Positions 1 through 64,000 of a stretch of 64,000 nt of DNA are shown in pieces. The position numbers and the translations under genes were made by a program. The stretch is taken from positions 22-64,021 of the forward strand of contig JAVBPD010000033.1 of NCBI GenBank assembly GCA_031549885.1, in the 5' to 3' direction. Origin of the DNA: Clostridiaceae bacterium. GTDB taxonomy: Bacteria > Bacillota > Clostridia > Clostridiales > Clostridiaceae. Every line of letters starts with the position of its first letter. Position 1 is the stretch's first letter. The notes beneath the pieces are model-generated. The model had not been told where the DNA came from. It made no database searches and saw nothing but the letters and a program-made list of their open reading frames with translations.

Positions 1-1
1 A

Positions 2-157
2 AATGCAGCGTATCATGGGACATTTGAAGATTTTCAATATTCAATTGATAATTGTATTTCTGAAACTGATAGAAAATATAAAAAAGAAATGGACAGCCTT
101 ATTACAGAAGAAGTCCAATTATTTGATAATGTCTTTGTTTCAGGTGATGCCGCTTAA
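2..157 (+). CDS. C-terminal 51 codons of an unidentified protein entering from the left edge
   Basis: Frame 2 is open from the window edge to TAA at 155-157 and reads ...AAYHGTFEDFQYSIDNCISETDRKYKKEMDSLITEEVQLFDNVFVSGDAA. This D/E/K-rich composition looks more protein-like than the overlapping 3..278 track ORF. No family recognised. Confidence 0.3.
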   Translation, partial: NAAYHGTFEDFQYSIDNCISETDRKYKKEMDSLITEEVQLFDNVFVSGDAA

Positions 158-187
158 AGAAAATTTATGCGTTACGCAGTATATTTA

Positions 188-1375
188 TCATTTTACATTT
201 AAAATTTTTCTTACTAAAGAAAATGATGGTTTGAACCAAAATGGTTCTAGCTTTTTTGATACTTCAACCATCCTTTGACTTATTTTAATACCCTGGGGGC
301 AATGTTTTTCACATTTAGAGCATTGGACGCACTTTGATGCATAGTTTTGCTTTGATGTTATAGCTCCAATATGTAGAAAATAATGGCTTATAGCTTGAAA
401 ATATCCTTCTGAGAATGTCTCATTATAACAAGAAAAGCATGTTGGTATATCTACTCCTTGTGGGCATGGCAAGCAATATCCACAGCCTGTACAAGGTACT
501 TTTATATTCTTTTTAATTACTTCTAATGCTTTAGCATAAACCCCTAAGTCTTCTTTAGATAAATTACCTACCATAGAAGAATTTGCTGTTTTTACATTCT
601 CATTAAGTTGATTTACTTCATTCATCCCAGAAAGCACTGTTGTAACTTCAGGTTGGTTCCATAGCCACCTAAAGGACCATTCTGCCAGAGATCTTTCTTT
701 ATTTGCTCTATTAAAAACTTCCTTTGCATCACTAGGCAATTTATTGGCTAATGTTCCCCCTCTTAAAGGCTCCATTATAAAAACAGGAAGCCCTTTGGAA
801 TTTGCGTAATGCAAACCATCTTTTCCAGCTTGATTATTTTCGTCCATATAATTATATTGCATCATGCAAAAATCCCAATCATAGGAATCTATAATCTTTT
901 TAAATTCTAACCTATCTCCATGGTACGAAAATCCAATGTTTATTATTTTTCCTTGTGCTTTTTTATCATTTACCCATTCATGAAACCCTATAGATTTTAA
1001 CCTATCTAGAGTTTGCGTATTTCCAAGCATATGCAATAAATAATAATCAATCCTATCTGTTTTAAGCTTCTCTAATTGTTTATTAAATAACTTATCAAAG
1101 TCAGCATTAGTTTTACAAAGAAAAATTGGCAATTTTGTAGCAATTTTAACCTTGTCCCTTGCTCCTAATTGCGCTAATGCCTTTCCTAAAGTATCCTCTG
1201 AGCCCGCATATATGTAGGCTGTATCAAAATAATTAACTCCACTATCTATTGCTGATTTTATAATTTCCAATGATTTTTCATAATCTATTTGATTGCCTCG
1301 TTTAGGCAATCTCATACATCCAAAACCTAGTTGTGATATTTTATCACCATTTTTAGGATTTACTCTATATAACAT
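188..1375 (-). CDS. Aldo/keto reductase with C-terminal 4Fe-4S ferredoxin-type domain
   Basis: N-terminus QLGFGCMRLP...VNYFDTAYIYAGSE is typical of AKRs. The C-terminus carries two Cys clusters, CTGCGYCLPCP and CVQCSKCEKHCP. Confidence 0.85.
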   Translation of the reverse strand: MLYRVNPKNGDKISQLGFGCMRLPKRGNQIDYEKSLEIIKSAIDSGVNYFDTAYIYAGSEDTLGKALAQLGARDKVKIATKLPIFLCKTNADFDKLFNKQLEKLKTDRIDYYLLHMLGNTQTLDRLKSIGFHEWVNDKKAQGKIINIGFSYHGDRLEFKKIIDSYDWDFCMMQYNYMDENNQAGKDGLHYANSKGLPVFIMEPLRGGTLANKLPSDAKEVFNRANKERSLAEWSFRWLWNQPEVTTVLSGMNEVNQLNENVKTANSSMVGNLSKEDLGVYAKALEVIKKNIKVPCTGCGYCLPCPQGVDIPTCFSCYNETFSEGYFQAISHYFLHIGAITSKQNYASKCVQCSKCEKHCPQGIKISQRMVEVSKKLEPFWFKPSFSLVRKILNVK

Positions 1376-1427
1376 AAAACACCTCTCTTTAAGATCAGTT
1401 TACTGCTATTTTAACTAATTATAAAGG

Positions 1428-3494
1428 CTAATAAGTTACTTCTATAAAATCTGAATATGATTCATTTCTTTGAGTATCTGTTAATTTAAACCCATAAAGA
1501 TAAATATCTCCTGCATTTGCTTTATAATTTTGAAGTGTTAATTCTCCTTCTACTTTAAAAGGTTCACCAACATACCATTCATGGCTTTCTTTACTTTCAT
1601 CAGGCCCCAAATATTGAGCAAAATAACAAAATGCTACTTCATCTCCAGCTTTAATTGTTGTTAATCCTTTTTGAGCCATTTTATAGTCAGAATCATTATC
1701 TAATATAGGCCTTGCTCCTAATATTTTTCCATCAGGATACTTATTGCTATAAATAGCAATTATATCCACATTTTTACCATTTAATTGAGCAGGAATGGCA
1801 TATGTTTTTTCATCATTGTCTTTTGATATTTGGTAAAGGCAGGCATATTGTCCAGAAGCTCCTGGCCAAATTCCACTAAATTTAGAAAGGCATGTACCAT
1901 TTTCATTTATGGTTACATCCTTTTGTATTCCAATCATTAAATAATAGTCTTCCATGTCAGGTATTTTTTCCCATACAGTTAAATCAATATCTGCTAAATT
2001 GTCAAGCTCCTCCTTAGACAATGTTATATAATAATCTCCATCTGAATTTTGTTCAACTGGTTTACTTCTATCGCTTAAGTTAAAAATTCTATTTCCGGTT
2101 AAACTGCTTGCAAAGCTCTTTTGAAACTTAGTATAGTTTTCACTCATTTTTAAAGATGCATAAGTATCTATAGCATATTGAGCTCTATCCTTTTCACCAT
2201 ATATATAAAATGCAGTTAACCCATGTATGTTATTAGCTAGCGTAGTATATCTATTATAAACCACAGCTTTTTCAAGCGCATATTCCATATAATTTGAAGC
2301 ACCTGGGTATAGATCTTTAAGCTTTAAAGCCATATCTCCTAAGTCCACCATGTCATAGTAATTATCTCTAGGGCTTCCACTTCCAAAAGTTTTGGTACCA
2401 GCTCTTATTCTTGAAAATGTGCTAAATTTTATTGATCCACTATTTAAATCTTCTTCACATTGGCTCATCATGGTGTCCATAGCTCCAAGCACATAACCAA
2501 CTTGAGTAAGATCTATAACTGAAAGAGTTACATCAGCATCGTAATATTCATAAAAATCCATAGTTTTATCTACAATAGCCCTGCCAATTGCATCTCCTCT
2601 AGTATTTGGATTATTGTTAAATTGAGTTAAAAATTTATAGTCCCAACCATAACCTGGTTCTAAGTCCTCAGATCCAATTAAATAATTTGCATAATCACTT
2701 GCAACTGTGGACATTTCAACTGAAGCCATTAAACAAGCGTCAAATCCAATAAATTCTAATCTAGTATCCTTTAAATGTGATGATTCGAAAGCTTTATTCA
2801 TTTCAAGTAAAGTAAGCCCATCTCCCCTAAAATTCTCATCATATCCAAAGCCATAAATAGACCCACCGCCATGATCCCACATTATAAGGCCATATTTATC
2901 CGCAGGATAATTTTCCATAGAAAAATCTATGAAACTAGATAATGTTCCTGCATCGCCCATATTTCTTTGACCAATAGTAGATAAAAGATAAAGCTTATTA
3001 TCCTTTACTTGAAGCAATGAGCATTCAGCAGAAGGTATGCCAAAGTCTTGCCACTCCTTAGCTCCTCCTACAAGTATGATTATATTCACATTGTCAGTAT
3101 CAACATTTGCACTTAACATCTCGTTTAAATCCGAAGAAGCAGCTCCATCCTCGCTTTCAAGGTTTGATCCATTCATATAAATCATAATTGTATAAGGCCT
3201 TTTTTCTTGCTTTTCTATATTTTCAGATGGATTTTTTATATCCCAAGTAGTAAATTTCACAGCGCTATAATCTAATGTGCTTGTATTTCTTACATATCTA
3301 TTTACGTCACTAAAATTCATATCATCTGTATCATCCACATTATCTTCTACAAAACTCTCATCAGCAATATCTGTAGTATTTGTCGTAGATGAATCATTTG
3401 CTATTTCATCAACTTCATCATCATAAAAAAATATCATAAACCCAATAAAAATTATTGCTAAAAAAATTATAAACCAAAGCTTATTTTTTTTCAT
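1428..3494 (-). CDS. Membrane-anchored clostripain-like cysteine peptidase (family C11) with long C-terminal extension
   Basis: N-terminal TM (LWFIIFLAIIFIGFMIFFY) and an acidic linker. Catalytic-dyad-like motifs MWDHGGG and GFDACLMA lie about 46 residues apart, as in C11 enzymes. Confidence 0.75.
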   Translation of the reverse strand: MKKNKLWFIIFLAIIFIGFMIFFYDDEVDEIANDSSTTNTTDIADESFVEDNVDDTDDMNFSDVNRYVRNTSTLDYSAVKFTTWDIKNPSENIEKQEKRPYTIMIYMNGSNLESEDGAASSDLNEMLSANVDTDNVNIIILVGGAKEWQDFGIPSAECSLLQVKDNKLYLLSTIGQRNMGDAGTLSSFIDFSMENYPADKYGLIMWDHGGGSIYGFGYDENFRGDGLTLLEMNKAFESSHLKDTRLEFIGFDACLMASVEMSTVASDYANYLIGSEDLEPGYGWDYKFLTQFNNNPNTRGDAIGRAIVDKTMDFYEYYDADVTLSVIDLTQVGYVLGAMDTMMSQCEEDLNSGSIKFSTFSRIRAGTKTFGSGSPRDNYYDMVDLGDMALKLKDLYPGASNYMEYALEKAVVYNRYTTLANNIHGLTAFYIYGEKDRAQYAIDTYASLKMSENYTKFQKSFASSLTGNRIFNLSDRSKPVEQNSDGDYYITLSKEELDNLADIDLTVWEKIPDMEDYYLMIGIQKDVTINENGTCLSKFSGIWPGASGQYACLYQISKDNDEKTYAIPAQLNGKNVDIIAIYSNKYPDGKILGARPILDNDSDYKMAQKGLTTIKAGDEVAFCYFAQYLGPDESKESHEWYVGEPFKVEGELTLQNYKANAGDIYLYGFKLTDTQRNESYSDFIEVTY

Positions 3495-3570
3495 AGAATC
3501 ATCTCCTAATTATAAATACTACTATAATTATAAACTTTTTTAATTAAAATTCTATATATTAATCATATAC

Positions 3571-3589
3571 TTTATTTTATATAAAATAA
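3571..3589. repeat. Copy 1 of exact 19-nt element TTTATTTTATATAAAATAA (core 14-bp perfect palindrome ATTTTATATAAAAT)
   Basis: Read directly. Lies about 80-95 bp upstream of the C11 peptidase start codon. Confidence 0.6.
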
Positions 3590-3964
3590 AAAAGACTCAT
3601 AATTAATAAATCTTTATGTGTCTAATACTTTATGAATATATTATTAATAGAAGAAACCTTAAAGCAAAGTTTAACTCTTAGCTATTTATATAAATCAATA
3701 ATTAAAAGCATTTTTAAAAATAATTAAGCTTTTAAATATTGATATATATATTTTATAACTGTTATTACAATAAGCTTTAAGGTTTCAAGGTATAAGTTAT
3801 CAGTAAAATCATAGAGTAAATAATGTTTCTAATTCGCCATATTTGTCATTTTTTCTCTAAAACAACAACTAATCATTTAGATTAAATTATAAATTAGAAA
3901 ACAAAATTTAAATTAACTAATTAAAACGCCAAGAATTCAAACATATACAAAACACATCTCCCCA

Positions 3965-3983
3965 TTTATTTTATATAAAATAA
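3965..3983. repeat. Copy 2 of exact 19-nt element TTTATTTTATATAAAATAA
   Basis: Identical 19-mer 394 bp from copy 1, inside the same ORF-free spacer. Confidence 0.6.
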
Positions 3984-4228
3984 TTCACAAATTTTAATTA
4001 ATTAAAAATCACCTCATACAATTTACTAAAAAAGAATAAAAATGTTTATAAGCATTTTTTCTAATTAAATATAAATATAGAATATCTGCAATATAAGTAA
4101 AATTAATCTACTTCAGCAATATATTATCATAAAAAAAAATATATTACGTCAATATTTCTTAAAGTTATTTATTTTATCCTTAATCAAAAAATATGCAGAA
4201 ATTACTAATTTTTTAACAATCTTTTAAA

Positions 4229-6970
4229 TTATCTTTTTAAAAAAGAAAGCTTATTATTTTTTGATTTTCTATTATAAATATAAATTCCTGTGCAAATTGT
4301 TAAAGATGCTATTGAAATAAAAGCACCTATTTTAAACCCTGGACTTACATAGCTTAATTCAATATGATGATTTCCAGGATCGAGCACAAGTCCTGAAAAT
4401 GTGCGATTCACCTTTATTATCTCTTGTTTTTTACCATCTACCTTTGCTGTCCATCCATTGTCAAATGGAATGCTTAAAGCTAAAATTCCTCTTTCATTAT
4501 TATTTATATCTCCTCTTACATTTCCACCATTTATATATAAATTTTCTAAATTATATTTATTTCTATTTTTAACATTTTGTTCATAATTATCATAAGAATT
4601 AAAATAAGCTTCAAATCTATTTACTCTATATGTTCCTTCATTTATTGTTATATTTAAGCTCTCAGTTGCACCATTAAATTTAAATGTAAAATCATTAAGC
4701 GGATAATTCCAAGTCCAATCATCACTTGCTTTATTCCCTATCTTTCCATTTACACGAAAATCTATGTTCTTGCCAGTACTTGATACTACATTAGCTGAAA
4801 AAATAAGCTCACCATTAGTATCTTTATAATCATTTTTTAAAGGAATTATCATGGAGGCATCCTTTTTAGCTGTTATATAACCATTTTTAAATTCAGCATT
4901 TGTATATTTTGCACCAGACCAATCAATCTCTACTTTCTTTGTAATTTCATTTTTACCTGTATATGAAATGCCCTGTATTTCCCTATCAACTACTGCACTT
5001 TGAAGCAGCATTGCATCTCTTTGTGCATAATTTTCACTTTCAAATGTTTCATTGCTTGTTATAGTATCATACCACATATCAAGCCCTACAATATTTTGAT
5101 TTTCATATATATCATAGTTATCACTGGTTTTAATAAGCTTATATCCATAAGAATCAAGCTTTTGACCTTTTGAACAAACCTTGTATTTAAGTCCAAGAGC
5201 AGTTTCTACAAATAATCTATCGTCTAAATTTAAATATAAGCTTGTAATAACTATTTTTTGCAATATATTGAAATCCCTCTTCATCCATTTATGAAGGTTT
5301 CCATTTATTAAGCTATTAAAAGCACTAACACCATAATATCCATAATTTAAAGGTGAATTTTGAGATGTTAAATCTACAAATATATCTCTATAAAAATCAT
5401 TAGGAGAAGGGGTTAAATCTTTAAAAATTGCCATTTCTTCATAATTTTCTACTCCAAGCTTTTGAAATGCTGAATTTTGTATCCTAATCCCCTTTGATGA
5501 ATTTAAATAATTAGTACCATAAACTAATAAATTTGATGCAACACATATGAGCAAAATAAGTCTAAGTATTAAATACTGATACTTTTTTGAAAAATATATA
5601 CTTGCAGCTACAGATAAAACTGATATTGTGCTTAAGACTATAAATGTTTTATCCATGTTATTTATAGCACCTGCACCTCTATATGATTTTGAAGCATACA
5701 TTGCAGTTAAAAATGCACCGCCAAATATAGCAAACCTAAACCCTGTAAATTTAAATTTCTCATCTTCTTCAAGCCAATTAGGGATTGCATATGTAATAGC
5801 AAATATGAATATGTACATCCACCTATCTGTAACATAAGATAAACCATTAAAAAAACTATGAACACGTGGAAACATGTATAATAAAAGAAATAACACTGCA
5901 AATAAAGTCTTTCTTCTGGTTTCTTTTGATACCTTTGTTATTGGTAAAAATATTGCCATGGTAATTATAAATGGAAAAGCTAAAATATCTCTGTTGTTAA
6001 ACAGCCTTTCTGGTAAAAGCTTATAAAAGTCTGGACTAAAAAACATTTTAATATTTAAAACTTGTGAAAATCTATCTGAGTTAAAAAACGCATAAAGCGC
6101 TGGAATTAAAAATATACTTGCAATGCATACAGCTAAAATGGCATATAAAATATATTTATAACAACTTTGAAATATACAAACTATTCTTTCTTTAATATTT
6201 TTACCCTTAGCTTCTATTACAAAAAATATCATATATAAAAAATAAAGACAAAAGCTCATAAATCCAAAGTAAAAACTATTAGAAATAGTAAGAGCAGCTC
6301 CAAGCACTAGCAAAAATGGCTTTTTTGTTCTTTTATACACATTAAAACCCAAAATAGTAAGTGGAACCCAAGGATATGGATCGGTAAAATAATCAAATGC
6401 TACACAGTATCTTGCAAACATAAGACTTGTCCCATATGCCACAGCACCAATTAAAGAATTTATGGTTTTTCTACCTTCATATTTTAACAAAGCAAACATA
6501 AAAAACATGCTTAAAAACTGCTTTAGTACGCTTAAGATCATCTTTGCAAATAGTGCTTCATGAAAATCCCAATGACGCCCTGTAATTATTCTAGGAATAA
6601 GCATTAAATAAAAATATGGGCTCGTTGTATAGTAATAACTAAATTCTCCAAATATATTTCCACCTAATCCATAGTTAAATGACCAAAAAGGTTGGCCTTT
6701 AACAAAGGCATCCTGCAAAAATGGAAAAAACTGCATAAATTGAGAAAAACTATCTGTGCTATCAAGCACAAAAACTGATTTTTCAATTATAAATATCCTA
6801 TGAAAAATTATAGTCACAGTTAGCATTACACAAATACTAAAAATCCAAGCATACAACTTTCTATGTTTCTTTGGCAAAAAACCAAATATATTTATTTTAT
6901 TTCTTTTTTTATGTTCATCTAAATTTAGTCCCTTATCTTCATGACTTTTACTAATAATCTCATAATCCAT
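4229..6970 (-). CDS. yfhO: YfhO-family polytopic membrane glycosyltransferase, paralog 1 (distal)
   Basis: More than 10 predicted TMs plus a large C-terminal extracytoplasmic domain and a final TM. YfhO-like motif GGNIFGEFSYYYTTSPYFYLM. Sits downstream of a csbB-like GT2, as in the B. subtilis csbB-yfhO operon. ATG at 6970; an in-frame TTG at 6982 is an alternative start. Confidence 0.8.
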   Translation of the reverse strand: MDYEIISKSHEDKGLNLDEHKKRNKINIFGFLPKKHRKLYAWIFSICVMLTVTIIFHRIFIIEKSVFVLDSTDSFSQFMQFFPFLQDAFVKGQPFWSFNYGLGGNIFGEFSYYYTTSPYFYLMLIPRIITGRHWDFHEALFAKMILSVLKQFLSMFFMFALLKYEGRKTINSLIGAVAYGTSLMFARYCVAFDYFTDPYPWVPLTILGFNVYKRTKKPFLLVLGAALTISNSFYFGFMSFCLYFLYMIFFVIEAKGKNIKERIVCIFQSCYKYILYAILAVCIASIFLIPALYAFFNSDRFSQVLNIKMFFSPDFYKLLPERLFNNRDILAFPFIITMAIFLPITKVSKETRRKTLFAVLFLLLYMFPRVHSFFNGLSYVTDRWMYIFIFAITYAIPNWLEEDEKFKFTGFRFAIFGGAFLTAMYASKSYRGAGAINNMDKTFIVLSTISVLSVAASIYFSKKYQYLILRLILLICVASNLLVYGTNYLNSSKGIRIQNSAFQKLGVENYEEMAIFKDLTPSPNDFYRDIFVDLTSQNSPLNYGYYGVSAFNSLINGNLHKWMKRDFNILQKIVITSLYLNLDDRLFVETALGLKYKVCSKGQKLDSYGYKLIKTSDNYDIYENQNIVGLDMWYDTITSNETFESENYAQRDAMLLQSAVVDREIQGISYTGKNEITKKVEIDWSGAKYTNAEFKNGYITAKKDASMIIPLKNDYKDTNGELIFSANVVSSTGKNIDFRVNGKIGNKASDDWTWNYPLNDFTFKFNGATESLNITINEGTYRVNRFEAYFNSYDNYEQNVKNRNKYNLENLYINGGNVRGDINNNERGILALSIPFDNGWTAKVDGKKQEIIKVNRTFSGLVLDPGNHHIELSYVSPGFKIGAFISIASLTICTGIYIYNRKSKNNKLSFLKR

Positions 6971-7113
6971 TATTATCACCAAATTTCCTTAATTTTTTAT
7001 TATTTTACAAAAAATACAAAAAATACAACGCTAATCTATAAGATATAAAAAAATAGTAATTTTTATATAAGATTTATATGAAAATTACTAATTTTTTTAT
7101 ATCTAAATATATT

Positions 7114-9891
7114 CTATTTAGACTTAATCTTAAGTTTAGATACAGGACTTTTAGGTTTAATTTTTTTATTATAAAAATAAACTCCAGTACAACCAGCTAA
7201 AGATAATATTGTAATAAATGCTCCTAATTTAAATCCAGGGCTTACATAGCTAAGTTCAATATGATGATTTCCAGGATCAAGTACAAGTCCTGAAAACGCA
7301 CGATTTACCCTTATTATTTCTTGCCTTTTACCATCTACCTTTGCTGTCCATCCTTTATCAAGTGGAATGCTTAAAGCTAAAATTCCCTTTTCATTATTAT
7401 TTATATCTCCTCTTACATTTCCACCATTTACATATAAATTTTCTAAATTGTATTTATTTCTATTTTTTACGTTTTGTTCATAATTATCATAAGAATTAAA
7501 ATAAGTTTCAAATCTATTTACTTTATATGTTCCTTCATTTATTGTTATATTTAAGCTCTCAGTTGCGCCATTAAATTTAAATGTAAAATCATTAATTGGA
7601 TATGTCCAAGTCCAATCTTCACTTGCTTTATTTCCAAGCTTATCATTTATACGTAAGTCTACATTTTGCCCATTGTTTGGCACAATATTGACAGAGCAAA
7701 TCATTTCTCCATTATCATCTTTATAGTCATTTTTAAGCGGAACTATTATTGAAGCATCTTTTTGGGCTGTTATATAATCATCCTTATATTCAATATTTGT
7801 ATATTGCGCACGAGACCAATCAATCTCTACTTTCTTTGTAATTTTACTTTCGCCTGCATATGGAATATCTTGTATTTCTCTATCAACTACTGCGCTTTGA
7901 AGTAGCATTGCATCTCTTTGTGCATAATTTTCATTTTCAAATGTTTCATCGCTTGTTATGGTATCATACCACATATCAAGGCCTACAATATTTTGATTTT
8001 CATATACATCATAGTTATCGCTGGTTCTAATGAGTTTATACCCGTAAGAATCAAAATATTCATCCTTTAAGCAAACCTTATATTTAAGTCCAAGTGCAGT
8101 TTCTACAAATAATCTATCATCTAAATTTAAATATAAACTTGTAATAACTATTTTTTGCAATATATTAAAATCTCTCTTCATCCATTTGTGAAGATCTCCA
8201 TTTATCAAACTGTTAAATGTGCTAACACCATAATACCCATAGTTTAAAGGTGCATTTTGAGATGTTAAATCTACAAATATATCCCTATAAAAATCATTAG
8301 TAGAAGGGGTTAAATCTTTAAAAATTGCCATTTCTTCATAGTTTTCTATTCCAAGCTGTTGAAATGCTTGGTCTTGAATTCTAATTCCCTCAACAGTCTC
8401 AAAATAATTTGTGCTATAAACTATCATATTTGAAGCAACGCATATAAACAAAATAAGCCTAAGCATTAAATATTGATATTTTTTTGAAAAATAGATACTT
8501 GTAGCTACAGCCAAAATTGATATTATGCTTAAGACTACAAATATTTTATCTAAGTCATTTGTTCCTCCTGCACCTCTATATGATTTTGAAGCATACATTG
8601 CAATTAAAAGTGCACCGCCACACACAGCAAACCTAAACCCTGTAAATTTAAATTTTTCATCTTCTTCAAGCCAATTAGGAATTGCATATGCAACAGTAAA
8701 TATGAATAAATAAATCCATCTATCATATGTATGAGATAAACCGCTGAAAAAGCTGTAAGCATAAGGAAATAGATAAAATAAAAAGAATAACGCTGCAAGT
8801 AATGTCTTTCTCCTAGTTTCTTTTGATACCTTTGTTATTGGCAAAAATATTACCATTGTAATTATAAATGGGAAAGCTAAAATATCTCTATTATTGAATA
8901 AACGTTCAGGAAGCTGTTTATAAAAATCAGAACCCCAAAACATATTTATATTAAGTATTTGCGAAAATCTATCTGAATTAAACAAAGCATAAAGAGATGG
9001 AAGCAAAAATACACTTGCAATGCATATAGCTAAAATAGCATATAAAAAATATTTATAACAACTTTGAAATATGCAAATTATTCTTTCTTTAAGATTTTTA
9101 CCCCTAGCTTCTATTACAAAAAATATCATATATAAAAAATAAAGGCAAAAGCTCATAAACCCAAAGTAAAAACTGTTTCCAACAGTAAGGGCAGCTCCAA
9201 GCACTAGTAAAAACGGTTTTTTTGTTCTTTTATACACATTAAAACCCAAAATGGTAAGTGGAACCCAAGGATAAGGGTCCGTAAATATATCAAAAGCCAC
9301 GGCATACCTTGCAAACATAAGGCTTGCACCATACACAACCGCACCAACTAAAGCATTTATGGTTTTTCTTCCCTCATATTTTAAAAGAGAAAAGGTAAAA
9401 AACATGCATAAGAATTGTTTAAGTAAGCTTATAACCATCTTTGCAAATAGTGCCTCATGAAAATCCCAATGATGCCCTGTAATTATTCTAGGAATAAGCA
9501 TTAAATAAAAATATGGACTTGTAGTATAGTAATAACTAAATTCTCCAAATATATTTCCACCTAATCCATAGTTAAATGACCAAAAAGGTTGACCTTTAGC
9601 AAAGGCATCTTGCAAAAATGGGAAAAATTGCATAAATTGCGAGTAACTATCTGTATCTTCAAGCACAAAAACTGCTTTATCTATAATAAATATCCTGTGG
9701 CATATTATTGTCACAGTTAGCATAACAATAACACTTGAAACCCATATATAAAACTTTCTATGTTTATTTAAAATTAAGTCAAATATCTTAAAACTCTTTT
9801 TTTCGTCTATTTGACCCTCTTCATTTGTTTCTTCAATACTAAAAGGTATTCCTTTACCTTCTTGCTTTTCACTGCTGATATTATAATTCAT
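7114..9891 (-). CDS. yfhO: YfhO-family polytopic membrane glycosyltransferase, paralog 2 (proximal to GT2)
   Basis: Same architecture as paralog 1, with a 12-residue longer N-terminal cytoplasmic tail. Starts 19 nt after the GT2 stop codon (ATG 9891; alternative TTG 9903). Confidence 0.8.
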   Translation of the reverse strand: MNYNISSEKQEGKGIPFSIEETNEEGQIDEKKSFKIFDLILNKHRKFYIWVSSVIVMLTVTIICHRIFIIDKAVFVLEDTDSYSQFMQFFPFLQDAFAKGQPFWSFNYGLGGNIFGEFSYYYTTSPYFYLMLIPRIITGHHWDFHEALFAKMVISLLKQFLCMFFTFSLLKYEGRKTINALVGAVVYGASLMFARYAVAFDIFTDPYPWVPLTILGFNVYKRTKKPFLLVLGAALTVGNSFYFGFMSFCLYFLYMIFFVIEARGKNLKERIICIFQSCYKYFLYAILAICIASVFLLPSLYALFNSDRFSQILNINMFWGSDFYKQLPERLFNNRDILAFPFIITMVIFLPITKVSKETRRKTLLAALFFLFYLFPYAYSFFSGLSHTYDRWIYLFIFTVAYAIPNWLEEDEKFKFTGFRFAVCGGALLIAMYASKSYRGAGGTNDLDKIFVVLSIISILAVATSIYFSKKYQYLMLRLILFICVASNMIVYSTNYFETVEGIRIQDQAFQQLGIENYEEMAIFKDLTPSTNDFYRDIFVDLTSQNAPLNYGYYGVSTFNSLINGDLHKWMKRDFNILQKIVITSLYLNLDDRLFVETALGLKYKVCLKDEYFDSYGYKLIRTSDNYDVYENQNIVGLDMWYDTITSDETFENENYAQRDAMLLQSAVVDREIQDIPYAGESKITKKVEIDWSRAQYTNIEYKDDYITAQKDASIIVPLKNDYKDDNGEMICSVNIVPNNGQNVDLRINDKLGNKASEDWTWTYPINDFTFKFNGATESLNITINEGTYKVNRFETYFNSYDNYEQNVKNRNKYNLENLYVNGGNVRGDINNNEKGILALSIPLDKGWTAKVDGKRQEIIRVNRAFSGLVLDPGNHHIELSYVSPGFKLGAFITILSLAGCTGVYFYNKKIKPKSPVSKLKIKSK

Positions 9892-9909
9892 TATTGTCAC
9901 CAAATAGCC

Positions 9910-10860
9910 TTAATTTTTTTTGTCATCTTTTTTAATGTTTGTATCTTCTATAATATAGTGAGGACGTTTTTTAACCTCATAATAAATTCTTCCAATATAC
10001 TCACCAATAATTCCAAGAGCCACCAATTGAAGGCCACCAATAACTAGTATGGCAGTTATAATAGTAAAATATCCAGGTACAGCAATGCCATGAATTAATA
10101 TATTAATAAAAGTCCAAATAACATATATTAGGCTTAAAAGCATTATTATAACCCCAATATAGATAATTGCTCTAAGAGGTTTATTATTAAAAGATAATAT
10201 GCCATCAAAACCATATTGAATAAGACTTTTAAGGGTCCATTTACTTTCTCCTTCTGCTCTTAACTGATTATCATACTCTATCGTCTTTTCTTTAAAGCCA
10301 ATCCAAGAAAAAATTCCTTTAGAAAATCTATTATTTTCAGGTAATGATAAAATAGAATCTACAGCTCTTCTAGATAAAATTCTAAAATCACCTGACCCAT
10401 CAGTTAATTTTACATCAATCATATTGTTTACAATTTTATAATACAATTTAGAAAGAGAACTTTTAAATGCAGAATCGCCCTTTCTATTCCTTCTCGCTAT
10501 TACTTGATCATATCCTTCATTTAAACCCTTAATCATTTCAGGAATAAGCTCAGGAGGATGCTGAAGATCTGCATCAATAATAACTACTGCATCACCGCTT
10601 GAATATTTTAAACCTGCATACATACCAGCTTCTTTTCCAAAATTTCGTGAAAAAGAAACATATTTAAGCTCTTCATAATTATCTTGCATGCCCTTTAAAA
10701 TTTTTAAAGTATTATCTTTACTACCATCATTCACAAAAATTAATTCATAATCATACCCCTTTTCTGTACAAAATTTGCTCATTACTTCATATAATTTTTC
10801 GAATGTACTTCTTATTACTCTTTCTTCATTATAGCAAGGAATAACAACAGATACTTTCAT
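9910..10860 (-). CDS. csbB: GT2 polyprenol-phosphate glycosyltransferase (CsbB/GtrB-like)
   Basis: VSVVIPCYNEE, FVNDGSKDNT and IDADLQHPPE motifs plus two C-terminal TMs. ATG at 10860 is preferred over the track's TTG at 10875. Confidence 0.85.
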   Translation of the reverse strand: MKVSVVIPCYNEERVIRSTFEKLYEVMSKFCTEKGYDYELIFVNDGSKDNTLKILKGMQDNYEELKYVSFSRNFGKEAGMYAGLKYSSGDAVVIIDADLQHPPELIPEMIKGLNEGYDQVIARRNRKGDSAFKSSLSKLYYKIVNNMIDVKLTDGSGDFRILSRRAVDSILSLPENNRFSKGIFSWIGFKEKTIEYDNQLRAEGESKWTLKSLIQYGFDGILSFNNKPLRAIIYIGVIIMLLSLIYVIWTFINILIHGIAVPGYFTIITAILVIGGLQLVALGIIGEYIGRIYYEVKKRPHYIIEDTNIKKDDKKN

Positions 10861-11074
10861 AACTCTCACTTTCAACCTACATTCATAATTTTTAACTTAT
10901 AAAAAAATCATAATATTAATTAAAATATTTGTCAAATCAAAGATACAACATGCTTTGAAGTTTTTTGATAAACTATAGACATTATAACAGAAGCTTGTTG
11001 TATTAATAAAGTATTATGTCTATATAATTTAGATTTTGTAAAATACAAATTTTTATACTCAAGAATAATATAAA

Positions 11075-11115
11075 AATAAGGCTGCATCTTTTTGACACAG
11101 TCTTTTCATTTAAAT
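11075..11115 (-). terminator. Weak candidate terminator after the ABC ATPase gene
   Basis: The minus-strand RNA would fold AAGACUG...CAGCCUU (7 bp, one A-C mismatch), followed by AUUUUUA. Confidence 0.3.
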
Positions 11116-11117
11116 AA

Positions 11118-11795
11118 TTATAAATTTGTCACTCTTCCATCTGATATCCAAATTATTCTCTGGCAATAACTTGATACAAATCTATCGTGAGTAACTATTA
11201 TTATAGTTTTTCCTTCAAAATTTAAATCCCTAAAAATACCCATTATATCTGCTCCTGTTTTTTGATCAAGAGATCCTGTAGGTTCATCTGCTAAAATAAT
11301 GGAGGGGTTGCTAGCAAGGGCCCTTGCAATAGCTACTCTTTGCTGCTGACCTCCAGATAATTCACTAGGCTTTTTATTTCTTTTATCATATATATCCAGC
11401 TTTTGCAAATACTTCTTTCCGATTTTCACATTCTTGCTATAGCTTTGATTTCTATATGTAAGTGGAAGTATAACATTGTCTAGTGAAGAATAATCTTGAA
11501 GAAGTGCAAAATCTTGAAATATAAATCCAAATTTATTATTTCTTAAAGATGCAATTTCATTTGAACTTAAATTCTTTACCGATATGCCTTCTAAAAAATA
11601 GTTACCAACAGTAGGTCTATCTAAACACCCAATTATATTTAACAAAGTGCTCTTTCCGGACCCAGAAGGACCCATTATTGCAATCATTTCGCCTTTTTTT
11701 ATTGAAATATTTACATTTTTTAAAGCTACAACTTCATTTTCTTTTTCTCCAAAAACCTTTGTAACATTTGTAAGCCTTATGATCTCTTCCATCAT
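11118..11795 (-). CDS. ABC transporter ATP-binding protein (MacB/LolD/FtsE-like)
   Basis: Walker A GPSGSGKST, signature LSGGQQQRVAIARAL, Walker B ILADEPTGSLD. ATGA overlap with the upstream permease gene. Confidence 0.9.
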   Translation of the reverse strand: MMEEIIRLTNVTKVFGEKENEVVALKNVNISIKKGEMIAIMGPSGSGKSTLLNIIGCLDRPTVGNYFLEGISVKNLSSNEIASLRNNKFGFIFQDFALLQDYSSLDNVILPLTYRNQSYSKNVKIGKKYLQKLDIYDKRNKKPSELSGGQQQRVAIARALASNPSIILADEPTGSLDQKTGADIMGIFRDLNFEGKTIIIVTHDRFVSSYCQRIIWISDGRVTNL

Positions 11796-13069
11796 TCGTC
11801 CCTCCTTAGTAAATCCCGTACATCAAGCTTGTCTATTCTCTTTATAGGAATAATAGATGCAATTAATGCAATTACAAATACAATAACACAACTTAATAAA
11901 AATACTAAATAATCAGATTTTTCAGTTATTTGTATTGCAAGAAGCTGTGGAAATAAGATCATAATTGTATTAGCTATTATAATAGTCAATATGAATATTA
12001 CTATCATTTCAAGCACTATACCTTTAGAAATATCCTTAGTTGTTGCTCCTACAGCCATTCTAATCCCATACTCTTCTTTGTTTTTTAAAATAGATAACAT
12101 AACAGATGAAATTACACCAAGAAGTGAAAAAAATGTAAGCATAATAGCTAAAAAGGCATTATAAAATATACCTTCATTGCTTAAATTATTTATTTCTTTT
12201 ATCTCATCAGTATATTTAACGGATTTTAAAGTTAAATTTAAGTCATTGCATTTTTTGTCAATATTGTCAATTACTTGAGACACATTTGCTCCACTTCTTA
12301 TTTTATAGCTGCAATTTACTCCATATCTAATAAAATAATCATCTAGTGAGTTATCTTCTTTGCTAAAAGGTATTAAAATAGCATCATCCATATTTTTAAC
12401 TTCTAAAGATGATAATGTTGCATCTCCCCCAATAAACATCTGTCCCTGTTTTAATACTCCAACTACTTTGTATTTAGTTAATACCCTGCCTGTTGTATCA
12501 TTTTGTTCAAATATCACATCTCCAGGCTTATAATATTTGCTTATATTTTCTCCTACTATAATTGGAATCTCTAAATTTTTATCTAAATTAAAATCATCTT
12601 CTCTAAGGCCTCTTCCAGATTTAATATTGATTTTTACCATATTGTACATCTCATTGTCCATGAAAACTCCTGGCAATGACAAATATTTAACCATATTATT
12701 ATTTTCATCGTAAAGTTCAACTGTCATATAGCTATTTTGAAGCTCTTTAATGTCATCTTCTCCAATTAAAATGCTTCCATTTTTAAAGCTACCAACTAAT
12801 TCAACATCTTTATTTGATTTTATATAATCTATTAATTGTTCTAAAGCATTTCTCATTTCTTCAGTCTTCTTAGTTTCTCCGCTATAATAATTAGAAAGAT
12901 GAACAATATTGCTATTTCCAATAAGGCCTGTTACTACAGTTTTTCTATTTATTAATGATTTATTTAATAAAAGAGCATTGTTTAATAATATAAATCCAAA
13001 TACCATTTGAATAATAGTAAGCAGCACAAACCATTTTTTAACAAAAAGGCTTTTAAATACATATCTCAT
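11792..13069 (-). CDS. FtsX-like ABC permease (TM1, large extracytoplasmic domain, 3 C-terminal TMs)
   Basis: Topology read from the sequence. The C-terminal region EYGIRMAVGATTKDISKG resembles the FtsX/MacB motif. Confidence 0.8.
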   Translation of the reverse strand: MRYVFKSLFVKKWFVLLTIIQMVFGFILLNNALLLNKSLINRKTVVTGLIGNSNIVHLSNYYSGETKKTEEMRNALEQLIDYIKSNKDVELVGSFKNGSILIGEDDIKELQNSYMTVELYDENNNMVKYLSLPGVFMDNEMYNMVKINIKSGRGLREDDFNLDKNLEIPIIVGENISKYYKPGDVIFEQNDTTGRVLTKYKVVGVLKQGQMFIGGDATLSSLEVKNMDDAILIPFSKEDNSLDDYFIRYGVNCSYKIRSGANVSQVIDNIDKKCNDLNLTLKSVKYTDEIKEINNLSNEGIFYNAFLAIMLTFFSLLGVISSVMLSILKNKEEYGIRMAVGATTKDISKGIVLEMIVIFILTIIIANTIMILFPQLLAIQITEKSDYLVFLLSCVIVFVIALIASIIPIKRIDKLDVRDLLRRDE

Positions 13070-13085
13070 AAGTGCAAATGCCTCC

Positions 13086-14210
13086 TTAATTCTTTATAAG
13101 TAAACTTGGTTCTATGTTAAGTGATGTCTTCATTGGAATAAAGGAGGTTATGAATCCACATATTAATGAAACCAAAAAACCAAATATAAAATTAATAATT
13201 GAAATTGCAATAGAATATCCAAATATTTCTTTTACAAACAAGCTTATTAAAAAATGAAGCAATAACGCAAGTACTGATGAAATTAATATTAAAAATGTCA
13301 TTTCACTATAAAACATTAAAAATATTCTAAAATTTGTTGCTCCATAAGCCTTTCGTATGCCAATTTCCTTTTTCCTCTTAAAAAACCAATAATAACTAAT
13401 ATGTATAACATTTATAATAGCTACAAGCAGCGTCATCCCCATTAGAGATAATATGGGCCTTGATTCACTCCAAAACTTAGAGTTTAAATCTTTTTGGTTC
13501 CTAGGAATATCTAAACTAATTTTAACATTTGCATCAATTTGTTTTGAAAAATCTATAATACCTTGAACATCATGATAAGGTACATCATTATTTTTTTTAA
13601 ATAAAAATGAGTATATTAAATTATTTTTATATAAGCTCATTACATTTTCTGGAACAGAATCAAAAGGTATTATAACATCATTATCCCACAATGATGTAGA
13701 ATCCTTTCTCCCCATTACACCTACTACTTTAAATTCTGTTCCACTTATATCTATATAACGGTCTTTACCTTTCTTACTTGTATCACCTATAAAATTTTTA
13801 CCAATTAAAGCTATTTTTTCATTAGAATTAACCATTTTAGTTGTAAAATAAGAACCTTCTATAGTTGGTGGAACCCATTCAGGAATTTTAGTAAAAATTT
13901 CACATGTAATATCATAACCTGGTTTATTGTTTATATTAGCATTAATTCCTATAAGCTGTATGTCAAGTTCAGTTTTACTTTCCTTAACTTTATTTAAAAA
14001 AACATTAGAATCAATATCTTTTGAAAACTCAAAACCCACATGCAATTCGTGGTTTGGAACTCCATTTGAAATATCAATTATATGCTGCCTAGTTTGATTT
14101 ATAACTGAAACTCCCATAGATATAATGAACATAGATACAAAATATCCTAAGATTATGATAGTGCTAGATAATGGATGTGCACGAATTTGCTTAAATATAT
14201 TTTTTAACAT
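13086..14210 (-). CDS. FtsX-like ABC permease, second half-permease
   Basis: Same 1+3 TM layout. EIGIRKAYGATNFRIF motif. Confidence 0.8.
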   Translation of the reverse strand: MLKNIFKQIRAHPLSSTIIILGYFVSMFIISMGVSVINQTRQHIIDISNGVPNHELHVGFEFSKDIDSNVFLNKVKESKTELDIQLIGINANINNKPGYDITCEIFTKIPEWVPPTIEGSYFTTKMVNSNEKIALIGKNFIGDTSKKGKDRYIDISGTEFKVVGVMGRKDSTSLWDNDVIIPFDSVPENVMSLYKNNLIYSFLFKKNNDVPYHDVQGIIDFSKQIDANVKISLDIPRNQKDLNSKFWSESRPILSLMGMTLLVAIINVIHISYYWFFKRKKEIGIRKAYGATNFRIFLMFYSEMTFLILISSVLALLLHFLISLFVKEIFGYSIAISIINFIFGFLVSLICGFITSFIPMKTSLNIEPSLLIKN

Positions 14211-14230
14211 AAATTTACCTCTTATAAAGC

Positions 14231-14608
14231 TTAATAAATTATCTCATATCCCAAAGAATCTTTTAAATCAAAAGTACTGTGATAACTTTCAAAGCTTTTA
14301 GCTCCACTTAAAGCTTTTATATTTACTTTTGCTGTTTTCCAGGATTCATTAAAAATTGAACATATCCTTTTCCCTTTAATATCCTTTGCTTCTAGGTACA
14401 CATAAGCTTTGCTATTATCGCCATCATAAGTAGTATAAGCATATGCACTTGTTTTAAATGGTGAAGACTTTTTAACAACTAAATTGCCACTTATCTTTTC
14501 ATCAGAAGATAGCTTTTGAGTAAATTCTTCAGCTCTTATAATTGAAGCAGCTAACATTGTTATGCTGGTTATACTAACTGTAAAACCTATTATTTTATTT
14601 TTCACCAT
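14231..14608 (-). CDS. Small secreted protein of unknown function (Sec signal peptide, about 99-aa beta-rich mature part)
   Basis: MVKNKIIGFTVSITSITMLAASIIRA/EE looks like a signal peptide with no lipobox. It is the first gene of the ABC operon and has a GGAGGGGAAATAATG ribosome-binding site. Confidence 0.6.
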   Translation of the reverse strand: MVKNKIIGFTVSITSITMLAASIIRAEEFTQKLSSDEKISGNLVVKKSSPFKTSAYAYTTYDGDNSKAYVYLEAKDIKGKRICSIFNESWKTAKVNIKALSGAKSFESYHSTFDLKDSLGYEIIY

Positions 14609-14975
14609 TATTTCCCCTCCTATGAAAACATTTAATTATTAACTATTTTTTTACAATATATTTCGTAAAATAATCTTATATTATTAAATTACATTATTAA
14701 AGTTAATTTTACATATATAAATCCTGTTATTTAATTATTTATTCCTAAAACAAAAAGTTAAAAAAATAAATAAATATTAATTAACTTTCTCATTTATAAT
14801 TATTCAAAAATCGCAAAAAAAAATAAAGGATTAATATAATTAATAGCATTTTAATAGTATAATTATAGAGGAAATTTAACATTTATGTTTTATTAATTTA
14901 ATATCTAAAGTTTATCATAATGTATAATTTATATCTGATAGCCTAAAATAAGCTGATACAATTCTAAAGGATGGT

Positions 14976-15833
14976 GTGATTTTGAAAAATAAAATTAAAG
15001 AATATTCATTTGTTGTAATTGGAATTTTGCTCTACTCCCTATATGCATCGATTATATTAGTTCCCAATAATGTTGGGTCAAGTGGTATACTTGGTTTATC
15101 CATAGTTGCAAATAAACTATTTGGATTTAAAATTGGAATTGTAAGCTTTATACTTAACATTCCCCTTTTATTATTTGGTTTTAAAATTGTAGGAAAATCC
15201 TTTATAATTAAAACGTTAATAGTAACTGTTACATCCTCTTTTTTAATAGATACTTTGCCTAAATTCATTCCAGTTTTTATATTAAATGATAAATTAACTG
15301 CAGCACTATTTTGCGGCGTGTTATCAGCAGTATCAATGGCACTTCTTTTTATAGGAAAAGCATCCTCAGGAGGCCTTGATATTTCAGCAAAAATAATAAA
15401 AGTTAAATTAAAATCCGTATCACTTTCCAGGATACTTCTTATTCAAGATTTTGTTGTTTATATAATTATAGCGTTTACAATTGGGCTCCAATATGTAACT
15501 TATGCGCTAATATTAAGCTTTGTAAGAAGTAAAACCTTTGAAGCAATTCAAAATAATTTTTCTGCTCCAAAGCAATGCATAATTATTTGCAAGAAAAATT
15601 CAAAGCTTATATCTGAAATTAAAAATAGAATAGTTAGAGGCATTACATTTTGGAATGTTAAAGGTGCTTATTCCAATGAGGATAAATTAATACTTTACAT
15701 GGTAATTCAAAATAGCGAAATACTAGCTGTAAAGAATATAATACATGAAATAGATAAAGAAGCCTTTGTTTCAATTTCTGATGTAGAATCTGTTCTAGGC
15801 AATTTTGAAGAGCATTCTATTTCATTTTTATAG
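14976..15833 (+). CDS. YitT-family membrane protein (DUF161 repeats + C-terminal DUF2179-like domain)
   Basis: Five to six TMs followed by a soluble C-terminal domain. Family recognised from the SSGGLDI motif and overall layout. GTG start. Confidence 0.7.
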   Translation: MILKNKIKEYSFVVIGILLYSLYASIILVPNNVGSSGILGLSIVANKLFGFKIGIVSFILNIPLLLFGFKIVGKSFIIKTLIVTVTSSFLIDTLPKFIPVFILNDKLTAALFCGVLSAVSMALLFIGKASSGGLDISAKIIKVKLKSVSLSRILLIQDFVVYIIIAFTIGLQYVTYALILSFVRSKTFEAIQNNFSAPKQCIIICKKNSKLISEIKNRIVRGITFWNVKGAYSNEDKLILYMVIQNSEILAVKNIIHEIDKEAFVSISDVESVLGNFEEHSISFL

Positions 15834-15866
15834 AACTTATAAATATTTAAAGTTAGGAGAAGATTT

Positions 15867-16391
15867 ATGTCAAGAGAAGAACTTGCAAAGAAAATTTATG
15901 AAATTTCCCATTTAACTGGTGAATTCAAATTAAGATCAGGTCAAATATCAAATGAATATTTTGATAAATATTTATTTGAATCAAATCCAAAGGTGCTTTA
16001 TGAAATTGTAAAGCTTATGAAGGAATTAATTCCTGAAGGAATAGAGATACTTGCAGGACTTGAAACAGGAGGCATACCTATAGCCACTATGCTTTCCTTT
16101 GAAACGTCTATTGAAACTGCATTTGTAAGAAAAAAAGCTAAAGAGTATGGCACATGTAACCTTTCTGAAGGTTGTGATGTTAAAGGTAAAAGGGTATGTA
16201 TTATTGAAGATGTAGTGACAACTGGAGGACAAATAATTGAAAGTGCTAGTGAATTAAGAAAAAGAGGTGCCATTATAGATACTGTGCTTTGTGTGATTTT
16301 AAGAAAAGAAGAGGCATATTCAATACTTAAATCGCAAGACCTTACTTTAAAACCTCTGTTTACCATGGACTATATCAAAAGCTTAGTATAG
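15867..16391 (+). CDS. Orotate phosphoribosyltransferase-like (type I PRTase), short form
   Basis: PRPP-binding loop VCIIEDVVTTGG. N-terminus FKLRSGQISNEYFD is typical of OPRT-like proteins. Confidence 0.7.
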   Translation: MSREELAKKIYEISHLTGEFKLRSGQISNEYFDKYLFESNPKVLYEIVKLMKELIPEGIEILAGLETGGIPIATMLSFETSIETAFVRKKAKEYGTCNLSEGCDVKGKRVCIIEDVVTTGGQIIESASELRKRGAIIDTVLCVILRKEEAYSILKSQDLTLKPLFTMDYIKSLV

Positions 16392-16395
16392 TACC

Positions 16396-17130
16396 ATGAA
16401 AGAAAATAAATACGATGATGAGAAATTCTTTAATAAATATAAAAATATGGGACGCTCCATAGGTGGTTTAGATTCATCTGGTGAATGGCATGAGTTTAAA
16501 AGGCTTTTTAAAGATATAGAAGATAAACGTATTTTAGATTTAGGCTGTGGTTTTGGATGGCATTTAAGATATGCTATTGACCATGGAGCAAAATGTGCTG
16601 TTGGTGTTGATATTTCTGAGAAAATGATTCAAATGGCTAAAGAAAAAACTTCATCTGATAAAATAAAATATGTTTTAATGCCTATTGAAGATATAAATTT
16701 TCCTAAAGATTCATTTGATATTGTAATAAGCTCCCTTGCATTTCACTATATTAAATCATTTAAAGACATTTGTTTAAAAATAAAAGAATGCCTTGTTTTA
16801 GATGGTAAATTTATATTTTCAGTGGAACATCCTATTTTTACAGCAGAAGGATCTCAAAGCTTCTTTTATAATGAAGAAGGAACTCCTATTCATTGGCCTA
16901 TCGATAGATATTTTGAAGAAGGATTAAGAGAAACTAATTTTTTAGGTGAAAAGATTATAAAATATCATAGAACGCTTACTACATATATTGACGATCTTCT
17001 GCAATGTGGTTTTACCATAAAAAGCATAATAGAGCCAAAACCTGAACCAAATCTCTTAAATAACCTTGAAATGAAAAATGAACTTAGAAGACCAATGATG
17101 CTTATAATTTCTTCCGAAAAAAATTTTTAA
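16396..17130 (+). CDS. Class I SAM-dependent methyltransferase
   Basis: Motif I ILDLGCGFGWH. About 240 aa. Confidence 0.8.
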   Translation: MKENKYDDEKFFNKYKNMGRSIGGLDSSGEWHEFKRLFKDIEDKRILDLGCGFGWHLRYAIDHGAKCAVGVDISEKMIQMAKEKTSSDKIKYVLMPIEDINFPKDSFDIVISSLAFHYIKSFKDICLKIKECLVLDGKFIFSVEHPIFTAEGSQSFFYNEEGTPIHWPIDRYFEEGLRETNFLGEKIIKYHRTLTTYIDDLLQCGFTIKSIIEPKPEPNLLNNLEMKNELRRPMMLIISSEKNF

Positions 17131-17137
17131 AATTTGT

Positions 17138-17176
17138 GTGCATGTATTTTGATACATGCACTTTACCTTTTTTAAT
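17138..17176 (+). terminator. Rho-independent terminator
   Basis: Perfect 10-bp stem GTGCATGTAT/ATACATGCAC, 4-nt loop, then TTTACCTTTTTTAAT. Confidence 0.7.
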
Positions 17177-17210
17177 AAAAAAGTGGTTCTATTTGAAACT
17201 TGCGCTAAAT

Positions 17211-17744
17211 TTACAACTTCAAATCTTTTAAAAAATATAACACCAATTCATCATCGTTCACACAAGTTTCCCCATGTAATAACGGTCTGCCATTATACCA
17301 AAGCCCAGAGCCATCAGGAATATATCCCCTTTTTACATATAGCCTTTGAGCTGGTCCATAATCTTCATAAAGACCAACAGCTAAAGAAACGTAGTCACTT
17401 TTTTCTTTGCAAACACTTTCAGCAATATCTAATAGTTTATTTCCAATTCCTTGGTTTCTATATTTTATAAGAACATTAAAATCTGCAATTTCTGGAACAT
17501 CCTTATGAAAAAAAGGACCTTTTTTTACTTTGAGTAAAAGAGTAACATAGCCACAAACTTCACCATTTTTTTCTGCTACAAACACCATTCTTTTTTCTTC
17601 ACTTTGCTGCTTAAAATAACCTTCAAGCCTGCTTCTGTATACAAATTTCCCCCAACCTTGCATAACAAAAGCATTGTAAAAATCATCTATATCTTTTTCA
17701 ATCATAGATCTAACACACAAGCCATCGCATTCATAATAAATCAT
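17211..17744 (-). CDS. GNAT-family N-acetyltransferase
   Basis: Acetyl-CoA motif YRNQGIGNKLLD. About 177 aa. Confidence 0.8.
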   Translation of the reverse strand: MIYYECDGLCVRSMIEKDIDDFYNAFVMQGWGKFVYRSRLEGYFKQQSEEKRMVFVAEKNGEVCGYVTLLLKVKKGPFFHKDVPEIADFNVLIKYRNQGIGNKLLDIAESVCKEKSDYVSLAVGLYEDYGPAQRLYVKRGYIPDGSGLWYNGRPLLHGETCVNDDELVLYFLKDLKL

Positions 17745-17885
17745 TAAAAGTCATCCCCCTATAAACCATTATAATGTTACTTTAAACTTTTTAAAACACT
17801 TAATTATTTAAAATTAGAACATTGTCTATAAATTTATTTTTTGATATTATTATGCTAAAATACTTTAAAAAAGTGAGGAAAATTT

Positions 17886-18005
17886 ATGGAATTTAGCATA
17901 AGACCTATTAAAGCTGGGGATGGGCCTGGGTTTAACGAATTAAGGCGCATGCCAGGAGTTTTTGAAAATTGCTTAGGAATACCATCTAAGCGTGAAGAGA
18001 AATAA
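17886..18005 (+). pseudogene. 39-codon ORF resembling only the N-terminal part of a GNAT acetyltransferase (possible gene remnant)
   Basis: GAGGAAAATTTATG ribosome-binding site. Product is MEFSIRPIKAGDGPGFNELRRMPGVFENCLGIPSKREEK*. The IRP...D...ELRR.PGV pattern is typical of GNAT N-termini, but the acetyl-CoA-binding core is absent. Confidence 0.35.
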
Positions 18006-18016
18006 CAGAGGTTTAT

Positions 18017-18793
18017 ATGTTTTTATTTGAAGAAGACGATATTAAAAATTTTATATTAAAAATGCTTTTTTCTATTGTTTTAATTTTAGTATTAATAATA
18101 GCATTGCAGGTTATTAAAAAAATTATAAAACCCCTAGTTAATAAAAATTTAATTTTAAAAAATGTTTTAAATGAAGGCAAAAGAGAGACTTTAAACTCTC
18201 TATTTGATAGCATTATTTTATTTTTATCCATAATTTTAGGAATTATATCATTGGTATATATTTGGCTTGGCCCCGTTTCTTTAGGTCTTGCTACCATATT
18301 AGGTGTAGCAGCTGGAGTTTCTCTTCAAAATTTTATTAAAGATATAATATCAGGGCTTTTAATCATAATAGAAGATCAATTTAAAGTTGGAGACTTTATA
18401 GAAATTGAAAATAAGCAGGGCACAGTTACAAAATTAACTTTAAGATCCACAGAATTTAAAGATCCAAATGGTTCCATCCATATAATCCCAAATAGTTTAA
18501 TAACTAAACTTACAAACTTTTCAAAAGGCCATGGGAGAATTTTAGTAGAGATCATTATAAGCAATAAAAACAATATAAACACAGTAATGATGATTTTAAA
18601 TGAATTTTGTATGATTTATGAAAACCCTGATCTTATAACAAGACCCACTGTGCATTTTTCATCAGTTAAAGAGACAAGCATGTTAATTAAGGTTATAGCT
18701 TTCTCAAATTTCACAAAATTTCGTGAAATAGAAGAAGAATTAAGAATTAAAATCATTAAACTATTAGATGAATTTGGAGTTAAATTTGCTTAA
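18017..18793 (+). CDS. Small-conductance mechanosensitive channel (MscS family)
   Basis: N-terminal TMs, then FKVGDFIEIENKQGTVTKLTLRSTEFKDPNGSIHIIPNS, typical of the MscS beta-domain. Confidence 0.8.
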   Translation: MFLFEEDDIKNFILKMLFSIVLILVLIIALQVIKKIIKPLVNKNLILKNVLNEGKRETLNSLFDSIILFLSIILGIISLVYIWLGPVSLGLATILGVAAGVSLQNFIKDIISGLLIIIEDQFKVGDFIEIENKQGTVTKLTLRSTEFKDPNGSIHIIPNSLITKLTNFSKGHGRILVEIIISNKNNINTVMMILNEFCMIYENPDLITRPTVHFSSVKETSMLIKVIAFSNFTKFREIEEELRIKIIKLLDEFGVKFA

Positions 18794-18797
18794 AAAC

Positions 18798-18832
18798 TAA
18801 GTCGTTCTAAACACATTTATTAGAACGACTTA
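18798..18832. terminator. Bidirectional hairpin between convergent genes
   Basis: Perfect 12-bp stem TAAGTCGTTCTA/TAGAACGACTTA with an 11-nt loop. The flanking U-runs are weak. Confidence 0.55.
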
Positions 18833-18836
18833 ATCT

Positions 18837-19274
18837 TTAAGAATCTCTTTTTTTGCTTAGATAATAACCTAAAGTGAAATCTACAATCATAATAATGAGC
18901 CCAATAATTTGTATAGCAACATACATATTAGTTCCAAATAATGTGCTCACCTGTGCTGTTAAAGGACTAATAGAAGAACTAAACATTTGTGAAAAGCCTG
19001 CAAATAATAAATTTCTCTCTGCATCTGATTTAAATAAAAATTGCCAAATCCATATAATTAATGATATTATCCCTAATGAATTACCAACTAAAACAGCTTG
19101 CAGTATATTTACTTTTGCTTTTTTAAAATTTCCACCAACCCAAAACCAAAATATTAACATTATAATGGGCAACAAATAAAACAGTATATTTCCTAGGAAA
19201 ACAAATGTAACATTATAGATATAGCCAACAGTAACTGGCACTAAAATCAAGAAAAATAAATATAGCTTTTTCAT
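18837..19274 (-). CDS. Small integral membrane protein (4 TMs), unknown function
   Basis: Hydrophobic 145-aa ORF 27 nt downstream of iadA on the same strand. Confidence 0.55.
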   Translation of the reverse strand: MKKLYLFFLILVPVTVGYIYNVTFVFLGNILFYLLPIIMLIFWFWVGGNFKKAKVNILQAVLVGNSLGIISLIIWIWQFLFKSDAERNLLFAGFSQMFSSSISPLTAQVSTLFGTNMYVAIQIIGLIIMIVDFTLGYYLSKKRDS

Positions 19275-19301
19275 AACCCACCTTTCTATGCATAAATATT
19301 T

Positions 19302-20468
19302 TTAAATCTTCTCAAATTGAGAAAACTTCTTTACATCATAATCCCAAAGTGCCTTTTCTCCTTTAGATATGACTCCAAATAAATCATAATTTTCATCTAA
19401 AATATTTATATTCGCAAAAGATCCTTCAAATATCCTTCCTTCTTTAGGAAGTTTTAATAGAACAGATGGATTAAAAGTAAATGGCAAAAGAGCATCTTCC
19501 ATATTCACGCCTTTTTTTAAGAGCTTTATTAAGCATTTAAATTGAGATAAAAGGTCGCCAACTCCTAATTTTAATAGCTTGCCATTTTCATCAAATGAAG
19601 GCATGCTTCCTCCACCATCTGAGCTCATGGTTATATGATTTTTATTTACACCACTTTCTAAAGCCTTCACATATGCATCCTCAGGATTTTCACCTTTATC
19701 ATCCTTTTTATTTATTCCTGAAGTTATATCGAAATAACCACCCTTTTTCCCAAACTCTATAACCTCTAAAAATAGCTTGCTATTTCTATTTACATGAGTT
19801 GGAAGTATGTTTTCATAAGGAGTATCTGAATTTTCAAAAATATCTAAAACAGGCTTTAATCCTCCCTTTCCATCTCCTAAATGTAGATGAAGTATTCCAC
19901 ATTTACCAGATAAAAGCCCACCTACTCTTGCTTCAGATGCAATATAAGTTAACTCATTAACTGTAGGGTTGCTGCTTCTATGGTCTGATACAGCAACCTC
20001 TCCTATTCCTATTATTTTATCTATTAAAACAATATCGCTTCTTGGATTTTGGCTTATAATGCGAGTTGGAATTTCATAGGAACCAGTCCAAATATAAGTG
20101 TTTATTCCTTCTTCATCAAGTGCTCTTGCTTTACCTAAAAGCTGAGGAAGGCTTCTTGTAACTGCATCTGTTCCTAAAAGTCCAACTGCTGTTGTAATAC
20201 CTCCTTTTATAAAGCTAGAAAGATATAATTCAGGGGTTCTAGTTGTAAAACCACCTTCTCCACCACCACCTATCATATGCACATGAAGATCTATAAGGCC
20301 AGGTATAACAGCCTTTCCTTTTAAATCAATTTCTTCAACGTAAAAAAAATCATCCTTAGGGCATTTAATGCAATCAGAAATTTTAAGTATTTTATCAAAA
20401 CATAAAAGTATATCCTTTTTTCCTAAATAAAATGGGCTATATACATTGCAATTTTTTAATAATATCAT
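19302..20468 (-). CDS. iadA: Isoaspartyl (beta-aspartyl) dipeptidase
   Basis: Close end-to-end resemblance to E. coli IadA as I remember it: PGLIDLHVHMIGGGGEGGFTTRTPE, VSDHRSS, LPTHVNRN, SSDGGGS. Confidence 0.85.
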   Translation of the reverse strand: MILLKNCNVYSPFYLGKKDILLCFDKILKISDCIKCPKDDFFYVEEIDLKGKAVIPGLIDLHVHMIGGGGEGGFTTRTPELYLSSFIKGGITTAVGLLGTDAVTRSLPQLLGKARALDEEGINTYIWTGSYEIPTRIISQNPRSDIVLIDKIIGIGEVAVSDHRSSNPTVNELTYIASEARVGGLLSGKCGILHLHLGDGKGGLKPVLDIFENSDTPYENILPTHVNRNSKLFLEVIEFGKKGGYFDITSGINKKDDKGENPEDAYVKALESGVNKNHITMSSDGGGSMPSFDENGKLLKLGVGDLLSQFKCLIKLLKKGVNMEDALLPFTFNPSVLLKLPKEGRIFEGSFANINILDENYDLFGVISKGEKALWDYDVKKFSQFEKI

Positions 20469-20620
20469 AAACTTCTCAATTCCTTAACAATTATTTTTTT
20501 AAATTTTAGTATTCTCTAAAACTTTAAATTTTACTATCTTTATATAACAACATCATCATAGCAGAAAATTATATTTAAATCTACTAAACTATAAACTAAC
20601 ATTTTACCTTACTCTTATAA

Positions 20621-20636
20621 TGCAATATAGCTGCCA
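20621..20636 (-). promoter_or_regulatory. Predicted sigma-54 (-24/-12) promoter upstream of iadA
   Basis: The minus strand reads TGGCAGCTATATTGCA, matching the TGGCAC-N5-TTGCA consensus at 15 of 16 positions with correct GG-N10-GC spacing. Lies about 150 nt upstream of the iadA ATG, divergent from the enhancer-binding protein gene. Confidence 0.65.
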
Positions 20637-20784
20637 TTATTGATGAGCTATAGGCTAAGTGAGCACAAACATATTGAATAAATAATTTCTATGTGCTAAA
20701 ATATAATAGCAATGTTATACATATTTTTGTATAAATTCCCATAAAAATATATATTAGTATTATTCTTTATAATTAAAGGGAAGA

Positions 20785-22518
20785 GTGGTTGTTGTGAATT
20801 CAATTTATTTAAACTATGAAAGAGTTCAATATGTGCTTGAAACCATATCAAATATTTTAAACCTGCATATTGAAATGGTTGATGATTCTCTAATAAGAGT
20901 TTGTGGAACTGGTATACTTAAAAAACATATTGGAGAAAAAGTAGTTTTAAATGGTATAGTTTCACAATTATTGGTTGATCAAAAATGCACAAAAGCTATA
21001 ATCATTGACAAAGACAAAGATGAACAATGTAAAATTTGCATGGCAACAAATAACGGTATATGCAGATACAAAAAAGCTGTATTTCAAACCATAGAATTTG
21101 AAAACAAAATCATTGGAGCTCTCGGAATTGCAAGTATGGATATCGATGATGACAAAGAGTTTTTAAAACATAGCGAAACTGCTCTATGGAAACTTTTAGA
21201 AAAAATGAGCAACCTTGTTTTCACTTGTATTGAGGACAGTAAAACATTAAAGCAACTTGAATATTCTAATGAAATTATTTCTAAAATCATAAATAAAACT
21301 GATGCAGGTATATTAATATTAGATGAATTTGCTAGAATTCAGTACATGAACGATTTTTGTGAAAAAAAGTTCTATATAAATCGAAACGATTGTCTAAATA
21401 AAAACATCAAAACAATTTTACCAGGTCTTGATTTAAATAAAAATAAAAATAAACTAAACTATAATGGAAAAAATATAGACTATAAAATAGAAAATATAAA
21501 AAATGAGCTAGATTGTATGAAAAAATCTATAATATATCTTACTAATACTAAAGAATCAACCGATAATTATCCCATTAATAATATGAACAACATTTGGAGC
21601 ATTGATAATGATTTTTTAGATTTCAAAAACTTAGTTTTACAGTTCTCTAAAACAGAATCAACTATCTTACTAGTAGGTGAAACAGGTACTGGAAAAGAGC
21701 TATTTGCCAAATCAATTCATGACAATAGTACACGATCAAACAATCCTTTTATTGTAATAAATTGCAATACAATACCAGATTCTTTAATTGAAAGCACGCT
21801 ATTTGGATATGAAAAAGGTTCTTTTACAGGTGCAAGCACAACAGGAAAAGAAGGTAAATTTTTTGCGGCAAATAACGGTACAATATTTTTAGATGAGATT
21901 GAAGCTATTCCTTTACATATTCAAACAAAATTATTAAGGGTGATAGAAAATCGCACTATTGAAAAGGTTGGTGGCATTAAAGAAATTCCTATAAACATTA
22001 GAATTATTGGAGCTACAAACATTTCACTAGAAAAGCTTGTTGAAGAAGGTAAATTTAGAGAAGATTTATACCACAGACTTAATGTTGTAACTTTAAATAT
22101 ACCTCCACTTAGAGAAAGAAGAAAAGACATTCTATTTCTAGCTACAAAGTTCTTAGAAGTCCAAGCAAAAAATCTAGAAAAAAACATACATGGCCTTGAT
22201 GAAGAATTAAAAAATATATTTTTAAATCATCGTTGGAAAGGAAATGTACGTGAATTAAAAAATGTAATCGAATATGCAGCTATTCTTGAAAAATCCGAAT
22301 ATTTAACTAAGAGTTCTCTTCCTAAAAACTTTTTTATACCAAAAGCAGTACAACAAATTAAGACAATGGCTGAAACAGAAAAAGAACAAATTCTTCAATG
22401 CCTAAAGATATATGGGTGTACAAATGAAGGAAAACAAAATGCTGCAAGTGCCCTTGGTATAAGCCGTGCAACTTTATACAGAAAAATAAAAGAATACTCT
22501 ATTTCTGTTTTTGAATAA
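20785..22518 (+). CDS. Sigma-54-dependent transcriptional activator (bEBP): N-terminal sensor, PAS-like region, AAA+ domain, Fis-type HTH
   Basis: Walker A GETGTGKELFA, sigma-54 contact loop GYEKGSFTGA, RVIENRTIEKVGG, C-terminal AASALGISRATLYRKI. GTG start at 20785 or 20794. Confidence 0.9.
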   Translation: MVVVNSIYLNYERVQYVLETISNILNLHIEMVDDSLIRVCGTGILKKHIGEKVVLNGIVSQLLVDQKCTKAIIIDKDKDEQCKICMATNNGICRYKKAVFQTIEFENKIIGALGIASMDIDDDKEFLKHSETALWKLLEKMSNLVFTCIEDSKTLKQLEYSNEIISKIINKTDAGILILDEFARIQYMNDFCEKKFYINRNDCLNKNIKTILPGLDLNKNKNKLNYNGKNIDYKIENIKNELDCMKKSIIYLTNTKESTDNYPINNMNNIWSIDNDFLDFKNLVLQFSKTESTILLVGETGTGKELFAKSIHDNSTRSNNPFIVINCNTIPDSLIESTLFGYEKGSFTGASTTGKEGKFFAANNGTIFLDEIEAIPLHIQTKLLRVIENRTIEKVGGIKEIPINIRIIGATNISLEKLVEEGKFREDLYHRLNVVTLNIPPLRERRKDILFLATKFLEVQAKNLEKNIHGLDEELKNIFLNHRWKGNVRELKNVIEYAAILEKSEYLTKSSLPKNFFIPKAVQQIKTMAETEKEQILQCLKIYGCTNEGKQNAASALGISRATLYRKIKEYSISVFE

Positions 22519-22539
22519 TAATCAGGTGAGGTGTGATTT

Positions 22540-23844
22540 TTGGAAATAATATTAAGCCAAGATATTAAAATGAAGCAAAGACTTATGTTAACACCTATGC
22601 AGCAGCATTCTTTAAATATTTTACAAATGCCTCTAATAATTCTTTGTGAAAATATTTCAAAGGAACTAAATGAGAACCCATTTTTAGAAATTGAAAATGA
22701 GGATAAATACAGCATTTCAAATTCAGAATATAAAAATAAATCTCCATTAGATACACAAGATAAATTTAATTTTCTTCAAGAAAAAAAAACATTAAAAGAT
22801 CATTTAATTGAACAAGCGGGCTATTTAAAAGAATCTCCAAATACTATTAAAATAATTTATTACATCATTGAAAATATTGATAAAAAAGGTTATTTTCATG
22901 AAACAGCGTCTGAACTTGCAAAAGAATTAAAAATTCATGAAAAATTAGCTGATTATGCCATAAAAAAAGTACAAGATTTTACCCCTGATGGTGTTTGTGC
23001 AAGAAATCTTGAAGAGTGTTTATGTATACAATTGCGAAAAAAAAATTATACTGATGAAAAACTATATGAACTTGTAAATAATTATCTTTTATTAATGTCT
23101 AAGAATAAGATAAAGGAACTAGCATGTAAGCTTAATTTAAAATCTTCAACTGTGTTAAAATATTGCAATATAATAAAATCTTTAGAGCCTAAACCTTCTA
23201 GAGGATTTTACAATGAAACAAATGTCTATATAATACCAGAAGCTTTTATAAATATAATGGACTCTGAAATTATAATATCAATTAATGACGATTTTTTACC
23301 AGATATTAAGTTATCAAAATATTATAAAGATATTATGAAAAATGTAAACGATGATAAGACAAAAGAATATCTAAACAATAAACTAAATTCAGCTAAAAAC
23401 TTGCTAATTTCTTTAAACAATAGACGTAAAACTTTAACTAAAATATTAGAGCATATTGCAATTATACAAAATGATTATTTTTTAAAAGGTGATAAGTATT
23501 TGAAGCAAATGTCCTTTAAAGACATTGCTCAAAGAATTGGAATCAATGAATCAACTGTAAGTCGAGCAATAAAAGATAAATTTATTCAAACTCCTGTTAA
23601 AATAATAAAAATAAAGGATATGTTTTCAACAGGGTATGACACCATTAATATTTCATCAAAGATGTTAAAAAACGAAATTAAATTAATTATACAGAATGAA
23701 AATAAAGAAAAACCTTTATCTGATAGTGAAATTAAATGTATTTTAGAAAATCAAAATTATAACATTTCTAGAAGAACAGTAGCCAAGTATCGTGAAAGCC
23801 TTGGCATACTGTCATCATCTGGGAGAAAACAATATATTACATAA
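22540..23844 (+). CDS. rpoN: RNA polymerase sigma-54 factor
   Basis: N-terminal region I (MKQRLMLTPMQQHSLNILQMP) and C-terminal RpoN box ISRRTVAKYRESLGI. About 430 aa. TTG at 22540 has a GGTGAGGTG ribosome-binding site; ATG at 22570 is an alternative start. Confidence 0.9.
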   Translation: MEIILSQDIKMKQRLMLTPMQQHSLNILQMPLIILCENISKELNENPFLEIENEDKYSISNSEYKNKSPLDTQDKFNFLQEKKTLKDHLIEQAGYLKESPNTIKIIYYIIENIDKKGYFHETASELAKELKIHEKLADYAIKKVQDFTPDGVCARNLEECLCIQLRKKNYTDEKLYELVNNYLLLMSKNKIKELACKLNLKSSTVLKYCNIIKSLEPKPSRGFYNETNVYIIPEAFINIMDSEIIISINDDFLPDIKLSKYYKDIMKNVNDDKTKEYLNNKLNSAKNLLISLNNRRKTLTKILEHIAIIQNDYFLKGDKYLKQMSFKDIAQRIGINESTVSRAIKDKFIQTPVKIIKIKDMFSTGYDTINISSKMLKNEIKLIIQNENKEKPLSDSEIKCILENQNYNISRRTVAKYRESLGILSSSGRKQYIT

Positions 23845-23874
23845 ATATATAAAATTAAATACTGGTATATTAAG

Positions 23875-23946
23875 AGCACATTGAATAGCTGATGAATATG
23901 GGGGCATATCGCTGCATTCAAGTAAAAGTGCTTTTATATTTTTTAT
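23875..23946 (+). terminator. Imperfect long hairpin plus T-run after rpoN
   Basis: AGCAC/GTGCT and TTGAAT/ATTCAA stems with internal loops, followed by TTTTATATTTTTT. Confidence 0.45.
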
Positions 23947-23954
23947 ATAATAAA

Positions 23955-24671
23955 CTAAGCAATTCCTAAATACATTTTGCGTATGCTATCATCATTTTTT
24001 ATAGTGCCACTATCTCCATGCATAACAATTCTTCCATGTTCTAAAACATATGCGCTATCAGAAATTTCAAGTGTTGTATTGACATTTTGCTCAACAATCA
24101 ATGTGGTAACATTATCCTTCTTTAATTTCATTAGTGTTTCAAATACAAGTACAACATTTTGAGGTGAAAGCCCCATAGAAGGTTCATCAAGCATAATCAT
24201 TTTAGGATTTGCCATTAATCCCCTTGCTATAGCAAGCATTTGGCGCTCCCCTCCAGACATAGTTCCTGCAAGCTGCTTTTTACGTTCAAAGAGCCTTGGA
24301 AATAGTGAATACACATATTCTAAATTTGATTTTATTTTTGCACTATTTCTTATTGTATAAGCACCTAATACTAAATTATCTTCTACAGTCATTGAAATAA
24401 ACAAATTTCTTTCTTCTGGCACAAAACATAACCCTAGATTTATAAGCTCATGAGATTGATATTTTGATAAATCTTTATCACAAAAAAATACCTTACCTGA
24501 TTTTGGTTTTAAAATACCTCCAATAGTCTTTAAAATTGTTGTTTTACCTGCGCCATTTGAACCTAAAAGCGCCACTATTTTTCCATCTGGAATATTTAAT
24601 GAAACATCCCATACAACTTGCAAATTCCCATATGCAATATTTAAATTGTCAACTTTTAGTATAGAAATCAC
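23955..24671 (-). CDS. livF: Branched-chain-amino-acid-type ABC transporter ATP-binding protein (LivF-like)
   Basis: GSNGAGKTT, LSGGERQMLAIARGL, LDEPSMGLSP. Confidence 0.85.
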   Translation of the reverse strand: MISILKVDNLNIAYGNLQVVWDVSLNIPDGKIVALLGSNGAGKTTILKTIGGILKPKSGKVFFCDKDLSKYQSHELINLGLCFVPEERNLFISMTVEDNLVLGAYTIRNSAKIKSNLEYVYSLFPRLFERKKQLAGTMSGGERQMLAIARGLMANPKMIMLDEPSMGLSPQNVVLVFETLMKLKKDNVTTLIVEQNVNTTLEISDSAYVLEHGRIVMHGDSGTIKNDDSIRKMYLGIA

Positions 24672-24707
24672 CCCCTAAATTAGTAATTTCCCATTTTAGC
24701 ATACTTT

Positions 24708-25439
24708 TTAAAGCATGTAATTATCACCTAAATAGGCCTTAATAACTTTTTCATTTGAAACAATATCTTTTGGTATCCCTTCAGCAAGCAATTCACCAAA
24801 ATAAAGCACTGCAATTTTATCACAAACCTCCATAATAAGCTTCATCAAATGTTCAACAATAATTATGGTTACATTTAAAGATTTCCTTACTTTTTTGATA
24901 AGTGTAGTAATATCATTAAGCTCACTAGGTGTTAATCCTGCCGCAACCTCATCTAATATTAAGACTTTGCAATTTGCAGTTAGTGCTCTTGCAAGTTCGA
25001 TTTGCTTTAATTGTACAGTGTTTAAATTTCTTGCAAGAGTCATAGGATCTTGCATAAAACCAACAAATTCAAGGTTCTCTAAGGCCCTTCTTTGAGCTTC
25101 TTCACTAGATTGATGCCCTGCAAAGATACCTCCTACCATAACATTTTGAGCTGCAGTAAAGTCAGGCAACGATTTTACAATTTGAAAAGTTCTACATATT
25201 CCAAGCTGCGCAATCTTATGTGGTTTTAATCCCTTAATATTTTTGCCATTATATAAAATAGTTCCTTGTTCAGGGTTATGCGTACCCAAAATGCAATTTA
25301 ACAAGGTAGTCTTTCCTGCACCATTTGGTCCAATAAGCCCATAAATACTTCCTTCTTCCACTGAAATAGTTACATTTTTATTAGCTTGAAGACCACCAAA
25401 AGATTTAGATACAGAATTTAGTTCCAGTATATTGGGCAT
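24708..25439 (-). CDS. livG: Branched-chain-amino-acid-type ABC transporter ATP-binding protein (LivG-like)
   Basis: SFGGLQA, GPNGAGKTT, ILDEVAAGL. Confidence 0.85.
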   Translation of the reverse strand: MPNILELNSVSKSFGGLQANKNVTISVEEGSIYGLIGPNGAGKTTLLNCILGTHNPEQGTILYNGKNIKGLKPHKIAQLGICRTFQIVKSLPDFTAAQNVMVGGIFAGHQSSEEAQRRALENLEFVGFMQDPMTLARNLNTVQLKQIELARALTANCKVLILDEVAAGLTPSELNDITTLIKKVRKSLNVTIIIVEHLMKLIMEVCDKIAVLYFGELLAEGIPKDIVSNEKVIKAYLGDNYML

Positions 25440-25451
25440 TTTTTTACCCCC

Positions 25452-26765
25452 TTATTTAACGTAGTCTGGTATTACAACATCTTGCTCTTTTTGATTTGCA
25501 GGCCAAACAGGATGCATTTTTCCATCTAAATATTGTATAACTGGGAACATATAATAATCTTGTCCAACTTCCATATCCGGGAAATTTTCAGATGTAAATT
25601 TATATTCTTTATGAACAACTCCATCTGTATAAGTGAGCTTTCCAGTCATTACTTGCTCTTCAGCACACTTCATAAGGTTTTCTGTTGTAAGTTCACCATA
25701 TGTTTCATTAGTTGTTTGAAGAACTTTTATAAAATAATTTGTCCAGTCATAGCACATACCTGCAGTTGATGGACTTGGGTCCATATTAAATTTTGTCTTA
25801 AAATCTTCAACAAACTTTTTAGCCTTATCTGATGTGTATAGTGGAATTTGATCAATTATATAATTCGATGCTTCCCCTGTTAATTCATACCATTCTCCTA
25901 CCCATCCAAGTCCATCCATTATTATCATAGAAGGTAAATTTAACTCTTTTGATTGTTTAATAAATGAAGAACTTGCAGGTGCATCTGACATTGTTCCTAC
26001 CATTAAGCTAACTTCCTTAGATTTAAATTTGTTTAATAGTGGATAATACTCTGTTTCTCCAATTGGAACCCATTCTTCATCTACACATGTCCATCCTTTA
26101 GCTTCAAATGATTCTTTTACAGTTGACCCAAACATTCTTCCCCAGTCTTGGTCAACTCCAAATACTGCAAAGTTTTTATTTTTAGGAGTCCAAAGGCCTT
26201 TTTGTATAGCCTCTTCAATTGTTTCAACATATCCATCTACTAGCTTAGATGGAGTTGGCCATGCTTTTCCTACCCAATATTTATATTTTTCAGGATCTTT
26301 TTGATATTTTTCATTTACTTCAATTCCTGCTCCAAAACTGAAAAAATGAGGCATTTTATACTTTGCTGCAACTTCCATACATGCAACTGATACCCAGCTG
26401 TTCCAATCCATGAAGCCTACATCTATTTTATCTTGAGTAATTGCACGTTCATAAGCTCTAGTAGCTTTTTCAGCATCAGATTCATCATCTATATATACAA
26501 TCTCAATTTTATAATCTCCAACTTTATAATTAATTGCTTCAAATGCCATTTGTGCAGCAGCTTTAAATTCATCACCTACACGAGCCCCTGGTCCTGTAAA
26601 TGGTCCCATCATGCCTACTTTTAAAACCTTTTCACCGCTTCCTGCATTTGCAAAAGCTGATGAATCCGAACCATTTCCTGATTCTGTTTTAGGAGCGCAT
26701 CCGGAAATTGTTGTTAATAAAACCATGCCAAGCATACCAGCAATAACCTTTTTTAACATATACAA
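25452..26765 (-). CDS. LIV-type ABC substrate-binding lipoprotein (periplasmic binding protein type 1)
   Basis: Lipobox LTTISGC. LKVGMMGPFTGPGARVGDEF is typical of LivJ/K-like binding proteins. Confidence 0.8.
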   Translation of the reverse strand: MYMLKKVIAGMLGMVLLTTISGCAPKTESGNGSDSSAFANAGSGEKVLKVGMMGPFTGPGARVGDEFKAAAQMAFEAINYKVGDYKIEIVYIDDESDAEKATRAYERAITQDKIDVGFMDWNSWVSVACMEVAAKYKMPHFFSFGAGIEVNEKYQKDPEKYKYWVGKAWPTPSKLVDGYVETIEEAIQKGLWTPKNKNFAVFGVDQDWGRMFGSTVKESFEAKGWTCVDEEWVPIGETEYYPLLNKFKSKEVSLMVGTMSDAPASSSFIKQSKELNLPSMIIMDGLGWVGEWYELTGEASNYIIDQIPLYTSDKAKKFVEDFKTKFNMDPSPSTAGMCYDWTNYFIKVLQTTNETYGELTTENLMKCAEEQVMTGKLTYTDGVVHKEYKFTSENFPDMEVGQDYYMFPVIQYLDGKMHPVWPANQKEQDVVIPDYVK

Positions 26766-26784
26766 AACCCCTCTTTATTAATTT

Positions 26785-27771
26785 TTATATAACTTTTTTT
26801 CCAAATTTATATTTTAAACTCTCAATAAATCCTGCAATACCTTTTGGATAATAAATCATAATCATAATCATTAGCAGCCCATAAAGTATAATCCTAAATT
26901 CCATAAGACCTTTCATATAATCCATTACAGGTATTAGCACAATAGCACAAAGTAAACTGCCCCATATTTTACCACGACCTCCAATATAAGCAAGCGCCAT
27001 TATTTCCACAGTATTGCTTGTTTGGAATAATTTAGGTAATATAATGCCAGAAAAATGAGCATAAAAAGCTCCAACAAGTCCTCCTATTGCACAAGAAAGT
27101 GTAAAATTTATAATTTTATATTTACTAGGGTCAATTCCAGCTGCTTGAGCTGCTTCAACATCTTGTCCTATGGCTCTAAAGGCTGTACCAATATTTGATT
27201 TTGTAATAACCATCAAAGCTATATATACAGCAATTAGTATTATAAACAAGGTATAGAATATCCCAGTATAAGTTGTTGCATCTATTAATGGATCTACACC
27301 TAATCCTTTTGAACCATCTGTTAAAGAAACCCAGTTTGTGGCAACTGCAAATAATGCAAGTGCCACAAACCAAGTCATACATGATGCAAAAATTCCTCCA
27401 AGTCTTATGGTTAAAAGTCCCAGTAAAAAACCAGCTATCCCTGCTGTTATAAATCCACAAAAAAGGCCAATCCATGGACTCATTCCTAATTTTGTAGAAA
27501 GTATTGCGCTAGTATAAGCCCCAATGCCCCAAAATGCCGAAAAGCCAAAATTTGTAATATTTATAAATCCAGAAGTAAAATCAAATGCCATTGCAAATAC
27601 GCCATACATCATTGCTGATATCATAAGCCTTACAATTGCATTATCTGTTACGAATATGGGTATAAGACCAAGTAATATCAATGAAATTAATCCTACAGGT
27701 GTAAGACCTACTCTTTGTAAATTATTTCTCATGCTAGGATAAAGGCTAGCTCTCTGTAAATCAGTTTTCAT
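26785..27771 (-). CDS. livM: LIV-type ABC permease (LivM-like)
   Basis: Polytopic. Gene order and FGFSAFWGIGAYTSA-type motifs. Confidence 0.8.
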   Translation of the reverse strand: MKTDLQRASLYPSMRNNLQRVGLTPVGLISLILLGLIPIFVTDNAIVRLMISAMMYGVFAMAFDFTSGFINITNFGFSAFWGIGAYTSAILSTKLGMSPWIGLFCGFITAGIAGFLLGLLTIRLGGIFASCMTWFVALALFAVATNWVSLTDGSKGLGVDPLIDATTYTGIFYTLFIILIAVYIALMVITKSNIGTAFRAIGQDVEAAQAAGIDPSKYKIINFTLSCAIGGLVGAFYAHFSGIILPKLFQTSNTVEIMALAYIGGRGKIWGSLLCAIVLIPVMDYMKGLMEFRIILYGLLMIMIMIYYPKGIAGFIESLKYKFGKKVI

Positions 27772-27791
27772 TCAACATTAATCCCTCCTCA

Positions 27792-28691
27792 TTATTCAAC
27801 AGCACTCTTAACACCTTTTTTACCAAAAAGACCATTAGGTTTCACAAGTAGGATAATAATAATAATGCCAAGGCTTATAAGATCCATCCAACCAGAACTA
27901 AAAATGTTTACAGCAACTGTCTCTAAAAATCCTACTATTAATCCACCTACAATTCCAGCCTCCACATTTCCCATACCTACAAGTATTAATACAAACCATG
28001 ATTTATTTAAAGCAGATATACCCATAAGTGGATTAGCAGGAATAATTGATAACAAACATGCTCCTGCTATTGCTGCAAGTGAACAGCTAAGTGCAAATGT
28101 AAGAGTATAAATAAAGCTTAAATTTACGCCAATAAGTTTTGCACCAATTGGATCTTGTGAAACTGCTCTTATAGCTTTTCCTGTTCTTGTATAGTTTAAA
28201 AAATACATAAGAGCTGCAATGGATATAATTGAAACAGCAAAAGCAAAAATCCTATCGTTAGCAACGCTCATTCCAAGAACTTTAAATGAACCATTAAAAT
28301 ATCCTTGTTTAATACCATAGTTTTTAGAACCAGCAATAAGCCTCATTGATTGTTGCATTATGATTGAAAGTCCAAGGGTTAAAAGAAAAGTGTTCATAAG
28401 CCAATTTTTTTGACTTTTCTTTCTTAAAGGTACAAAAAGAACTCTTTCAACAAGTATCCCAAAGATAAAAACAAACACTCCAGCAGCTAAAACGCTGAGT
28501 ATAGGATTAAGCCCTAAAACTATAAATGCAAAATAAGATACAAATGCACCTAACATATAAAATTCACCGTGTGCAAAATTTGCAATATTTATTACACCAA
28601 ATACCAGCGAAAGCCCCACAGCCATCAAGGAATAAAAGCTCCCCCTTAGAATAGAAGTTATAAGTGCATCAACAATATCCAAAAACATCAC
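27792..28691 (-). CDS. livH: LIV-type ABC permease (LivH-like)
   Basis: GSFYSLMAVGLSLVFGVINIANFAHGEFYMLGAF is a typical LivH N-terminus. Confidence 0.8.
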   Translation of the reverse strand: MMFLDIVDALITSILRGSFYSLMAVGLSLVFGVINIANFAHGEFYMLGAFVSYFAFIVLGLNPILSVLAAGVFVFIFGILVERVLFVPLRKKSQKNWLMNTFLLTLGLSIIMQQSMRLIAGSKNYGIKQGYFNGSFKVLGMSVANDRIFAFAVSIISIAALMYFLNYTRTGKAIRAVSQDPIGAKLIGVNLSFIYTLTFALSCSLAAIAGACLLSIIPANPLMGISALNKSWFVLILVGMGNVEAGIVGGLIVGFLETVAVNIFSSGWMDLISLGIIIIILLVKPNGLFGKKGVKSAVE

Positions 28692-28697
28692 CTCTTT

Positions 28698-29918
28698 TTA
28701 TAGATTTTTTACTCCTTCTCTTAAATACTTATTAAGATCTTCTATTGACATATTATCAAGGCCAAGATAGCTAAGCGTATACCCACCTTTAGTCAGGTCT
28801 TTCTTTGAGATAGCATTTGCAAGATGAATCATTGAATCAACCACTGGAGTTTCTACACCATATTTTTTTCCAAGTTGACTATAAACAAAACAACCTACAG
28901 GAATATCCTCAGTTATATAACGGTTTTCCATATTAAATGGACCTGTGCCAAATTGAATTGGATCTTGTGCATCAAATGGAATTAAATAATTAAGTCCCAT
29001 ATATTCTTGACCTAAGACATTTTCACGTGAGAAGAAATGCTCTCTTTCATATGGTTGTATGCCTACTCCTAATTTACTGGCAATCTCGCACTCTTCTAAG
29101 TAAAAGCTGTACTGCACTTCTGAAATAGAATTACAATATGCATGTGAATAAATCGAAAATTTATGTTTGTCATCCCCAAATATCTTTCCATAGTTTTCCA
29201 TTGTAGAGACGCCTAAGATTGTTCCAGGGCAATGAAGTACAGGGTTAACATTAGATAATCCAATGTCTAAAGCAGTATCTCCTTTTACAACTCCATCTCC
29301 TTTTGTAACACCATCCATAGAAGGTAAGAAATTAGCGGTTTCTAAAAAGTCATCTGTATCACAAGCTGGCATTGCAGCTCCTCTTAAAGTTATGGCTCTA
29401 TAATAAACTCTTATTTTATGGGTTATAACACCACCATAAATATCTACTCTTGATCCATATGTCGACGATGACCATCCTCCAACTATGACATTTTTAGTGC
29501 AGTTAGCTTCTTTCATCATTTTTCTAAGTAAAATTGATCCAAAATTATCTGGGAATATGTGTATAACTTGACCATCCTCCAAACATGGTATTAACTTTTC
29601 AAAGAATGGTTTATGTCCAAATGTAGGGGTTCCAATTACTATTATTCCTGCACCCTTAACAGCTTCAGCAACGTCAGTGGTTACTAATTCCATTTTTGCA
29701 AATCCTTCACGTTCAAACCCGTATAAATTTACCTGTTCACCATAAAATTTAATTCCAACTTCTTTAATATTTTTTAATGTTTTTGTTGCAAATGGTTCAA
29801 CATCGCATATTCTAACTTTAGCACCACCGAGTGCACAATCTCCAGCAATTGCTTTTGATACAGCACCAGCTCCTAATACTGCAATAGATTTTTCTTTTAA
29901 ATAATCAAATTTTCCCAT
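28698..29918 (-). CDS. NAD(P)-dependent opine (octopine/nopaline) dehydrogenase-family protein
   Basis: Rossmann motif IAVLGAGAVSKAIAG. The downstream NPVLHCPGTILG motif resembles the opine-dehydrogenase helical domain. ATG at 29918 has a GGAG ribosome-binding site. Confidence 0.6.
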   Translation of the reverse strand: MGKFDYLKEKSIAVLGAGAVSKAIAGDCALGGAKVRICDVEPFATKTLKNIKEVGIKFYGEQVNLYGFEREGFAKMELVTTDVAEAVKGAGIIVIGTPTFGHKPFFEKLIPCLEDGQVIHIFPDNFGSILLRKMMKEANCTKNVIVGGWSSSTYGSRVDIYGGVITHKIRVYYRAITLRGAAMPACDTDDFLETANFLPSMDGVTKGDGVVKGDTALDIGLSNVNPVLHCPGTILGVSTMENYGKIFGDDKHKFSIYSHAYCNSISEVQYSFYLEECEIASKLGVGIQPYEREHFFSRENVLGQEYMGLNYLIPFDAQDPIQFGTGPFNMENRYITEDIPVGCFVYSQLGKKYGVETPVVDSMIHLANAISKKDLTKGGYTLSYLGLDNMSIEDLNKYLREGVKNL

Positions 29919-29940
29919 AAAACACACTCCAAGTTAATAT

Positions 29941-30570
29941 TTATTTAATTAAACTTTTACAAAGCATTACTGCACCACCTGCATCATCTGAATAGCCATC
30001 AGAATTAATTACCTTTGCAAATTCTTCAGAAACAGGAGCTCCGCCAACAATAACTTTTACATCTTTAAACTTATCTTTAATCGCTGCAACAGTTTCTTTC
30101 ATTGCACTCATGGTAGTAGTTAAAAGCGCTGAGAGCCCAACAACATCTGGTTTTTCTTTTTCACAAGCTTCTAAGAAGGTATTAGCGTCTATATCAACAC
30201 CAAGATCGATAACTTTAAATCCGCTTACTTCAAGCATCATGCCAACCAAATTTTTTCCAATATCGTGCAAATCACCTTGTACAGTGCCAATAACAACTGT
30301 TCCAGCAGTACTAATATCACTATCGTTTAATAATGGTTTTATTTCATCAAGTCCCATTTTCATTACATCAGCAGACATCAAAACTTCTGGTATAAACATT
30401 TCACCTGATTCCATTCTAGGTCCAACGATATCCATAGCTGGTATTAAGCCTTTATTTAAAATATCGTTTGCACTTATACCATTATCTAAAGCTTCCTTTA
30501 CAAGTGACACTATTTCTTCATCATCACCATTTATTATACAATTTGTTATTTTTAATAATTGTTCTGACAT
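29941..30570 (-). CDS. Cobalamin-binding corrinoid protein (MtgC/MttC-like)
   Basis: B12-binding DxHxxG motif in GDLHDIGKNLV. About 210 aa with a helical cap plus Rossmann-like domain. AGGAGG ribosome-binding site. Confidence 0.85.
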   Translation of the reverse strand: MSEQLLKITNCIINGDDEEIVSLVKEALDNGISANDILNKGLIPAMDIVGPRMESGEMFIPEVLMSADVMKMGLDEIKPLLNDSDISTAGTVVIGTVQGDLHDIGKNLVGMMLEVSGFKVIDLGVDIDANTFLEACEKEKPDVVGLSALLTTTMSAMKETVAAIKDKFKDVKVIVGGAPVSEEFAKVINSDGYSDDAGGAVMLCKSLIK

Positions 30571-30581
30571 AATACAACCTC

Positions 30582-31388
30582 CTAAAAATCTAATAATCCA
30601 TTTCTAAATGCTTTTAAATATCTCTTTGTAAATTTATCTCTATTTAATAGAGCCTCTGCGCTATAAATCATAGCCATCATTCTTTTATTGCCTGGATCTA
30701 AAATAGCTCCATCAAGCCCTGCCATTATGCAAAGAGTCAAAAATGTTGAATTTAAAATTCCTCTTTTGGGCAGTCCATAAGAAACATTGCTAAGCCCACA
30801 CATAAAATGTACTTTTGGTTTTTGTGCTACAATTCCTTTAATAGTTTCAATTACTATTACTCCCATGTCCGGAGATGAACTTATTGGCTGAACAAGCGGA
30901 TCCATGAAAATGTCTTCACAAGAAACTCCATCCTCATTAAGCCTATTAATTAATTCAAGCCCAACTTTTACCCTCAAATCTGAAGTTTTAGGCATTCCAA
31001 ATTCATCACTTATGACTAAAGACACGATTTTACCCTTATATTTTTTTACAAGAGGTATTATCCTTTCATAACGCTCATTTTCATTGGTAATAGAATTAAT
31101 CATTGGTACACCTTTGTGTACTTTTAGTGCTGCTTCTAATGCTTCTGGATCTGGGCTATCAATACAGCATGGTAAATTCACAGTTTTTTGAACCGTTTCT
31201 ACAAGCCATGGCAAAGCTTCTACCTCTTCATCAACTAGCGTACCACAATTTACATCGATATAATTTGCTCCAAAATCTGCTTGATATTTTGCAAGATTAG
31301 AAATAAACTCCTCATCTCTTGCAAGCACCGCTTCTGTAACTCCTTTTAAACTTGTATTGATTTTTTCTCCAACAATAATCAAGTTCAT
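30582..31388 (-). CDS. Methylcorrinoid:tetrahydrofolate methyltransferase (pterin-binding, MtgA/MtrH-like)
   Basis: MNLIIVGEKINTS...GANYIDVNCGT is typical of pterin-binding TIM barrels. ATG at 31388 is preceded by AAAGGAGG. Confidence 0.75.
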   Translation of the reverse strand: MNLIIVGEKINTSLKGVTEAVLARDEEFISNLAKYQADFGANYIDVNCGTLVDEEVEALPWLVETVQKTVNLPCCIDSPDPEALEAALKVHKGVPMINSITNENERYERIIPLVKKYKGKIVSLVISDEFGMPKTSDLRVKVGLELINRLNEDGVSCEDIFMDPLVQPISSSPDMGVIVIETIKGIVAQKPKVHFMCGLSNVSYGLPKRGILNSTFLTLCIMAGLDGAILDPGNKRMMAMIYSAEALLNRDKFTKRYLKAFRNGLLDF

Positions 31389-31455
31389 AACCTCCTTTTT
31401 GCCTTTCAAAATATATAGTAGCAATTTCTATGCCTGATTCACTTTCTTTAAAAAA

Positions 31456-32868
31456 TTAATTGATTTTTTCTAAAATACTTTTATCAACTCCAATTTCAAC
31501 CATATATTCATCAAGCTTATCGATGCTGTTTAATTCAGGTTTTTTATAGCTTTCTAAAGCATAATTAGCCTGTGCCCTTAGCTCCTCTGTAAATATTTCA
31601 TTTGCATCTTTATCTTTAGGCACTTTTTTATTTTTACTTACAAGTGGAACCCAAGGGTCTTTTCTAATTCTTTTAAAAGTATGATTATGAGATATAAAGT
31701 TTTTTCCATTAGATGCATCTCTTATGGCATCTAATGCTAATGTCTGGTCATTTACTTCAAGGTCTGAGAAATAATACTGCATTCTTGAAATTGTTTCAAT
31801 GTCTAAAACAAACTTTTCATAGCTCATTGCAGAAAAAGAATCTAAAATGCCAGCAGCATGCATTACAAAATTACCATTTTGAGAAAATGTCTCAAAAATA
31901 CCCATTGCGCTTTCTACCCCAGCTTGCGCACCTACTGCTTTAGCATCTGTTAATGGCCCCCCTGATCTCTTTGGAAATCCATATTTTTCCGAAAGCATTG
32001 CGCCATACTTTGCTTGCTTAGAAAACCCAGGAGATCCAATAGAAACATTCATTGTGGACATGTTTGAAACTGTAGCTGCAAATCCATATACAATAGGAGT
32101 TCCTGGGTTTATAATTTGTGCAAGTGCCATACAAGCTAAGAACTCTGCATTAGCAAGTGCAACATTTCCAGCAAGTGAAATTGGTCCTGTAGCTCCTGCC
32201 ATACATCCTGGAGCTATTATTATAGGTTGATTATTAGAAGCCATTAAATTTAAGGAATCAATCATATTTTTATCTATCATAAGCGGGCTAAGTGGTGAAA
32301 TTAATGTAATTATCCTATAGTTATTTTTAAGATCGTTTTCATCTTCAAATGTTATTTTCACCATATTGATGATATCTTCAACTGATTTTTTAGATCCTGC
32401 TATTCCCAATATGCATTTGTCAGAAAGCTTAATGCTTGAATAAATCATCACTTGATTGCCAATAGATGCATCAATATCATTTGGCTGGGCTAAAATTCCA
32501 CCATTTATTTTAAAAACATCATTCACATGTGTAAGCTTTGCGAAATTAATAAAATCCTCTAAAAGCGCTAACCTTTGATTTCCATTTTGCTGAGCTATTT
32601 TAGCGCACCCAAAGCCTGGCGAAAAATTCATAGTTTTATCACTTATATGCATATCAAATTTATTGTTTCTTGCTTTAATGGTAAACTCTTTTTTAGCCAT
32701 ATTTAAATATTTATTAATTTGATCTTCAGTAAAAAACGCTCTTTGGCCTTCTACTTTTATGCCGTTTTTCTTAAGGAGCTCACATATTTCTGCGCTTTGA
32801 AATTCCATTCCAATTTCTTCTAGTATTTTTATAGAAGCATTGTGAAGCTTTTCAATTTTATTTTCCAT
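31456..32868 (-). CDS. MttB-superfamily (trimethylamine methyltransferase family) protein, non-pyrrolysine, paralog 1
   Basis: 470-aa uninterrupted ORF. N-terminal IEKLHNASIKILEEIGMEF and an MttB-like core. GGAGG ribosome-binding site. Confidence 0.85.
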   Translation of the reverse strand: MENKIEKLHNASIKILEEIGMEFQSAEICELLKKNGIKVEGQRAFFTEDQINKYLNMAKKEFTIKARNNKFDMHISDKTMNFSPGFGCAKIAQQNGNQRLALLEDFINFAKLTHVNDVFKINGGILAQPNDIDASIGNQVMIYSSIKLSDKCILGIAGSKKSVEDIINMVKITFEDENDLKNNYRIITLISPLSPLMIDKNMIDSLNLMASNNQPIIIAPGCMAGATGPISLAGNVALANAEFLACMALAQIINPGTPIVYGFAATVSNMSTMNVSIGSPGFSKQAKYGAMLSEKYGFPKRSGGPLTDAKAVGAQAGVESAMGIFETFSQNGNFVMHAAGILDSFSAMSYEKFVLDIETISRMQYYFSDLEVNDQTLALDAIRDASNGKNFISHNHTFKRIRKDPWVPLVSKNKKVPKDKDANEIFTEELRAQANYALESYKKPELNSIDKLDEYMVEIGVDKSILEKIN

Positions 32869-32910
32869 TTATACACCTCCATTTAATAATTCCAATATAA
32901 CTTCTTATAA

Positions 32911-32926
32911 AGCATTTTTTATACCA
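32911..32926 (-). promoter_or_regulatory. Candidate sigma-54 promoter for the MttB1 operon
   Basis: The minus strand reads TGGTATAAAAAATGCT. GG and GC have the correct N10 spacing, but flanking positions match the consensus poorly. Lies about 45 nt upstream of the MttB1 ATG. Confidence 0.45.
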
Positions 32927-32976
32927 AACATGAAATATGAAAAAAAATTATTATTAAATTTTAAATAATTCATTTA

Positions 32977-32991
32977 TGGCATGCAATTTGC
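32977..32991 (+). promoter_or_regulatory. Predicted sigma-54 promoter for the panB-MttB2-racemase operon
   Basis: The plus strand reads TGGCATGCAATTTGC (consensus TGGCACG-N4-TTGC). Lies 58 nt upstream of the ATG at 33049. Confidence 0.7.
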
Positions 32992-33048
32992 TTAATAATC
33001 ATATATTAAAGTCTTTATAAAATAATTATAGAAAGTGAGATTATAAAA

Positions 33049-33894
33049 ATGAAGAAAAAGACAATTCTAGATTTATTTGATATGAAGAAAAAAAAGGAGA
33101 AACTCACTTGGATAACAGCTTATGATTTTCCTATGGCTTCCTTTGCAGAACAAGCTGGAATGGATATGATACTTGTAGGTGATTCACTAGGAATGGTAGT
33201 TTTAGGTTATGATGGCACCGTACCTGTTACTATGGAAGATTGCATAAGCCATTGCCAAGCAGTTAGAAGAGGAGCTCCTAATACATTTGTAATGGGAGAT
33301 ATGCCTTTTGGTTCTTATCAAGTAAGCGCAGAAGAAGCAGTTAAAAATGCAGTTCGCTTTATTAAAGAAGCAAATATGGATGCTGTTAAATTAGAAGGCG
33401 GAAGAGTTGTACTTAATCAAATAAAGGCAATAAGCGATGCTGGTATTGTAGTTTGTGGCCATATTGGTCTTACTCCTCAAAGCTCAGGACAACTTGGAGG
33501 TTTTAAAGCTCAAGGAAGAACTGTGCAAGCTGCAAGAGAATTAATAAGAGATGCTATGGAAATTGAAAAAGCAGGTGCAAGGCTTCTTCTTCTTGAAGCA
33601 ATACCTCCTGAAGTTACAGAATTCATAGCAAATAAACTTACGATACCAGTATATTCAATAGGTGCTGGTCTCCCTTGTGATGGGCAATTAACTATATGCG
33701 GAGATATGTTAGGGATGTTCCAAGCATTTACTCCTAAATTCGTGAAAAAATATGCTAATGTAGCAGAAGTTATAACAAACGCATTTAAAGAGTATGTTAA
33801 AGATATTAAAGAAGAGAAATTCCCTGAAGATAAACATGTTTACCACATTTTAGATGACAAAAGTGATTTTGAAAAAATGTTTCAAGAATTTTAA
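33049..33894 (+). CDS. panB: 3-methyl-2-oxobutanoate hydroxymethyltransferase (ketopantoate hydroxymethyltransferase)
   Basis: Strong resemblance to E. coli PanB along its whole length: TAYD, LVGDSLGMVVLGYD.T.PVT, AVRRGAPN, VKLEGG, CGHIGLTPQS. Confidence 0.85.
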   Translation: MKKKTILDLFDMKKKKEKLTWITAYDFPMASFAEQAGMDMILVGDSLGMVVLGYDGTVPVTMEDCISHCQAVRRGAPNTFVMGDMPFGSYQVSAEEAVKNAVRFIKEANMDAVKLEGGRVVLNQIKAISDAGIVVCGHIGLTPQSSGQLGGFKAQGRTVQAARELIRDAMEIEKAGARLLLLEAIPPEVTEFIANKLTIPVYSIGAGLPCDGQLTICGDMLGMFQAFTPKFVKKYANVAEVITNAFKEYVKDIKEEKFPEDKHVYHILDDKSDFEKMFQEF

Positions 33895-33939
33895 TAAAGC
33901 TTTTGTCTCAAATTGATATAGAGAGGTAGAATAGATATA

Positions 33940-35373
33940 ATGAAAAATTACAGTATTGAAAGGAATATAAACTTCTCTGTTATGTCTCAATCTGATATTG
34001 AGATGATACATGAGAAGAGCTTAGAAGTATTAGAAAGGATTGGTATGAAAATTTCTGGCCAAAGGATGCTCACGCTTTTAAAAGAAGCTGGTGCTACCCT
34101 TGATGGAGAAATAGTTAAAATACCTAGATCTATGGTTGAAAAGGCTCTTAAATCTGTTCCAAAGGAAGTAATAATATACAATAGAAGTGGAGAACCCCAT
34201 ATTATATGCAATAGCAAAAACAATGTATACTTTGGCACACATGCAGATCAACTTGAAATAATTGATCCTTATACCGGAAAGACTCGTAAGTTTTTAAAGA
34301 AAGATACTGAGCTTATGTGCAAAATTGCAGACTTTTTACCAAATATAGATTTTGTTTTATCTGTAGGTTTATCAAGTGATATAGATCCAAAAGTTCAATC
34401 TCAAGTTAGTTTCATTGAAACGGTTAAACACTTTTCAAAGCCAATTAACTTTTCAACTAATAATATAGAATCTCTTCAAGAGATAATTGATATTGCAGCT
34501 ATTGTAGCAGGTGGCAAAGAAAAGCTTCAAGAGAAACCTTTTGTATTTAACTATTGTGAACCAATACCACCGCTTACTCACCCAATTGAGAGCACAGAAA
34601 AGCTTTATATAAGTGCAGAAAATAAAATTCCAGTTGTTTATATGCCATATTGCATGATGGGTGGAACATCTCCAATTAAAAAAGCAGTAACTTTAATACA
34701 ATGTAACTCTGAACTTTTATGCGGTATAGTTATGACTCAGCTTGTAAATGAAGGAGCGCCATTTATTTACGGAGCTATGCCTTCTGTATTTGATATGAAA
34801 ACCAGCATAGGAAGTTATGCTGCACCTGAATTCCATTTGATGATCGCTGCAGCTTCTGAAATGGCTAATTTTTATGGAGTACCATTCTATGGAACGGCAG
34901 CATCAAGCGATTCAAAAAGCCATGATGCACAAATGTTTACAGAAACCTCCTACGAAATTTTATCAACTCTTTTGAGTAAAGCTAATATTGTTCATGATGT
35001 AGGCATATCAGATCACTGCAATAGCGTTTCACCAGTATCCGTAGTTATTGCAAATGAAACTATAGAAATGTTAAAACATTATTCAAAAGGCTTATCGTTT
35101 GACGAAGCTGACCTTGATTTATCCATCTTAGAAGAAGTAGGTCATGGTGGACATTATTTAAATACAAAACAAACCCGTAAGAATTTTAAATCCATATGGT
35201 ATCCTGAATTATTTAGCAGAAAGATGAAAAACCCTGATGATTCTGAGGTAATTCAAAATGCAGTTAATAAAATTAAACATATTTATGAAAATCATAAGGT
35301 TCAGCCTTTAGATGAGTCTATACTCAATAAATTAAATGAAATGCAGAAAAAATATGAGGATTCAGTAAAATAA
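33940..35373 (+). CDS. MttB-superfamily protein, non-pyrrolysine, paralog 2
   Basis: 477-aa uninterrupted ORF. N-terminal IEMIHEKSLEVLERIGMKI parallels paralogs 1 and 3. Confidence 0.85.
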   Translation: MKNYSIERNINFSVMSQSDIEMIHEKSLEVLERIGMKISGQRMLTLLKEAGATLDGEIVKIPRSMVEKALKSVPKEVIIYNRSGEPHIICNSKNNVYFGTHADQLEIIDPYTGKTRKFLKKDTELMCKIADFLPNIDFVLSVGLSSDIDPKVQSQVSFIETVKHFSKPINFSTNNIESLQEIIDIAAIVAGGKEKLQEKPFVFNYCEPIPPLTHPIESTEKLYISAENKIPVVYMPYCMMGGTSPIKKAVTLIQCNSELLCGIVMTQLVNEGAPFIYGAMPSVFDMKTSIGSYAAPEFHLMIAAASEMANFYGVPFYGTAASSDSKSHDAQMFTETSYEILSTLLSKANIVHDVGISDHCNSVSPVSVVIANETIEMLKHYSKGLSFDEADLDLSILEEVGHGGHYLNTKQTRKNFKSIWYPELFSRKMKNPDDSEVIQNAVNKIKHIYENHKVQPLDESILNKLNEMQKKYEDSVK

Positions 35374-35384
35374 GGAGGCGCATT

Positions 35385-36173
35385 ATGTTTTATCAAAGTA
35401 GAGACCTTAAAATAGATTATATGAAAACTCGTAAAAACCACACTTGCTATGGCATGGGCATAGGCATTATGGTTTTAGATGATGCTTATCCTGGTTTTCC
35501 TGGTGATGTAAGAAATGCTAGTGGATTTGGCTATCCTATTCAATATGAAATAGCCGAAGGTGTTGATAATTATACTTTAGTTTGGGAGCAAGATAAAACA
35601 CCTTGCAGAGAACCAATTTTAAGAGCTGCAAAGAAACTTGAAAAAATGGGATGTCGTGCTATTGCTGCTGAATGTGGATATTTTGCTTATTTCCAAAAAG
35701 ATGTTGCAGGCCATGTAGATGTACCTGTATTTATGTCAAGCCTTCTTCAAGTTCCTTTTATACAACAGCTTATAGGGCCTAAAAATTACGTTGGAATAGT
35801 TTGTGCTCAAAAAAGATTTTTAACTGATGTTCATCTTACTAATGTGGGAATTGATTTAAACAGCAACTTCAAAATTGCTGGAGCTCAAGATGAATATGGC
35901 TGCCCTCAATTTGATACTCTATGGGATCATGAAAAAAGGCCAGAAATTCCTGAAAGTTATTACAATAAGTCTGAAGAAGATATGATTAAAATATGCAAGG
36001 CATTTATTCAAAAAAATCCTGAGATAAAAGCTCTTATGTTAGAATGTACGGGAATGCAGCCTTACGCAAGAGCAATACAAAGAGAGCTTGACCTTCCAAT
36101 ATTTAGCTGGGGTACTCTTTTAGATTATGCTTATTCAGTTATAAATCATAGAGAGTATTATGGACATATTTAA
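35385..36173 (+). CDS. Asp/Glu/hydantoin-racemase-superfamily protein
   Basis: IGIMVLDDAYPGFPGDVRNA N-terminus and two candidate catalytic Cys contexts (AAECGYF and LECTGMQ), as in two-thiol racemases and arylmalonate-decarboxylase relatives. Confidence 0.55.
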   Translation: MFYQSRDLKIDYMKTRKNHTCYGMGIGIMVLDDAYPGFPGDVRNASGFGYPIQYEIAEGVDNYTLVWEQDKTPCREPILRAAKKLEKMGCRAIAAECGYFAYFQKDVAGHVDVPVFMSSLLQVPFIQQLIGPKNYVGIVCAQKRFLTDVHLTNVGIDLNSNFKIAGAQDEYGCPQFDTLWDHEKRPEIPESYYNKSEEDMIKICKAFIQKNPEIKALMLECTGMQPYARAIQRELDLPIFSWGTLLDYAYSVINHREYYGHI

Positions 36174-36191
36174 ACCTTATTTATACCTACA

Positions 36192-36226
36192 AAAATAAGT
36201 GCATAATTATTGCACTTATTTTTTAT
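36192..36226. terminator. Bidirectional rho-independent terminator
   Basis: Perfect 12-bp stem AAAATAAGTGCA/TGCACTTATTTT, 7-nt loop, with A- and T-runs on the two sides. Confidence 0.75.
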
Positions 36227-36232
36227 TGTTAT

Positions 36233-37537
36233 TTATTTTATTATTTCATATATTAATGGAATATCTTTATTATACTCATCATCTATAACAAAGCAATTTA
36301 AAAAATCATATACCATTTCATTTCCTAACTTAACATTATTTGCATGAATAAAACCAAGCGTTTCACCCTTTAAGACTCTATCTCCTCTTTTTTTACGTAG
36401 CACAACCCCAACAGCTAAATCAATAATGCTCTCTTTAGTAATCCTTCCAGCACCTAGTTTCATAGCTACATTTCCCACTTCTTCAGCATGTATTTTAGAA
36501 ATATATCCATTTTGCTTAGATTTTACTTCAATTACATATTTAGCCTTTGGCATTTTAGAAGTGTCTAAAACTGAAGTTAAATTTCCACCTTGAGCTTTCA
36601 CAAATTGTTTAAATTTCTCAAAAGCTTTCCCTGATGATATGCTATCTTTTAATAAATTTCTCGCCTTCTTTTCATCATTTAGAAAGCCAGAAAGCATTAC
36701 CATTTGACTCCCTAAAGTTAAACAAAGCTCCATTAAATCCTGAGGACCATGGCCTTTTAAAGTGTCTATAGCTTCTTTAACTTCAAGGGCATTTCCTACA
36801 GCAAAGCCAAGAGGTTGATCCATATCTGAAATCACTGCTACAGTTTTTCTATTTACCATCTTTCCAATAGAAACCATAGCTTTTGCAAGCCCCATAGCAT
36901 CTTCCTTTGTCTTCATAAAAGCACCTTCACCAAGCTTTATATCAAGCACAATTGCATCTGCACCTGAAGCTATTTTTTTGCTCATGATGCTCGATGCTAT
37001 TAAAGAAGTATTTTCCACAGTAGCTGTTAAATCTCTAAGGACATATAGCTTCTTATCTGCAGGGGCAAGGTCTCCGGTTTGGCCTCCCACTACAATTTTT
37101 ATTTCGTTTACATTTTTGATGAATTTTCCCTTATCCATATTAACATTAAAACCATCAATTGATTCTAATTTATCTATGGTACCACCAGTATGGCCAAGAC
37201 CTCTTCCGCTCATTTTAGCTACAGGTATTCCAAGTGATGAAACCATTGGGCCTAAAACTAAAGTAGTTGTATCCCCAACACCACCTGTAGAATGTTTATC
37301 AACTTTAATTCCATGAATATCTGAAAGATCTAAAATTTCACCAGAATCCACCATGCTCATGGTTAAATCAGCTGTTTCCCTTTCATTCATCTTTTTAAAA
37401 AATATAGCCATAAGAAGGGCTGATACTTGATAATCTGGTATTTCACCTTTTACATACCCATTTATAAAAAACTCTATTTCTTGTTTAGATAATTCATTTC
37501 CTTCACGTTTCTTAAGTATAATATCGTACATCCTCAT
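36233..37537 (-). CDS. pdp: Pyrimidine-nucleoside (thymidine) phosphorylase
   Basis: [38 protein letters not shown] and [16 protein letters not shown] motifs. ATG at 37537 has a GAGGTG ribosome-binding site. Confidence 0.9.
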
Positions 37538-37589
37538 AAACGCGCACCTCAATCTAAATTTTACTTATAAATGTTTAATTAAATCTATC

Positions 37590-38762
37590 TTATTGTAATT
37601 CATTTAAAAAACTTACTCCATTTAATTCATTTTTCACATTTAAATAATCTAAAATTGTCTTCCCTATATGGCAAAATGAATCTCTAGTACCTAAATTAAC
37701 TTCACCTTTCATGGATTTTGTATATACCAATAAAGGAACATATTCCCTTGAATGGTCAGTGCTTTTAGTTGTAGGATCACAACCATGGTCTGCTGTAATT
37801 ATTAGCAGATCATCATCTTCCATTTTGTTCATAATTTCTAACATTCTTTTATCTGCTTCTATTAAAGCATTGGCATAGCCTAAAAAATCATTTCTATGAC
37901 CGTAGAGCATATCAAAATCAACTAAATTAGTAAATATTAATCCATCCTCTTTAAGTTTATCCATACAATTTAATGTTTCATCTATGCCATCCATATTGTC
38001 TTTAGTATGAACTGCATAGTCAATTCCCTTTTTGTTAAATATATCTTCAATTTTCCCTACAGCAAAGACCTTTTTAGAATCTTCATTTATATACTCTAGC
38101 ATGGTCTTTGTAGGTGGATCTATTGCATAATCCCTTCTATTTGAAGTTCTTTTATAATTTCCACTTGTTCCTATAAAAGGCCTTGCTATGACTCTTCCTA
38201 CACATCTATTTCCTACAAGCATTTCTCTAGCTATTTCACACATTTTATAAATTTCATCTAAAGGTATAACATCTTCGTGGGCAGCTATTTGAAATACGCT
38301 ATCAGCAGATGTATATACAATAGGAAAGCCAGTTTTAACATGTTCATCTCCAAGATCTTTAATAATTTCTGTTCCTGAAGCCACAATATTTCCAAGCACA
38401 GCTTTTTTATTTATTTTTTCGCAGAATTCTTTAATTATATCTTCACCAAAACCATTTGGATATACATTTAACGGCTCATTAAGTATTACACCTGCTATTT
38501 CCCAATGACCAGTTATAGTGTCCTTTCCTTTAGATTTTTCAGCGCATCTTCCATATGCTCCCTTTATATTTTGAGAAACCTTTAAACAGTTTACACCATG
38601 AACTTTTGAAAGTCCCATTTTCTCTAGATTAGGAAGAGAAATTTCAGGAACTTTTTTTGCAATATTGCATAAGGTATTGCTTCCTTCGTCTTGATAATCT
38701 TTAGCATCAGGAAGCTCCCCAACGCCAAAGCTATCAAAGATCATTAATATAGCTCTTTTCAT
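37590..38762 (-). CDS. deoB: Phosphopentomutase
   Basis: MKRAILMIFDSFGVGELPDA, TGHWE, ITADHGCDPT. Confidence 0.9.
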   Translation of the reverse strand: MKRAILMIFDSFGVGELPDAKDYQDEGSNTLCNIAKKVPEISLPNLEKMGLSKVHGVNCLKVSQNIKGAYGRCAEKSKGKDTITGHWEIAGVILNEPLNVYPNGFGEDIIKEFCEKINKKAVLGNIVASGTEIIKDLGDEHVKTGFPIVYTSADSVFQIAAHEDVIPLDEIYKMCEIAREMLVGNRCVGRVIARPFIGTSGNYKRTSNRRDYAIDPPTKTMLEYINEDSKKVFAVGKIEDIFNKKGIDYAVHTKDNMDGIDETLNCMDKLKEDGLIFTNLVDFDMLYGHRNDFLGYANALIEADKRMLEIMNKMEDDDLLIITADHGCDPTTKSTDHSREYVPLLVYTKSMKGEVNLGTRDSFCHIGKTILDYLNVKNELNGVSFLNELQ

Positions 38763-38781
38763 ACATTTGTTCACCTTTCTA

Positions 38782-39660
38782 TTATGCTCTTGGGTGCGTT
38801 TTCATATAGACATCTGCTATCCTACTCTTTTTAGATATAAGAGAATATATTTGAGTTGTATTCATATCTTTATGCCCTAAAAGCTCCTGTACTGTCTTTA
38901 TATCAGCACCATTTTGTATTAAGTGTACTGCAAAAGAATGTCTTAAGCAATAAGGATCTATTTTTTTATATATGCCAGTATTGTCTGCATATTCTTTAAC
39001 AAGCTTCCAGAAGCCTTGTCTTGTCATTGGAAATCCCTTTAAATTTAAAAATAGATAATTGTATTTGTGTATGTTTATTTCATCTCTAATTTTTAAATAC
39101 TCAAGCATAAACTTTACTGCATAAGATCCTATGGGTATTATTCTCTCTTGACTTTTACTTCCATTTGCTACGCAATAATTTAATTTTAAATTTATGTCAT
39201 CCATTCTAATATTTAAAAGCTCTGTAACCCTCATTCCAGATGCATAAATTAGTTCAAGCATAGCCTTGTCTCTTATGCCCTTTGTTGTAGTCATATCTGG
39301 TGCACTTAAAAGTTTATTTACCTCTTCTACTGTAAGTATTTCAGGGAGTTTTCTATTTACTTTAGGTATTTCATAATTCACTGTAGGATTATATAGTAAA
39401 TATTTGTTCTTTGTAAGAAATTTATAAAAATTTCTTATTGATATAATATTTCTTACTATTGAAGAATTGGCCATGTTTTTTTTGGATAACTCCTGAAAAT
39501 ATGCCCTGATTATTTCATCATCTACAACATCAATGGTTAAGCTTCTTTTATTTAAATATTTGTAAAACCTTTCTATATCCCTTCTGTATGCGTCAAAAGT
39601 ATTGTGACTTAACTTTTTCCTTTTTATATCTTCTAAAAACCTCTCTAAAAAAATATCCAT
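38782..39660 (-). CDS. xerD: Tyrosine recombinase XerD-type
   Basis: N-terminal SAM-like domain. C-terminal LRHSFAVHL...LGHKDMNTTQIY carries the catalytic R-H-R-Y signature. Sits in the conserved spoIIM-xerD-deoB context. Confidence 0.75.
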   Translation of the reverse strand: MDIFLERFLEDIKRKKLSHNTFDAYRRDIERFYKYLNKRSLTIDVVDDEIIRAYFQELSKKNMANSSIVRNIISIRNFYKFLTKNKYLLYNPTVNYEIPKVNRKLPEILTVEEVNKLLSAPDMTTTKGIRDKAMLELIYASGMRVTELLNIRMDDINLKLNYCVANGSKSQERIIPIGSYAVKFMLEYLKIRDEINIHKYNYLFLNLKGFPMTRQGFWKLVKEYADNTGIYKKIDPYCLRHSFAVHLIQNGADIKTVQELLGHKDMNTTQIYSLISKKSRIADVYMKTHPRA

Positions 39661-39689
39661 TATGCACCCCCTACAAATACAAAACAAAA

Positions 39690-40292
39690 TTAAAAAATAA
39701 TAGGTAATATATATCCCTCAAGAAGTGCTTCAATAAAACAAAAAATCATAACTGTTATATAACAACTGGCATTTTTTATAATTCTATTCTTTAAATTTTC
39801 TTTTGATAGCTTTTCACTTTTTCCTTTAGAAATATTTAAAGACGATTTAAGAGAAAACACAGCAGCAACTAATAAACATGAAAATATAAAAATATTTTGT
39901 AATATCAAAAGCACCATTATTTTATAAAAACCTGGTTCAACATTTAAGTTTGCAACAAAAGCTAATGTAAATCCAAACGAGAATCCCTTTAAAAATAAAA
40001 TAGTTATTATTATAGGCACTCCTATAAAAGTTAAACCAGATATCCATATAGCTAAAATCATTAGTAGATTACTTTTAAAAGCATCTGCAAAAACCAAACT
40101 GCCATTATTATTTAGTGTTCCATCCCAATTCATAAATTTTTTAACTTGTGTTATAGAATTTTCATCAAGTGGTGATAATTTAAAAAATTTATAACCAATA
40201 ATTACTGATATTACTACTATAGTTGCTGATATTAAATAATAAATATAATTACTCTTAATGTGCTTAACTATCTTTTCAAAAGTGTTCTTCAA
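39690..40292 (-). CDS. spoIIM: Stage II sporulation protein M
   Basis: About 200-aa polytopic protein with SpoIIM-like layout and the conserved position next to xerD. Confidence 0.7.
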   Translation of the reverse strand: MKNTFEKIVKHIKSNYIYYLISATIVVISVIIGYKFFKLSPLDENSITQVKKFMNWDGTLNNNGSLVFADAFKSNLLMILAIWISGLTFIGVPIIITILFLKGFSFGFTLAFVANLNVEPGFYKIMVLLILQNIFIFSCLLVAAVFSLKSSLNISKGKSEKLSKENLKNRIIKNASCYITVMIFCFIEALLEGYILPIIF

Positions 40293-40496
40293 TTTAACTC
40301 CCCCTTACACTCTTTACATATTTATGAATCTTAAACTGTTTATATTCTTATGGAAACAAAAGCTTACCAAAAATTAAATGAATCTATTAAAAATTTTATT
40401 AATTTACAATTAAGACTTTATATATAATTATTGTTATAGTATAATGGCACTCATAAAAGCTTTATTGCTTTTAAGAGTTTTTTTGGAGGTAATTAT

Positions 40497-40661
40497 ATGA
40501 AAAAATACGTTTGCCTTGTATGTGGATATGTATATGACCCAGAGCTAGGCGACCCTGACAATGATATAGAACCAGGTACTTCTTTCGAAAGCTTACCTGA
40601 TGATTGGGTTTGCCCTCTTTGTGCCGTTGGCAAAGAAGAGTTTGAGGAAGAAGAAGAATAA
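40497..40661 (+). CDS. rub: Rubredoxin (54 aa; below the ORF-track length cut-off)
   Basis: [54 protein letters not shown] carries both CxxCG and CPxCG iron-binding knuckles. GGAGGT ribosome-binding site 8 nt upstream. Confidence 0.9.
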
Positions 40662-40688
40662 AAAGGGCATAGCCCTTTTTTATTTTTT
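40661..40688 (+). terminator. Rho-independent terminator after rubredoxin
   Basis: AAAAGGGC-ATA-GCCCTTTT stem-loop followed by TTATTTTTT. Confidence 0.75.
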
Positions 40689-40787
40689 AGAATATTATAC
40701 TTTTAATAGTTGTATTTTAACTACATATTTTTCTATTTTTTTAATCTTTATTTTTAAATAAATTATCTATTATTTATTTAAAACATA

Positions 40788-40816
40788 TTGTATAGCTTTT
40801 CATAAAGTGATACTAT
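40788..40816 (+). promoter_or_regulatory. Candidate sigma-70-type promoter for the DMT/MttB3 operon
   Basis: TTGTAT, 17-nt spacer, TACTAT. Lies about 70 nt upstream of the ATG at 40884. AT-rich background makes chance matches likely. Confidence 0.3.
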
Positions 40817-40883
40817 TTTAATAAAAATCCACACAACTAAAATCTAATTTCATTAATTTTTTTAAATATGAAGGAGGAGTAAA

Positions 40884-41891
40884 ATGAATAGCATTCAAAA
40901 TGCATTGCTGAACAAAAACATTGGTTATGCAAAAAAAGGTGTTATTATAGGCGCTATTGCTGGTATGCTATGGGGCCTTGGTGGTATCATAATTTCAGTT
41001 GCCTTTTCAAAAGATCCTTTTCTATCTTTTTCAAACCTTAGCCTATACATCGTTCCCCTTGTTGGTGCTTGCTTAACAGATAGCATTAGTGGTATTTCTA
41101 CTTTAATCATGAATATTGTAGGTGGTAAAGCTAAAGAGTATACTCGAGTAGTCAAAACCAAGCCAGGAAAATTCATTATAATAGCCTCAATCTTTGGAGG
41201 GCCAATGGCAATGAGTGGTTATTATATTGGACTGTATCTAGCTGGTCCATTTTACACAATGGCCATCACTGCTCTTTATCCTGCTGTTGGAGCCATACTT
41301 TCTAGAATATTTCTAAAAGAAAAAATCAGCAGAAATGCTTGGCTTGGTATATTCTTATGTATAATTGGTGCCATAATTGTTAGCTATGTAGTTCCCACAG
41401 GCACTTATCCTCATTTTTATCTAGGTATTACAGCTTGTTTTCTTGCCACAATTGGCTGGGGACTTGAGGGTGTTATATGTGCCTATGGTATGGATTTAGT
41501 TGATCCAAACATTGCTATTGGTATACGTTGGTTCACATCATTTATCGTTTATTTCATTGCAGTTCTTCCATTTGTAGCTGGCATTGGTCTTTCTGGTTAT
41601 GCATTATTTTTCACAGCCTTTTCATCATCTACCATTTTAATCCTAATTGCCGCTGCTGTTGTTAATGCCGTATCTTATTTCTGGTATTACAAATCTATTA
41701 ACATGAGCGGTGTTTCTAGGGCATTAGCACTTATGATCACATATGCGCTTTGGGGCATCATATTTGGTTGGATTATCACTGGTTCAGCTAATATCACATT
41801 TAATATCGTTATTGGTGCTATAATCATCGTCGCTGGTGCACTTCTTGTAGCTGGAAAGCCAAGTGATCTAATCAAAATTCGAGATAATTAA
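40884..41891 (+). CDS. DMT-superfamily (EamA-like) 10-TM transporter
   Basis: Two repeated 5-TM halves. GGAGG ribosome-binding site. Confidence 0.65.
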   Translation: MNSIQNALLNKNIGYAKKGVIIGAIAGMLWGLGGIIISVAFSKDPFLSFSNLSLYIVPLVGACLTDSISGISTLIMNIVGGKAKEYTRVVKTKPGKFIIIASIFGGPMAMSGYYIGLYLAGPFYTMAITALYPAVGAILSRIFLKEKISRNAWLGIFLCIIGAIIVSYVVPTGTYPHFYLGITACFLATIGWGLEGVICAYGMDLVDPNIAIGIRWFTSFIVYFIAVLPFVAGIGLSGYALFFTAFSSSTILILIAAAVVNAVSYFWYYKSINMSGVSRALALMITYALWGIIFGWIITGSANITFNIVIGAIIIVAGALLVAGKPSDLIKIRDN

Positions 41892-41904
41892 GGAGGAAAT
41901 ATTT

Positions 41905-42216
41905 TTGAAAACAAAATTGCCCTTACGTTTTTCAATTCTACAATTACTTATCAAAGAATCTGAAGGTCTTACCCCGGAACAATTATTTCATAAGCTTAAA
42001 GATTCATACCCCAATGAAAAACAGTGCCAGCCTAATACAATTGACGAACACCTAATGTCTATGAAAGGCGTTGGTCTTATAGATGTGAAAAGTGCCATCT
42101 TTGATGGTAATAATCAATTAATTAGCACCTATATCATCACAGATTATGGAATAGCTAGATTAACAAAATACGTGAAGCTCGCAACTATTAATATGCCACA
42201 AAATCAAAAATTTTAG
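41905..42216 (+). CDS. Small (103 aa) winged-helix-like protein (PadR/MarR-like fold suspected)
   Basis: TTG start preceded by AAGGAGG. The pattern LRFSILQLL..SEGLTPEQL.....HLMSMKGVGLI......YIITDYGIARL resembles wHTH proteins. The assignment is tentative. Confidence 0.4.
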   Translation: MKTKLPLRFSILQLLIKESEGLTPEQLFHKLKDSYPNEKQCQPNTIDEHLMSMKGVGLIDVKSAIFDGNNQLISTYIITDYGIARLTKYVKLATINMPQNQKF

Positions 42217-42227
42217 AGGAGGTTCTC

Positions 42228-43622
42228 ATGCTAAATAAAGATCAAATAGATAATATTTATGAATTAGCATTAAATACCTTAGAGAAAGTTGGTATTGTAT
42301 TTGACACAAAAAAGTCACTAGCTGCTTTTAAAAATCATGGTTTTGAGGTCATTGGAAACCGAGTTTATATGTCTTCTAATAAGGTAGAAGAATATCTTGA
42401 ATTAATGCCTAAATACACCTATCCACAAAGTGAAAAAAAGATTGTTCGAGCAACAACTCCATTTTTAAATTCACCAGCATTATATGATGATGAAACGAAA
42501 AAATTCCGAAGAACAACACTTAAAGATGTCATTAAAGCTCATATTCTTTCAGAAACTTCTGAGCTATACGAATTTGCCAATCCAAGCCTTATTGACCCTT
42601 TCGATCTTGATTGTGATGACAGCTATGCTTCTCAAATAGCTTTAACTCTTCGATATACCACTAAACCACTGAATATAGGCATACGTGCCACTATCAATTG
42701 TACCAAAGATGGCAAAGTATATGAAAGCGCTAAACGAACTTTAAAAATGATAAAAGATTTCTATGGACGCAAAGATGAAATCGTTTGTTATCAAGGTTTA
42801 TGTCCTATGTCTCCTCTTGCTTATGATGTGGAATGTTTGGAGAACCTTGATGCGCTCATGGAAGAGGCGCAAGGTATTGTTTTATTTCCATGTACAATGT
42901 CTTATGTGACGGGACCTGAGACATTGATGGGCGTTGTTGTGCATGATGTTGCTCTATGTCTAGCTGGCATTATTTACGTGCAAATGTTTTCACCAGGTAC
43001 AGAAGTATCAATGTGCAGCTTCTCCACTATGTCTGATATCAGGACACTTCAGCCTTCCTATGGCTCTACTGAATATATGCATTTACAGGTTATGTTTTTT
43101 GAAATTTGCAAACAACTTGGAATCAATTGCACTGTCTGTGGTATCACCTGTGATAATCTTGATGTAGATTTTCAAGCAGGTTCAGAATCTATGCTTACAG
43201 CTTCTTTGCCATTTTCACTAACTGAAATTAGTGATGTTTGGTGTTATCCAGGCAGTATGGCAGGTTTTGCTGGTGCAAGCTTTAAGAAACTTATTTTGGA
43301 TGAGGATATTATCCGTTGCCTTAATAAAGGGCTTAACCCAAAATATGAATTAGATTCAAATCTTTTAGAAAAACTTGAAACAACTAAAAAGAAAAGTGGT
43401 TTTCTAAAAATTGGCAAAATGAATTTATACCGCCATGATCATTATTTGTCGGATACCTTCACTAAAAAGAGCATAAATTCTGGAGCTGCTACAAATGAGG
43501 CTGATATCGATAATGCAGTAAAGAAAATAATTGACCATAGACTTTCTATATACAAAGAACCTGATTTAACACGTGAACAACTTAATATTTTGAGTCCATA
43601 TCTTCCAACAGAGTTTAGATAA
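42228..43622 (+). CDS. MttB-superfamily protein, non-pyrrolysine, paralog 3
   Basis: 464-aa uninterrupted ORF. N-terminal IDNIYELALNTLEKVGIVF parallels paralogs 1 and 2. GGAGG ribosome-binding site. Confidence 0.8.
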   Translation: MLNKDQIDNIYELALNTLEKVGIVFDTKKSLAAFKNHGFEVIGNRVYMSSNKVEEYLELMPKYTYPQSEKKIVRATTPFLNSPALYDDETKKFRRTTLKDVIKAHILSETSELYEFANPSLIDPFDLDCDDSYASQIALTLRYTTKPLNIGIRATINCTKDGKVYESAKRTLKMIKDFYGRKDEIVCYQGLCPMSPLAYDVECLENLDALMEEAQGIVLFPCTMSYVTGPETLMGVVVHDVALCLAGIIYVQMFSPGTEVSMCSFSTMSDIRTLQPSYGSTEYMHLQVMFFEICKQLGINCTVCGITCDNLDVDFQAGSESMLTASLPFSLTEISDVWCYPGSMAGFAGASFKKLILDEDIIRCLNKGLNPKYELDSNLLEKLETTKKKSGFLKIGKMNLYRHDHYLSDTFTKKSINSGAATNEADIDNAVKKIIDHRLSIYKEPDLTREQLNILSPYLPTEFR

Positions 43623-43638
43623 TATAATTCTTAATAGT

Positions 43639-43676
43639 AAAAGCTGATTCCCAAACTAAAAAGGAATCAGCTTTTT
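43639..43676. terminator. Bidirectional rho-independent terminator
   Basis: Perfect 13-bp stem AAAAGCTGATTCC/GGAATCAGCTTTT with an 11-nt loop. Confidence 0.75.
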
Positions 43677-43681
43677 AAAAC

Positions 43682-44620
43682 CTATTTTAATATAAAATCC
43701 GCTATATCACTTATAACATCAGGTGAAAAAGCTTCATACTCTGCATATTCTGCTGGAGTACTTTTCTCACCCTTAGTTTTTGTAAATATGTGATTGTACC
43801 CAGGATATGATTTAAATGTAACATTGCTTTTACCTTGCAGAGCTGTTTTCCATGCATTAAAATCATCCATTGTCACTTGATAATCAGTTTCTCCTTGCAA
43901 AATAAATAGTGGTAAAGTTATGCTTTTAGCTTGCTCTACCTGATTATACACATTTAAATCTGCCCAATATGATTTAGGTGCATAAAATACCATATGGCTG
44001 GTATTTTGTGAATCAGCCTCAGTTATAGCATTTATTTCATCATATGCTTGTTTTATTGCAGCCATTTGCGCATCCGAATCAGCTGCTGGTATTATGCCAA
44101 TATCACATAAATACTGTACTTGCCTCAAAACCTCATCTTGAATTTTTACAGCAGGTGCCGCAAGCATAATATAACCTGCTGGTACATTTGTAATCTTTTC
44201 AAATCTTGGAATAAGCATTGCACCTTCGCTATGACCTAAAATAAATATTTTTTTAGAATCTATATCGCTTTGATTACATAACAAATTAATTGCAGTTAAC
44301 ATGTCATCAGTATATTCATCTTTAGTGTTATTAATAGCAATACCTAAATTTGGATTTCTCCTTAATAAACATGGACGTTTATCATAACGAAGCACAGCAA
44401 TTCCACGCTCTGCAAGCCCCCATGCAATATCTTGAAATGGTTTATTAGGCCCAATGGATTCATCCATATCACATGGACCAGAGCCAGCACTAAGTATAAC
44501 AGCAGGCACAGGTTTAGATAAATCATATGGCAGAGTAAGTTTACCAGGTAGGCTTATGTTATCATTAACTTTAATAGAAACATCTTTTTCAGTTAAATTA
44601 GTTGGTAAATTATTTTCCAT
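43682..44620 (-). CDS. Alpha/beta-hydrolase-fold protein
   Basis: Nucleophile elbow GHSEGA. About 312 aa. Confidence 0.7.
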   Translation of the reverse strand: MENNLPTNLTEKDVSIKVNDNISLPGKLTLPYDLSKPVPAVILSAGSGPCDMDESIGPNKPFQDIAWGLAERGIAVLRYDKRPCLLRRNPNLGIAINNTKDEYTDDMLTAINLLCNQSDIDSKKIFILGHSEGAMLIPRFEKITNVPAGYIMLAAPAVKIQDEVLRQVQYLCDIGIIPAADSDAQMAAIKQAYDEINAITEADSQNTSHMVFYAPKSYWADLNVYNQVEQAKSITLPLFILQGETDYQVTMDDFNAWKTALQGKSNVTFKSYPGYNHIFTKTKGEKSTPAEYAEYEAFSPDVISDIADFILK

Positions 44621-44669
44621 GTTGGTCCTCCAATGCTTTCTAAGTAAATTTATAATTTATACTATTCTA

Positions 44670-46943
44670 TTATAATATTTTAAAATATGAATGATAAGGC
44701 ACATCAAAAGCAGTATAAAAAGGTATAAATTCATATTCACCTATTTTTAATATATTATCATCATCAGATATGACTTTAAAATCATATATATCCTCTTTGG
44801 AAATCTCTATAAAGTCATCCTTATCACTAGCTATTGCCATAACTAAAGGCCCATAAAAAATAGATCCTATATCCTGATTGTCTTTTGTTCTATCTATTTT
44901 AATTGAAAATGGAAGCTCTATTTTTATTTTATCAAAAGATTTAAATTCACCTTTAACAATTCCATATCCATTTTCTAAATTGTATTCAATAGCTTTTTCA
45001 TTTAACTTAATAATTGGTTTTTCAATAAGCCAGCTTGGTATTCTAAACCTAAATTCTATAAAACCATTTCCCTCTATTAAAATGTTAGAGGATTTAAACT
45101 TTAAAAAATCATCACAAATGGTGACTTTCATATTTTTATCATGTAAATTTAAAGTAGAAGGTATATACAAATTTATATAAACTATATCATCATCTTTAAA
45201 AAATATGGATTCTTGATACTTAACATGGCTTTCCATTCCCGTTCCATGGCAACAGCTGTTTTCTTTTAAATCAAACTCTCGCATTCCACCTGGAATAAGT
45301 GGCATAAAATATGTTGACCCTCCAGTTGGTCCGCTTTTGTCGTGAGATGCTACAATGTGATTATATAGCGTTTTTTCGTAATAATCCATATATTTAGCAT
45401 TCTTTGAATACTTAAAAAGCATTTTAGTTAATTTAAGCATGTTATAACTAACACAGGATTCAGCAGTTTTTTCTGTTAAGAATTTAGATATTTTATTCGG
45501 CTCTTTAAACATCTCACCTTCGCCAGCTCCTCCTATGTTATAAATGTGAGATTTAGTTACAAACTCCCAAAAATTATCTGCAATATCAAAATATATTTTT
45601 TCAAAAGTCTTATCATAAATTTCTAGAGCTCCTATAATCTGCGGAACATGTTGGTTTGCATGAATATTTGAAAGAGTATCTATGTTTTTAGACATTGGAA
45701 TGAATAATCTTTCATTGTCAAAAAATTTACTAGCTTTTAAATATTCTTCTTTTTTATTAAATTTATAAAGTCTAGCTAAAACTTCATTCATACCTCCAAA
45801 TTCACCTGCAATGTACATTGACCACATTTTATTTAGCTTGTCCTTATTCAGTTTTGATAATCGATTATATACAAATATACCTATTTTGCTGCAAATTATA
45901 AGAGCAAGCTCATTTTTACCAAATTCATAACAATCAAGAAGCCCAGCCATGATTTTATGAAGAGTATAATAAGGTGCCCATATTTTTGGATAAACTTCAT
46001 ATTGTTCTAATTTATCAAACTGATCTTCAGAGTAAGCGCTTAAGAACCCATAGCTATATTTTCCATCATTTTCCATAGCTTCCTGGCATAATGCAAGTTC
46101 TTGAATTAAATAATCTATTTTACCTTTAAACACTTCTTTATTTTCTATGCTTCCCTCATAAGCTAAAGAAATAGCAGATAAATAATGACCACTTGTATGA
46201 CCTCTAAGCAAACATTCAGGCGCATCCCAACCGCTCATAGGTAGGGCTCCTTTAGTATCTAAATTTGCTTGTTTTCTAAAGTTATACAATATTTTATCAT
46301 CATCAACACCAAGCAAATATTCCTCAACCCTATTTTTATTTTCATAAAATATGCTATGATTATTTAAAATAACATCTGACAATTCAAACTCTTCCAAAGG
46401 TTTTTTATATAATAATGATTTTTCTTTTTTATCTACTACTTCAACAATTGCTTCAGGAATTAAACCATCATAATCCTTTATTTTTTCTCCAAATACTCTA
46501 TACTTACCTATAGGAAGCTTAGAAAAATCAGGCTCATCTTCCCATGTGACTGAAATTGTGCTATAAAAACCTTCTTCCATTTTAACTATTGAAATTTTTG
46601 GAAGCCTATATTCACTTCCTAAAAGTATTTCATTTCTTAGCGGCAAAACTTCTTTTATAACATCCTTACTTTTTTGTTCTAAAACTGTTATTTCAAATTC
46701 CCGGCTCATCAAAGCCTCTCCAAAACTCACAGTTGCAACTAAAGTAACATCTCTATTTCCTGTACCACACCTTGGCCTTGTGACTTTACCCTTATTATCA
46801 ATAATGTGATCATAATTTGACTTCCAGGAAATTGTAGAGCCTAATTGCCCTTTACTTGGTAAATTCATATCTGAATCGATAGTAAATATATTCCCAATAT
46901 AAATGGATTCAGCATCGTAAAGCACTACTTCTTGATCGTTCAT
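44670..46943 (-). CDS. GH127-family (DUF1680, beta-L-arabinofuranosidase-like) glycoside hydrolase with N-terminal bacterial Ig-like domain
   Basis: LRGHTSGHYLSA and ENSCCHGTGMESH (the Cys pair typical of the GH127 zinc/catalytic site). N-terminal LPSKGQLGSTISWKSN...VTLVATV is an Ig-like repeat. ATG at 46943 with a TAAGGAG ribosome-binding site avoids overlap with araC. Confidence 0.7.
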   Translation of the reverse strand: MNDQEVVLYDAESIYIGNIFTIDSDMNLPSKGQLGSTISWKSNYDHIIDNKGKVTRPRCGTGNRDVTLVATVSFGEALMSREFEITVLEQKSKDVIKEVLPLRNEILLGSEYRLPKISIVKMEEGFYSTISVTWEDEPDFSKLPIGKYRVFGEKIKDYDGLIPEAIVEVVDKKEKSLLYKKPLEEFELSDVILNNHSIFYENKNRVEEYLLGVDDDKILYNFRKQANLDTKGALPMSGWDAPECLLRGHTSGHYLSAISLAYEGSIENKEVFKGKIDYLIQELALCQEAMENDGKYSYGFLSAYSEDQFDKLEQYEVYPKIWAPYYTLHKIMAGLLDCYEFGKNELALIICSKIGIFVYNRLSKLNKDKLNKMWSMYIAGEFGGMNEVLARLYKFNKKEEYLKASKFFDNERLFIPMSKNIDTLSNIHANQHVPQIIGALEIYDKTFEKIYFDIADNFWEFVTKSHIYNIGGAGEGEMFKEPNKISKFLTEKTAESCVSYNMLKLTKMLFKYSKNAKYMDYYEKTLYNHIVASHDKSGPTGGSTYFMPLIPGGMREFDLKENSCCHGTGMESHVKYQESIFFKDDDIVYINLYIPSTLNLHDKNMKVTICDDFLKFKSSNILIEGNGFIEFRFRIPSWLIEKPIIKLNEKAIEYNLENGYGIVKGEFKSFDKIKIELPFSIKIDRTKDNQDIGSIFYGPLVMAIASDKDDFIEISKEDIYDFKVISDDDNILKIGEYEFIPFYTAFDVPYHSYFKIL

Positions 46944-46962
46944 AATATCAGAGCTCCTTAAA

Positions 46963-47832
46963 TTATTTTTTGTTATAGTGTGTTTTACTATAAGCATTTC
47001 TAAATTGCTTAGGAGTTAAATTTTCAAACTTTTGAAACAATCTAAAAAAATATTTTGTATCATTAAACCCCACCATATTTGAAACCTCTTTAATCTTATA
47101 TTCGTTATGACACAAAAGTTCCTTTGCCTTTGAAATCCTAATAGTATTTATATATTTTTGCATGTTAACCCCTGTTACTTCATGAAAGCGTCTAGATAAA
47201 TATTCTTTTGAGTAATTAAATTCATAAGCAACATCTGAAAGTGAAATGCCTCTACAAGCATTTATCCTTATCCATTCAAATATTTTCTCCATGTTGCCTT
47301 GAGCCTCTTTAACGCCTTTTTTTATCAAAAATTGTTCAGATATTTCTATAACAAGGGAAGTAATCATGTAATCTGTAGCATATCCTGATATATATTTTGA
47401 TTCATTAATATGGCATAGCTGGCTGCATAAAACATTTATCCTCTCTAAATTTGCTTTTTCTAAAAATGTTGGAACATATGCAAAGTTTTTGACCTCTTCT
47501 AAAGAAACATTCTCAAGCTTATTTTCAAAATTAAAAACACTAGTTTCTCCCCTTGGTAAAAAGTGCATCCAGTAAAATGAAGTGTCTTTTTCTACCTTTT
47601 CAAATCCTTTATGAACTATGCCTGGATGAAGAAGTAAAATATCATTTTTATTAAGCGAATACCTAATGCCCTCTTGTTCCATATATAAAATCCCTTTTAC
47701 AACAACAAGTATCTCATAGCTATCGATAATTCTTTTATTGTGAATCCAATTTTTATCAGCTATAAAAAAACCAGCTGATTCAAATTTAACAGGCTTATTA
47801 ATATTTGCCTTTAAAGTCAACAAAAACCTCAC
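46963..47832 (-). CDS. AraC-family transcriptional regulator (cupin sensor + double HTH)
   Basis: C-terminal LSDVAYEFNYSKEYLSRRF...IKEVSNMVGFNDTKYFFRLFQKFENLTPKQFR. Confidence 0.85.
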   Translation of the reverse strand: MRFLLTLKANINKPVKFESAGFFIADKNWIHNKRIIDSYEILVVVKGILYMEQEGIRYSLNKNDILLLHPGIVHKGFEKVEKDTSFYWMHFLPRGETSVFNFENKLENVSLEEVKNFAYVPTFLEKANLERINVLCSQLCHINESKYISGYATDYMITSLVIEISEQFLIKKGVKEAQGNMEKIFEWIRINACRGISLSDVAYEFNYSKEYLSRRFHEVTGVNMQKYINTIRISKAKELLCHNEYKIKEVSNMVGFNDTKYFFRLFQKFENLTPKQFRNAYSKTHYNKK

Positions 47833-47847
47833 CTACTCTAATAAAAT

Positions 47848-48687
47848 CTAACTCTTAATCCCTGTAAGCGTAACGCCTTCAACAAAATATCTCTGAAAGA
47901 AAAAGAAAACTAAAATCATTGGGAACGTGACAATTGCTGATGCTGCCATTAAAAAATCCCATTTTGCACTATATGTGCTTTTAAATGAGCTAAGGGCTAA
48001 GGATACTGGAAACATATTTGAATCATTTAAATATATAACTGGCCCTATTAGATCATTCCACACATTCATAAATGTAAATACCCCTAATACTGCAAGAACA
48101 GGCTTTACAAGAGGTAGGAGTATTTTCCAAAATATAGTCCATTGATTTGCTCCATCTATTAGAGCAGCTTCATCTAAATCTTTAGGTATTGTCATAAAAA
48201 ATTGCCTTACAAGAAAAATGTTATAAGCACTTCCTCCAAGCCAAGATGGCAAAATAAGAGGTACATATGAATCAGTAAGCCCAAGTTTACTCCATACTAA
48301 AAACGTAGGTAATAACGTTATAAAAGATGGTATCATCATAGTTGATAGAAGAGCGTAAAAAAGAACTTTCTTTCCTCTCCATCTTAGCCTTGAAAAAGCA
48401 TATCCTGCCATTGCAGATGTAATTAAAGTACCTGCCATGTTAGTTACAACTAAAAAAATTGTATTTAAAAAATACCTTCCAAAAGGCTGTGAAGCTAAAG
48501 CTTTAGGATAATTTTCCCATCTAATTGGATTGGGAAAAAGCATAATAGGCAGTTTAAAAAGCTGCCTTGCATCCATAAGTGAGCTTCTAATCATCCAATA
48601 AAAAGGCAAAAGAGATATAACACAAATAATTGCTATTAAAGAATATACAATTGACATTTTTATTTTGATAGAGGTTGATTTTTTCAT
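47848..48687 (-). CDS. Carbohydrate ABC transporter permease (MalG-like)
   Basis: EAA loop IPKDLDEAALIDGAN. ATG at 48687 overlaps the upstream stop codon (TGATG). GGAGAA ribosome-binding site. Confidence 0.85.
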   Translation of the reverse strand: MKKSTSIKIKMSIVYSLIAIICVISLLPFYWMIRSSLMDARQLFKLPIMLFPNPIRWENYPKALASQPFGRYFLNTIFLVVTNMAGTLITSAMAGYAFSRLRWRGKKVLFYALLSTMMIPSFITLLPTFLVWSKLGLTDSYVPLILPSWLGGSAYNIFLVRQFFMTIPKDLDEAALIDGANQWTIFWKILLPLVKPVLAVLGVFTFMNVWNDLIGPVIYLNDSNMFPVSLALSSFKSTYSAKWDFLMAASAIVTFPMILVFFFFQRYFVEGVTLTGIKS

Positions 48688-49601
48688 CAATTTTCTCCTT
48701 CCGGATAATATACCCATGAATTTGAAGTTTTAAAAATTATAAATGTAAAAAATATTACAATTACAAACAAAATCCATGATAATGCTGAAGCATATCCCAT
48801 TTTATTGCTTGAAAAAGCAGTTCTATAAATATGATAAGCATAGAATAAACTTCCATTATTAGGTCCACCATCTGTCATAACAAATGCTTGATAAAAGGCT
48901 TGTAGCGTTCCAATTATGCCCATTACTAATGTAAAGAAAATCGTAGGTGTCATCATTGGAAGGGTACAATATATAAATTTATGAAAAACATTGCCTCCAT
49001 CAACTTCTATGGCTTCATATAAAGAACGTGGTACACCTTGAAGACCTGCTAAAAATATTATCATATTTGCTCCAATTCCCCAAATACCCATAAATGCAAG
49101 CGATGGCACAACACTTGATTTGCTATAAATCCACTGTTGAGCTGGAACGTGCATAAAAGATAAAATTTTATTTAAAAGCCCTAAATCAGGATTAAAAAGC
49201 CATTTCCATAAAAAAGCATTTGCTACAGCTGGTACAATGCCAGGAAGGTAAACAATAGTCCTATAAAATCTTACACCCTTTAATCTCTCTGTATTAAGAA
49301 GCAAAGCTACAGAAAATGAACAAATTAAATTTAAAGGAACTGCTAAAACAACATAGGAAAATGTTACGCCAAGGGAAAGTTTAAAAAAAGGATCAGTTGT
49401 GAAAATTGTTTTAAAATTTTCTATACCAATAAAAGCGCCATCTACTCCAAGTGTAGTGTTAGTAAAACTCAAATATAAACTCATAAGCATTGGCACTGCA
49501 GTAAATACTAAAAATCCTATTATAGCAGGAGCTGCAAAAAACCAGCCCCATTTCTCTTCATAATTTTTCTTTTTATTCTTAAATGAAACTTCTTTAACCA
49601 A
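48687..49601 (-). CDS. Carbohydrate ABC transporter permease (MalF-like)
   Basis: EAA loop PRSLYEAIEVDGGN. The start is uncertain: TTG at 49601 after GGGGTGAG, or TTG at 49652. The latter would translate through a hairpin. Confidence 0.8.
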   Translation of the reverse strand: MVKEVSFKNKKKNYEEKWGWFFAAPAIIGFLVFTAVPMLMSLYLSFTNTTLGVDGAFIGIENFKTIFTTDPFFKLSLGVTFSYVVLAVPLNLICSFSVALLLNTERLKGVRFYRTIVYLPGIVPAVANAFLWKWLFNPDLGLLNKILSFMHVPAQQWIYSKSSVVPSLAFMGIWGIGANMIIFLAGLQGVPRSLYEAIEVDGGNVFHKFIYCTLPMMTPTIFFTLVMGIIGTLQAFYQAFVMTDGGPNNGSLFYAYHIYRTAFSSNKMGYASALSWILFVIVIFFTFIIFKTSNSWVYYPEGEN

Positions 49602-49618
49602 ATTCTCACCCCATTTAA

Positions 49619-49679
49619 AAACAAGAGTATATTGGCAATAATACTTGTACAATATTTAGCAATTTATATACTCTTGTTT
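49619..49679 (-). promoter_or_regulatory. Intercistronic stem-loop between the binding-protein and permease genes
   Basis: 13-bp stem (49619-49631 pairs with 49667-49679; core ACAAGAGTATA/TATACTCTTGT) with a 35-nt loop, followed on the mRNA by UUUUAAAU. Confidence 0.55.
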
Positions 49680-49693
49680 AAAATTATATACTT

Positions 49694-51115
49694 TTAATTT
49701 CCATCATAACGTCCTTGATATGCTTTAGAAGATTCAATTGTAGATTGAGCTTCATTTAAAGCGCTTGCAGGGTCTTTTTCATTTCTAAATATAGCGTCAA
49801 TTGCAGGATTTAAAATTGCTGCAACATCTCCCCAATTTTTAACATATTCTTGAGGTGTTTTAACAATATTTTTATCGATATTATCAATTACAACAGATTT
49901 ATAATCTTGTGGGTGCGCAGGGGTATCTATCCAGAAGGATACTTTTTCAGGATTTGTATAATAATCTTTATATATTGGTTGCCATAATCCATTTTTATAA
50001 AGATCTGTTGCTCCATTTTCAGCATCTAGTGAATATTTATAAAAATCCCAAGCTTCTTCTGGATGTTTAGTTGAGGCAAATATGGCAGTAACTCCAGGAG
50101 CGCTCATAGTTGAAGGTCCTTTACCTAGATCAGGAAAAACAGCACAACCAACGTTTAATTTTTGGTCATTATAATCTAAAAATGACCAGTTTCCATCTAA
50201 AGTCATAGCTACTTGGCCAGTTAACATAGCTTCAGCAGCAAGAGAATCTGCTTTTGCAGGTGTTGGCACTACATGATGAACATATATTAAATCTTGAACT
50301 TTTTTCATGGTATCAATCCACTCAGGAGAATTAAAAGCAGTATTTGTGCTATCTTGATTTAAAATGCTTCCACCATTTGAATTTAATAGCATCAATATAT
50401 GGTTAAGGTAAGTAGTCATGGAAAGACCATATGTTGCAATGTTTTCTGGATTAAAATCTGGGCTATTTGCATCATTGCCATTTGAATCAAAAGTTACAGA
50501 CTTACAAAGCTTTACAAAATCATCCCAATTTAGTGCTTTGCTTGCATCTGAAGGTGGATATGCAACTTTATGTTCGTCAAAAATATCCTTATTATAAGTT
50601 ATTAACAAACTTTCAAGTGCAGTTGAGAAAAACGCAACTTTTCCATTTACTTTCCATTGAGCAATTGGCAAAACGTTATCAATAAAAGATTTATCCTCTT
50701 TAAGTAAATCTTCAACAAATAAGAGTTTGCCTTCTTGAGCATAAGTTGGCGCTACAGATGTGCTAACATAAGCTATATCTGGTGCCTTTCCTGCTGCAAC
50801 TTGTGAAGCTAATTTGTTTGAGTAATCATCAGGAACATGTTGAGCATTAACATGAATTTTTCCTTCATGCAATTTATTATAATTATCTACACACTTTTGA
50901 ACTGCATCTTTTTCTACAAGTCCACCCCAATACATAAAGTTAAGTTCTACAGGGCCAGAATTATTATTGCTTTCTGTACTTGTCCCACTGCTTGAATTAC
51001 CTGCATTTGCATTTGAATCTGTCTTTGAAGTATTTCCACTTCCATTCCCACATCCCCCAAAAGAAACAACAAGTAATAATGACATTGCAAAAGATAAAAT
51101 CTTTTTTATTTTCAT
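49694..51115 (-). CDS. Carbohydrate ABC transporter substrate-binding lipoprotein
   Basis: Lipobox VSFGGC and a Ser/Asn/Gly-rich linker. About 470 aa, family-1 solute-binding-protein pattern. Confidence 0.85.
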   Translation of the reverse strand: MKIKKILSFAMSLLLVVSFGGCGNGSGNTSKTDSNANAGNSSSGTSTESNNNSGPVELNFMYWGGLVEKDAVQKCVDNYNKLHEGKIHVNAQHVPDDYSNKLASQVAAGKAPDIAYVSTSVAPTYAQEGKLLFVEDLLKEDKSFIDNVLPIAQWKVNGKVAFFSTALESLLITYNKDIFDEHKVAYPPSDASKALNWDDFVKLCKSVTFDSNGNDANSPDFNPENIATYGLSMTTYLNHILMLLNSNGGSILNQDSTNTAFNSPEWIDTMKKVQDLIYVHHVVPTPAKADSLAAEAMLTGQVAMTLDGNWSFLDYNDQKLNVGCAVFPDLGKGPSTMSAPGVTAIFASTKHPEEAWDFYKYSLDAENGATDLYKNGLWQPIYKDYYTNPEKVSFWIDTPAHPQDYKSVVIDNIDKNIVKTPQEYVKNWGDVAAILNPAIDAIFRNEKDPASALNEAQSTIESSKAYQGRYDGN

Positions 51116-51430
51116 TTATAAATCCTCCTATTGTTAAAAAATTGTAAAATAAAAAATTGTAAAAAGTGCACCTATTTATGTATAATTAATAAAAGTAGAT
51201 AATAATAACTATTTATTATAAGCAAAAAACAAACCTTAATGCAAAGCAATAAAATAATGTATAATTCTACACAAAAGGCATAGAGATATTGAAAAAACTT
51301 ATTTATATTTATAAGCTTTCTAAGATAAATCGATTTATTTATAATAATATTATCATAGTTTGAAAACCTGTTCATCTTATATTTTTAACTTTAGGTGGAT
51401 TATTTTGACTATCAATTTTATTCACTAAAT

Positions 51431-51485
51431 AAAGAAGCCATGGAAAGCACCTCAAAACTTAAGGCTATTTTTCCATGACTTCTTT
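51431..51485 (-). terminator. Hairpin terminator after the ECF/DUF62 operon
   Basis: 16-bp arms AAAGAAGCCATGGAAA / TTTCCATGACTTCTTT with one mismatch. One arm abuts the stop codon. AUUUA follows on the mRNA. Confidence 0.55.
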
Positions 51486-52324
51486 TAAACCCTTTTGAAT
51501 TCAATAGACCAATGAATCCCAGTTCCAATAGCATAAGCCTTTGCAAAATTTCCTTGATTAATTGCAACTGCCATCCTATAAAGAGAATTCACATAAACAA
51601 TTTGTTCACCTACATAAACATCAGCAAAGGATTTGCCAAAGGAAACTCTATTATTATAAATCAAAGTTGACCCATTTCTAATAACAATTTCCACCTTGTC
51701 TCCGTAGGATATGCCTAAATTCACAAAATCATCCCTGGTAATATTTGTCCATAAACTTCCAAATCTCACATCTAAAATATCAATGCTGCCTTTAATAGAA
51801 GCTTTAGTTTTCACAACTTCTCCTACTTCAAGTTCAACTACATCATCATTTTCTATTTTATCTCCAACTTCACTTAAAGAAATAATTTCTGCTGCAATTT
51901 TAGCCCCAGTGTTGGAAAAAAGGTCTCTTCCATGAAAAGTATATGAAAACAAAGTATTTTTCCTCATATGTACCTCTTCATCAATGCAATAAACTTCTTT
52001 AATGCCAACATATCGTTTTATATGGGTTAAAGTGCCATTATTGGGAGTTACAATAAAATGTCCACCATTAGTTAAAGCTACAATGCTTTTTCTATTTGAT
52101 CCTACCCCTGGATCCACAACAGAAACAAATACAGTGCCTTCTTCCCAATATTCAACTGTTTGAAACAATCTATAAGAAGCCTCCCAAACATTATAAGGCT
52201 CAATGTCATGCGTTAAATCATAAATTAAAAGATCTCTATCTATCTGCAAAGCTACCCCATACATAGCAGCTACAGCTCCATCCATAAGTCCAAAATCAGA
52301 TTGAAATACTAATTTCTTTTTCAT
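51485..52324 (-). CDS. SAM hydroxide adenosyltransferase family protein (DUF62; chlorinase/fluorinase-related), paralog B
   Basis: LVFQSDFGLMDGAVAAMYGV N-terminal motif and VSVVDPGVGS. Confidence 0.8.
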   Translation of the reverse strand: MKKKLVFQSDFGLMDGAVAAMYGVALQIDRDLLIYDLTHDIEPYNVWEASYRLFQTVEYWEEGTVFVSVVDPGVGSNRKSIVALTNGGHFIVTPNNGTLTHIKRYVGIKEVYCIDEEVHMRKNTLFSYTFHGRDLFSNTGAKIAAEIISLSEVGDKIENDDVVELEVGEVVKTKASIKGSIDILDVRFGSLWTNITRDDFVNLGISYGDKVEIVIRNGSTLIYNNRVSFGKSFADVYVGEQIVYVNSLYRMAVAINQGNFAKAYAIGTGIHWSIEFKRV

Positions 52325-52332
52325 AAAAACCC

Positions 52333-53190
52333 CTACTTATTAAATGTTACATTCCAACCAGACCCAAATCCTATACCAAAACTCTTAGAAAAATTACCTT
52401 GAGATATTGCCACAGCTATGCGCATTAACTCATTATTATATATAATCGGATATCCTTTTTTAGAATATCCAAAAGACTTATGAAACAAAATTCTATTTTC
52501 ATAAACAATATTTTCACCATTTTTTATGACCATATGAATATTATCACCATAAGAAAACCCTGCATCATTAAACATCTTTAAAGGAATGTTTGTCCAAAGA
52601 TTCCCAAAATTAGGATCATTTATCTCAAATATTCCTAAGACAGCTCCATTTTTTAAACTTGGCTCCAAAATAGGAAAAGATACAATTTCAGAAACATCAT
52701 ATTTTTCCCCAATATCTTCAAAAGATATTATTCCTGAAGCAAATCTTGCAGCTGTATATCCAAATAAATCCCTACCGTGAAATACATAAGATCCTTCAGA
52801 TTTTCCCTTTAAAAGATTTTTCTCTAAATCTATTTCACGTATCTCTTCTATTTTGGACCATTTATTTATATGGGTTAAAGTTCCATTATCTGGAGTCACT
52901 ATAAAATAACCATCCACCGTCTTTGCAATACATGCTCTCCTACTAGTACCAACTCCTGGGTCAACCACAGATACAAAAATAGTCCCCTCTGGCCAAAACC
53001 TAATGGTCTGGTATAACCTATAAGATGCACTCCAAATATCGTATTGAGGTATTTCATGACTTCCATCAATTATTTCAAGCTCTCTATCAACAGATTTTAC
53101 AACGCCATACATAGCAGAAACTGCCCCTTCTTTATATGTAAAATCTGTTTGAAACACTAATATTGGTTTTTGAAAATTTTTCTCCCTCAA
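52333..53190 (-). CDS. SAM hydroxide adenosyltransferase family protein (DUF62), paralog A
   Basis: LVFQTDFTYKEGAVSAMYGV and VSVVDPGVGTSRR. Confidence 0.8.
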   Translation of the reverse strand: MREKNFQKPILVFQTDFTYKEGAVSAMYGVVKSVDRELEIIDGSHEIPQYDIWSASYRLYQTIRFWPEGTIFVSVVDPGVGTSRRACIAKTVDGYFIVTPDNGTLTHINKWSKIEEIREIDLEKNLLKGKSEGSYVFHGRDLFGYTAARFASGIISFEDIGEKYDVSEIVSFPILEPSLKNGAVLGIFEINDPNFGNLWTNIPLKMFNDAGFSYGDNIHMVIKNGENIVYENRILFHKSFGYSKKGYPIIYNNELMRIAVAISQGNFSKSFGIGFGSGWNVTFNK

Positions 53191-53214
53191 AATATGCTTT
53201 CCTTTCTGTTAATA

Positions 53215-54048
53215 TTATTTAAAAGGATTATAAAATCTGCTATGATTGATGAAAACAGATATCATTATTGTAACAATAAAAATAAAAGCTGAAATTGCAA
53301 TTGCTGTAAAATCAAGGTTAGTAAGCTTTCTCTTTGAATACCAAGTTCTCTTTTTATTCTTTCCAAATCCTCTTAAATCCATTGCATTTGAAATAAGTTC
53401 AATTCTATCTAATGTTGAAAAAATAAGTGGTATTATTATAACCATAGTGTTTTTAAATCTGTGTGAAAGCTTTGCTTTTTTAGACATATCAAGTCCTCTT
53501 GCTTGCTGCGCCTGACTAATTGAAGTAAAATCCCTTGCTACATCTGGAAAATAACGGAGAGTAAGTTCTAAAGCATAACAAGCCTTATAATTAATTCCAA
53601 TGTTATTTAACGATGAGGCAAGCTCGCTTGGATTTGTAGTAACTAAAAATAAAATACCAAATGGCACAACAGACGCATATTTTAAAAGCTTTGTAACTTG
53701 ATATAAAATTTGTTCCTGTGTTATATAATAAGGCCCTACTAAATGGCAAATCACATGTCTTGTACCATAAATAGATGGTCCTTGTTCAGGTGCGAATAAA
53801 TAAGATATTATAAAATTTGTGATTAAAAAAATAGCTACATAGATTATCATGAGCTTTATTTGCCTTACATCTACTTTTGATATATAAAAAATTAAAACAG
53901 AAAATACCATCATAAAGAGAATAACCCTTATATCATAAGAAAACATAGTAGCAAAGGTCAAAAACAAAAAACATATGAGTTTTGTAAGCCCTGAAAGTCT
54001 ATGAATTGGTGTATGAAGATCATCATAGGAAAAAAGTTTTATTTTCAT
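53215..54048 (-). CDS. ecfT: ECF transporter transmembrane (T) component
   Basis: CbiQ/EcfT-like polytopic protein with ARG-type coupling helices (QAQQARGLD). ATGA overlap with the ATPase gene. Confidence 0.85.
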   Translation of the reverse strand: MKIKLFSYDDLHTPIHRLSGLTKLICFLFLTFATMFSYDIRVILFMMVFSVLIFYISKVDVRQIKLMIIYVAIFLITNFIISYLFAPEQGPSIYGTRHVICHLVGPYYITQEQILYQVTKLLKYASVVPFGILFLVTTNPSELASSLNNIGINYKACYALELTLRYFPDVARDFTSISQAQQARGLDMSKKAKLSHRFKNTMVIIIPLIFSTLDRIELISNAMDLRGFGKNKKRTWYSKRKLTNLDFTAIAISAFIFIVTIMISVFINHSRFYNPFK

Positions 54049-55751
54049 CTAAATGCACCCTTTTCATAATTAATAAAACTCTGCACAAACGAAGTACCAT
54101 CTTCTATTTTTACTTTCTTGGCAAGAGCATATAAAGAAGTTTCTTTTAAATTTGCCTTTTTAATTACACTTTCATCAGTTAAGATCTTATAAGAAGGAGC
54201 ATCTGCAATTATTTCTCCATCGCAAAGAACAATAGATCTTTTAGTATATTCAAGCATAAGGTGCATATCATGGGTTATTAGTATAACAGTGTTTCCATCT
54301 TCGTTTAACTTTTTTAAAAATTCCATCATATCACTATAATGCTTATAATCTTGTCCAGCTGTTGGTTCATCTAAAATTATTATCTTTGGTTCTAAGGCAA
54401 GTATTGATGCAATGGTAACCCTCTTTTTCTGCCCATAGCTTAAAGCTTGAATTGGCCATTCTATAAAAGGCAAAAGTCCACAAATGGACAAGGATTTTTC
54501 CACTCGTCTTTCTATTTCATCTTTAGAAAATCCCCTAAGCTTAAGCCCCAGCGATACTTCATCGATAATTCTAGGTAAGGATATCATCATATTAGGATTT
54601 TGCATAACAAGTCCAACATGGGCTGCTCTTTCAGATATAGACATCTTTAAAACATTATTGCCATTAAATAAAATTTCGCCTTTATCTAGCTTTTCAAATC
54701 CACAAATTAACTTAGTAAGTGTAGATTTTCCTGCGCCATTTTTACCTACAATTGAAATCATTTCCCCTTGTTTAATATCAAAATTAATATCATGCACTAT
54801 ATCCTTTTTACCATCATATGAAAATGAAACATTTGAAAGCTTTAGAGCTGATGGCATTTTATTTACATCTTCCTTTATTTTAATAGAAGCTTGCCAAGAT
54901 ATAAGCTTATTTTTTCCATCCTTTATTTTCATTTTATCTAAATGCTCTGGGTTATCTTCTTTTTTAATATTAATCCCAGCATAAAAAAGCGCTGTTAAAT
55001 AAAGAGGTTCCCTTATACCTGTCTTTTTTAAAATATCTGTGCAAAGTAATTCATTTGGAGATTTATCGCAAATAACCTCACCTTCATTAAATACAACAAT
55101 GCGATCTATGGACCTGTGCAGAACATCCTCTAAGCGATGTTCTATTATTATTATAGTTTTATCAGTATTTTTATGTATATCGTCAATTATCTCCATAGCG
55201 CTTTTTCCTGTTTTTGGGTCAAGGTTTGCAAGAGGTTCATCAAACAACAAAATATCCACATCATCAATCATGACTCCTGCAAGAGCCACTCTTTGCTTTT
55301 GCCCACCAGAGAGTTCATGAGGCCTTAAAGAAAGAAATTTATCCATGTCCACCATTTTAGCTACATCTCTAACTCTTTTATGCATTTCGTTTACATTTAT
55401 ACAATCATTTTCCAAAATAAAAGCTATATCTTCACCAACTGAAAGGCCAATAAATTGCCCATCAGAATCCTGAAGCACAGTACCAATCATCTTTGACATT
55501 TTAAAAATAGTCTGATCTATGGTTTTAAATCCGCATACTTCTAAACTACCCTTTATTTCACCCTTGTATGAAAAAGGAATTAAACCATTTAGACAATGAC
55601 CTAATGTACTTTTACCACTGCCACTAGGTCCAACAATGCATATTTTTTCACCCTTATAAATATCTAAGTTAATATTTTTCAGGGTATCTTCAGCTTGACT
55701 TAAGTAACGAAAACTAAAATCTTTAAAAGAAATAATTGGCTGATTTTTCAT
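54045..55751 (-). CDS. Fused tandem ECF ATPase (EcfA-EcfA' in one 568-aa polypeptide)
   Basis: Two complete ABC cassettes: GPSGSGKST...LSGGQKQRVALAG...FDEPLANLD and GKNGAGKST...LSYGQKKRVTIAS...LDEPTAGQD. Confidence 0.9.
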   Translation of the reverse strand: MKNQPIISFKDFSFRYLSQAEDTLKNINLDIYKGEKICIVGPSGSGKSTLGHCLNGLIPFSYKGEIKGSLEVCGFKTIDQTIFKMSKMIGTVLQDSDGQFIGLSVGEDIAFILENDCINVNEMHKRVRDVAKMVDMDKFLSLRPHELSGGQKQRVALAGVMIDDVDILLFDEPLANLDPKTGKSAMEIIDDIHKNTDKTIIIIEHRLEDVLHRSIDRIVVFNEGEVICDKSPNELLCTDILKKTGIREPLYLTALFYAGINIKKEDNPEHLDKMKIKDGKNKLISWQASIKIKEDVNKMPSALKLSNVSFSYDGKKDIVHDINFDIKQGEMISIVGKNGAGKSTLTKLICGFEKLDKGEILFNGNNVLKMSISERAAHVGLVMQNPNMMISLPRIIDEVSLGLKLRGFSKDEIERRVEKSLSICGLLPFIEWPIQALSYGQKKRVTIASILALEPKIIILDEPTAGQDYKHYSDMMEFLKKLNEDGNTVILITHDMHLMLEYTKRSIVLCDGEIIADAPSYKILTDESVIKKANLKETSLYALAKKVKIEDGTSFVQSFINYEKGAFR

Positions 55752-55764
55752 AGTTCTTCTCTTT

Positions 55765-56328
55765 CTACATTCTTCTTTTTAAACTCCCTGACCTTGTCCT
55801 AGTAGCAGCATAAGCTATTAATAAAAGTGTTCCAATAACTGCAACGCTTACACTATTTAAAATAGCAGCTGTAACTCCTTGTATAAAAACTGTATTTGCA
55901 GCTTCAGCATAAATTGCTATATCAAGAAGAGGTGCCACTACTACCCAAGCTATTATATTCCCTATTATTTGTATAACGTTAAAAATTATGATATCTCTTA
56001 TGCCAAATGTGCCTTCTTCAACTCTAGTTCTTCTAAAAGCAAGCCCAAAAACAAATCCAGCTATACCACTTGCTATAACCCAGCTCCACCAAGGAGATCC
56101 GTATTGAACAGCATCTGATAATGCATGCCCTATAAAGGCAATTAAGCAGCTTGCAATAGGTCCAAAAAGAGTACCAAAAAATGCAGCAAGGCCATAGGCA
56201 GTTTGAAAACTTGTTTCAGGAACTGGTGATGGAATTTTTATATACATAAATAATAGCGTAAAAATTGCAGCCCCAAGCCCTATTGCAACGATAGTTTTAG
56301 TGTTAACTTTAAAATAGTCTTTTATAAT
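55765..56328 (-). CDS. ECF transporter substrate-specific (S) component, specificity unknown; probable non-AUG start
   Basis: Six-TM-type small membrane protein. The track ORF starts at ATG 56247, inside the first TM helix. The frame stays open 27 codons further upstream to a strong AAGGGAGGG ribosome-binding site, with only ATT/ATA codons available there. Confidence 0.6.
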   Translation of the reverse strand: MIKDYFKVNTKTIVAIGLGAAIFTLLFMYIKIPSPVPETSFQTAYGLAAFFGTLFGPIASCLIAFIGHALSDAVQYGSPWWSWVIASGIAGFVFGLAFRRTRVEEGTFGIRDIIIFNVIQIIGNIIAWVVVAPLLDIAIYAEAANTVFIQGVTAAILNSVSVAVIGTLLLIAYAATRTRSGSLKRRM

Positions 56329-56391
56329 AATCCCTCCCTTAATAATTTAACTAGATTATAATATCTTATAAACAATTTAGTCAATAATAAC

Positions 56392-56766
56392 TTATCTAGC
56401 TATAACATCCTGATCTCCATTTGATCCTTTAATTGTTACAATTATATTGTGAGGAAGGCACACTATGCTTTCACCTGGCTTATCAATAAGCCCTTCTTTT
56501 ATGCATATAGAATCTCTACAATCTGCAGATACCATTTTAACTCCATCTTTTGAAATTAAGATTTCGTTGTGGCCTTTTTTAGTATTTAATTCAATAGTTT
56601 CACTCTTTTCAAGTTTTTTAAAGTAGACAGTTTTATATACTCTTCCATCAACTTTTATCTCTACATATTCATCTTGATATCCTTTGTTATTAAGCGTATA
56701 AATAGCTTGAGGAATAAATGATAAAACTATAAAAATAACCACAAGGGCAATATCAAATTTCTTCAT
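56392..56766 (-). CDS. NusG-domain-II-like small membrane-anchored protein (DUF1312-like)
   Basis: N-terminal TM plus an about 95-aa beta-rich domain. The pattern (VYFKKLEKSETIEL..., SADCRDSICIKEGLIDKPGESIVCLPHNIIVTI) matches my memory of this family. Confidence 0.5.
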   Translation of the reverse strand: MKKFDIALVVIFIVLSFIPQAIYTLNNKGYQDEYVEIKVDGRVYKTVYFKKLEKSETIELNTKKGHNEILISKDGVKMVSADCRDSICIKEGLIDKPGESIVCLPHNIIVTIKGSNGDQDVIAR

Positions 56767-56817
56767 ATTTACCTCCAGTTTATTAACCTTTACAATTATA
56801 TCATAATATTATTAAAG

Positions 56818-57336
56818 TTGGTGAATAAAGTGGTAAAGCTCATAGAATATTCTGATTTATATAAGGAAAAAACAATAGAAAGAATAGCACAATTTTTTGG
56901 ACTACATGTTCAATTTTTAAATAATGAATTTAAAATAACAGAAGAAAATTATAAAGAAGCAGAAAATACATTGGAAAATTGGCAAAAAGATTCTGGTGCT
57001 CTGTATATAATAGTTTATAAGCGTAATTCAGTTGGATTCTTAAGGCTTGGTTATAGAGGTCCCAGCGTGGCTTGGCTTGAAGATATTTATGTTGATGAAA
57101 ATTTTAGAGGAAAAGGGATAGCCACTAAATCTATACTTCTTGCAGAAGAAATATTAAAACAAAACAAAAAATATAGAGCTTTAAGCATTGATGTGGTGCC
57201 TAGGAATATTGATGCAATTAATTTATATCATAAGTTAGGGTATACTGATCTTAGCATAATTACTATAAGAAAGGAATTTGGAGAATCAAAAAGAGATAAG
57301 AAAATTGAAATTTTAGGGAAAGATTTTAACTATTAA
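56818..57336 (+). CDS. GNAT-family N-acetyltransferase
   Basis: FRGKGIATKSILLAEE acetyl-CoA motif. TTG or GTG start. Confidence 0.8.
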   Translation: MVNKVVKLIEYSDLYKEKTIERIAQFFGLHVQFLNNEFKITEENYKEAENTLENWQKDSGALYIIVYKRNSVGFLRLGYRGPSVAWLEDIYVDENFRGKGIATKSILLAEEILKQNKKYRALSIDVVPRNIDAINLYHKLGYTDLSIITIRKEFGESKRDKKIEILGKDFNY

Positions 57337-57359
57337 AATAGAATATATGAAAAGCAGTA

Positions 57360-57398
57360 AGAGCCAAAATCCATCATAAAAAAATTGATTTTGACTCT
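57360..57398. terminator. Bidirectional hairpin between convergent GNAT and helicase genes
   Basis: 12-bp arms AGAGCCAAAATC / GATTTTGACTCT with one mismatch, followed by TTATTTAT. Confidence 0.5.
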
Positions 57399-57414
57399 TT
57401 ATTTATCCTTTAAA

Positions 57415-60156
57415 TCAATTGCTCTCTCTTATTATTTTCATAAGTTCATCTTCTAAGCGTTTCTTTTCATTGCTTTCAGTGGTTTTAAATCTTATTAAAG
57501 ATATTTTATATTTTTCAAAAATTCTATCCTTTATTATATCTCTTTTAAATTGTTCAGTGGCTTCATTATGATACTTATAACCATCAACTTCAACTACAAG
57601 AACTGGTCTTTTATCCATATTATCAAAGATCAAAAAATCCACATGAGTTAAAGCGTTCATTGCATACTTTTTTTCTTCATTATCTAAAATAGCAAAATTT
57701 CTTATTATCTGATTTAGTTTAACATGGACAGCCACTGCAAATGCAGAATATAGTTTATTAGAAAGCACTTTACGAATTAATAAATACATTAATTTTTCAC
57801 TATCATGTTCTGAAATGCGTTTCATTTTACTTAAAATCTCTTTTCTTTTTTCATCATATGCTTTATATAAATAATCAAAAACAGAATAAGTATGGCTTGC
57901 TATTATTTTTAAAGAATTGTATTCGGCATATTTTATTAAATCTTTAATATTTGTTTCTCGTTTATATTCATTTCCTGTTGTAACTATTATAAGCTGTTCA
58001 ATGGCTCTAGAAACGGCCACATTAAGCCTATTTGGAGAATCAGAAAAATTTGATATTTCATTATCAACAGTTGACAATATTATAATTTTTCGCTCTTGTC
58101 CTTGAAATTTATCAACAGTAGCAGCTTTTATTTCTGTTTTTTCAAATGCTTTTGTAAGTTCTTCAACTTGATTCTTATAAGGTGAAACTATCCCTATTGA
58201 ATCTTTAACTGTTATATCTAAATTTTGATCTGGAATTACTTCATTTTTTATAACATCAATTTCCCGAATGTTAAAATGATCTCTTTCATGATTTCCCTTT
58301 ACAGTTCTATAAATAACAAAAGGTTCACGATTTGATTTAATTTCCGATAAAACAATAAGCTCATCATCATAAAACTTTTTATTACAAAATTCAATTATCT
58401 TTGGGTGGCAGCGATAATGTTCTTTTAATAGAGTTCTTTTAACACTAGGAAAAAGCTTTATTGCAGATGATAACAAACTATTGCAAGAATACCTATAAGC
58501 TTCATTTAAATTAAACTTATTAAATATATAATCAGTTTTTATCCTTTTTTGTTCATCAACCACATGCAGAAGTTGATTTAAATCTCCTACTATAACCACA
58601 TTCTTTGCACAAGATAAAGCTAAAGCTCCAGTTGCTAAATTTACTTGAGAGGCCTCATCAATAATTAAATAATCATAAACTGTTTGCCTGGATAAACTAC
58701 TCCTTAATGAAAATGTAGTACTTAAAATTACAGGATAATCTTTTATAAATTCTTCTGAATGCTTCCATAAATCATCTTTATCATATTTTTTTCTCAATGA
58801 ATTTCCATACTTATCCTTTAAAAATGATTTAAAAATTTTCATTGATAACTCAGAGTATTTTTTCATATTATCATCGAAAGAATATTTTTGTAATTTTCTT
58901 TTAGTGTCTTCAATCTTCGTATAAATCTCTTGAAGCTTTATTTCATAATAGTGTTTTTGCAGAATTACAATTATATTATGTATAGAATTCCCATAAAAAT
59001 CTTGATTGTAAATTCCATATTTTATCAAATTGATAATTTTGCTCATAATTGAAAATTTAACTTTAGATTCCGCAAATATTTCATATTTAGTCCAAAATGT
59101 TAATATGTCCATAGATTTTAATTTGTATATTGTTTTAAAATTAATGCTATTGTTACTGTTCTCGCTAAAATATTCATCAAAATAATGCTTTTCAGTTGAA
59201 ATCACAGATTCTTCTTTTAAAAGCATAGCTAATCTATTTTTATCTTTTAGCATATTATCAAGTTCTACCCCTAAAGAGCTTAATTCTTTAAGAATTTCAC
59301 CCCTTTTATTATTATCCAAATGCCAATTTGATGTATTTGATGAAATACCTCCTTGATTATTTAAAAATTCTTCTTTATTATTAAAATTTCCTAAAAAAGC
59401 ACATATAAAATCAACTCCATATTTTTGCAATTTTTCTATTACATTTTTTGTTGCAGAATTATTGTTAGAAACCACAGCCACACTTTTTCCTTCCATAACT
59501 ACATTAGATATTATATTTAAAATCGTCTGTGTTTTTCCAGTGCCTGGAGGACCTTCAATAATACTTATTTTATTGCTAAATGCGCTATCAACAGCTGACT
59601 TTTGGCTTTCATTAAATCCAAATGGATAAAGTACTGTTTTTCTATATTTATTTTTTTCATAAACTTCTTTAGGATTTAAAAAATCAGCTAGTACAGAGTC
59701 CTCTCGTATAAAATTTAAATTTTTATAATGATTTCCTAAAATAGCATTATCATCTTTATATTTTAATATATCAGCATTTGCAATCTCTTTAAGATACAAA
59801 AAACAATCCTTTGACTTTTTATCTTTAAGGCAAGATTTTATTAAGTTTATACAATTATTTTCAATTAGCTCTTTATAAGTACCTTTATATATTAATCTTG
59901 TATGTTTACTAAACTGCAATGCTTTAACCACACCAAAAATACATTTCCCATCTTTTTCAATAATTGTATTTGTTAAATCAATTTCAATTGGATTTTTAAA
60001 AAATTCCACATTGTCAGAATTATAAGAATATGGTTTATTACTATTGTTAAATATTATATTAAACTTATAGTCATTATAATTACATATTTTAACATCTTCG
60101 GTTTTGTCTTTATTTTTAATTAATATTAAATTTTTTTCTATATCCAATGTAACCAC
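57415..60156 (-). CDS. SF1 (Upf1/DNA2-like, AAA_11/AAA_12-type) helicase fused to a C-terminal Vsr/DUF559-like PD-(D/E)xK nuclease domain, with an about 170-aa N-terminal domain of unknown function
   Basis: Walker A GPPGTGKTQT, motif II LIIDEASQV, GDLNQL, HYRCHPKIIEF, DKFQGQERKIIILS, LNVAVSRA. C-terminus: THVDFLIFD...PVLVVEVDGYKYH...KRDIIKDRIFEKYKISLIRF. Confidence 0.85.
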   Translation of the reverse strand: MVTLDIEKNLILIKNKDKTEDVKICNYNDYKFNIIFNNSNKPYSYNSDNVEFFKNPIEIDLTNTIIEKDGKCIFGVVKALQFSKHTRLIYKGTYKELIENNCINLIKSCLKDKKSKDCFLYLKEIANADILKYKDDNAILGNHYKNLNFIREDSVLADFLNPKEVYEKNKYRKTVLYPFGFNESQKSAVDSAFSNKISIIEGPPGTGKTQTILNIISNVVMEGKSVAVVSNNNSATKNVIEKLQKYGVDFICAFLGNFNNKEEFLNNQGGISSNTSNWHLDNNKRGEILKELSSLGVELDNMLKDKNRLAMLLKEESVISTEKHYFDEYFSENSNNSINFKTIYKLKSMDILTFWTKYEIFAESKVKFSIMSKIINLIKYGIYNQDFYGNSIHNIIVILQKHYYEIKLQEIYTKIEDTKRKLQKYSFDDNMKKYSELSMKIFKSFLKDKYGNSLRKKYDKDDLWKHSEEFIKDYPVILSTTFSLRSSLSRQTVYDYLIIDEASQVNLATGALALSCAKNVVIVGDLNQLLHVVDEQKRIKTDYIFNKFNLNEAYRYSCNSLLSSAIKLFPSVKRTLLKEHYRCHPKIIEFCNKKFYDDELIVLSEIKSNREPFVIYRTVKGNHERDHFNIREIDVIKNEVIPDQNLDITVKDSIGIVSPYKNQVEELTKAFEKTEIKAATVDKFQGQERKIIILSTVDNEISNFSDSPNRLNVAVSRAIEQLIIVTTGNEYKRETNIKDLIKYAEYNSLKIIASHTYSVFDYLYKAYDEKRKEILSKMKRISEHDSEKLMYLLIRKVLSNKLYSAFAVAVHVKLNQIIRNFAILDNEEKKYAMNALTHVDFLIFDNMDKRPVLVVEVDGYKYHNEATEQFKRDIIKDRIFEKYKISLIRFKTTESNEKKRLEDELMKIIRESN

Positions 60157-60251
60157 TCCTTATAAATTATTAAGTTATTTAATATTATGGACATATCATC
60201 AATATAATGCTAAAATACTGCTGTTTAAATTTTATTTTAAAGAGGTTAAAA

Positions 60252-61280
60252 ATGAAAAAGCATAAATTTATTTTATCATTAATGTTATTATTTATTATTT
60301 TTTTATTATTTGGTTGCAGCCCTAAAAATATTGATCCTATTTCTAAAGAAGACACTGTTATAGGTACATTATGCAGTGTTAAAATATTTGACAAACAAGA
60401 TAGATCCATTTTAGATAAATGCTTTAAAAAATTAGAGGATTTAGAGGATACTTTAAGCATTAATAAAACAGGAACTACTATAGATGATGTAAATGCAAAT
60501 GCTGGCATTAAACCTGTTAAGGTCACCAAGGAAATCATAGATTTAGTGGAGTATTCTTTCAAATACAGTGAAATTTCAGGGGGCACATTTGATATTTCCA
60601 TCGGACCTTTGGTTAAAAAGTGGCATATTGGCTTTGATGATGAAAGAAAACCTTCTAATGAAGAAATAGAAGACGCAAAATCTAAAATTAATTATAAAGA
60701 TATAATAATTAACAAAGATGATAGCACAATTTTCTTAAAGAATAAAGGCATGATCTTAGACTTTGGAGGCATAGCAAAGGGATATGCTGCAGATTGTTTA
60801 AATACAATATTAGATGAAAATGGAGTAAAAAGTGCCATTATAGATTTAGGTGGGAATATTTTTGCAAAAGGTAAAAAACTAGATGGATCTGAATGGACTG
60901 TTGGCATTCAAGATCCTGATGAAATTCGCGGTGATTCTATAGGAAAAGTTTTAGTTCAAAATAAAAGCCTAGTTACTTCAGGTATTTATGAAAAATACTT
61001 TATAAAAGATGGAATTTACTACCACCATTTATTAAACCCATTTACAGGTTTCCCTGAAAATAATGATGTATTAAGCATTACAGTTATTTCCGATCTTTCA
61101 GTAGAAGGAGAATGCCTTACTAAAACCCTCTACTTTATGGGAAAAGATAAAGGATTAAAATATGTAGAATCAAGAAAAGACATAGATTGCATATATGTAA
61201 TGAAAAATCACGATGTATACATAAGCTTGGGACTGCAAAATAACTTTACTATAATAAATTCTAAATATAAATTAAAATGA
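60252..61280 (+). CDS. apbE: FAD:protein FMN transferase (ApbE-family) lipoprotein
   Basis: Lipobox LLFGCS, FDISIGPLVKKW, LDFGGIAKGYAAD, HHLLNPFTG. ATG at 60252 with an AGAGG ribosome-binding site. Confidence 0.85.
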   Translation: MKKHKFILSLMLLFIIFLLFGCSPKNIDPISKEDTVIGTLCSVKIFDKQDRSILDKCFKKLEDLEDTLSINKTGTTIDDVNANAGIKPVKVTKEIIDLVEYSFKYSEISGGTFDISIGPLVKKWHIGFDDERKPSNEEIEDAKSKINYKDIIINKDDSTIFLKNKGMILDFGGIAKGYAADCLNTILDENGVKSAIIDLGGNIFAKGKKLDGSEWTVGIQDPDEIRGDSIGKVLVQNKSLVTSGIYEKYFIKDGIYYHHLLNPFTGFPENNDVLSITVISDLSVEGECLTKTLYFMGKDKGLKYVESRKDIDCIYVMKNHDVYISLGLQNNFTIINSKYKLK

Positions 61281-61302
61281 GGGTTTAAAAGCCCTCATTT
61301 TA
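61278..61302 (+). terminator. Rho-independent terminator after apbE
   Basis: TGAGGGT-TTAAAA-GCCCTCA stem-loop followed by TTTTATT. Confidence 0.65.
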
Positions 61303-62049
61303 TTCAATGTATAAAAAATTAAATCTTTTTAAAATACCTTTTGGGTTTATAACTTCGTATAAATCAAGTTTTACAATTCTTCCCCAAGTTAAACAATATA
61401 TAAAAATATCATCTTGATCATTTTTTTTAAGTTTAATTATGCTCATCCAATGAAATTTATACTCTGGAAGCCTCTCATTTTCCCATTGTATCATAGCTAC
61501 AGGCCTATCTTTAGATAATGCTTCTTTTATAAATTGTATTATATTATAAGTAGTTTTTGGTTTATCAAATATTTTAACTTTTAAGTTAACTCCTCTGCTC
61601 TTTGCAAATCGCCTTACCCCTCTTTTATAGCTTTCAGCAAGCGGTACTCCCATAAGTATCTTGTCCTTAAAAGGAACTTTTGTAGGAGGCATATATTTAT
61701 ATACGTCCTCCATATGCTTTAAAAAATCATCTTTATTTAAATTATCCTTATCATATTCATAAAGCTTTGAATATCTTTCATCATACTTTGCTAAATAAGC
61801 TGTTATGTCTGAAGCTGAAGTTACACCACAGCCACTGTCCCTGCCTACTTTAGTTGAAAACCAAGCTTGATTTCCACCAAATACATAGCTTTTTAAATTC
61901 ACATCAGCCCAATTTTTATATATTAAATCATCATCTTCTGCTTTTTTAAAAAACTTTTTTAAAAAGTGAAAAAAGGAAAATATTAAGTCAATAAATATAT
62001 TTTTAAGTTGAATAAGCACATCATCATAAAATTCAATAAATCTATTCAC
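61300..62049 (-). CDS. Hypothetical protein with papain/C39-like Cys...His pattern
   Basis: GRDSGCGVTSASD (candidate nucleophile Cys) and a downstream FHWMSII (candidate His). N-terminal amphipathic or hydrophobic segment. The assignment is tentative. Confidence 0.35.
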   Translation of the reverse strand: MNRFIEFYDDVLIQLKNIFIDLIFSFFHFLKKFFKKAEDDDLIYKNWADVNLKSYVFGGNQAWFSTKVGRDSGCGVTSASDITAYLAKYDERYSKLYEYDKDNLNKDDFLKHMEDVYKYMPPTKVPFKDKILMGVPLAESYKRGVRRFAKSRGVNLKVKIFDKPKTTYNIIQFIKEALSKDRPVAMIQWENERLPEYKFHWMSIIKLKKNDQDDIFIYCLTWGRIVKLDLYEVINPKGILKRFNFLYIE

Positions 62050-62072
62050 AAACTCACTACCTATGCTATATA

Positions 62073-63659
62073 TTATTTGCTAATATCTGATAGAATTAAT
62101 CTCTTATTGTGATCAAGAGCCCAGCTTATAGACCATTCGCTTTGAAAAAGCAATAAATTTCTTCCAATTAAGTCTTTAACTTTTCTTGAATCACTTGTTA
62201 TAATAATATTATCCATATCTACATCTTCATTTTCAATCCATCTTATAAATCTATACCCTTGGTTTTGAAGGTTAATTTCTACATTGTATTCATTTCTTAA
62301 TCTATATTCAAATACTTCAAATTGAAGCACACCAACTACTCCAATTATAAATTCCTCAGAGCCATAGTTTAAATCCTTAAATACCTGTATTGCTCCTTCT
62401 TTGGCAATTTGCATAACACCTTTTAAAAATTGTTTTCTCTTCATAGTGTCAACTGCTTTTATTCTAGCAAAATGTTCTGGAGCAAAAGTAGGAATTTTTT
62501 GAAAATTAAACTTCTTTTGGCTTAAACATAAAGTGTCTCCAATGGAAAATATTCCAGGATCAAATACACCAATTATATCTCCTGCATAAGCCTCTTCAAT
62601 TATTTCCCTATCTTGGGCTAAAAATTGTTGTGGCTGTGAAAGTTTAATTTTATTCCCTGCTTGAACATGATTTACCTCCATTCCCTTTTCAAACTTTCCT
62701 GAACATATTCTCATAAAAGCAATTCTATCCCTATGTGCTGGATTCATATTTGCTTGTATTTTAAATATAAATGCTGAAAATGGTTCCTCATATACATCTA
62801 TTATGCCTTGATCAGAAATTCTAGGAATAGGAGGTGTTGTAAATTTTAAAAAGTAATTTAAAAATTGTTCCACCCCAAAATTAGTAAGAGCACTTCCAAA
62901 AAACACAGGAGTAAGCTTACCTTGGCGAACATTTTCTAAATTAAAATCATCCCCTGCAATATCTAAAAGCTCTATATCGCTTTTTAATTTTTCATGAAAA
63001 TCTATTCCTAAAAGATCTTCAAATACTTTATCATCCACATGGCCTTTAACAGATGACACTTGCGTTTGTCCATGGTTTCCACCTTGAAATACATTTATAA
63101 GCTTTTCTTTTCTGTCATATACTCCTTTAAAATCTTTTCCAGACCCAATAGGCCAATTTATAGGATAAGATTTAATTCCTAATTCCCTTTCTATTATTTC
63201 TAAAAGTTCAAATGGATCTAAAGCTTCTCTATCCATTTTATTTATAAAAGTAAAAATAGGTATTTCTCTTAAACTGCATACATTAAATAACTTCTTTGTT
63301 TGTTCCTCTACACCCTTTGCTGCATCTATAACCATTACTGCACAATCTGCTGCCATTAAGGTTCTATATGTATCTTCACTAAAGTCTTGGTGTCCTGGTG
63401 TGTCTAATATATTGATACAAAAATTATCATAATTAAATTGCATAACAGAACTTGTGACAGAAATTCCCCTTTGCTTTTCAATTTCCATCCAGTCTGATGT
63501 TGCATGCCTTGCAGCTTTTCTAGCTTTTACAGAGCCTGCAAGCCTAATGGCGCCTCCGTAAAGAAGCAATTTTTCTGTTAAAGTTGTTTTACCAGCATCA
63601 GGGTGGGAGATAATTGCAAATGTTCTACGTTTCTCTATTTCATTTATTAAATCGCTCAA
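62073..63659 (-). CDS. prfC: Peptide chain release factor 3
   Basis: RRTFAIISHPDAGKTTLTEKLLLYGGAI, DTPGHQDF, NKMDRE. About 528 aa. Confidence 0.92.
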   Translation of the reverse strand: MSDLINEIEKRRTFAIISHPDAGKTTLTEKLLLYGGAIRLAGSVKARKAARHATSDWMEIEKQRGISVTSSVMQFNYDNFCINILDTPGHQDFSEDTYRTLMAADCAVMVIDAAKGVEEQTKKLFNVCSLREIPIFTFINKMDREALDPFELLEIIERELGIKSYPINWPIGSGKDFKGVYDRKEKLINVFQGGNHGQTQVSSVKGHVDDKVFEDLLGIDFHEKLKSDIELLDIAGDDFNLENVRQGKLTPVFFGSALTNFGVEQFLNYFLKFTTPPIPRISDQGIIDVYEEPFSAFIFKIQANMNPAHRDRIAFMRICSGKFEKGMEVNHVQAGNKIKLSQPQQFLAQDREIIEEAYAGDIIGVFDPGIFSIGDTLCLSQKKFNFQKIPTFAPEHFARIKAVDTMKRKQFLKGVMQIAKEGAIQVFKDLNYGSEEFIIGVVGVLQFEVFEYRLRNEYNVEINLQNQGYRFIRWIENEDVDMDNIIITSDSRKVKDLIGRNLLLFQSEWSISWALDHNKRLILSDISK

Positions 63660-63827
63660 AATTAAATTCTCCTCTTTGATCTTTTAATCTAATGTTAATT
63701 TTTTTAAAGTTGCAAGTAAATTATAACAATTGGAAAAAGCTTTTTCAATTAAGCATTAAAAATAAATTGACATATTTTAAAAATAAACTCATATATATTA
63801 TAAGTAAACTATTTTTAGGAGATATTT

Positions 63828-64000
63828 ATGCGATTTAATGATGGAGAGATTTATGGATTAGACTTAAGACCAAGCTATAGAATAAAAAAACATGATGATG
63901 CAATAACTGAGCAGGAGTTTTTTAAAGAGTCACCTTCCCCTGAAGAAGTAGAGAAAAGAGCCAAAAAAGAAAGAAATACAATTTTAAAAAGAGAAACAAA
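63828..64000 (+). CDS. 5' part of an unidentified CDS running off the right edge
   Basis: ATG at 63828 is preceded by TAGGAG. Open to the window end (MRFNDGEIYGLDLRPSYRIKKHDDAITEQEFFKESPSPEEVEKRAKKERNTILKRET...). Confidence 0.4.
   Translation, partial: MRFNDGEIYGLDLRPSYRIKKHDDAITEQEFFKESPSPEEVEKRAKKERNTILKRET

Follow-up and report, generated by a model that had tools for sequence, protein, structure and literature searches.

We lean towards reading a gene set at positions 20785-36173 of a 64,000-nt stretch of Clostridiaceae DNA (the window) as a conserved sigma-54-controlled catabolic module, which would take up an amino-acid betaine and transfer its N-methyl groups onto tetrahydrofolate, with a proline-betaine-type compound as the best candidate substrate. 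The gene families, the co-location of an opine-dehydrogenase-family oxidoreductase (ODH) with a "type A" MttB methyltransferase, a racemase-like protein, a PanB, a sigma-54-dependent activator (EBP) and a transporter, and the sigma-54-type promoters are established here. The module is widespread among anaerobic bacteria and apparently undescribed, as a literature search found no paper describing it.

Gene organization of the module

A run of nine minus-strand genes had been taken as the whole unit in the initial annotation, and its ORF coordinates, its gene families (by Pfam and NCBIfam profile matches) and its intergenic gaps of 6-36 nt all agreed with our analysis. However, the functional unit is larger: it takes in rpoN as well as the divergent panB-mttB2-racemase-like arm (33049-36173) and the EBP, the last two being better conserved with ODH than MttB1 is. 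The features are as follows.

20785..22518, plus: sigma-54-dependent activator (EBP); Sigma54_activat (214 bits), AAA_lid_14, HTH_8
22540..23844, plus: rpoN (sigma-54 factor); Sigma54_AID, Sigma54_CBD, Sigma54_DBD
23955..24671, minus: LivF-type ABC ATPase; ABC_tran, best NCBIfam match LivF (239 bits, below its cutoff)
24708..25439, minus: LivG-type ABC ATPase; ABC_tran and BCA_ABC_TP_C, best NCBIfam match LivG
25452..26765, minus: substrate-binding lipoprotein; Peripla_BP_6 (140 bits), lipobox ISGC
26785..27771, minus: LivM-type permease; BPD_transp_2 (121 bits)
27792..28691, minus: LivH-type permease; BPD_transp_2 (110 bits)
28698..29927, minus: opine-dehydrogenase-family NAD(P) oxidoreductase (ODH); Octopine_DH PF02317 (103 bits)
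29941..30570, minus: corrinoid (B12-binding) protein; B12-binding and B12-binding_2, DxHxxG within GDLHDIG, best NCBIfam match MtgC-type (213 bits, below the cutoff of 370)
30582..31388 (start revised), minus: pterin-binding methylcorrinoid:tetrahydrofolate methyltransferase; PRK07535 (328 bits, above cutoff)
31420..31435, minus: internal sigma-54-type promoter ahead of the pterin methyltransferase gene, AGGCATAGAAATTGCT; GG-N10-GC
31456..32868, minus: MttB1, non-Pyl MttB of 470 aa; MTTB PF06253 (358 bits)
32911..32926, minus: sigma-54-like promoter of mttB1, TGGTATAAAAAATGCT; GG-N10-GC, imperfect
32977..32992, plus: consensus sigma-54 promoter driving panB-mttB2-racemase-like, TGGCATGCAATTTGCT; exact consensus match
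33049..33894, plus: PanB (ketopantoate hydroxymethyltransferase family); TIGR00222 (328 bits, above cutoff)
33940..35373, plus: MttB2, "type A" MttB; PF06253 (245 bits)
35385..36173, plus: Asp/Glu/hydantoin-racemase-superfamily (racemase-like) protein; PF01177 (31 bits), PRK07475 (272 bits)
36191..36223, plus: terminator-like hairpin closing the plus-strand operon

Family matches bore out MttB1, the pterin methyltransferase and the corrinoid protein as a trio of methyltransferase components, and MttB1 is full length with no internal stop, hence a non-pyrrolysine member as first proposed. For the pterin methyltransferase, ATG 31388, with the ribosome-binding site AAAGGAGG, is a more likely start codon than TTG 31424 and gives 268 aa, the same length as its homologues. 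The EBP has an N-terminal sensor domain of unassigned type, and the binding protein has only remote PDB relatives (≤45 bits), its orthologues in other modules being 45-66% identical. Neither prd nor grd genes, which would bear on the Stickland-type fermentation suggested earlier, were found in the window.

Sigma-54-type promoters

The GG-N10-GC pattern was not more frequent in the window than by chance (21 seen versus 16 expected), and the case for the sites is thus made by position and conservation instead of by pattern count. Locus L007, from a Clostridiaceae MAG, carries CGGCACAAAAAATGCT at the position equivalent to the mttB1 promoter, TGGCATAAAAATTGCT as the homologue of the internal promoter, and TGGCATACTATTTGCT 5′ of its panB as the counterpart of the consensus site. 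Among 86 related loci, 53 have sigma-54-type sites directly 5′ of a module gene, mostly of ODH or of the first gene of the ODH operon and nearly all in the strict form TGGCAY-N5-TTGCW, against a roughly estimated chance expectation of about 0.01 such sites per locus. The sigma-54 control proposed earlier for the nine genes is therefore retained as conserved sigma-54-type promoters, while their reading as a single operon is uncertain, given three apparent promoters of which one is internal. The further claim that such a module under sigma-54 had not been described does not hold for the regulators, since divergent RocR-like regulators of the sigma-54 type were already noted beside the non-Pyl mttB genes mtcB and mtyB (PMC8604678).

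Conservation and spread

All nine genes recur in unchanged order, with 79-93% identity, in the Clostridiaceae MAG (L001/L007), where rpoN lies at the equivalent position and is broken into three ORFs; elsewhere, subsets of the nine were found in dozens of genomes, so the arrangement is more than chance. Regarded at first as a singular one-operon fusion, the module instead recurs across species-representative genomes, at least 199 of which carry it, with ODH homologues that are 65-92% identical. For the 39 ODH loci with full flanks, a type-A (MttB2-type) MttB was counted in 33, another MttB in 34, the racemase-like gene in 32 (65-97% identity), PanB in 30, an adjacent EBP in 30, a BCCT transporter in 20 and a LIV-type ABC in 10; two additional metagenome loci are arranged alike. 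ODH is the invariant hallmark of the module, and its tightest link is to the type-A MttB, with which it shares an operon and a single sigma-54 promoter in five phyla. MttB1 had been put forward as the methyltransferase of this system, but the conserved partner of ODH is MttB2, which was absent from the set first considered; the MttB1-like genes are, on this comparison, variable accessory methyltransferases ("type B"). Such a division of labour between types A and B is not universal, because some modules have a single MttB beside a betaine transporter (L078) and type A is missing from others (E. callanderi, L017).

The LIV-type importer does stand in the operon, as had been annotated, but it is not a defining feature, being one of three interchangeable transporter types: BCCT is twice as common among ODH loci, and an OpuC-type betaine ABC (OpuAC match of 186 bits) occurs in some lineages. 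Two of these, BCCT and OpuC-type, are classical betaine systems, which argues for a betaine substrate.

ODH and the proposed pathway

ODH proved to be a genuine opine-dehydrogenase-family member, as proposed, its His232/Arg336/Asp341 aligning with the catalytic triad His202/Arg292/Asp297 of CENDH (1BG6) and being invariant in homologues. That ODH and PanB serve outside demethylation and are mere neighbours of it, either as a pantoate branch with ODH as ketopantoate reductase or, for racemase and ODH, in making an opine-type metallophore, is highly improbable. The canonical PanB sequence and weak ApbA/PanE-type Pfam matches in some ODH homologues would suit such roles, as would the set of racemase, ODH, EamA exporter and CobW, the latter two found in Acetobacterium-type loci, which is reminiscent of the staphylopine and pseudopaline clusters. 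But the residues kept by ODH are the opine-dehydrogenase triad and not what we take to be the catalytic residues of PanE, a nicotianamine-synthase-like gene is absent, metallophores are not carried by BCCT or OpuC transporters, and one sigma-54 promoter governs ODH together with type-A MttB in five phyla.

All the comparative evidence agrees with the general scheme proposed earlier, in which an amino-acid betaine is imported and then demethylated by a corrinoid-dependent route, and the dehydrogenase works on an intermediate that is a secondary amine or an imino acid. In the pathway that we favour, the betaine would be imported by the LIV-type ABC (BCCT or OpuC-type elsewhere), MttB1, with its Arg and two aromatics, would move a methyl from the quaternary nitrogen to the Co(I) corrinoid protein, and the pterin-binding methyltransferase would pass it to tetrahydrofolate. 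MttB2, whose pocket lacks the Arg but contains many invariant His, Cys, Asp and Glu residues, would take the next methyl off the tertiary amine; ODH would act on the Cα-N bond of the same molecule, converting the imino acid to its 2-imine or iminium form and back, and the racemase-like protein would set the Cα configuration. If the substrate is of the proline-betaine type, pyrroline-2-carboxylate would be the intermediate.

Evidence on the substrate

Two observations point to a proline-betaine-type substrate: its two N-methyl groups match the two MttB types, and proline-racemase- or ornithine-cyclodeaminase-family genes stand in for the racemase-like gene. The racemase-like protein has two Cys motifs, AAECG and LECTG, and its AF2 model gives weak racemase-fold matches. 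In 44 loci ODH is flanked by 8 kb or more on each side, and 33 of these have the racemase-like gene within 9 kb of ODH. In 7 it is absent, its place being taken by Pro_racemase (352 bits) or by OCD_Mu_crystall (162-169 bits), the latter immediately following ODH; none of the 44 combines the racemase-like gene with such a replacement within 9 kb. Against proline, the proline-specific families occur in just about 13 of the 86 loci; the OCD-family genes are not assignable to pyrroline-2-carboxylate reductase, their best NCBIfam matches being to alanine dehydrogenase and SbnB, none of which reaches its cutoff; and ODH would be superfluous if MttB2 did no more than turn N-methylproline into proline.

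PanB, 65-73% identical across phyla, present in 77% of the full-flank loci and matching E. coli PanB (1M3U) with 213 bits, is a module-specific copy that is canonical in sequence and has no place in the proline scheme. It would gain one if the substrate were an acyclic L-amino-acid betaine (e.g. valine, alanine or homoserine betaine), which we consider unlikely. There, double demethylation would yield an N-methyl-L-amino acid, the racemase-like protein would give its D-form, a D-specific ODH would oxidise this to a 2-oxo acid and methylamine, and PanB would act on that 2-oxo acid, either hydroxymethylating 2-oxoisovalerate or splitting 4-hydroxy-2-oxobutanoate into pyruvate and methylene-THF. 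This is the sole scheme with a role for PanB, through the shared 2-oxo acid, and it would make the module self-contained, ending in central metabolites; PanB adjoins ODH and is co-transcribed with it in many loci, and the LIV-type importers are also in keeping. Moreover, a racemase would make sense in this scheme because the carboxyalkyl centre that enzymes of the ODH family form or oxidise has the D configuration. Nevertheless, trimethyl betaines carry three methyls against typically two MttB types per module, the proline-racemase-superfamily replacements indicate proline-type rings, about a quarter of the full-flank loci are without PanB, and the cleavage of 4-hydroxy-2-oxobutanoate by PanB, although reportedly known, found no confirmation in our literature search.

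Comparison with known systems

MttB1 matches D. hafniense MtgB (9YCE/2QNE) with 324 bits and about 38-40% identity, while archaeal and bacterial MtgB are 65% identical to each other. Every non-Pyl member characterised so far has the carboxylate-binding Arg, Arg312 (PMC13080624); MttB1 and the other type-B MttBs have it too, and F86/R301/H337/F345 of MttB1 form the glycine-betaine-binding quartet of MtgB with a Tyr-to-Phe change. As the aromatic pair is reported not to be conserved in MtpB, the MttB1 pocket looks more glycine-betaine-like than MtpB-like, which counts against proline.

Degradation of glycine betaine beyond dimethylglycine, with MttB1 as MtgB, MttB2 acting on dimethylglycine and/or sarcosine, and ODH splitting sarcosine, formally an "opine" of methylamine and glyoxylate, into these two, is nonetheless rather improbable. 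In addition to the quartet and the MtgC match of the corrinoid protein, this reading draws on strain DCMF, a module carrier reported to convert glycine betaine via dimethylglycine to sarcosine by a dimethylglycine enzyme not identified there, and on Sporomusa, which also has the module and uses dimethylglycine and sarcosine. However, the identity to MtgB is low for an orthologue by the archaeal-bacterial measure, glyoxylate is no PanB-type substrate, and glycine derivatives are achiral, which would leave the racemase-like gene without a role although it is nearly universal and has proline racemase or OCD-family genes as substitutes. The module also occurs in the genus or close relatives of A. 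woodii and E. limosum, which to our knowledge go no further than dimethylglycine.

MttB2, aligned to 9YCE and 7XCM, has Tyr317 in place of the carboxylate-binding Arg and Ser322 at the pyrrolysine position, and its active-site loop resembles that of pyrrolysine-MttB. All 54 MttB2 orthologues have Tyr or Phe at the Arg position, within the signature [A/S/N]-Y/F-H-C-[C>T,S,A], and H101, D103, C206, E207, H214, H299, H352, D353, H359 and C360 are invariant. An ODH in a corrinoid demethylation module would be a new role for this family. The pairing of a racemase with two different demethylases is also seen in the aerobic proline betaine pathway (PMC3950512), a parallel that speaks for a proline-betaine-type substrate.

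Gene content and layout of the locus

The ORF listing and profile searches recovered the nine co-directional minus-strand genes that the initial annotation had described, with the positions and families it had assigned and the 6–36 nt spacing it had claimed, and added flanking genes on either side.

Genes and elements of the locus, in window coordinates (LivF to ODH and MttB1 by ORF and profile search)
20785-22518, sigma-54 activator, past LivF
22540-23844 (+), rpoN, past LivF and directly 3′ of the activator
23955-24671 (-), LivF
24708-25439 (-), LivG
25452-26765 (-), lipoprotein binding protein, Peripla_BP_6
26785-27771 (-), LivM
27792-28691 (-), LivH
28698-29927 (-), Octopine_DH-family protein (ODH)
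29941-30570 (-), corrinoid protein, DxHxxG within GDLHDIG
30582-31424 as first called (-), pterin-binding methylcorrinoid:THF methyltransferase, by profile search
31456-32868 (-), MttB1
33049-33894 (+), PanB, outside the initially described set and separated from mttB1 by a 180-bp intergenic region
33940-35373 (+), MttB2, a second MttB outside that set
35385-36173 (+), Asp/Glu-racemase-superfamily protein (racemase-like protein), likewise outside that set
36191-36223 (+), hairpin closing the PanB–MttB2–racemase-like operon

No above-chance terminator-like hairpin was found within the nine-gene run. For the pterin methyltransferase, ATG 31388, which follows the site AAAGGAGG, is a more likely start than 31424. 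The LIV/HAAT importer set is complete in one cluster, with two BPD_transp_2 permeases, two ATPases and a Peripla_BP_6 protein; its LIV NCBIfam equivalog scores all fell below cutoff, so that branched-chain amino acid specificity is not implied, and as PDB entries are only remotely related to the binding protein, they point to no particular ligand. In the closest relative (locus L001 of a Clostridiaceae MAG, 15637-16935) the rpoN region is broken into three ORFs; frameshifts or errors in the assembly could account for this. Elsewhere in the window, two tandem YfhO-family membrane protein paralogues of 917 and 929 aa occupy 4229-9903 (-), adjoined by a family-2 glycosyltransferase (9910-10875).

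Two MttB types

Both MttB proteins matched the MTTB model (PF06253/COG5598) over its full length, MttB1 at 358 bits and MttB2 at 245 bits. MttB1 is non-pyrrolysine, as had been proposed, its ORF having no in-frame UAG and Leu standing at the Pyl334 position; the MttB2 ORF is also uninterrupted, with Ser322 there. According to the 2026 structure of MtgB, Y97 and F356 hold glycine betaine via cation–π interaction and R312 and H348 bind its carboxylate (PMC13080624); R312 is kept in MtcB, MtpB, MthB and MtyB, whereas the aromatic pair is not kept in those four (PMC13080624). Mapping these residues by alignment to 9YCE and 7XCM, together with a MAFFT alignment of 112 MttBs from module loci, revealed the whole glycine-betaine quartet in MttB1 (F86/R301/H337/F345 versus Y97/R312/H348/F356), an aromatic residue being kept at position 97, and not in MttB2, which has H or A and then Y/H/C.

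Of the MttB1 phylogeny called for in the initial annotation, the comparison with MtgB and MttB from the PDB was covered. MttB1 is 38–40% identical to Desulfitobacterium hafniense MtgB, a value that the remaining Arg-containing MttBs of the module equal (32–40%); the verified MtgBs of D. hafniense and Methanolobus vulcani, bacterial versus archaeal, share 65% identity. A position tightly within the MtgB clade was rejected, 38–40% identity being too low. Keeping the pocket quartet but only this identity, MttB1 has an MtgB-like pocket and lies outside the tight MtgB clade. The other Arg-containing partners (type B) are variable, with YRHF, VRHF, SRQF and others at these positions, and are 28–52% identical to MttB1.

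The carboxylate-binding Arg312, present in MttB1, is replaced by Tyr or Phe in MttB2 and its 54 orthologues (type A). Type A also has Cys in place of F356, retains His at the H348 position, and mostly carries Cys at the pyrrolysine position, where the MttB2 of the window has its Ser. In its active-site loop, PFYGTAAS-SDSK, type A is similar to pyrrolysine MttB, and the Pyl-MttB model scored 353 bits for MttB2 versus 224 bits for MttB1. H101, D103, C206, E207, H214, H299, D353, H359 and C360 are invariant in type A and are lacking in the Arg-containing MttBs.

A third, very divergent MttB-family gene lies at 42228-43622 (+), after an EamA-type transporter gene (40884-41891). Its 464-aa product (PF06253, 135 bits) is 20–26% identical to MttB1, MttB2, MtgB and MttB, is without Arg at the R312 position and has a Cys-rich loop, INCTVCGITCDN.

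ODH, PanB and the racemase-like protein

The opine-dehydrogenase family assigned to ODH at the outset was borne out by a match to PF02317 (103 bits) and, for an N-terminal Rossmann fold, by a match to NAD_Gly3P_dh_N (23 bits) and the motif VLGAGAV. ODH matched Arthrobacter CENDH (1BG6) at only 76 bits (E = 2e-20), and its H232/R336/D341, invariant in 12 homologues, align with the catalytic H202/R292/D297 of CENDH. Since family, layout and triad are shared, ODH is expected to perform NAD(P)-linked opine-dehydrogenase chemistry on a C–N bond next to a carboxylate.

PanB scored above the TIGR00222 equivalog cutoff (328 versus 208 bits) and contains the conserved motifs VGDS, GDMPF, VKLEGG, CGHIG and LEAIP around the catalytic residues of the E. 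coli enzyme. The literature searched gave no confirmation that PanB cleaves 4-hydroxy-2-oxobutanoate. The racemase-like protein belongs to the uncharacterised PRK07475 subfamily, matches PF01177 at 31.4 bits, barely over the cutoff of 31, and has two invariant Cys, C97 and C221, in ECG and ECT motifs. Its AF2 model (pLDDT 72) is similar to Glu racemases and, at Foldseek TM 0.35–0.5, to Asp and allantoin racemases and arylmalonate decarboxylase, in every case only weakly; this confirms the superfamily weakly and indicates no specific function.

Distribution and conservation of the module

ODH has more than 120 relatives at 67–92% identity, from Acetobacterium, Eubacterium, ‘Ca. Formimonas’, Syntrophaceticus, Deltaproteobacteria, Synergistales and Lachnospiraceae, and MttB1 has one close relative (79%), all others being at most 53% identical. 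A species-representative scan located the module in at least 199 species genomes of Bacillota, Desulfobacterota, Synergistota, Spirochaetota and Calditrichota. We fetched 80 of these 199 loci, compared the window proteins with their six-frame ORFs, and counted components over the 39 loci with full 10-kb flanks.

Occurrence of module components in the 39 full-flank loci
ODH, 39/39
Another MttB, 34/39
MttB2 orthologue (51–90% identity), 33/39
Racemase-like protein (65–97% identity), 32/39
Sigma-54 activator, 30/39
PanB (54–92% identity), 30/39
Corrinoid protein, 23/39
BCCT transporter, 20/39
Pterin methyltransferase, 13/39
LIV-type ABC, 10/39
BCCT and LIV in the same locus, 0/39

A third transporter type, the OpuC/OpuAC betaine ABC, occurs in Syntrophomonadaceae-like loci, and in a close relative (locus L008) MttB1 and the LIV system give way to another type B gene and a BCCT transporter. 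As ODH and the type A MttB are kept while type B and transporter vary, ODH plus type A MttB is the conserved core of the module, and MttB1 and the LIV importer are its exchangeable front end. The LIV importer was rejected as a defining feature, other transporters being interchangeable with it. The neighbourhood highlighted in the initial annotation is thus widespread as a module, but two of its elements, the LIV importer and MttB1, are not fixed parts of it, and the locus in the window is one ordinary member of an uncharacterised module. Annotated examples are those of A. woodii, Geosporobacter and strain DCMF and a very common gut Lachnospiraceae version; a metagenome scan with MttB2 yielded five short loci only, two of them with the same neighbours.

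PanB, ODH and the racemase-like protein are 65–80% identical between Bacillota, Desulfobacterota and Synergistota, a level suggesting that the module is under strong constraint, has spread horizontally as a unit, or both. The G+C content is 0.32–0.34 over the module (24000-36000) versus 0.26–0.28 in the 20–24 kb activator/rpoN region, and this contrast, taken with the cross-phylum identity of several module proteins, is compatible with horizontal acquisition.

Two variant layouts were observed. The gut Lachnospiraceae version (L087/L088 MAGs) reads PanB-ODH-MttB-MttB-BCCT, with a divergent IclR regulator in place of sigma-54, a racemase-like gene, an uncharacterised 307-aa gene, and DUF1638 and DUF3786 genes nearby; its ODH was found in 563 assembly-collection blocks and hundreds of assemblies. 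The Acetobacterium/Eubacterium loci (L005, L014, L018-L028, L034) carry an EamA exporter, a UroD/MtaA-like methyltransferase bearing a thioredoxin-like tail, and a CobW metallochaperone, a set lying downstream of the corrinoid protein and kept in 11–13 loci.

Promoters and sigma-54 control

Promoters were assessed against the -24/-12 element GG-N10-GC, with the consensus TGGCAC-N5-TTGCW and a suitable distance to the start codon.

Sigma-54 promoter elements of the module in the window
32977-32992 (+), TGGCATGCAATTTGCT, consensus promoter, perfect match, serving the PanB–MttB2–racemase-like operon
32926-32911 (-), TGGTATAAAAAATGCT, near-consensus element (GG-N10-GC) upstream of mttB1
31435-31420 (-), AGGCATAGAAATTGCT, near-consensus third element between mttB1 and the pterin methyltransferase gene

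The counterparts of these three sites in L007, which like L001 represents the closest relative, are TGGCATACTATTTGCT, CGGCACAAAAAATGCT and TGGCATAAAAATTGCT. Loose sigma-54 matches within the window were not significant (21 observed versus 16 expected). Among the related loci, 53 of 86 have a sigma-54-type site just 5′ of a module gene, usually ODH or the first gene of its operon; nearly all of these are strict TGGCAY-N5-TTGCW sites, far beyond chance. Genes for an enhancer-binding activator (EBP) and rpoN adjoin the module, and a search of the four sigma-54 promoter regions showed no upstream activator-binding motif common to them. Promoter conservation in the related loci indicates sigma-54 control, which we regard as well supported. 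The sigma-54 promoters of the proposed nine-gene operon are therefore upheld, but its being one unit is made doubtful by the internal element at 31435-31420: mttB1 may be transcribed by itself, and the other eight genes, pterin methyltransferase through livF, as a second unit.

A beta-aspartyl peptidase gene at 19302-20636 (-) (IadA equivalog, 445 bits) is divergent from the activator gene and has an exact sigma-54-type site, TGGCAGCTATATTGC (20636-20622), in front of it. It may belong to the same regulon as the module, from which we left it out because it is absent from the related loci. A third exact TGGCA-N6-TTGC match, at 51624-51638 (-), sits inside a SAM hydroxide adenosyltransferase-family gene (51485-52324), ∼0.5 kb 5′ of a sugar-type ABC operon, and is probably a chance match.

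Substrate lead and proposed mechanism

Within the 44 loci having at least 8 kb on both sides, a racemase-like gene lies no more than 9 kb from ODH in 33, while seven without it carry instead a gene of the proline-racemase superfamily (PF05544, 352 bits; among NCBIfam models nearest to proline racemase, though under its cutoff) or of the OCD/mu-crystallin family (162–169 bits, directly after ODH). The racemase-like gene and its replacements were never found together within 9 kb (0/44 loci), a pattern that looks like non-orthologous displacement. Such displacement would tie the racemase-like protein and ODH to proline-type stereochemistry with a pyrroline-2-carboxylate imine intermediate. A route from glycine betaine to sarcosine would leave the racemase without explanation.

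The presence of BCCT and OpuC betaine transporters speaks for a quaternary substrate, the two N-methyl groups of proline betaine fit the two MttB classes, and the aerobic proline betaine pathway likewise employs a racemase and two different demethylases (PMC3950512). Together with the replacements, these favour, with moderate confidence, a scheme of proline-betaine-type import and two-step demethylation: a proline-betaine-type compound would be imported, the Arg-containing MttB would take off the first methyl and the type A MttB the second, and ODH and the racemase-like protein would act on the Cα–N bond and its configuration. PanB is without a role in this scheme and is its main unexplained point; an acyclic amino-acid betaine as substrate would give PanB one, at the price of leaving the proline-family replacements unexplained.

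Within the proline-betaine-type scheme, ODH would be superfluous if type A demethylated N-methylproline directly, which makes an ODH-made N-methyl-iminium attractive. That ODH and the Arg-less MttB2 thus accomplish pyrrolysine-independent demethylation of a non-quaternary amine we nevertheless rate as unlikely. By such a route, a tertiary N-methyl imino acid, e.g. N-methylproline, would be transiently oxidised by ODH to its N-methyl-iminium form, with a permanent positive charge on nitrogen; MttB2 would pass this methyl on to the Co(I) corrinoid, and the neutral imine that is left, pyrroline-2-carboxylate, would be reduced to proline by ODH or, in some lineages, by an OCD-family reductase, with the stereochemistry fixed by the racemase-like protein or a proline racemase. 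The net route would be redox neutral. In a variant, the invariant His and Cys of MttB2 would bind a metal ion, and this ion would activate the amine. If true, imine or Lewis-acid chemistry does the job of pyrrolysine in MttB.

MttB-family enzymes decide the fate of dietary and environmental quaternary amines in gut and sediment anaerobes, namely harmless demethylated products versus conversion to trimethylamine. The MttB2 subfamily is without the substrate-holding residue of every characterised member and is always paired with an NAD(P) enzyme for C–N bonds. Solving the module would assign functions to several highly conserved ‘hypothetical’ families, would probably show full anaerobic betaine demethylation, e.g. 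of dietary proline betaine to proline, and might possibly show new tertiary-amine activation chemistry without pyrrolysine.

Comparison with known systems

Regulation by sigma-54 had been put forward as novel for such a locus; RocR-like regulators (sigma-54 EBPs) have already been noted divergent from mtcB and mtyB in Eubacterium limosum (PMC8604678), so that an activator gene beside a non-Pyl mttB is common to both cases. What differs in the module is that its promoters are identifiable and conserved across phyla and that rpoN adjoins. Neither methyltransferases nor betaines come up in a paper on the Clostridiales sigma-54 regulon.

Opine dehydrogenases (Arthrobacter CENDH 1BG6, scallop octopine dehydrogenase, CntM) belong to the same Pfam family as ODH and have its two-domain layout and His/Arg/Asp triad; unlike them, ODH is extremely conserved within anaerobes and always linked to MttB-family genes. 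The pyrrolysine-dependent trimethylamine MttB/MttC system shares its superfamily with MttB2, both having Tyr at the MtgB Arg312 position and comparable active-site loops (PFYGTAAS-SDSK in MttB2 versus PSYVAGS-O-SDAK), but MttB2 has no pyrrolysine, has His for MttB Tyr364 and is 27% identical.

The glycine betaine:THF methyltransferase system MtgB-MtgC-MtgA (D. hafniense, Acetobacterium woodii, M. vulcani) has in common with the locus a non-Pyl MttB, a DxHxxG corrinoid protein and a pterin-binding methyltransferase; MtgC is the best family match of the locus corrinoid protein, yet at 213 bits, below the cutoff of 370. The MtgB clusters as described are without ODH, racemase-like gene, PanB or a second, Arg-less MttB. 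MtpB-MtqC-MtqA of E. limosum (proline betaine) resembles the proposed pathway in that a non-Pyl MttB demethylates an imino-acid betaine anaerobically and with cobalamin, and shares betaine-type transporters with the module, but no ODH, racemase or second methyltransferase is described for it. Reportedly (Picking et al. in 2019), it removes one methyl and ends at N-methylproline. Opine dehydrogenase and PanB go unmentioned in the accessible parts of the E. limosum proteome tables (gamma-butyrobetaine, lactate) and of the strain DCMF proteome supplement, which is weak negative evidence.

The aerobic (hydroxy)proline betaine pathway of Paracoccus/Rhodobacter, with the HpbD racemase, HpbB/C Rieske demethylase and HpbA flavin demethylase (PMC3950512), follows the same logic of a racemase/epimerase plus separate enzymes for the quaternary and tertiary N-methyl, ending in proline. 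Its enzyme families are wholly different (an enolase-superfamily racemase, and oxygenase and flavin demethylases releasing formaldehyde), and it needs oxygen and is without ODH or PanB.

As of 2025, six MttB-superfamily members had identified substrates, each removing one methyl (PMC12155760), and none of the six is described with ODH, PanB or a racemase. Our literature search returned no link of opine/octopine dehydrogenase, racemase or hydroxymethyltransferase with MttB, corrinoid, betaine or Acetobacterium, and no description of a corrinoid dimethylglycine or sarcosine methyltransferase. The overall kind of system is thus already known, and what is new is a distinct uncharacterised MttB subfamily with its set of accessory enzymes.

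What the first reader, a model, noticed from the sequence alone, without database searches (positions are those of the whole stretch)
33049..36173. panB in an unusual context: sigma-54-driven operon of ketopantoate hydroxymethyltransferase, a second MttB paralog and an Asp/Glu-racemase-like protein
The first gene is an unmistakable PanB, similar along its whole length to E. coli PanB as I remember it, yet no panC, panD or panE is nearby. It is instead co-transcribed with MttB paralog 2 and a two-Cys racemase-superfamily protein, divergently from the MttB1 operon. PanB uses 5,10-methylene-THF and an alpha-keto acid. The MttB route delivers methyl-THF. Speculative roles: (a) a C1 sink or THF-recycling step linking demethylation to a branched-chain keto acid; (b) PanB run in the retro-aldol direction on a hydroxymethylated keto-acid intermediate; (c) a recruited PanB paralog with altered substrate. 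The racemase-like enzyme suggests that a stereocentre of the substrate or product must be inverted, for example L/D amino-acid interconversion ahead of a D-specific reductase.
Basis: partly seen in the sequence, partly recalled or inferred. Interest (0 to 1): 0.65.

Follow-up and report, generated by a model that had tools for sequence, protein, structure and literature searches.

The report
Catabolic PanB in a betaine-demethylation operon
A copy of the vitamin-B5 enzyme PanB sits in a sigma-54-controlled gene cluster for breaking down a methylated amino-acid-like compound, and comparison with about 100 related loci suggests it runs backwards there, splitting a one-carbon unit off a keto acid onto folate.

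Summary
Window 33049-36173 (+) encodes a full-length PanB, a non-pyrrolysine MttB (MttB2) and a two-cysteine Asp/Glu-racemase-fold protein (Rac). They lie between a sigma-54 promoter and a terminator, divergent from MttB1, a methyl-THF:corrinoid methyltransferase, a corrinoid protein, an opine-dehydrogenase-like enzyme (ODH) and a Liv-type ABC transporter. A sigma-54 activator gene and rpoN flank the cluster.

This PanB belongs to a tight clade: 65-99% identity across Clostridia, Halanaerobiales, Peptococcaceae, Synergistota and Desulfobacterota, against about 40-44% to E. coli and M. tuberculosis PanB. No panC or panD occurs in 1.45 Mb of flanking DNA from 93 loci. Some genomes carry two or three copies. 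Its recurring neighbours are enzymes that make 2-oxo acids and genes of the folate/formate one-carbon pathway. The ODH-MttB2-Rac-PanB module recurs in at least 11 loci from three phyla.

Best reading (inferred, not assayed): MttB enzymes demethylate a chiral amino-acid betaine, Rac inverts it, ODH oxidises it to a 2-oxo acid, and PanB runs in reverse to release methylene-THF. Homoserine betaine is a candidate substrate. No published description was found. Whether this genome has a second, biosynthetic panB could not be checked.

The parts
20785..22518 (+). Sigma-54 enhancer-binding activator (AAA+ Sigma54_activat, HTH_8; N-terminal 276 aa has no Pfam match)
   Evidence: Pfam PF00158 214 bits. 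EBP homologues flank the module in L002, L052, L054, L061, L078, L092 and L099.
22540..23844 (+). rpoN (sigma-54 factor)
   Evidence: Pfam Sigma54_AID, Sigma54_CBD and Sigma54_DBD. Also adjacent in L001 (72% identity).
23955..28691 (-). Liv/Urt-type ABC importer: two ATPases (23955-24671, 24708-25439), substrate-binding protein (25452-26765) and two permeases (26785-27771, 27792-28691)
   Evidence: Pfam ABC_tran, Peripla_BP_6 and BPD_transp_2. Conserved with the module in L001, L052, L054, L061, L078, L083, L087, L089 and L095. Replaced by BCCT carriers in L092 and L099.
28698..29927 (-). Opine-dehydrogenase-like NAD(P) oxidoreductase (ODH)
   Evidence: Pfam Octopine_DH 103 bits. Best PDB match is N-(1-D-carboxyethyl)-L-norvaline dehydrogenase, 1bg6; residues aligned to its His202, Arg292 and Asp297 are conserved. 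Orthologues at 63-92% identity in L001, L002, L010, L052, L054, L061, L078, L081, L087, L089 and L092; Octopine_DH-domain genes also in the triads of L095 and L099.
29941..30570 (-). Corrinoid protein (B12-binding, MtgC-like)
   Evidence: Pfam B12-binding and B12-binding_2; NCBIfam MtgC-type 213 bits, below its cutoff.
30582..31424 (-). Methyl-corrinoid:tetrahydrofolate methyltransferase (MTII, pterin-binding)
   Evidence: Pfam Pterin_bind; NCBIfam NF005719 328 bits against a cutoff of 259.
31456..32868 (-). MttB1, an MtgB-like non-pyrrolysine methyltransferase
   Evidence: PF06253 358 bits. 39% identical to D. hafniense MtgB, with its glycine-betaine-binding residues retained (Y97 becomes F; R312, H348 and F356 kept) (residue roles from PMC13080624).
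32911..32926 (-). Sigma-54 -24/-12 promoter for the MttB1 operon (TGGTATAAAAAATGCT)
   Evidence: One of only two pattern matches in the 64-kb window; correct strand and position.
32977..32992 (+). Sigma-54 -24/-12 promoter for the PanB-MttB2-Rac operon (TGGCATGCAATTTGCT)
   Evidence: Conserved at -58 to -69 in five related loci, against a background of 0.007 matches per 400 nt.
33049..33894 (+). PanB-family ketopantoate hydroxymethyltransferase, member of a catabolism-associated clade
33940..35373 (+). MttB2, a divergent non-pyrrolysine MttB subfamily lacking the conserved substrate-carboxylate arginine
   Evidence: PF06253. 31% identical to MtgB. Y or F at the R312 position and C at the F356 position in all 13 MttB2-type homologues at 49% identity or more.
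35385..36173 (+). Two-cysteine Asp/Glu/hydantoin-racemase-fold protein (NCBIfam PRK07475 subfamily)
   Evidence: An MttB gene is adjacent to or near it in 11 of 13 Rac-centred loci.
36191..36223 (+). Terminator-like hairpin between the convergent Rac and pyrimidine-nucleoside phosphorylase genes
   Evidence: 13-pair stem followed by a T-run.

Best explanation
The region is one half of a sigma-54-regulated, substrate-inducible catabolic regulon for a chiral, N-methylated amino-acid-type compound, most likely an alpha-amino-acid betaine.

Proposed flow (every step is inferred; none was assayed):
1. Uptake by the Liv-type ABC transporter (BCCT carriers in some relatives).
2. Corrinoid-dependent demethylation by the MttB enzymes through the corrinoid protein and the pterin-binding methyltransferase, giving methyl-THF. 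MttB1-type enzymes would act on the quaternary betaine. The arginine-less MttB2 would probably act on a later, less methylated intermediate.
3. Inversion of the alpha-carbon by the two-Cys racemase-fold protein.
4. NAD(P)-dependent oxidative C-N cleavage by the opine-dehydrogenase-like enzyme, giving a 2-oxo acid plus methylamine or dimethylamine.
5. PanB running in the reverse of its biosynthetic direction. It removes the C3-hydroxymethyl group of that 2-oxo acid as 5,10-methylene-THF and leaves pyruvate or another simple 2-oxo acid.

The C1 unit then joins the folate/formate pathway. The simplest substrate that fits every step is homoserine betaine, through 4-hydroxy-2-oxobutanoate. That identification is a guess.
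For: Shown by tools:
- The PanB is intact. The seven residues recalled as the E. coli catalytic and Mg-binding set (D45, S46, D84, K112, E114, H136, E181; roles from memory of the 1m3u structure) are invariant in 70 clade members.
- The clade is 65-99% identical across three phyla, against about 40-46% to E. coli and M. tuberculosis PanB. All source annotations call it PanB.
- No PanC or PanD homologue occurs in the window or in 93 related loci, 1.45 Mb in total.
- Two clade copies were found in each of six assemblies, for example L024/L050 and L058/L059. Tandem copies occur in L033 and L040.
- Of 80 PanB-centred loci, 18 carry Fhs, FolD, FchA, FolT or a formate channel; 4 carry formate dehydrogenase; 28 carry DoeA-like, EutB-like or M20 genes of the ectoine-utilisation type; 20 carry a Glu/Leu/Val-type dehydrogenase; 8 carry an aminotransferase; 6 carry IlvD or ApbA. 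Every recurrent enzymatic neighbour either makes a 2-oxo acid or processes C1-THF or formate.
- The ODH-MttB2-Rac-PanB module recurs in L001, L002, L010/L099, L052, L054, L061, L078, L083, L087 and L092. These are Clostridia, Desulfosporosinus, Ca. Formimonas, a brine contig and Desulfobacterota.
- In loci found through MttB2 or Rac, not through PanB, PanB lies within 10 kb in 4 of 5 informative cases. These include more distant PanBs (65% and 53% identity).
- In the cultured Maledivibacter halophilus M1 the module lies between IclR-PanB-FolT-formate channel and FolD plus a molybdopterin oxidoreductase.
- In L093 the ODH is replaced by an OCD/SbnB-like enzyme, another oxidoreductase acting on the C-N bond of N-substituted amino acids.
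- The ODH retains the residues aligned to His202, Arg292 and Asp297 of CENDH.
- Two divergent sigma-54 promoters, an activator gene and rpoN are present.

From established knowledge:
- The PanB reaction is reversible in vitro and accepts other 2-oxo acids (Powers and Snell 1976, recalled from memory).
- Opine dehydrogenases generate a D-centre (name of PDB 1bg6).
- Stepwise demethylation of glycine betaine to dimethylglycine and then sarcosine by corrinoid systems has been proposed for strain DCMF (PMC9768040).
Against: - No enzyme activity, expression data or substrate is known for any member.
- The first-shell active site is indistinguishable from biosynthetic PanB. The only clade-specific changes are second-shell (A83G, L85M, V179L, M215C, H216G in E. 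coli numbering), judged against just two reference sequences. Sequence therefore gives no positive sign of a changed substrate.
- Proximity to C1-folate genes does not by itself fix the direction of flux.
- One module locus (L089) has no PanB within 10 kb.
- Many Rac-MttB loci use other downstream enzymes such as an aminotransferase or AFOR. PanB therefore belongs to only one branch of these pathways.
- Known non-pyrrolysine MttB enzymes act only on quaternary amines, so the proposed second demethylation by MttB2 is unprecedented.
- The Liv-type binding protein is not a typical betaine binder.
- Whether this genome has another panB is unknown.
Confidence: 0.5

Rival explanations
1. C1 sink, forward direction. 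Methyl groups delivered to THF are oxidised to methylene-THF. PanB condenses them with the 2-oxo acid released by ODH, for example 2-oxoisovalerate from valine betaine. The product is ketopantoate or an analogue, which recycles THF in organisms that cannot dispose of methyl-THF otherwise.
For: The forward reaction is the known physiological one, and the active site is canonical. The cluster makes methyl-THF through the pterin-binding methyltransferase. C1-folate gene neighbours are compatible with flux in either direction.
Against: - Oxidising methyl-THF to methylene-THF is energetically unfavourable.
- The product would be a dead end: neither panC, panD nor a committed reductase accompanies the gene.
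- Sulfate reducers and the acetogen-like DCMF, which carry the module, need no such sink.
- The same clade sits in clusters with no methyl donor. These hold hydrolases, dehydratases, deaminases, importers, Fhs and a formate exporter, which reads as catabolism feeding the C1 pool.
Confidence: 0.17
2. Ordinary biosynthetic PanB. It is the organism's housekeeping ketopantoate hydroxymethyltransferase, and its position beside the MttB genes is incidental or serves only CoA supply.
For: It scores above the NCBIfam panB equivalog cutoff. The aligned active-site residues are all conserved. Every source annotates it as PanB. A second panB in this genome could not be looked for because the contig is 64 kb.
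Against: - The linkage to ODH, MttB2 and Rac is conserved across three phyla, including more distant PanBs (53% and 65% identity).
- No panC or panD was found in 1.45 Mb of flanks.
- Several assemblies carry two or three copies.
- Identity between phyla of 65% or more is far above the 46% between E. coli and M. tuberculosis PanB, which points to horizontal spread as part of catabolic islands.
- It is under sigma-54/activator control.
Confidence: 0.08
3. Retro-Mannich variant. PanB cleaves a 4-amino- or 4-(methylamino)-2-oxobutanoate, not a 4-hydroxy acid, and passes the aminomethyl carbon to THF with release of ammonia or methylamine. The module's substrate would then carry its nitrogen at C4.
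For: 28 of 80 clade loci are ectoine/hydroxyectoine-type clusters: a DoeA-like M24 protein (522 bits), EutB above its cutoff (430 against 413) and a DoeB2-like M20 protein. Their expected product is 2,4-diaminobutyrate. They also hold a glutamate-dehydrogenase-like enzyme directly beside PanB. MttB2 lacks the arginine that binds a carboxylate close to the quaternary nitrogen. The Liv-type binding protein would suit a free alpha-amino acid.
Against: No such PanB chemistry is known. The opine-dehydrogenase-like partner argues for an N-substituted alpha-amino group, not a distal one. An unknown 316-aa protein always follows PanB in the ectoine-type clusters and could convert the amine first.
Confidence: 0.1

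Closest known systems
Biosynthetic ketopantoate hydroxymethyltransferase PanB (E. coli 1m3u, M. tuberculosis 1oy0)
   Same: Same family and length. 40-44% identity. Residues aligned to E. coli D45, S46, D84, K112, E114, H136 and E181 are identical. The chemistry is presumably the same: a methylene-THF-dependent aldol reaction at C3 of a 2-oxo acid.
   Different: Never linked to panC or panD. Present in multiple copies and spread horizontally. Embedded in inducible catabolic clusters. Proposed to work in the cleavage direction, possibly on a 2-oxo acid other than ketopantoate.
Non-pyrrolysine MttB systems for quaternary amines (MtgB, MtpB, MtcB, MtyB and MthB of D. hafniense and E. limosum)
   Same: The same three-component logic of an MttB-type methyltransferase, a corrinoid protein and a methyltransferase passing the methyl to THF. 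MttB1 keeps the MtgB substrate-binding residues.
   Different: The known systems remove one methyl group and excrete the product. Here two or three MttB paralogues are joined to a racemase-fold protein, an opine-dehydrogenase-like enzyme and PanB, which implies further breakdown of the carbon skeleton. MttB2 replaces R312 with Tyr or Phe, although that arginine is reported as conserved in all characterised members (PMC13080624).
Aerobic proline-betaine and hydroxyproline-betaine catabolism (Hpb pathway: 2-epimerase, then demethylases, then a D-amino-acid oxidase)
   Same: The logic of inverting the alpha-centre of a betaine or of its demethylated product before a D-specific oxidative C-N cleavage (recalled from Zhao et al. 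2013).
   Different: Unrelated enzymes: an enolase-superfamily epimerase, Rieske and flavin demethylases, all oxygen-dependent. There is no folate-capturing lyase step.
Opine dehydrogenases (CENDH 1bg6, octopine dehydrogenase 3c7a)
   Same: Same Pfam domain. The residues aligned to the recalled catalytic His/Arg/Asp of CENDH are conserved. They carry out NAD(P)-linked interconversion of a secondary amine with a 2-oxo acid plus an amine.
   Different: Only 76 bits to CENDH. The context is catabolic and corrinoid-linked. The proposed amine partner is methylamine or dimethylamine, not an amino acid.
THF-dependent C1-capturing catabolic enzymes (serine hydroxymethyltransferase, GcvT, DmdA) and class II 4-hydroxy-2-oxo-acid aldolases
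   Same: The proposed physiological role: C-C or C-X cleavage that delivers a formaldehyde-level carbon to THF, or cleavage of a 4-hydroxy-2-oxo acid to pyruvate.
   Different: Different folds. The aldolases release free formaldehyde, whereas PanB would trap it on folate, which allows ATP gain through Fhs.
Ectoine/hydroxyectoine utilisation clusters (DoeA/EutD, DoeB, EutB)
   Same: The most frequent alternative context of this PanB clade holds DoeA-like, DoeB2-like and EutB proteins, and sometimes a PRK07475 Rac paralogue.
   Different: Those clusters lack MttB genes. They replace the aerobic DoeC/DoeD steps with PanB, a glutamate-dehydrogenase-like enzyme and an unknown 316-aa protein. They are not present in the window.

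Membership tests
PanB / ketopantoate hydroxymethyltransferase (PF02548, TIGR00222) | Full-length match above the curated family thresholds | tested here: met
   PF02548 362 bits against a cutoff of 28.7. TIGR00222 328 bits against 207.55. NF001452 352 bits against 272.
PanB / ketopantoate hydroxymethyltransferase (PF02548, TIGR00222) | Mg-binding and catalytic residues (E. coli D45, S46, D84, K112, E114, H136, E181; roles recalled from the 1m3u structure paper) | tested here: met
   Invariant in the window protein, 70 clade members and 6 tandem paralogues.
PanB / ketopantoate hydroxymethyltransferase (PF02548, TIGR00222) | Role in pantothenate biosynthesis (linkage with panC, panD or panE; sole copy) | tested here: not met
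   No PanC or PanD homologue in the window or in 93 loci. ApbA/PanE appears only in the tandem-PanB/IlvD/TRAP context. Several assemblies carry multiple copies. Sole-copy status in this genome cannot be tested because the contig is 64 kb.
PanB / ketopantoate hydroxymethyltransferase (PF02548, TIGR00222) | Methylene-THF-dependent hydroxymethyl transfer to or from 2-oxoisovalerate | not testable with these tools
   Needs an enzyme assay.
MttB superfamily, non-pyrrolysine quaternary-amine methyltransferases | MTTB TIM-barrel domain without an in-frame amber codon | tested here: met
   PF06253 at 245 bits (MttB2) and 358 bits (MttB1); both ORFs are uninterrupted.
MttB superfamily, non-pyrrolysine quaternary-amine methyltransferases | Cognate corrinoid protein and corrinoid:THF methyltransferase encoded nearby | tested here: met
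   29941-30570 and 30582-31424 in the divergent operon.
MttB superfamily, non-pyrrolysine quaternary-amine methyltransferases | Arg312 (MtgB numbering) salt-bridging the substrate carboxylate, reported as conserved in all characterised members, plus the aromatic pair Y97/F356 | tested here: not met
   The verdict applies to MttB2, the gene in the finding. In MttB2 the R312 position is Y, H348 is kept and F356 is C. The Y97 position is H in the phmmer alignment and A in the MAFFT alignment. All MttB2 orthologues have Y or F at 312. MttB1 meets the feature: F, R, H, F.
Asp/Glu/hydantoin racemase superfamily (PF01177) | Family HMM match | tested here: inconclusive
   PF01177 31.4 bits against a cutoff of 31, which is marginal. 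It is a strong member of the uncharacterised NCBIfam subfamily NF005679/PRK07475, 272 bits against 231.
Asp/Glu/hydantoin racemase superfamily (PF01177) | Two-domain racemase fold | tested here: met
   Model pLDDT 74.7. The top 30 Foldseek PDB matches are all hydantoin, aspartate, glutamate or allantoin racemases or arylmalonate decarboxylase, with probability 1.00 and TM about 0.45-0.58.
Asp/Glu/hydantoin racemase superfamily (PF01177) | Pair of catalytic cysteines, one in each domain | tested here: inconclusive
   Cys97 (AAECGYF) and Cys221 (LECTG) are invariant in 35 homologues and present in the 32-36% paralogues. Their superposition on the catalytic cysteines of a solved racemase was not checked.
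Ectoine-utilisation protein EutA | Match to the NCBIfam EutA model | tested here: not met
   No EutA hit at E<=1e-3 for Rac, nor at E<=1e-5 for its paralogues in ectoine-type clusters.
Opine dehydrogenase family (PF02317) | Octopine_DH C-terminal domain plus an N-terminal Rossmann domain | tested here: met
   PF02317 103 bits; NAD_Gly3P_dh_N 23.2 bits.
Opine dehydrogenase family (PF02317) | Catalytic His, Arg and Asp (CENDH His202, Arg292, Asp297; roles recalled from the literature) | tested here: met
   All three align to identical residues: NVNPVLH and NRYITED.
Opine dehydrogenase family (PF02317) | Substrate is an N-(carboxyalkyl) amino acid | not testable with these tools
   Needs an assay. 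N-methyl or N,N-dimethyl amino acids are proposed instead.
Sigma-54-dependent promoter | GG-N10-GC -24/-12 element upstream of the operon, with an activator gene and rpoN in the genome | tested here: met

The most novel reading that the evidence does not exclude
A widespread, horizontally spread clade annotated as PanB is really a catabolic, folate-dependent lyase. It cleaves C3-hydroxymethyl (or aminomethyl) 2-oxo acids to a shorter 2-oxo acid plus methylene-THF. This would be the shared last step of several undescribed anaerobic pathways: for amino-acid betaines (this operon), for ectoine and hydroxyectoine, and for branched or C4 sugar acids. In this operon it would complete the first full anaerobic mineralisation route for a chiral betaine such as homoserine betaine. 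The route would use a new MttB subfamily that demethylates a non-quaternary intermediate, a new racemase subfamily and an opine-dehydrogenase-type N-methyl-amino-acid dehydrogenase.
Probability: 0.3. Interest if true: 0.85.

Novelty: new variant of a known kind. Interest (0 to 1): 0.7.

Why it matters
**Annotation.** PanB is a textbook biosynthetic enzyme, and every database entry for this clade carries that name. If the clade is catabolic, thousands of annotations are misleading: the search scored the capped set of 8000 candidates and all reached E <= 1e-30. Metabolic models of anaerobic amino-acid fermenters, halophiles and sulfate reducers would also miss a route that conserves a formaldehyde-level carbon on folate and yields ATP through formyl-THF synthetase.

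**Fate of betaines.** The cluster bears on what happens to abundant methylated osmolytes in anoxic marine, hypersaline and gut habitats. Known MttB systems stop after one demethylation. This module appears to carry the carbon skeleton through to central metabolism.

**MttB substrates.** MttB2 orthologues lack the arginine thought to be universal in the family. They are candidates for a new substrate class, which matters for the trimethylamine and methylamine budgets studied in gut and sediment microbiology.

**Testability.** Cultured carriers exist, so the hypothesis can be tested directly: Maledivibacter halophilus M1, Desulfosporosinus lacus DSM 15449, D. fructosivorans and Desulfocicer niacini.

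Tried and rejected
**Literature.** Searches gave no paper linking MttB with PanB, opine dehydrogenase or a racemase, and none on a catabolic PanB or on homoserine-betaine catabolism.
- The E. maltosivorans paper mentions only lactate racemase.
- The DCMF proteomics paper does not mention this locus.
- The report of a folate-cleaving side activity of PanB concerns folK-panB clustering and does not explain these contexts.

**Sequence searches against solved structures.**
- Rac matched no solved structure by sequence.
- The unknown 316-aa partner of PanB in the ectoine-type clusters also matched nothing.

**EutA.** Rac and its paralogues do not match the EutA model, so that membership was rejected.

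**Metagenome scan with MttB2.** It returned only 5 loci, 4 of them too short to be informative.

**Active-site comparison.** It gave no first-shell difference from canonical PanB. The second-shell differences rest on two reference sequences and are not interpretable.

**Glycine betaine as substrate.** It was considered because MttB1 keeps the MtgB site. It was set aside because an achiral substrate explains neither Rac nor PanB.

**Proline or hydroxyproline betaine as substrate.** These were considered because the OCD/SbnB-like substitution in L093 would fit imino acids. They were set aside because their oxo-acid products offer PanB no hydroxymethyl group.

**Internal promoter.** The sigma-70-like match (11 of 12) at 33913-33941 between PanB and MttB2 is not above the shuffled expectation (19 found against 17.4).

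Full report
**1. What is in the window**

The window has about 30% G+C. Its other genes are typical of Clostridia: spoIIM, xerD-type recombinase, deoB-like and pdp.

ORFs at 33049-33894, 33940-35373 and 35385-36173 on the + strand encode three proteins.
- **PanB.** PF02548 scores 362 bits, and the TIGR00222 equivalog scores 328 bits against a cutoff of 207.55.
- **MttB2.** A non-pyrrolysine MttB-family protein; PF06253 scores 245 bits.
- **Rac.** A 262-aa protein of the uncharacterised NCBIfam subfamily PRK07475 (272 bits against a cutoff of 231), with a marginal Asp_Glu_race Pfam hit.

The gene gaps are 45 and 11 bp. A 13-pair hairpin with a T-run at 36191-36223 follows the last gene.

The divergent operon on the - strand encodes:
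- MttB1 (31456-32868);
- a pterin-binding methyl-corrinoid:THF methyltransferase (30582-31424);
- a corrinoid protein (29941-30570);
- an opine-dehydrogenase-like protein, ODH (28698-29927);
- a five-gene Liv/Urt-type ABC importer (23955-28691).

Beyond that lie a sigma-54 enhancer-binding protein (20785-22518) and rpoN itself (22540-23844).

A -24/-12 pattern (TGGYAYN5WTGCW) matches only twice in 64 kb. Both matches fall in the 180-bp intergenic region, one on each strand, each facing its operon. The + strand element is conserved 58-69 nt upstream of PanB in five related loci, against a background of 0.007 matches per 400 nt.

No panC or panD is present (tblastn with the E. coli proteins). 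No ApbA/PanE domain was seen in the 50 window ORFs scanned with Pfam; four were not scanned.

**2. The PanB is intact but belongs to an unusual clade**

It is 40% identical to E. coli PanB and 44% to M. tuberculosis PanB. It keeps every residue aligned to E. coli D45, S46, D84, K112, E114, H136 and E181. The roles of those residues are recalled from the 1m3u structure paper.

A scan of one genome per GTDB species returned 80 loci at 70-92% identity to the window protein. They come from Clostridia, Halanaerobiales, Desulfosporosinus and Ca. Formimonas (Peptococcaceae), Synergistaceae and a Desulfosarcina MAG.
- Within 70 full-length members, pairwise identity runs from 65 to 99% (median 76%).
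- E. coli and M. tuberculosis PanB share 46%.
- Six assemblies contribute two loci each.
- L033 and L040 carry three PanB genes in tandem.
- In the protein database, more than 120 clusters at 90% identity lie at 77% identity or above. All named ones are called 3-methyl-2-oxobutanoate hydroxymethyltransferase.

The same search shows that the window's contig is 64,159 bp.

**3. What travels with this PanB**

I called ORFs in all 80 loci, clustered them and annotated representatives.

No PanC or PanD homologue occurs in 1.45 Mb of window plus 93 loci. The recurrent neighbours form two groups.

*Folate and formate C1 genes:*
- formate-THF ligase, FolD, an FTCD_C cyclohydrolase, a folate-family ECF S component (TIGR04518, 115 bits against a cutoff of 60) and a formate/nitrite-family channel, found in 18 loci;
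- a NuoEF-type formate dehydrogenase, found in 4 loci.

*Enzymes whose product is a 2-oxo acid:*
- a Glu/Leu/Val-type dehydrogenase (20 loci);
- a class I aminotransferase (8 loci);
- IlvD with an ApbA-type reductase (6 loci);
- a fused Fe-S serine-dehydratase-like protein (5 loci);
- a PLP dehydratase that passes the NCBIfam EutB cutoff (430 bits against 413), together with RidA;
- the opine-dehydrogenase-like protein of this window.

Twenty-eight loci, mainly Halanaerobiales, look like ectoine/hydroxyectoine utilisation clusters. They carry a DoeA-like M24 protein (522 bits), a DoeB2-like M20 protein, EutB and a TRAP or BCCT transporter. In them PanB, a glutamate-dehydrogenase-like enzyme and an unknown 316-aa protein stand where aerobes have DoeC and DoeD.

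This pattern is what one expects of an enzyme that takes a 2-oxo acid and hands a C1 unit to folate. It is not the pattern of a vitamin-biosynthesis gene.

**4. The module of the finding is conserved**

*PanB-centred loci.* ODH, MttB2 and Rac orthologues accompany PanB in these loci:
- L001 (Clostridiaceae MAG; same gene order as the window);
- L002 (Defluviitaleaceae MAG);
- L010 (Maledivibacter halophilus);
- L052, L054 and L061 (Desulfosporosinus);
- L078 (Ca. Formimonas warabiya DCMF).

*Searches that did not start from PanB.*
- A metagenome scan with MttB2 gave one long locus, from a brine: MttB2-Rac-PanB-Liv ABC-MttB.
- Look-ups of 11 Rac homologues gave 13 loci.
  - Eleven have an MttB gene beside or near Rac.
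  - Five contain the ODH-MttB2-Rac triad: L087 (Desulfocicer niacini), L089, L092, L095 and L099.
  - Of those five, L087, L092 and L099 have PanB within 10 kb, L089 does not, and L095 is cut off.
- The PanBs of L087 and L092 are only 65% and 53% identical to the window's, so the link is not confined to one sublineage.

*A cultured carrier.* In Maledivibacter halophilus M1 the order is IclR-PanB-FolT-formate channel-EBP(-)-ODH-MttB2-MttB-BCCT-Rac-BCCT-MttB-FolD-molybdopterin oxidoreductase. This puts the methyltransferase module and the C1-folate genes in one locus.

*Substitutions.*
- In L093 the ODH is replaced by an ornithine-cyclodeaminase/SbnB-like enzyme. This is another NAD-dependent oxidoreductase acting on the C-N bond of N-substituted amino acids.
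- In other Rac-MttB loci the downstream enzymes are an aminotransferase and an aldehyde:ferredoxin oxidoreductase.

Rac-MttB is thus the tightest pair, and ODH-PanB is one of several downstream branches.

**5. The partners in more detail**

*MttB1* is 39% identical to D. hafniense MtgB. It keeps the residues shown to bind glycine betaine: Y97 becomes F, while R312, H348 and F356 are retained (PMC13080624).

*MttB2* is 31% identical to MtgB. In every orthologue it has Tyr or Phe at the R312 position and Cys at the F356 position. The cited paper states that R312 is conserved in all family members of known function, all of which act on acidic quaternary amines. MttB2 therefore probably binds its substrate differently or binds a different class of substrate. 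Most module loci contain both an MttB1-type and an MttB2-type gene.

*ODH* matches CENDH (1bg6) best and keeps the residues aligned to its His202, Arg292 and Asp297. The catalytic roles are recalled from the literature.

*Rac* has no sequence match in the PDB. Its model (pLDDT 74.7) hits only racemase-superfamily structures. Cys97 and Cys221 are invariant. It is not EutA.

**6. Most likely mechanism (inference)**

1. The ABC or BCCT transporter imports a chiral amino-acid betaine or a related N-methylated amino acid.
2. The MttB proteins, with the corrinoid protein and the pterin-binding methyltransferase, move methyl groups to THF. Stepwise demethylation of glycine betaine to dimethylglycine and sarcosine by such systems has been proposed for strain DCMF, although the enzymes are not assigned (PMC9768040). 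The two MttB classes here could divide that labour.
3. Rac converts the L-form to the D-form. Opine dehydrogenases act on secondary amines and create a D-centre at the carbon derived from the oxo acid, as the name of 1bg6 states. A racemase ahead of ODH therefore makes stereochemical sense.
4. ODH would release a 2-oxo acid and a methylamine.
5. PanB is reversible in vitro and tolerant of other 2-oxo acids (Powers and Snell 1976, from memory). It would then remove a C3-hydroxymethyl group as methylene-THF.

The one widespread natural betaine whose oxo acid has that group is homoserine betaine. It is a compatible solute of Trichodesmium, the head group of DGTS lipids, and has been measured in sea water (papers listed). 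Its oxo acid, 4-hydroxy-2-oxobutanoate, would give pyruvate plus methylene-THF.

A C4 skeleton would also fit two of the other contexts:
- 2,4-diaminobutyrate, derived from ectoine;
- the oxo acids made by IlvD-type dehydratases from C4 and C5 sugar acids.

The substrate identity is a guess. The direction of the PanB step is an inference from context.

**7. Rivals**

- **C1 sink in the forward direction.** This cannot be excluded from sequence. It gives a dead-end product and does not explain the non-methylotrophic contexts.
- **Plain housekeeping role.** This is contradicted by the conserved linkage, the copy number, the absence of panC and panD, and the regulation. It cannot be formally excluded for this genome.
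- **Retro-Mannich variant on a 4-amino-2-oxo acid.** The ectoine-type clusters suggest it.

**8. Novelty**

Seven full-text searches found no description of a catabolic PanB, of an MttB-ODH-racemase-PanB cluster, or of homoserine-betaine degradation. All parts belong to known families, so this is a new variant of known kinds. It comprises a new physiological role for a PanB clade, a new MttB subfamily and an uncharacterised racemase subfamily, assembled into an undescribed pathway.

**Verdict.** Interest is 0.7.

Noticed in passing
window 32911-32926 (-): A second sigma-54 -24/-12 element (TGGTATAAAAAATGCT) faces the MttB1 operon. The two divergent operons therefore appear to be co-regulated by the same activator.
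   Followed up: partly
window 40884-43622 (+): A third MttB paralogue (42228-43622) follows an EamA transporter gene and a 103-aa ORF with no Pfam match. It has none of the first three MtgB substrate residues (L, T and C at positions 97, 312 and 348) and is only 24-28% identical to MttB1 and MtgB.
   Followed up: partly
L020, L024, L026, L028, L031, L038, L039, L041, L053, L072, L075 (Halanaerobiales and relatives): The same PanB clade heads clusters with a DoeA-like ectoine hydrolase, a DoeB2-like deacetylase, EutB (above its NCBIfam cutoff), RidA, a TRAP transporter, a glutamate-dehydrogenase-like enzyme and a conserved 316-aa protein with no Pfam, NCBIfam or PDB match. This looks like an undescribed anaerobic ectoine/hydroxyectoine pathway that ends in a folate-dependent C1 release.
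   Followed up: partly
L011, L033, L040, L046: Two or three PanB paralogues (45-47% identical to the clade copy) lie in tandem with IlvD, an ApbA/PanE-type reductase, a TRAP transporter and a GntR regulator. This may be a pathway for a branched or hydroxymethylated acid. No panC or panD is present.
   Followed up: no
L087 16059-16718; L089 17651-18391 (Desulfobacterota): A cupin matching Pfam DMSP_lyase (PF16867) and an AraC/DJ-1 regulator follow the ODH-MttB-Rac-ABC module. One locus comes from Desulfocicer niacini, which I recall being reported to demethylate DMSP and glycine betaine. A sulfonium or elimination step may be linked to the module.
   Followed up: no
L090, L093, L096, L097, L098: Highly conserved Rac homologues (about 76-77% identity) sit beside MttB genes but with other downstream enzymes: an OCD/SbnB-like dehydrogenase, an aminotransferase, a DAO-type oxidase, an aldehyde:ferredoxin oxidoreductase, Opp-type ABC transporters and an MtaA-like methyltransferase. 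This suggests a family of Rac-MttB pathways for different methylated amino compounds.
   Followed up: partly
window 51485-56247 (-): Two tandem SAM hydroxide adenosyltransferase (PF01887) paralogues lie next to an ECF transporter module: CbiQ-like T component, fused double ATPase and a riboflavin-type S component.
   Followed up: no
window 33913-33941 (+): A near-consensus sigma-70-like promoter match (TTGATA-17-TATAAT, 11 of 12) lies between PanB and MttB2. It could be an internal promoter, but such matches are not enriched over shuffles in this AT-rich DNA.
   Followed up: no
window 43682-51115 (-): An unrelated carbohydrate cluster: a GH127 beta-L-arabinofuranosidase, an AraC regulator, two ABC sugar permeases and, at 49694-51115, an ORF not scanned here whose position suggests a binding protein, plus an S9/S33 hydrolase.
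   Followed up: no
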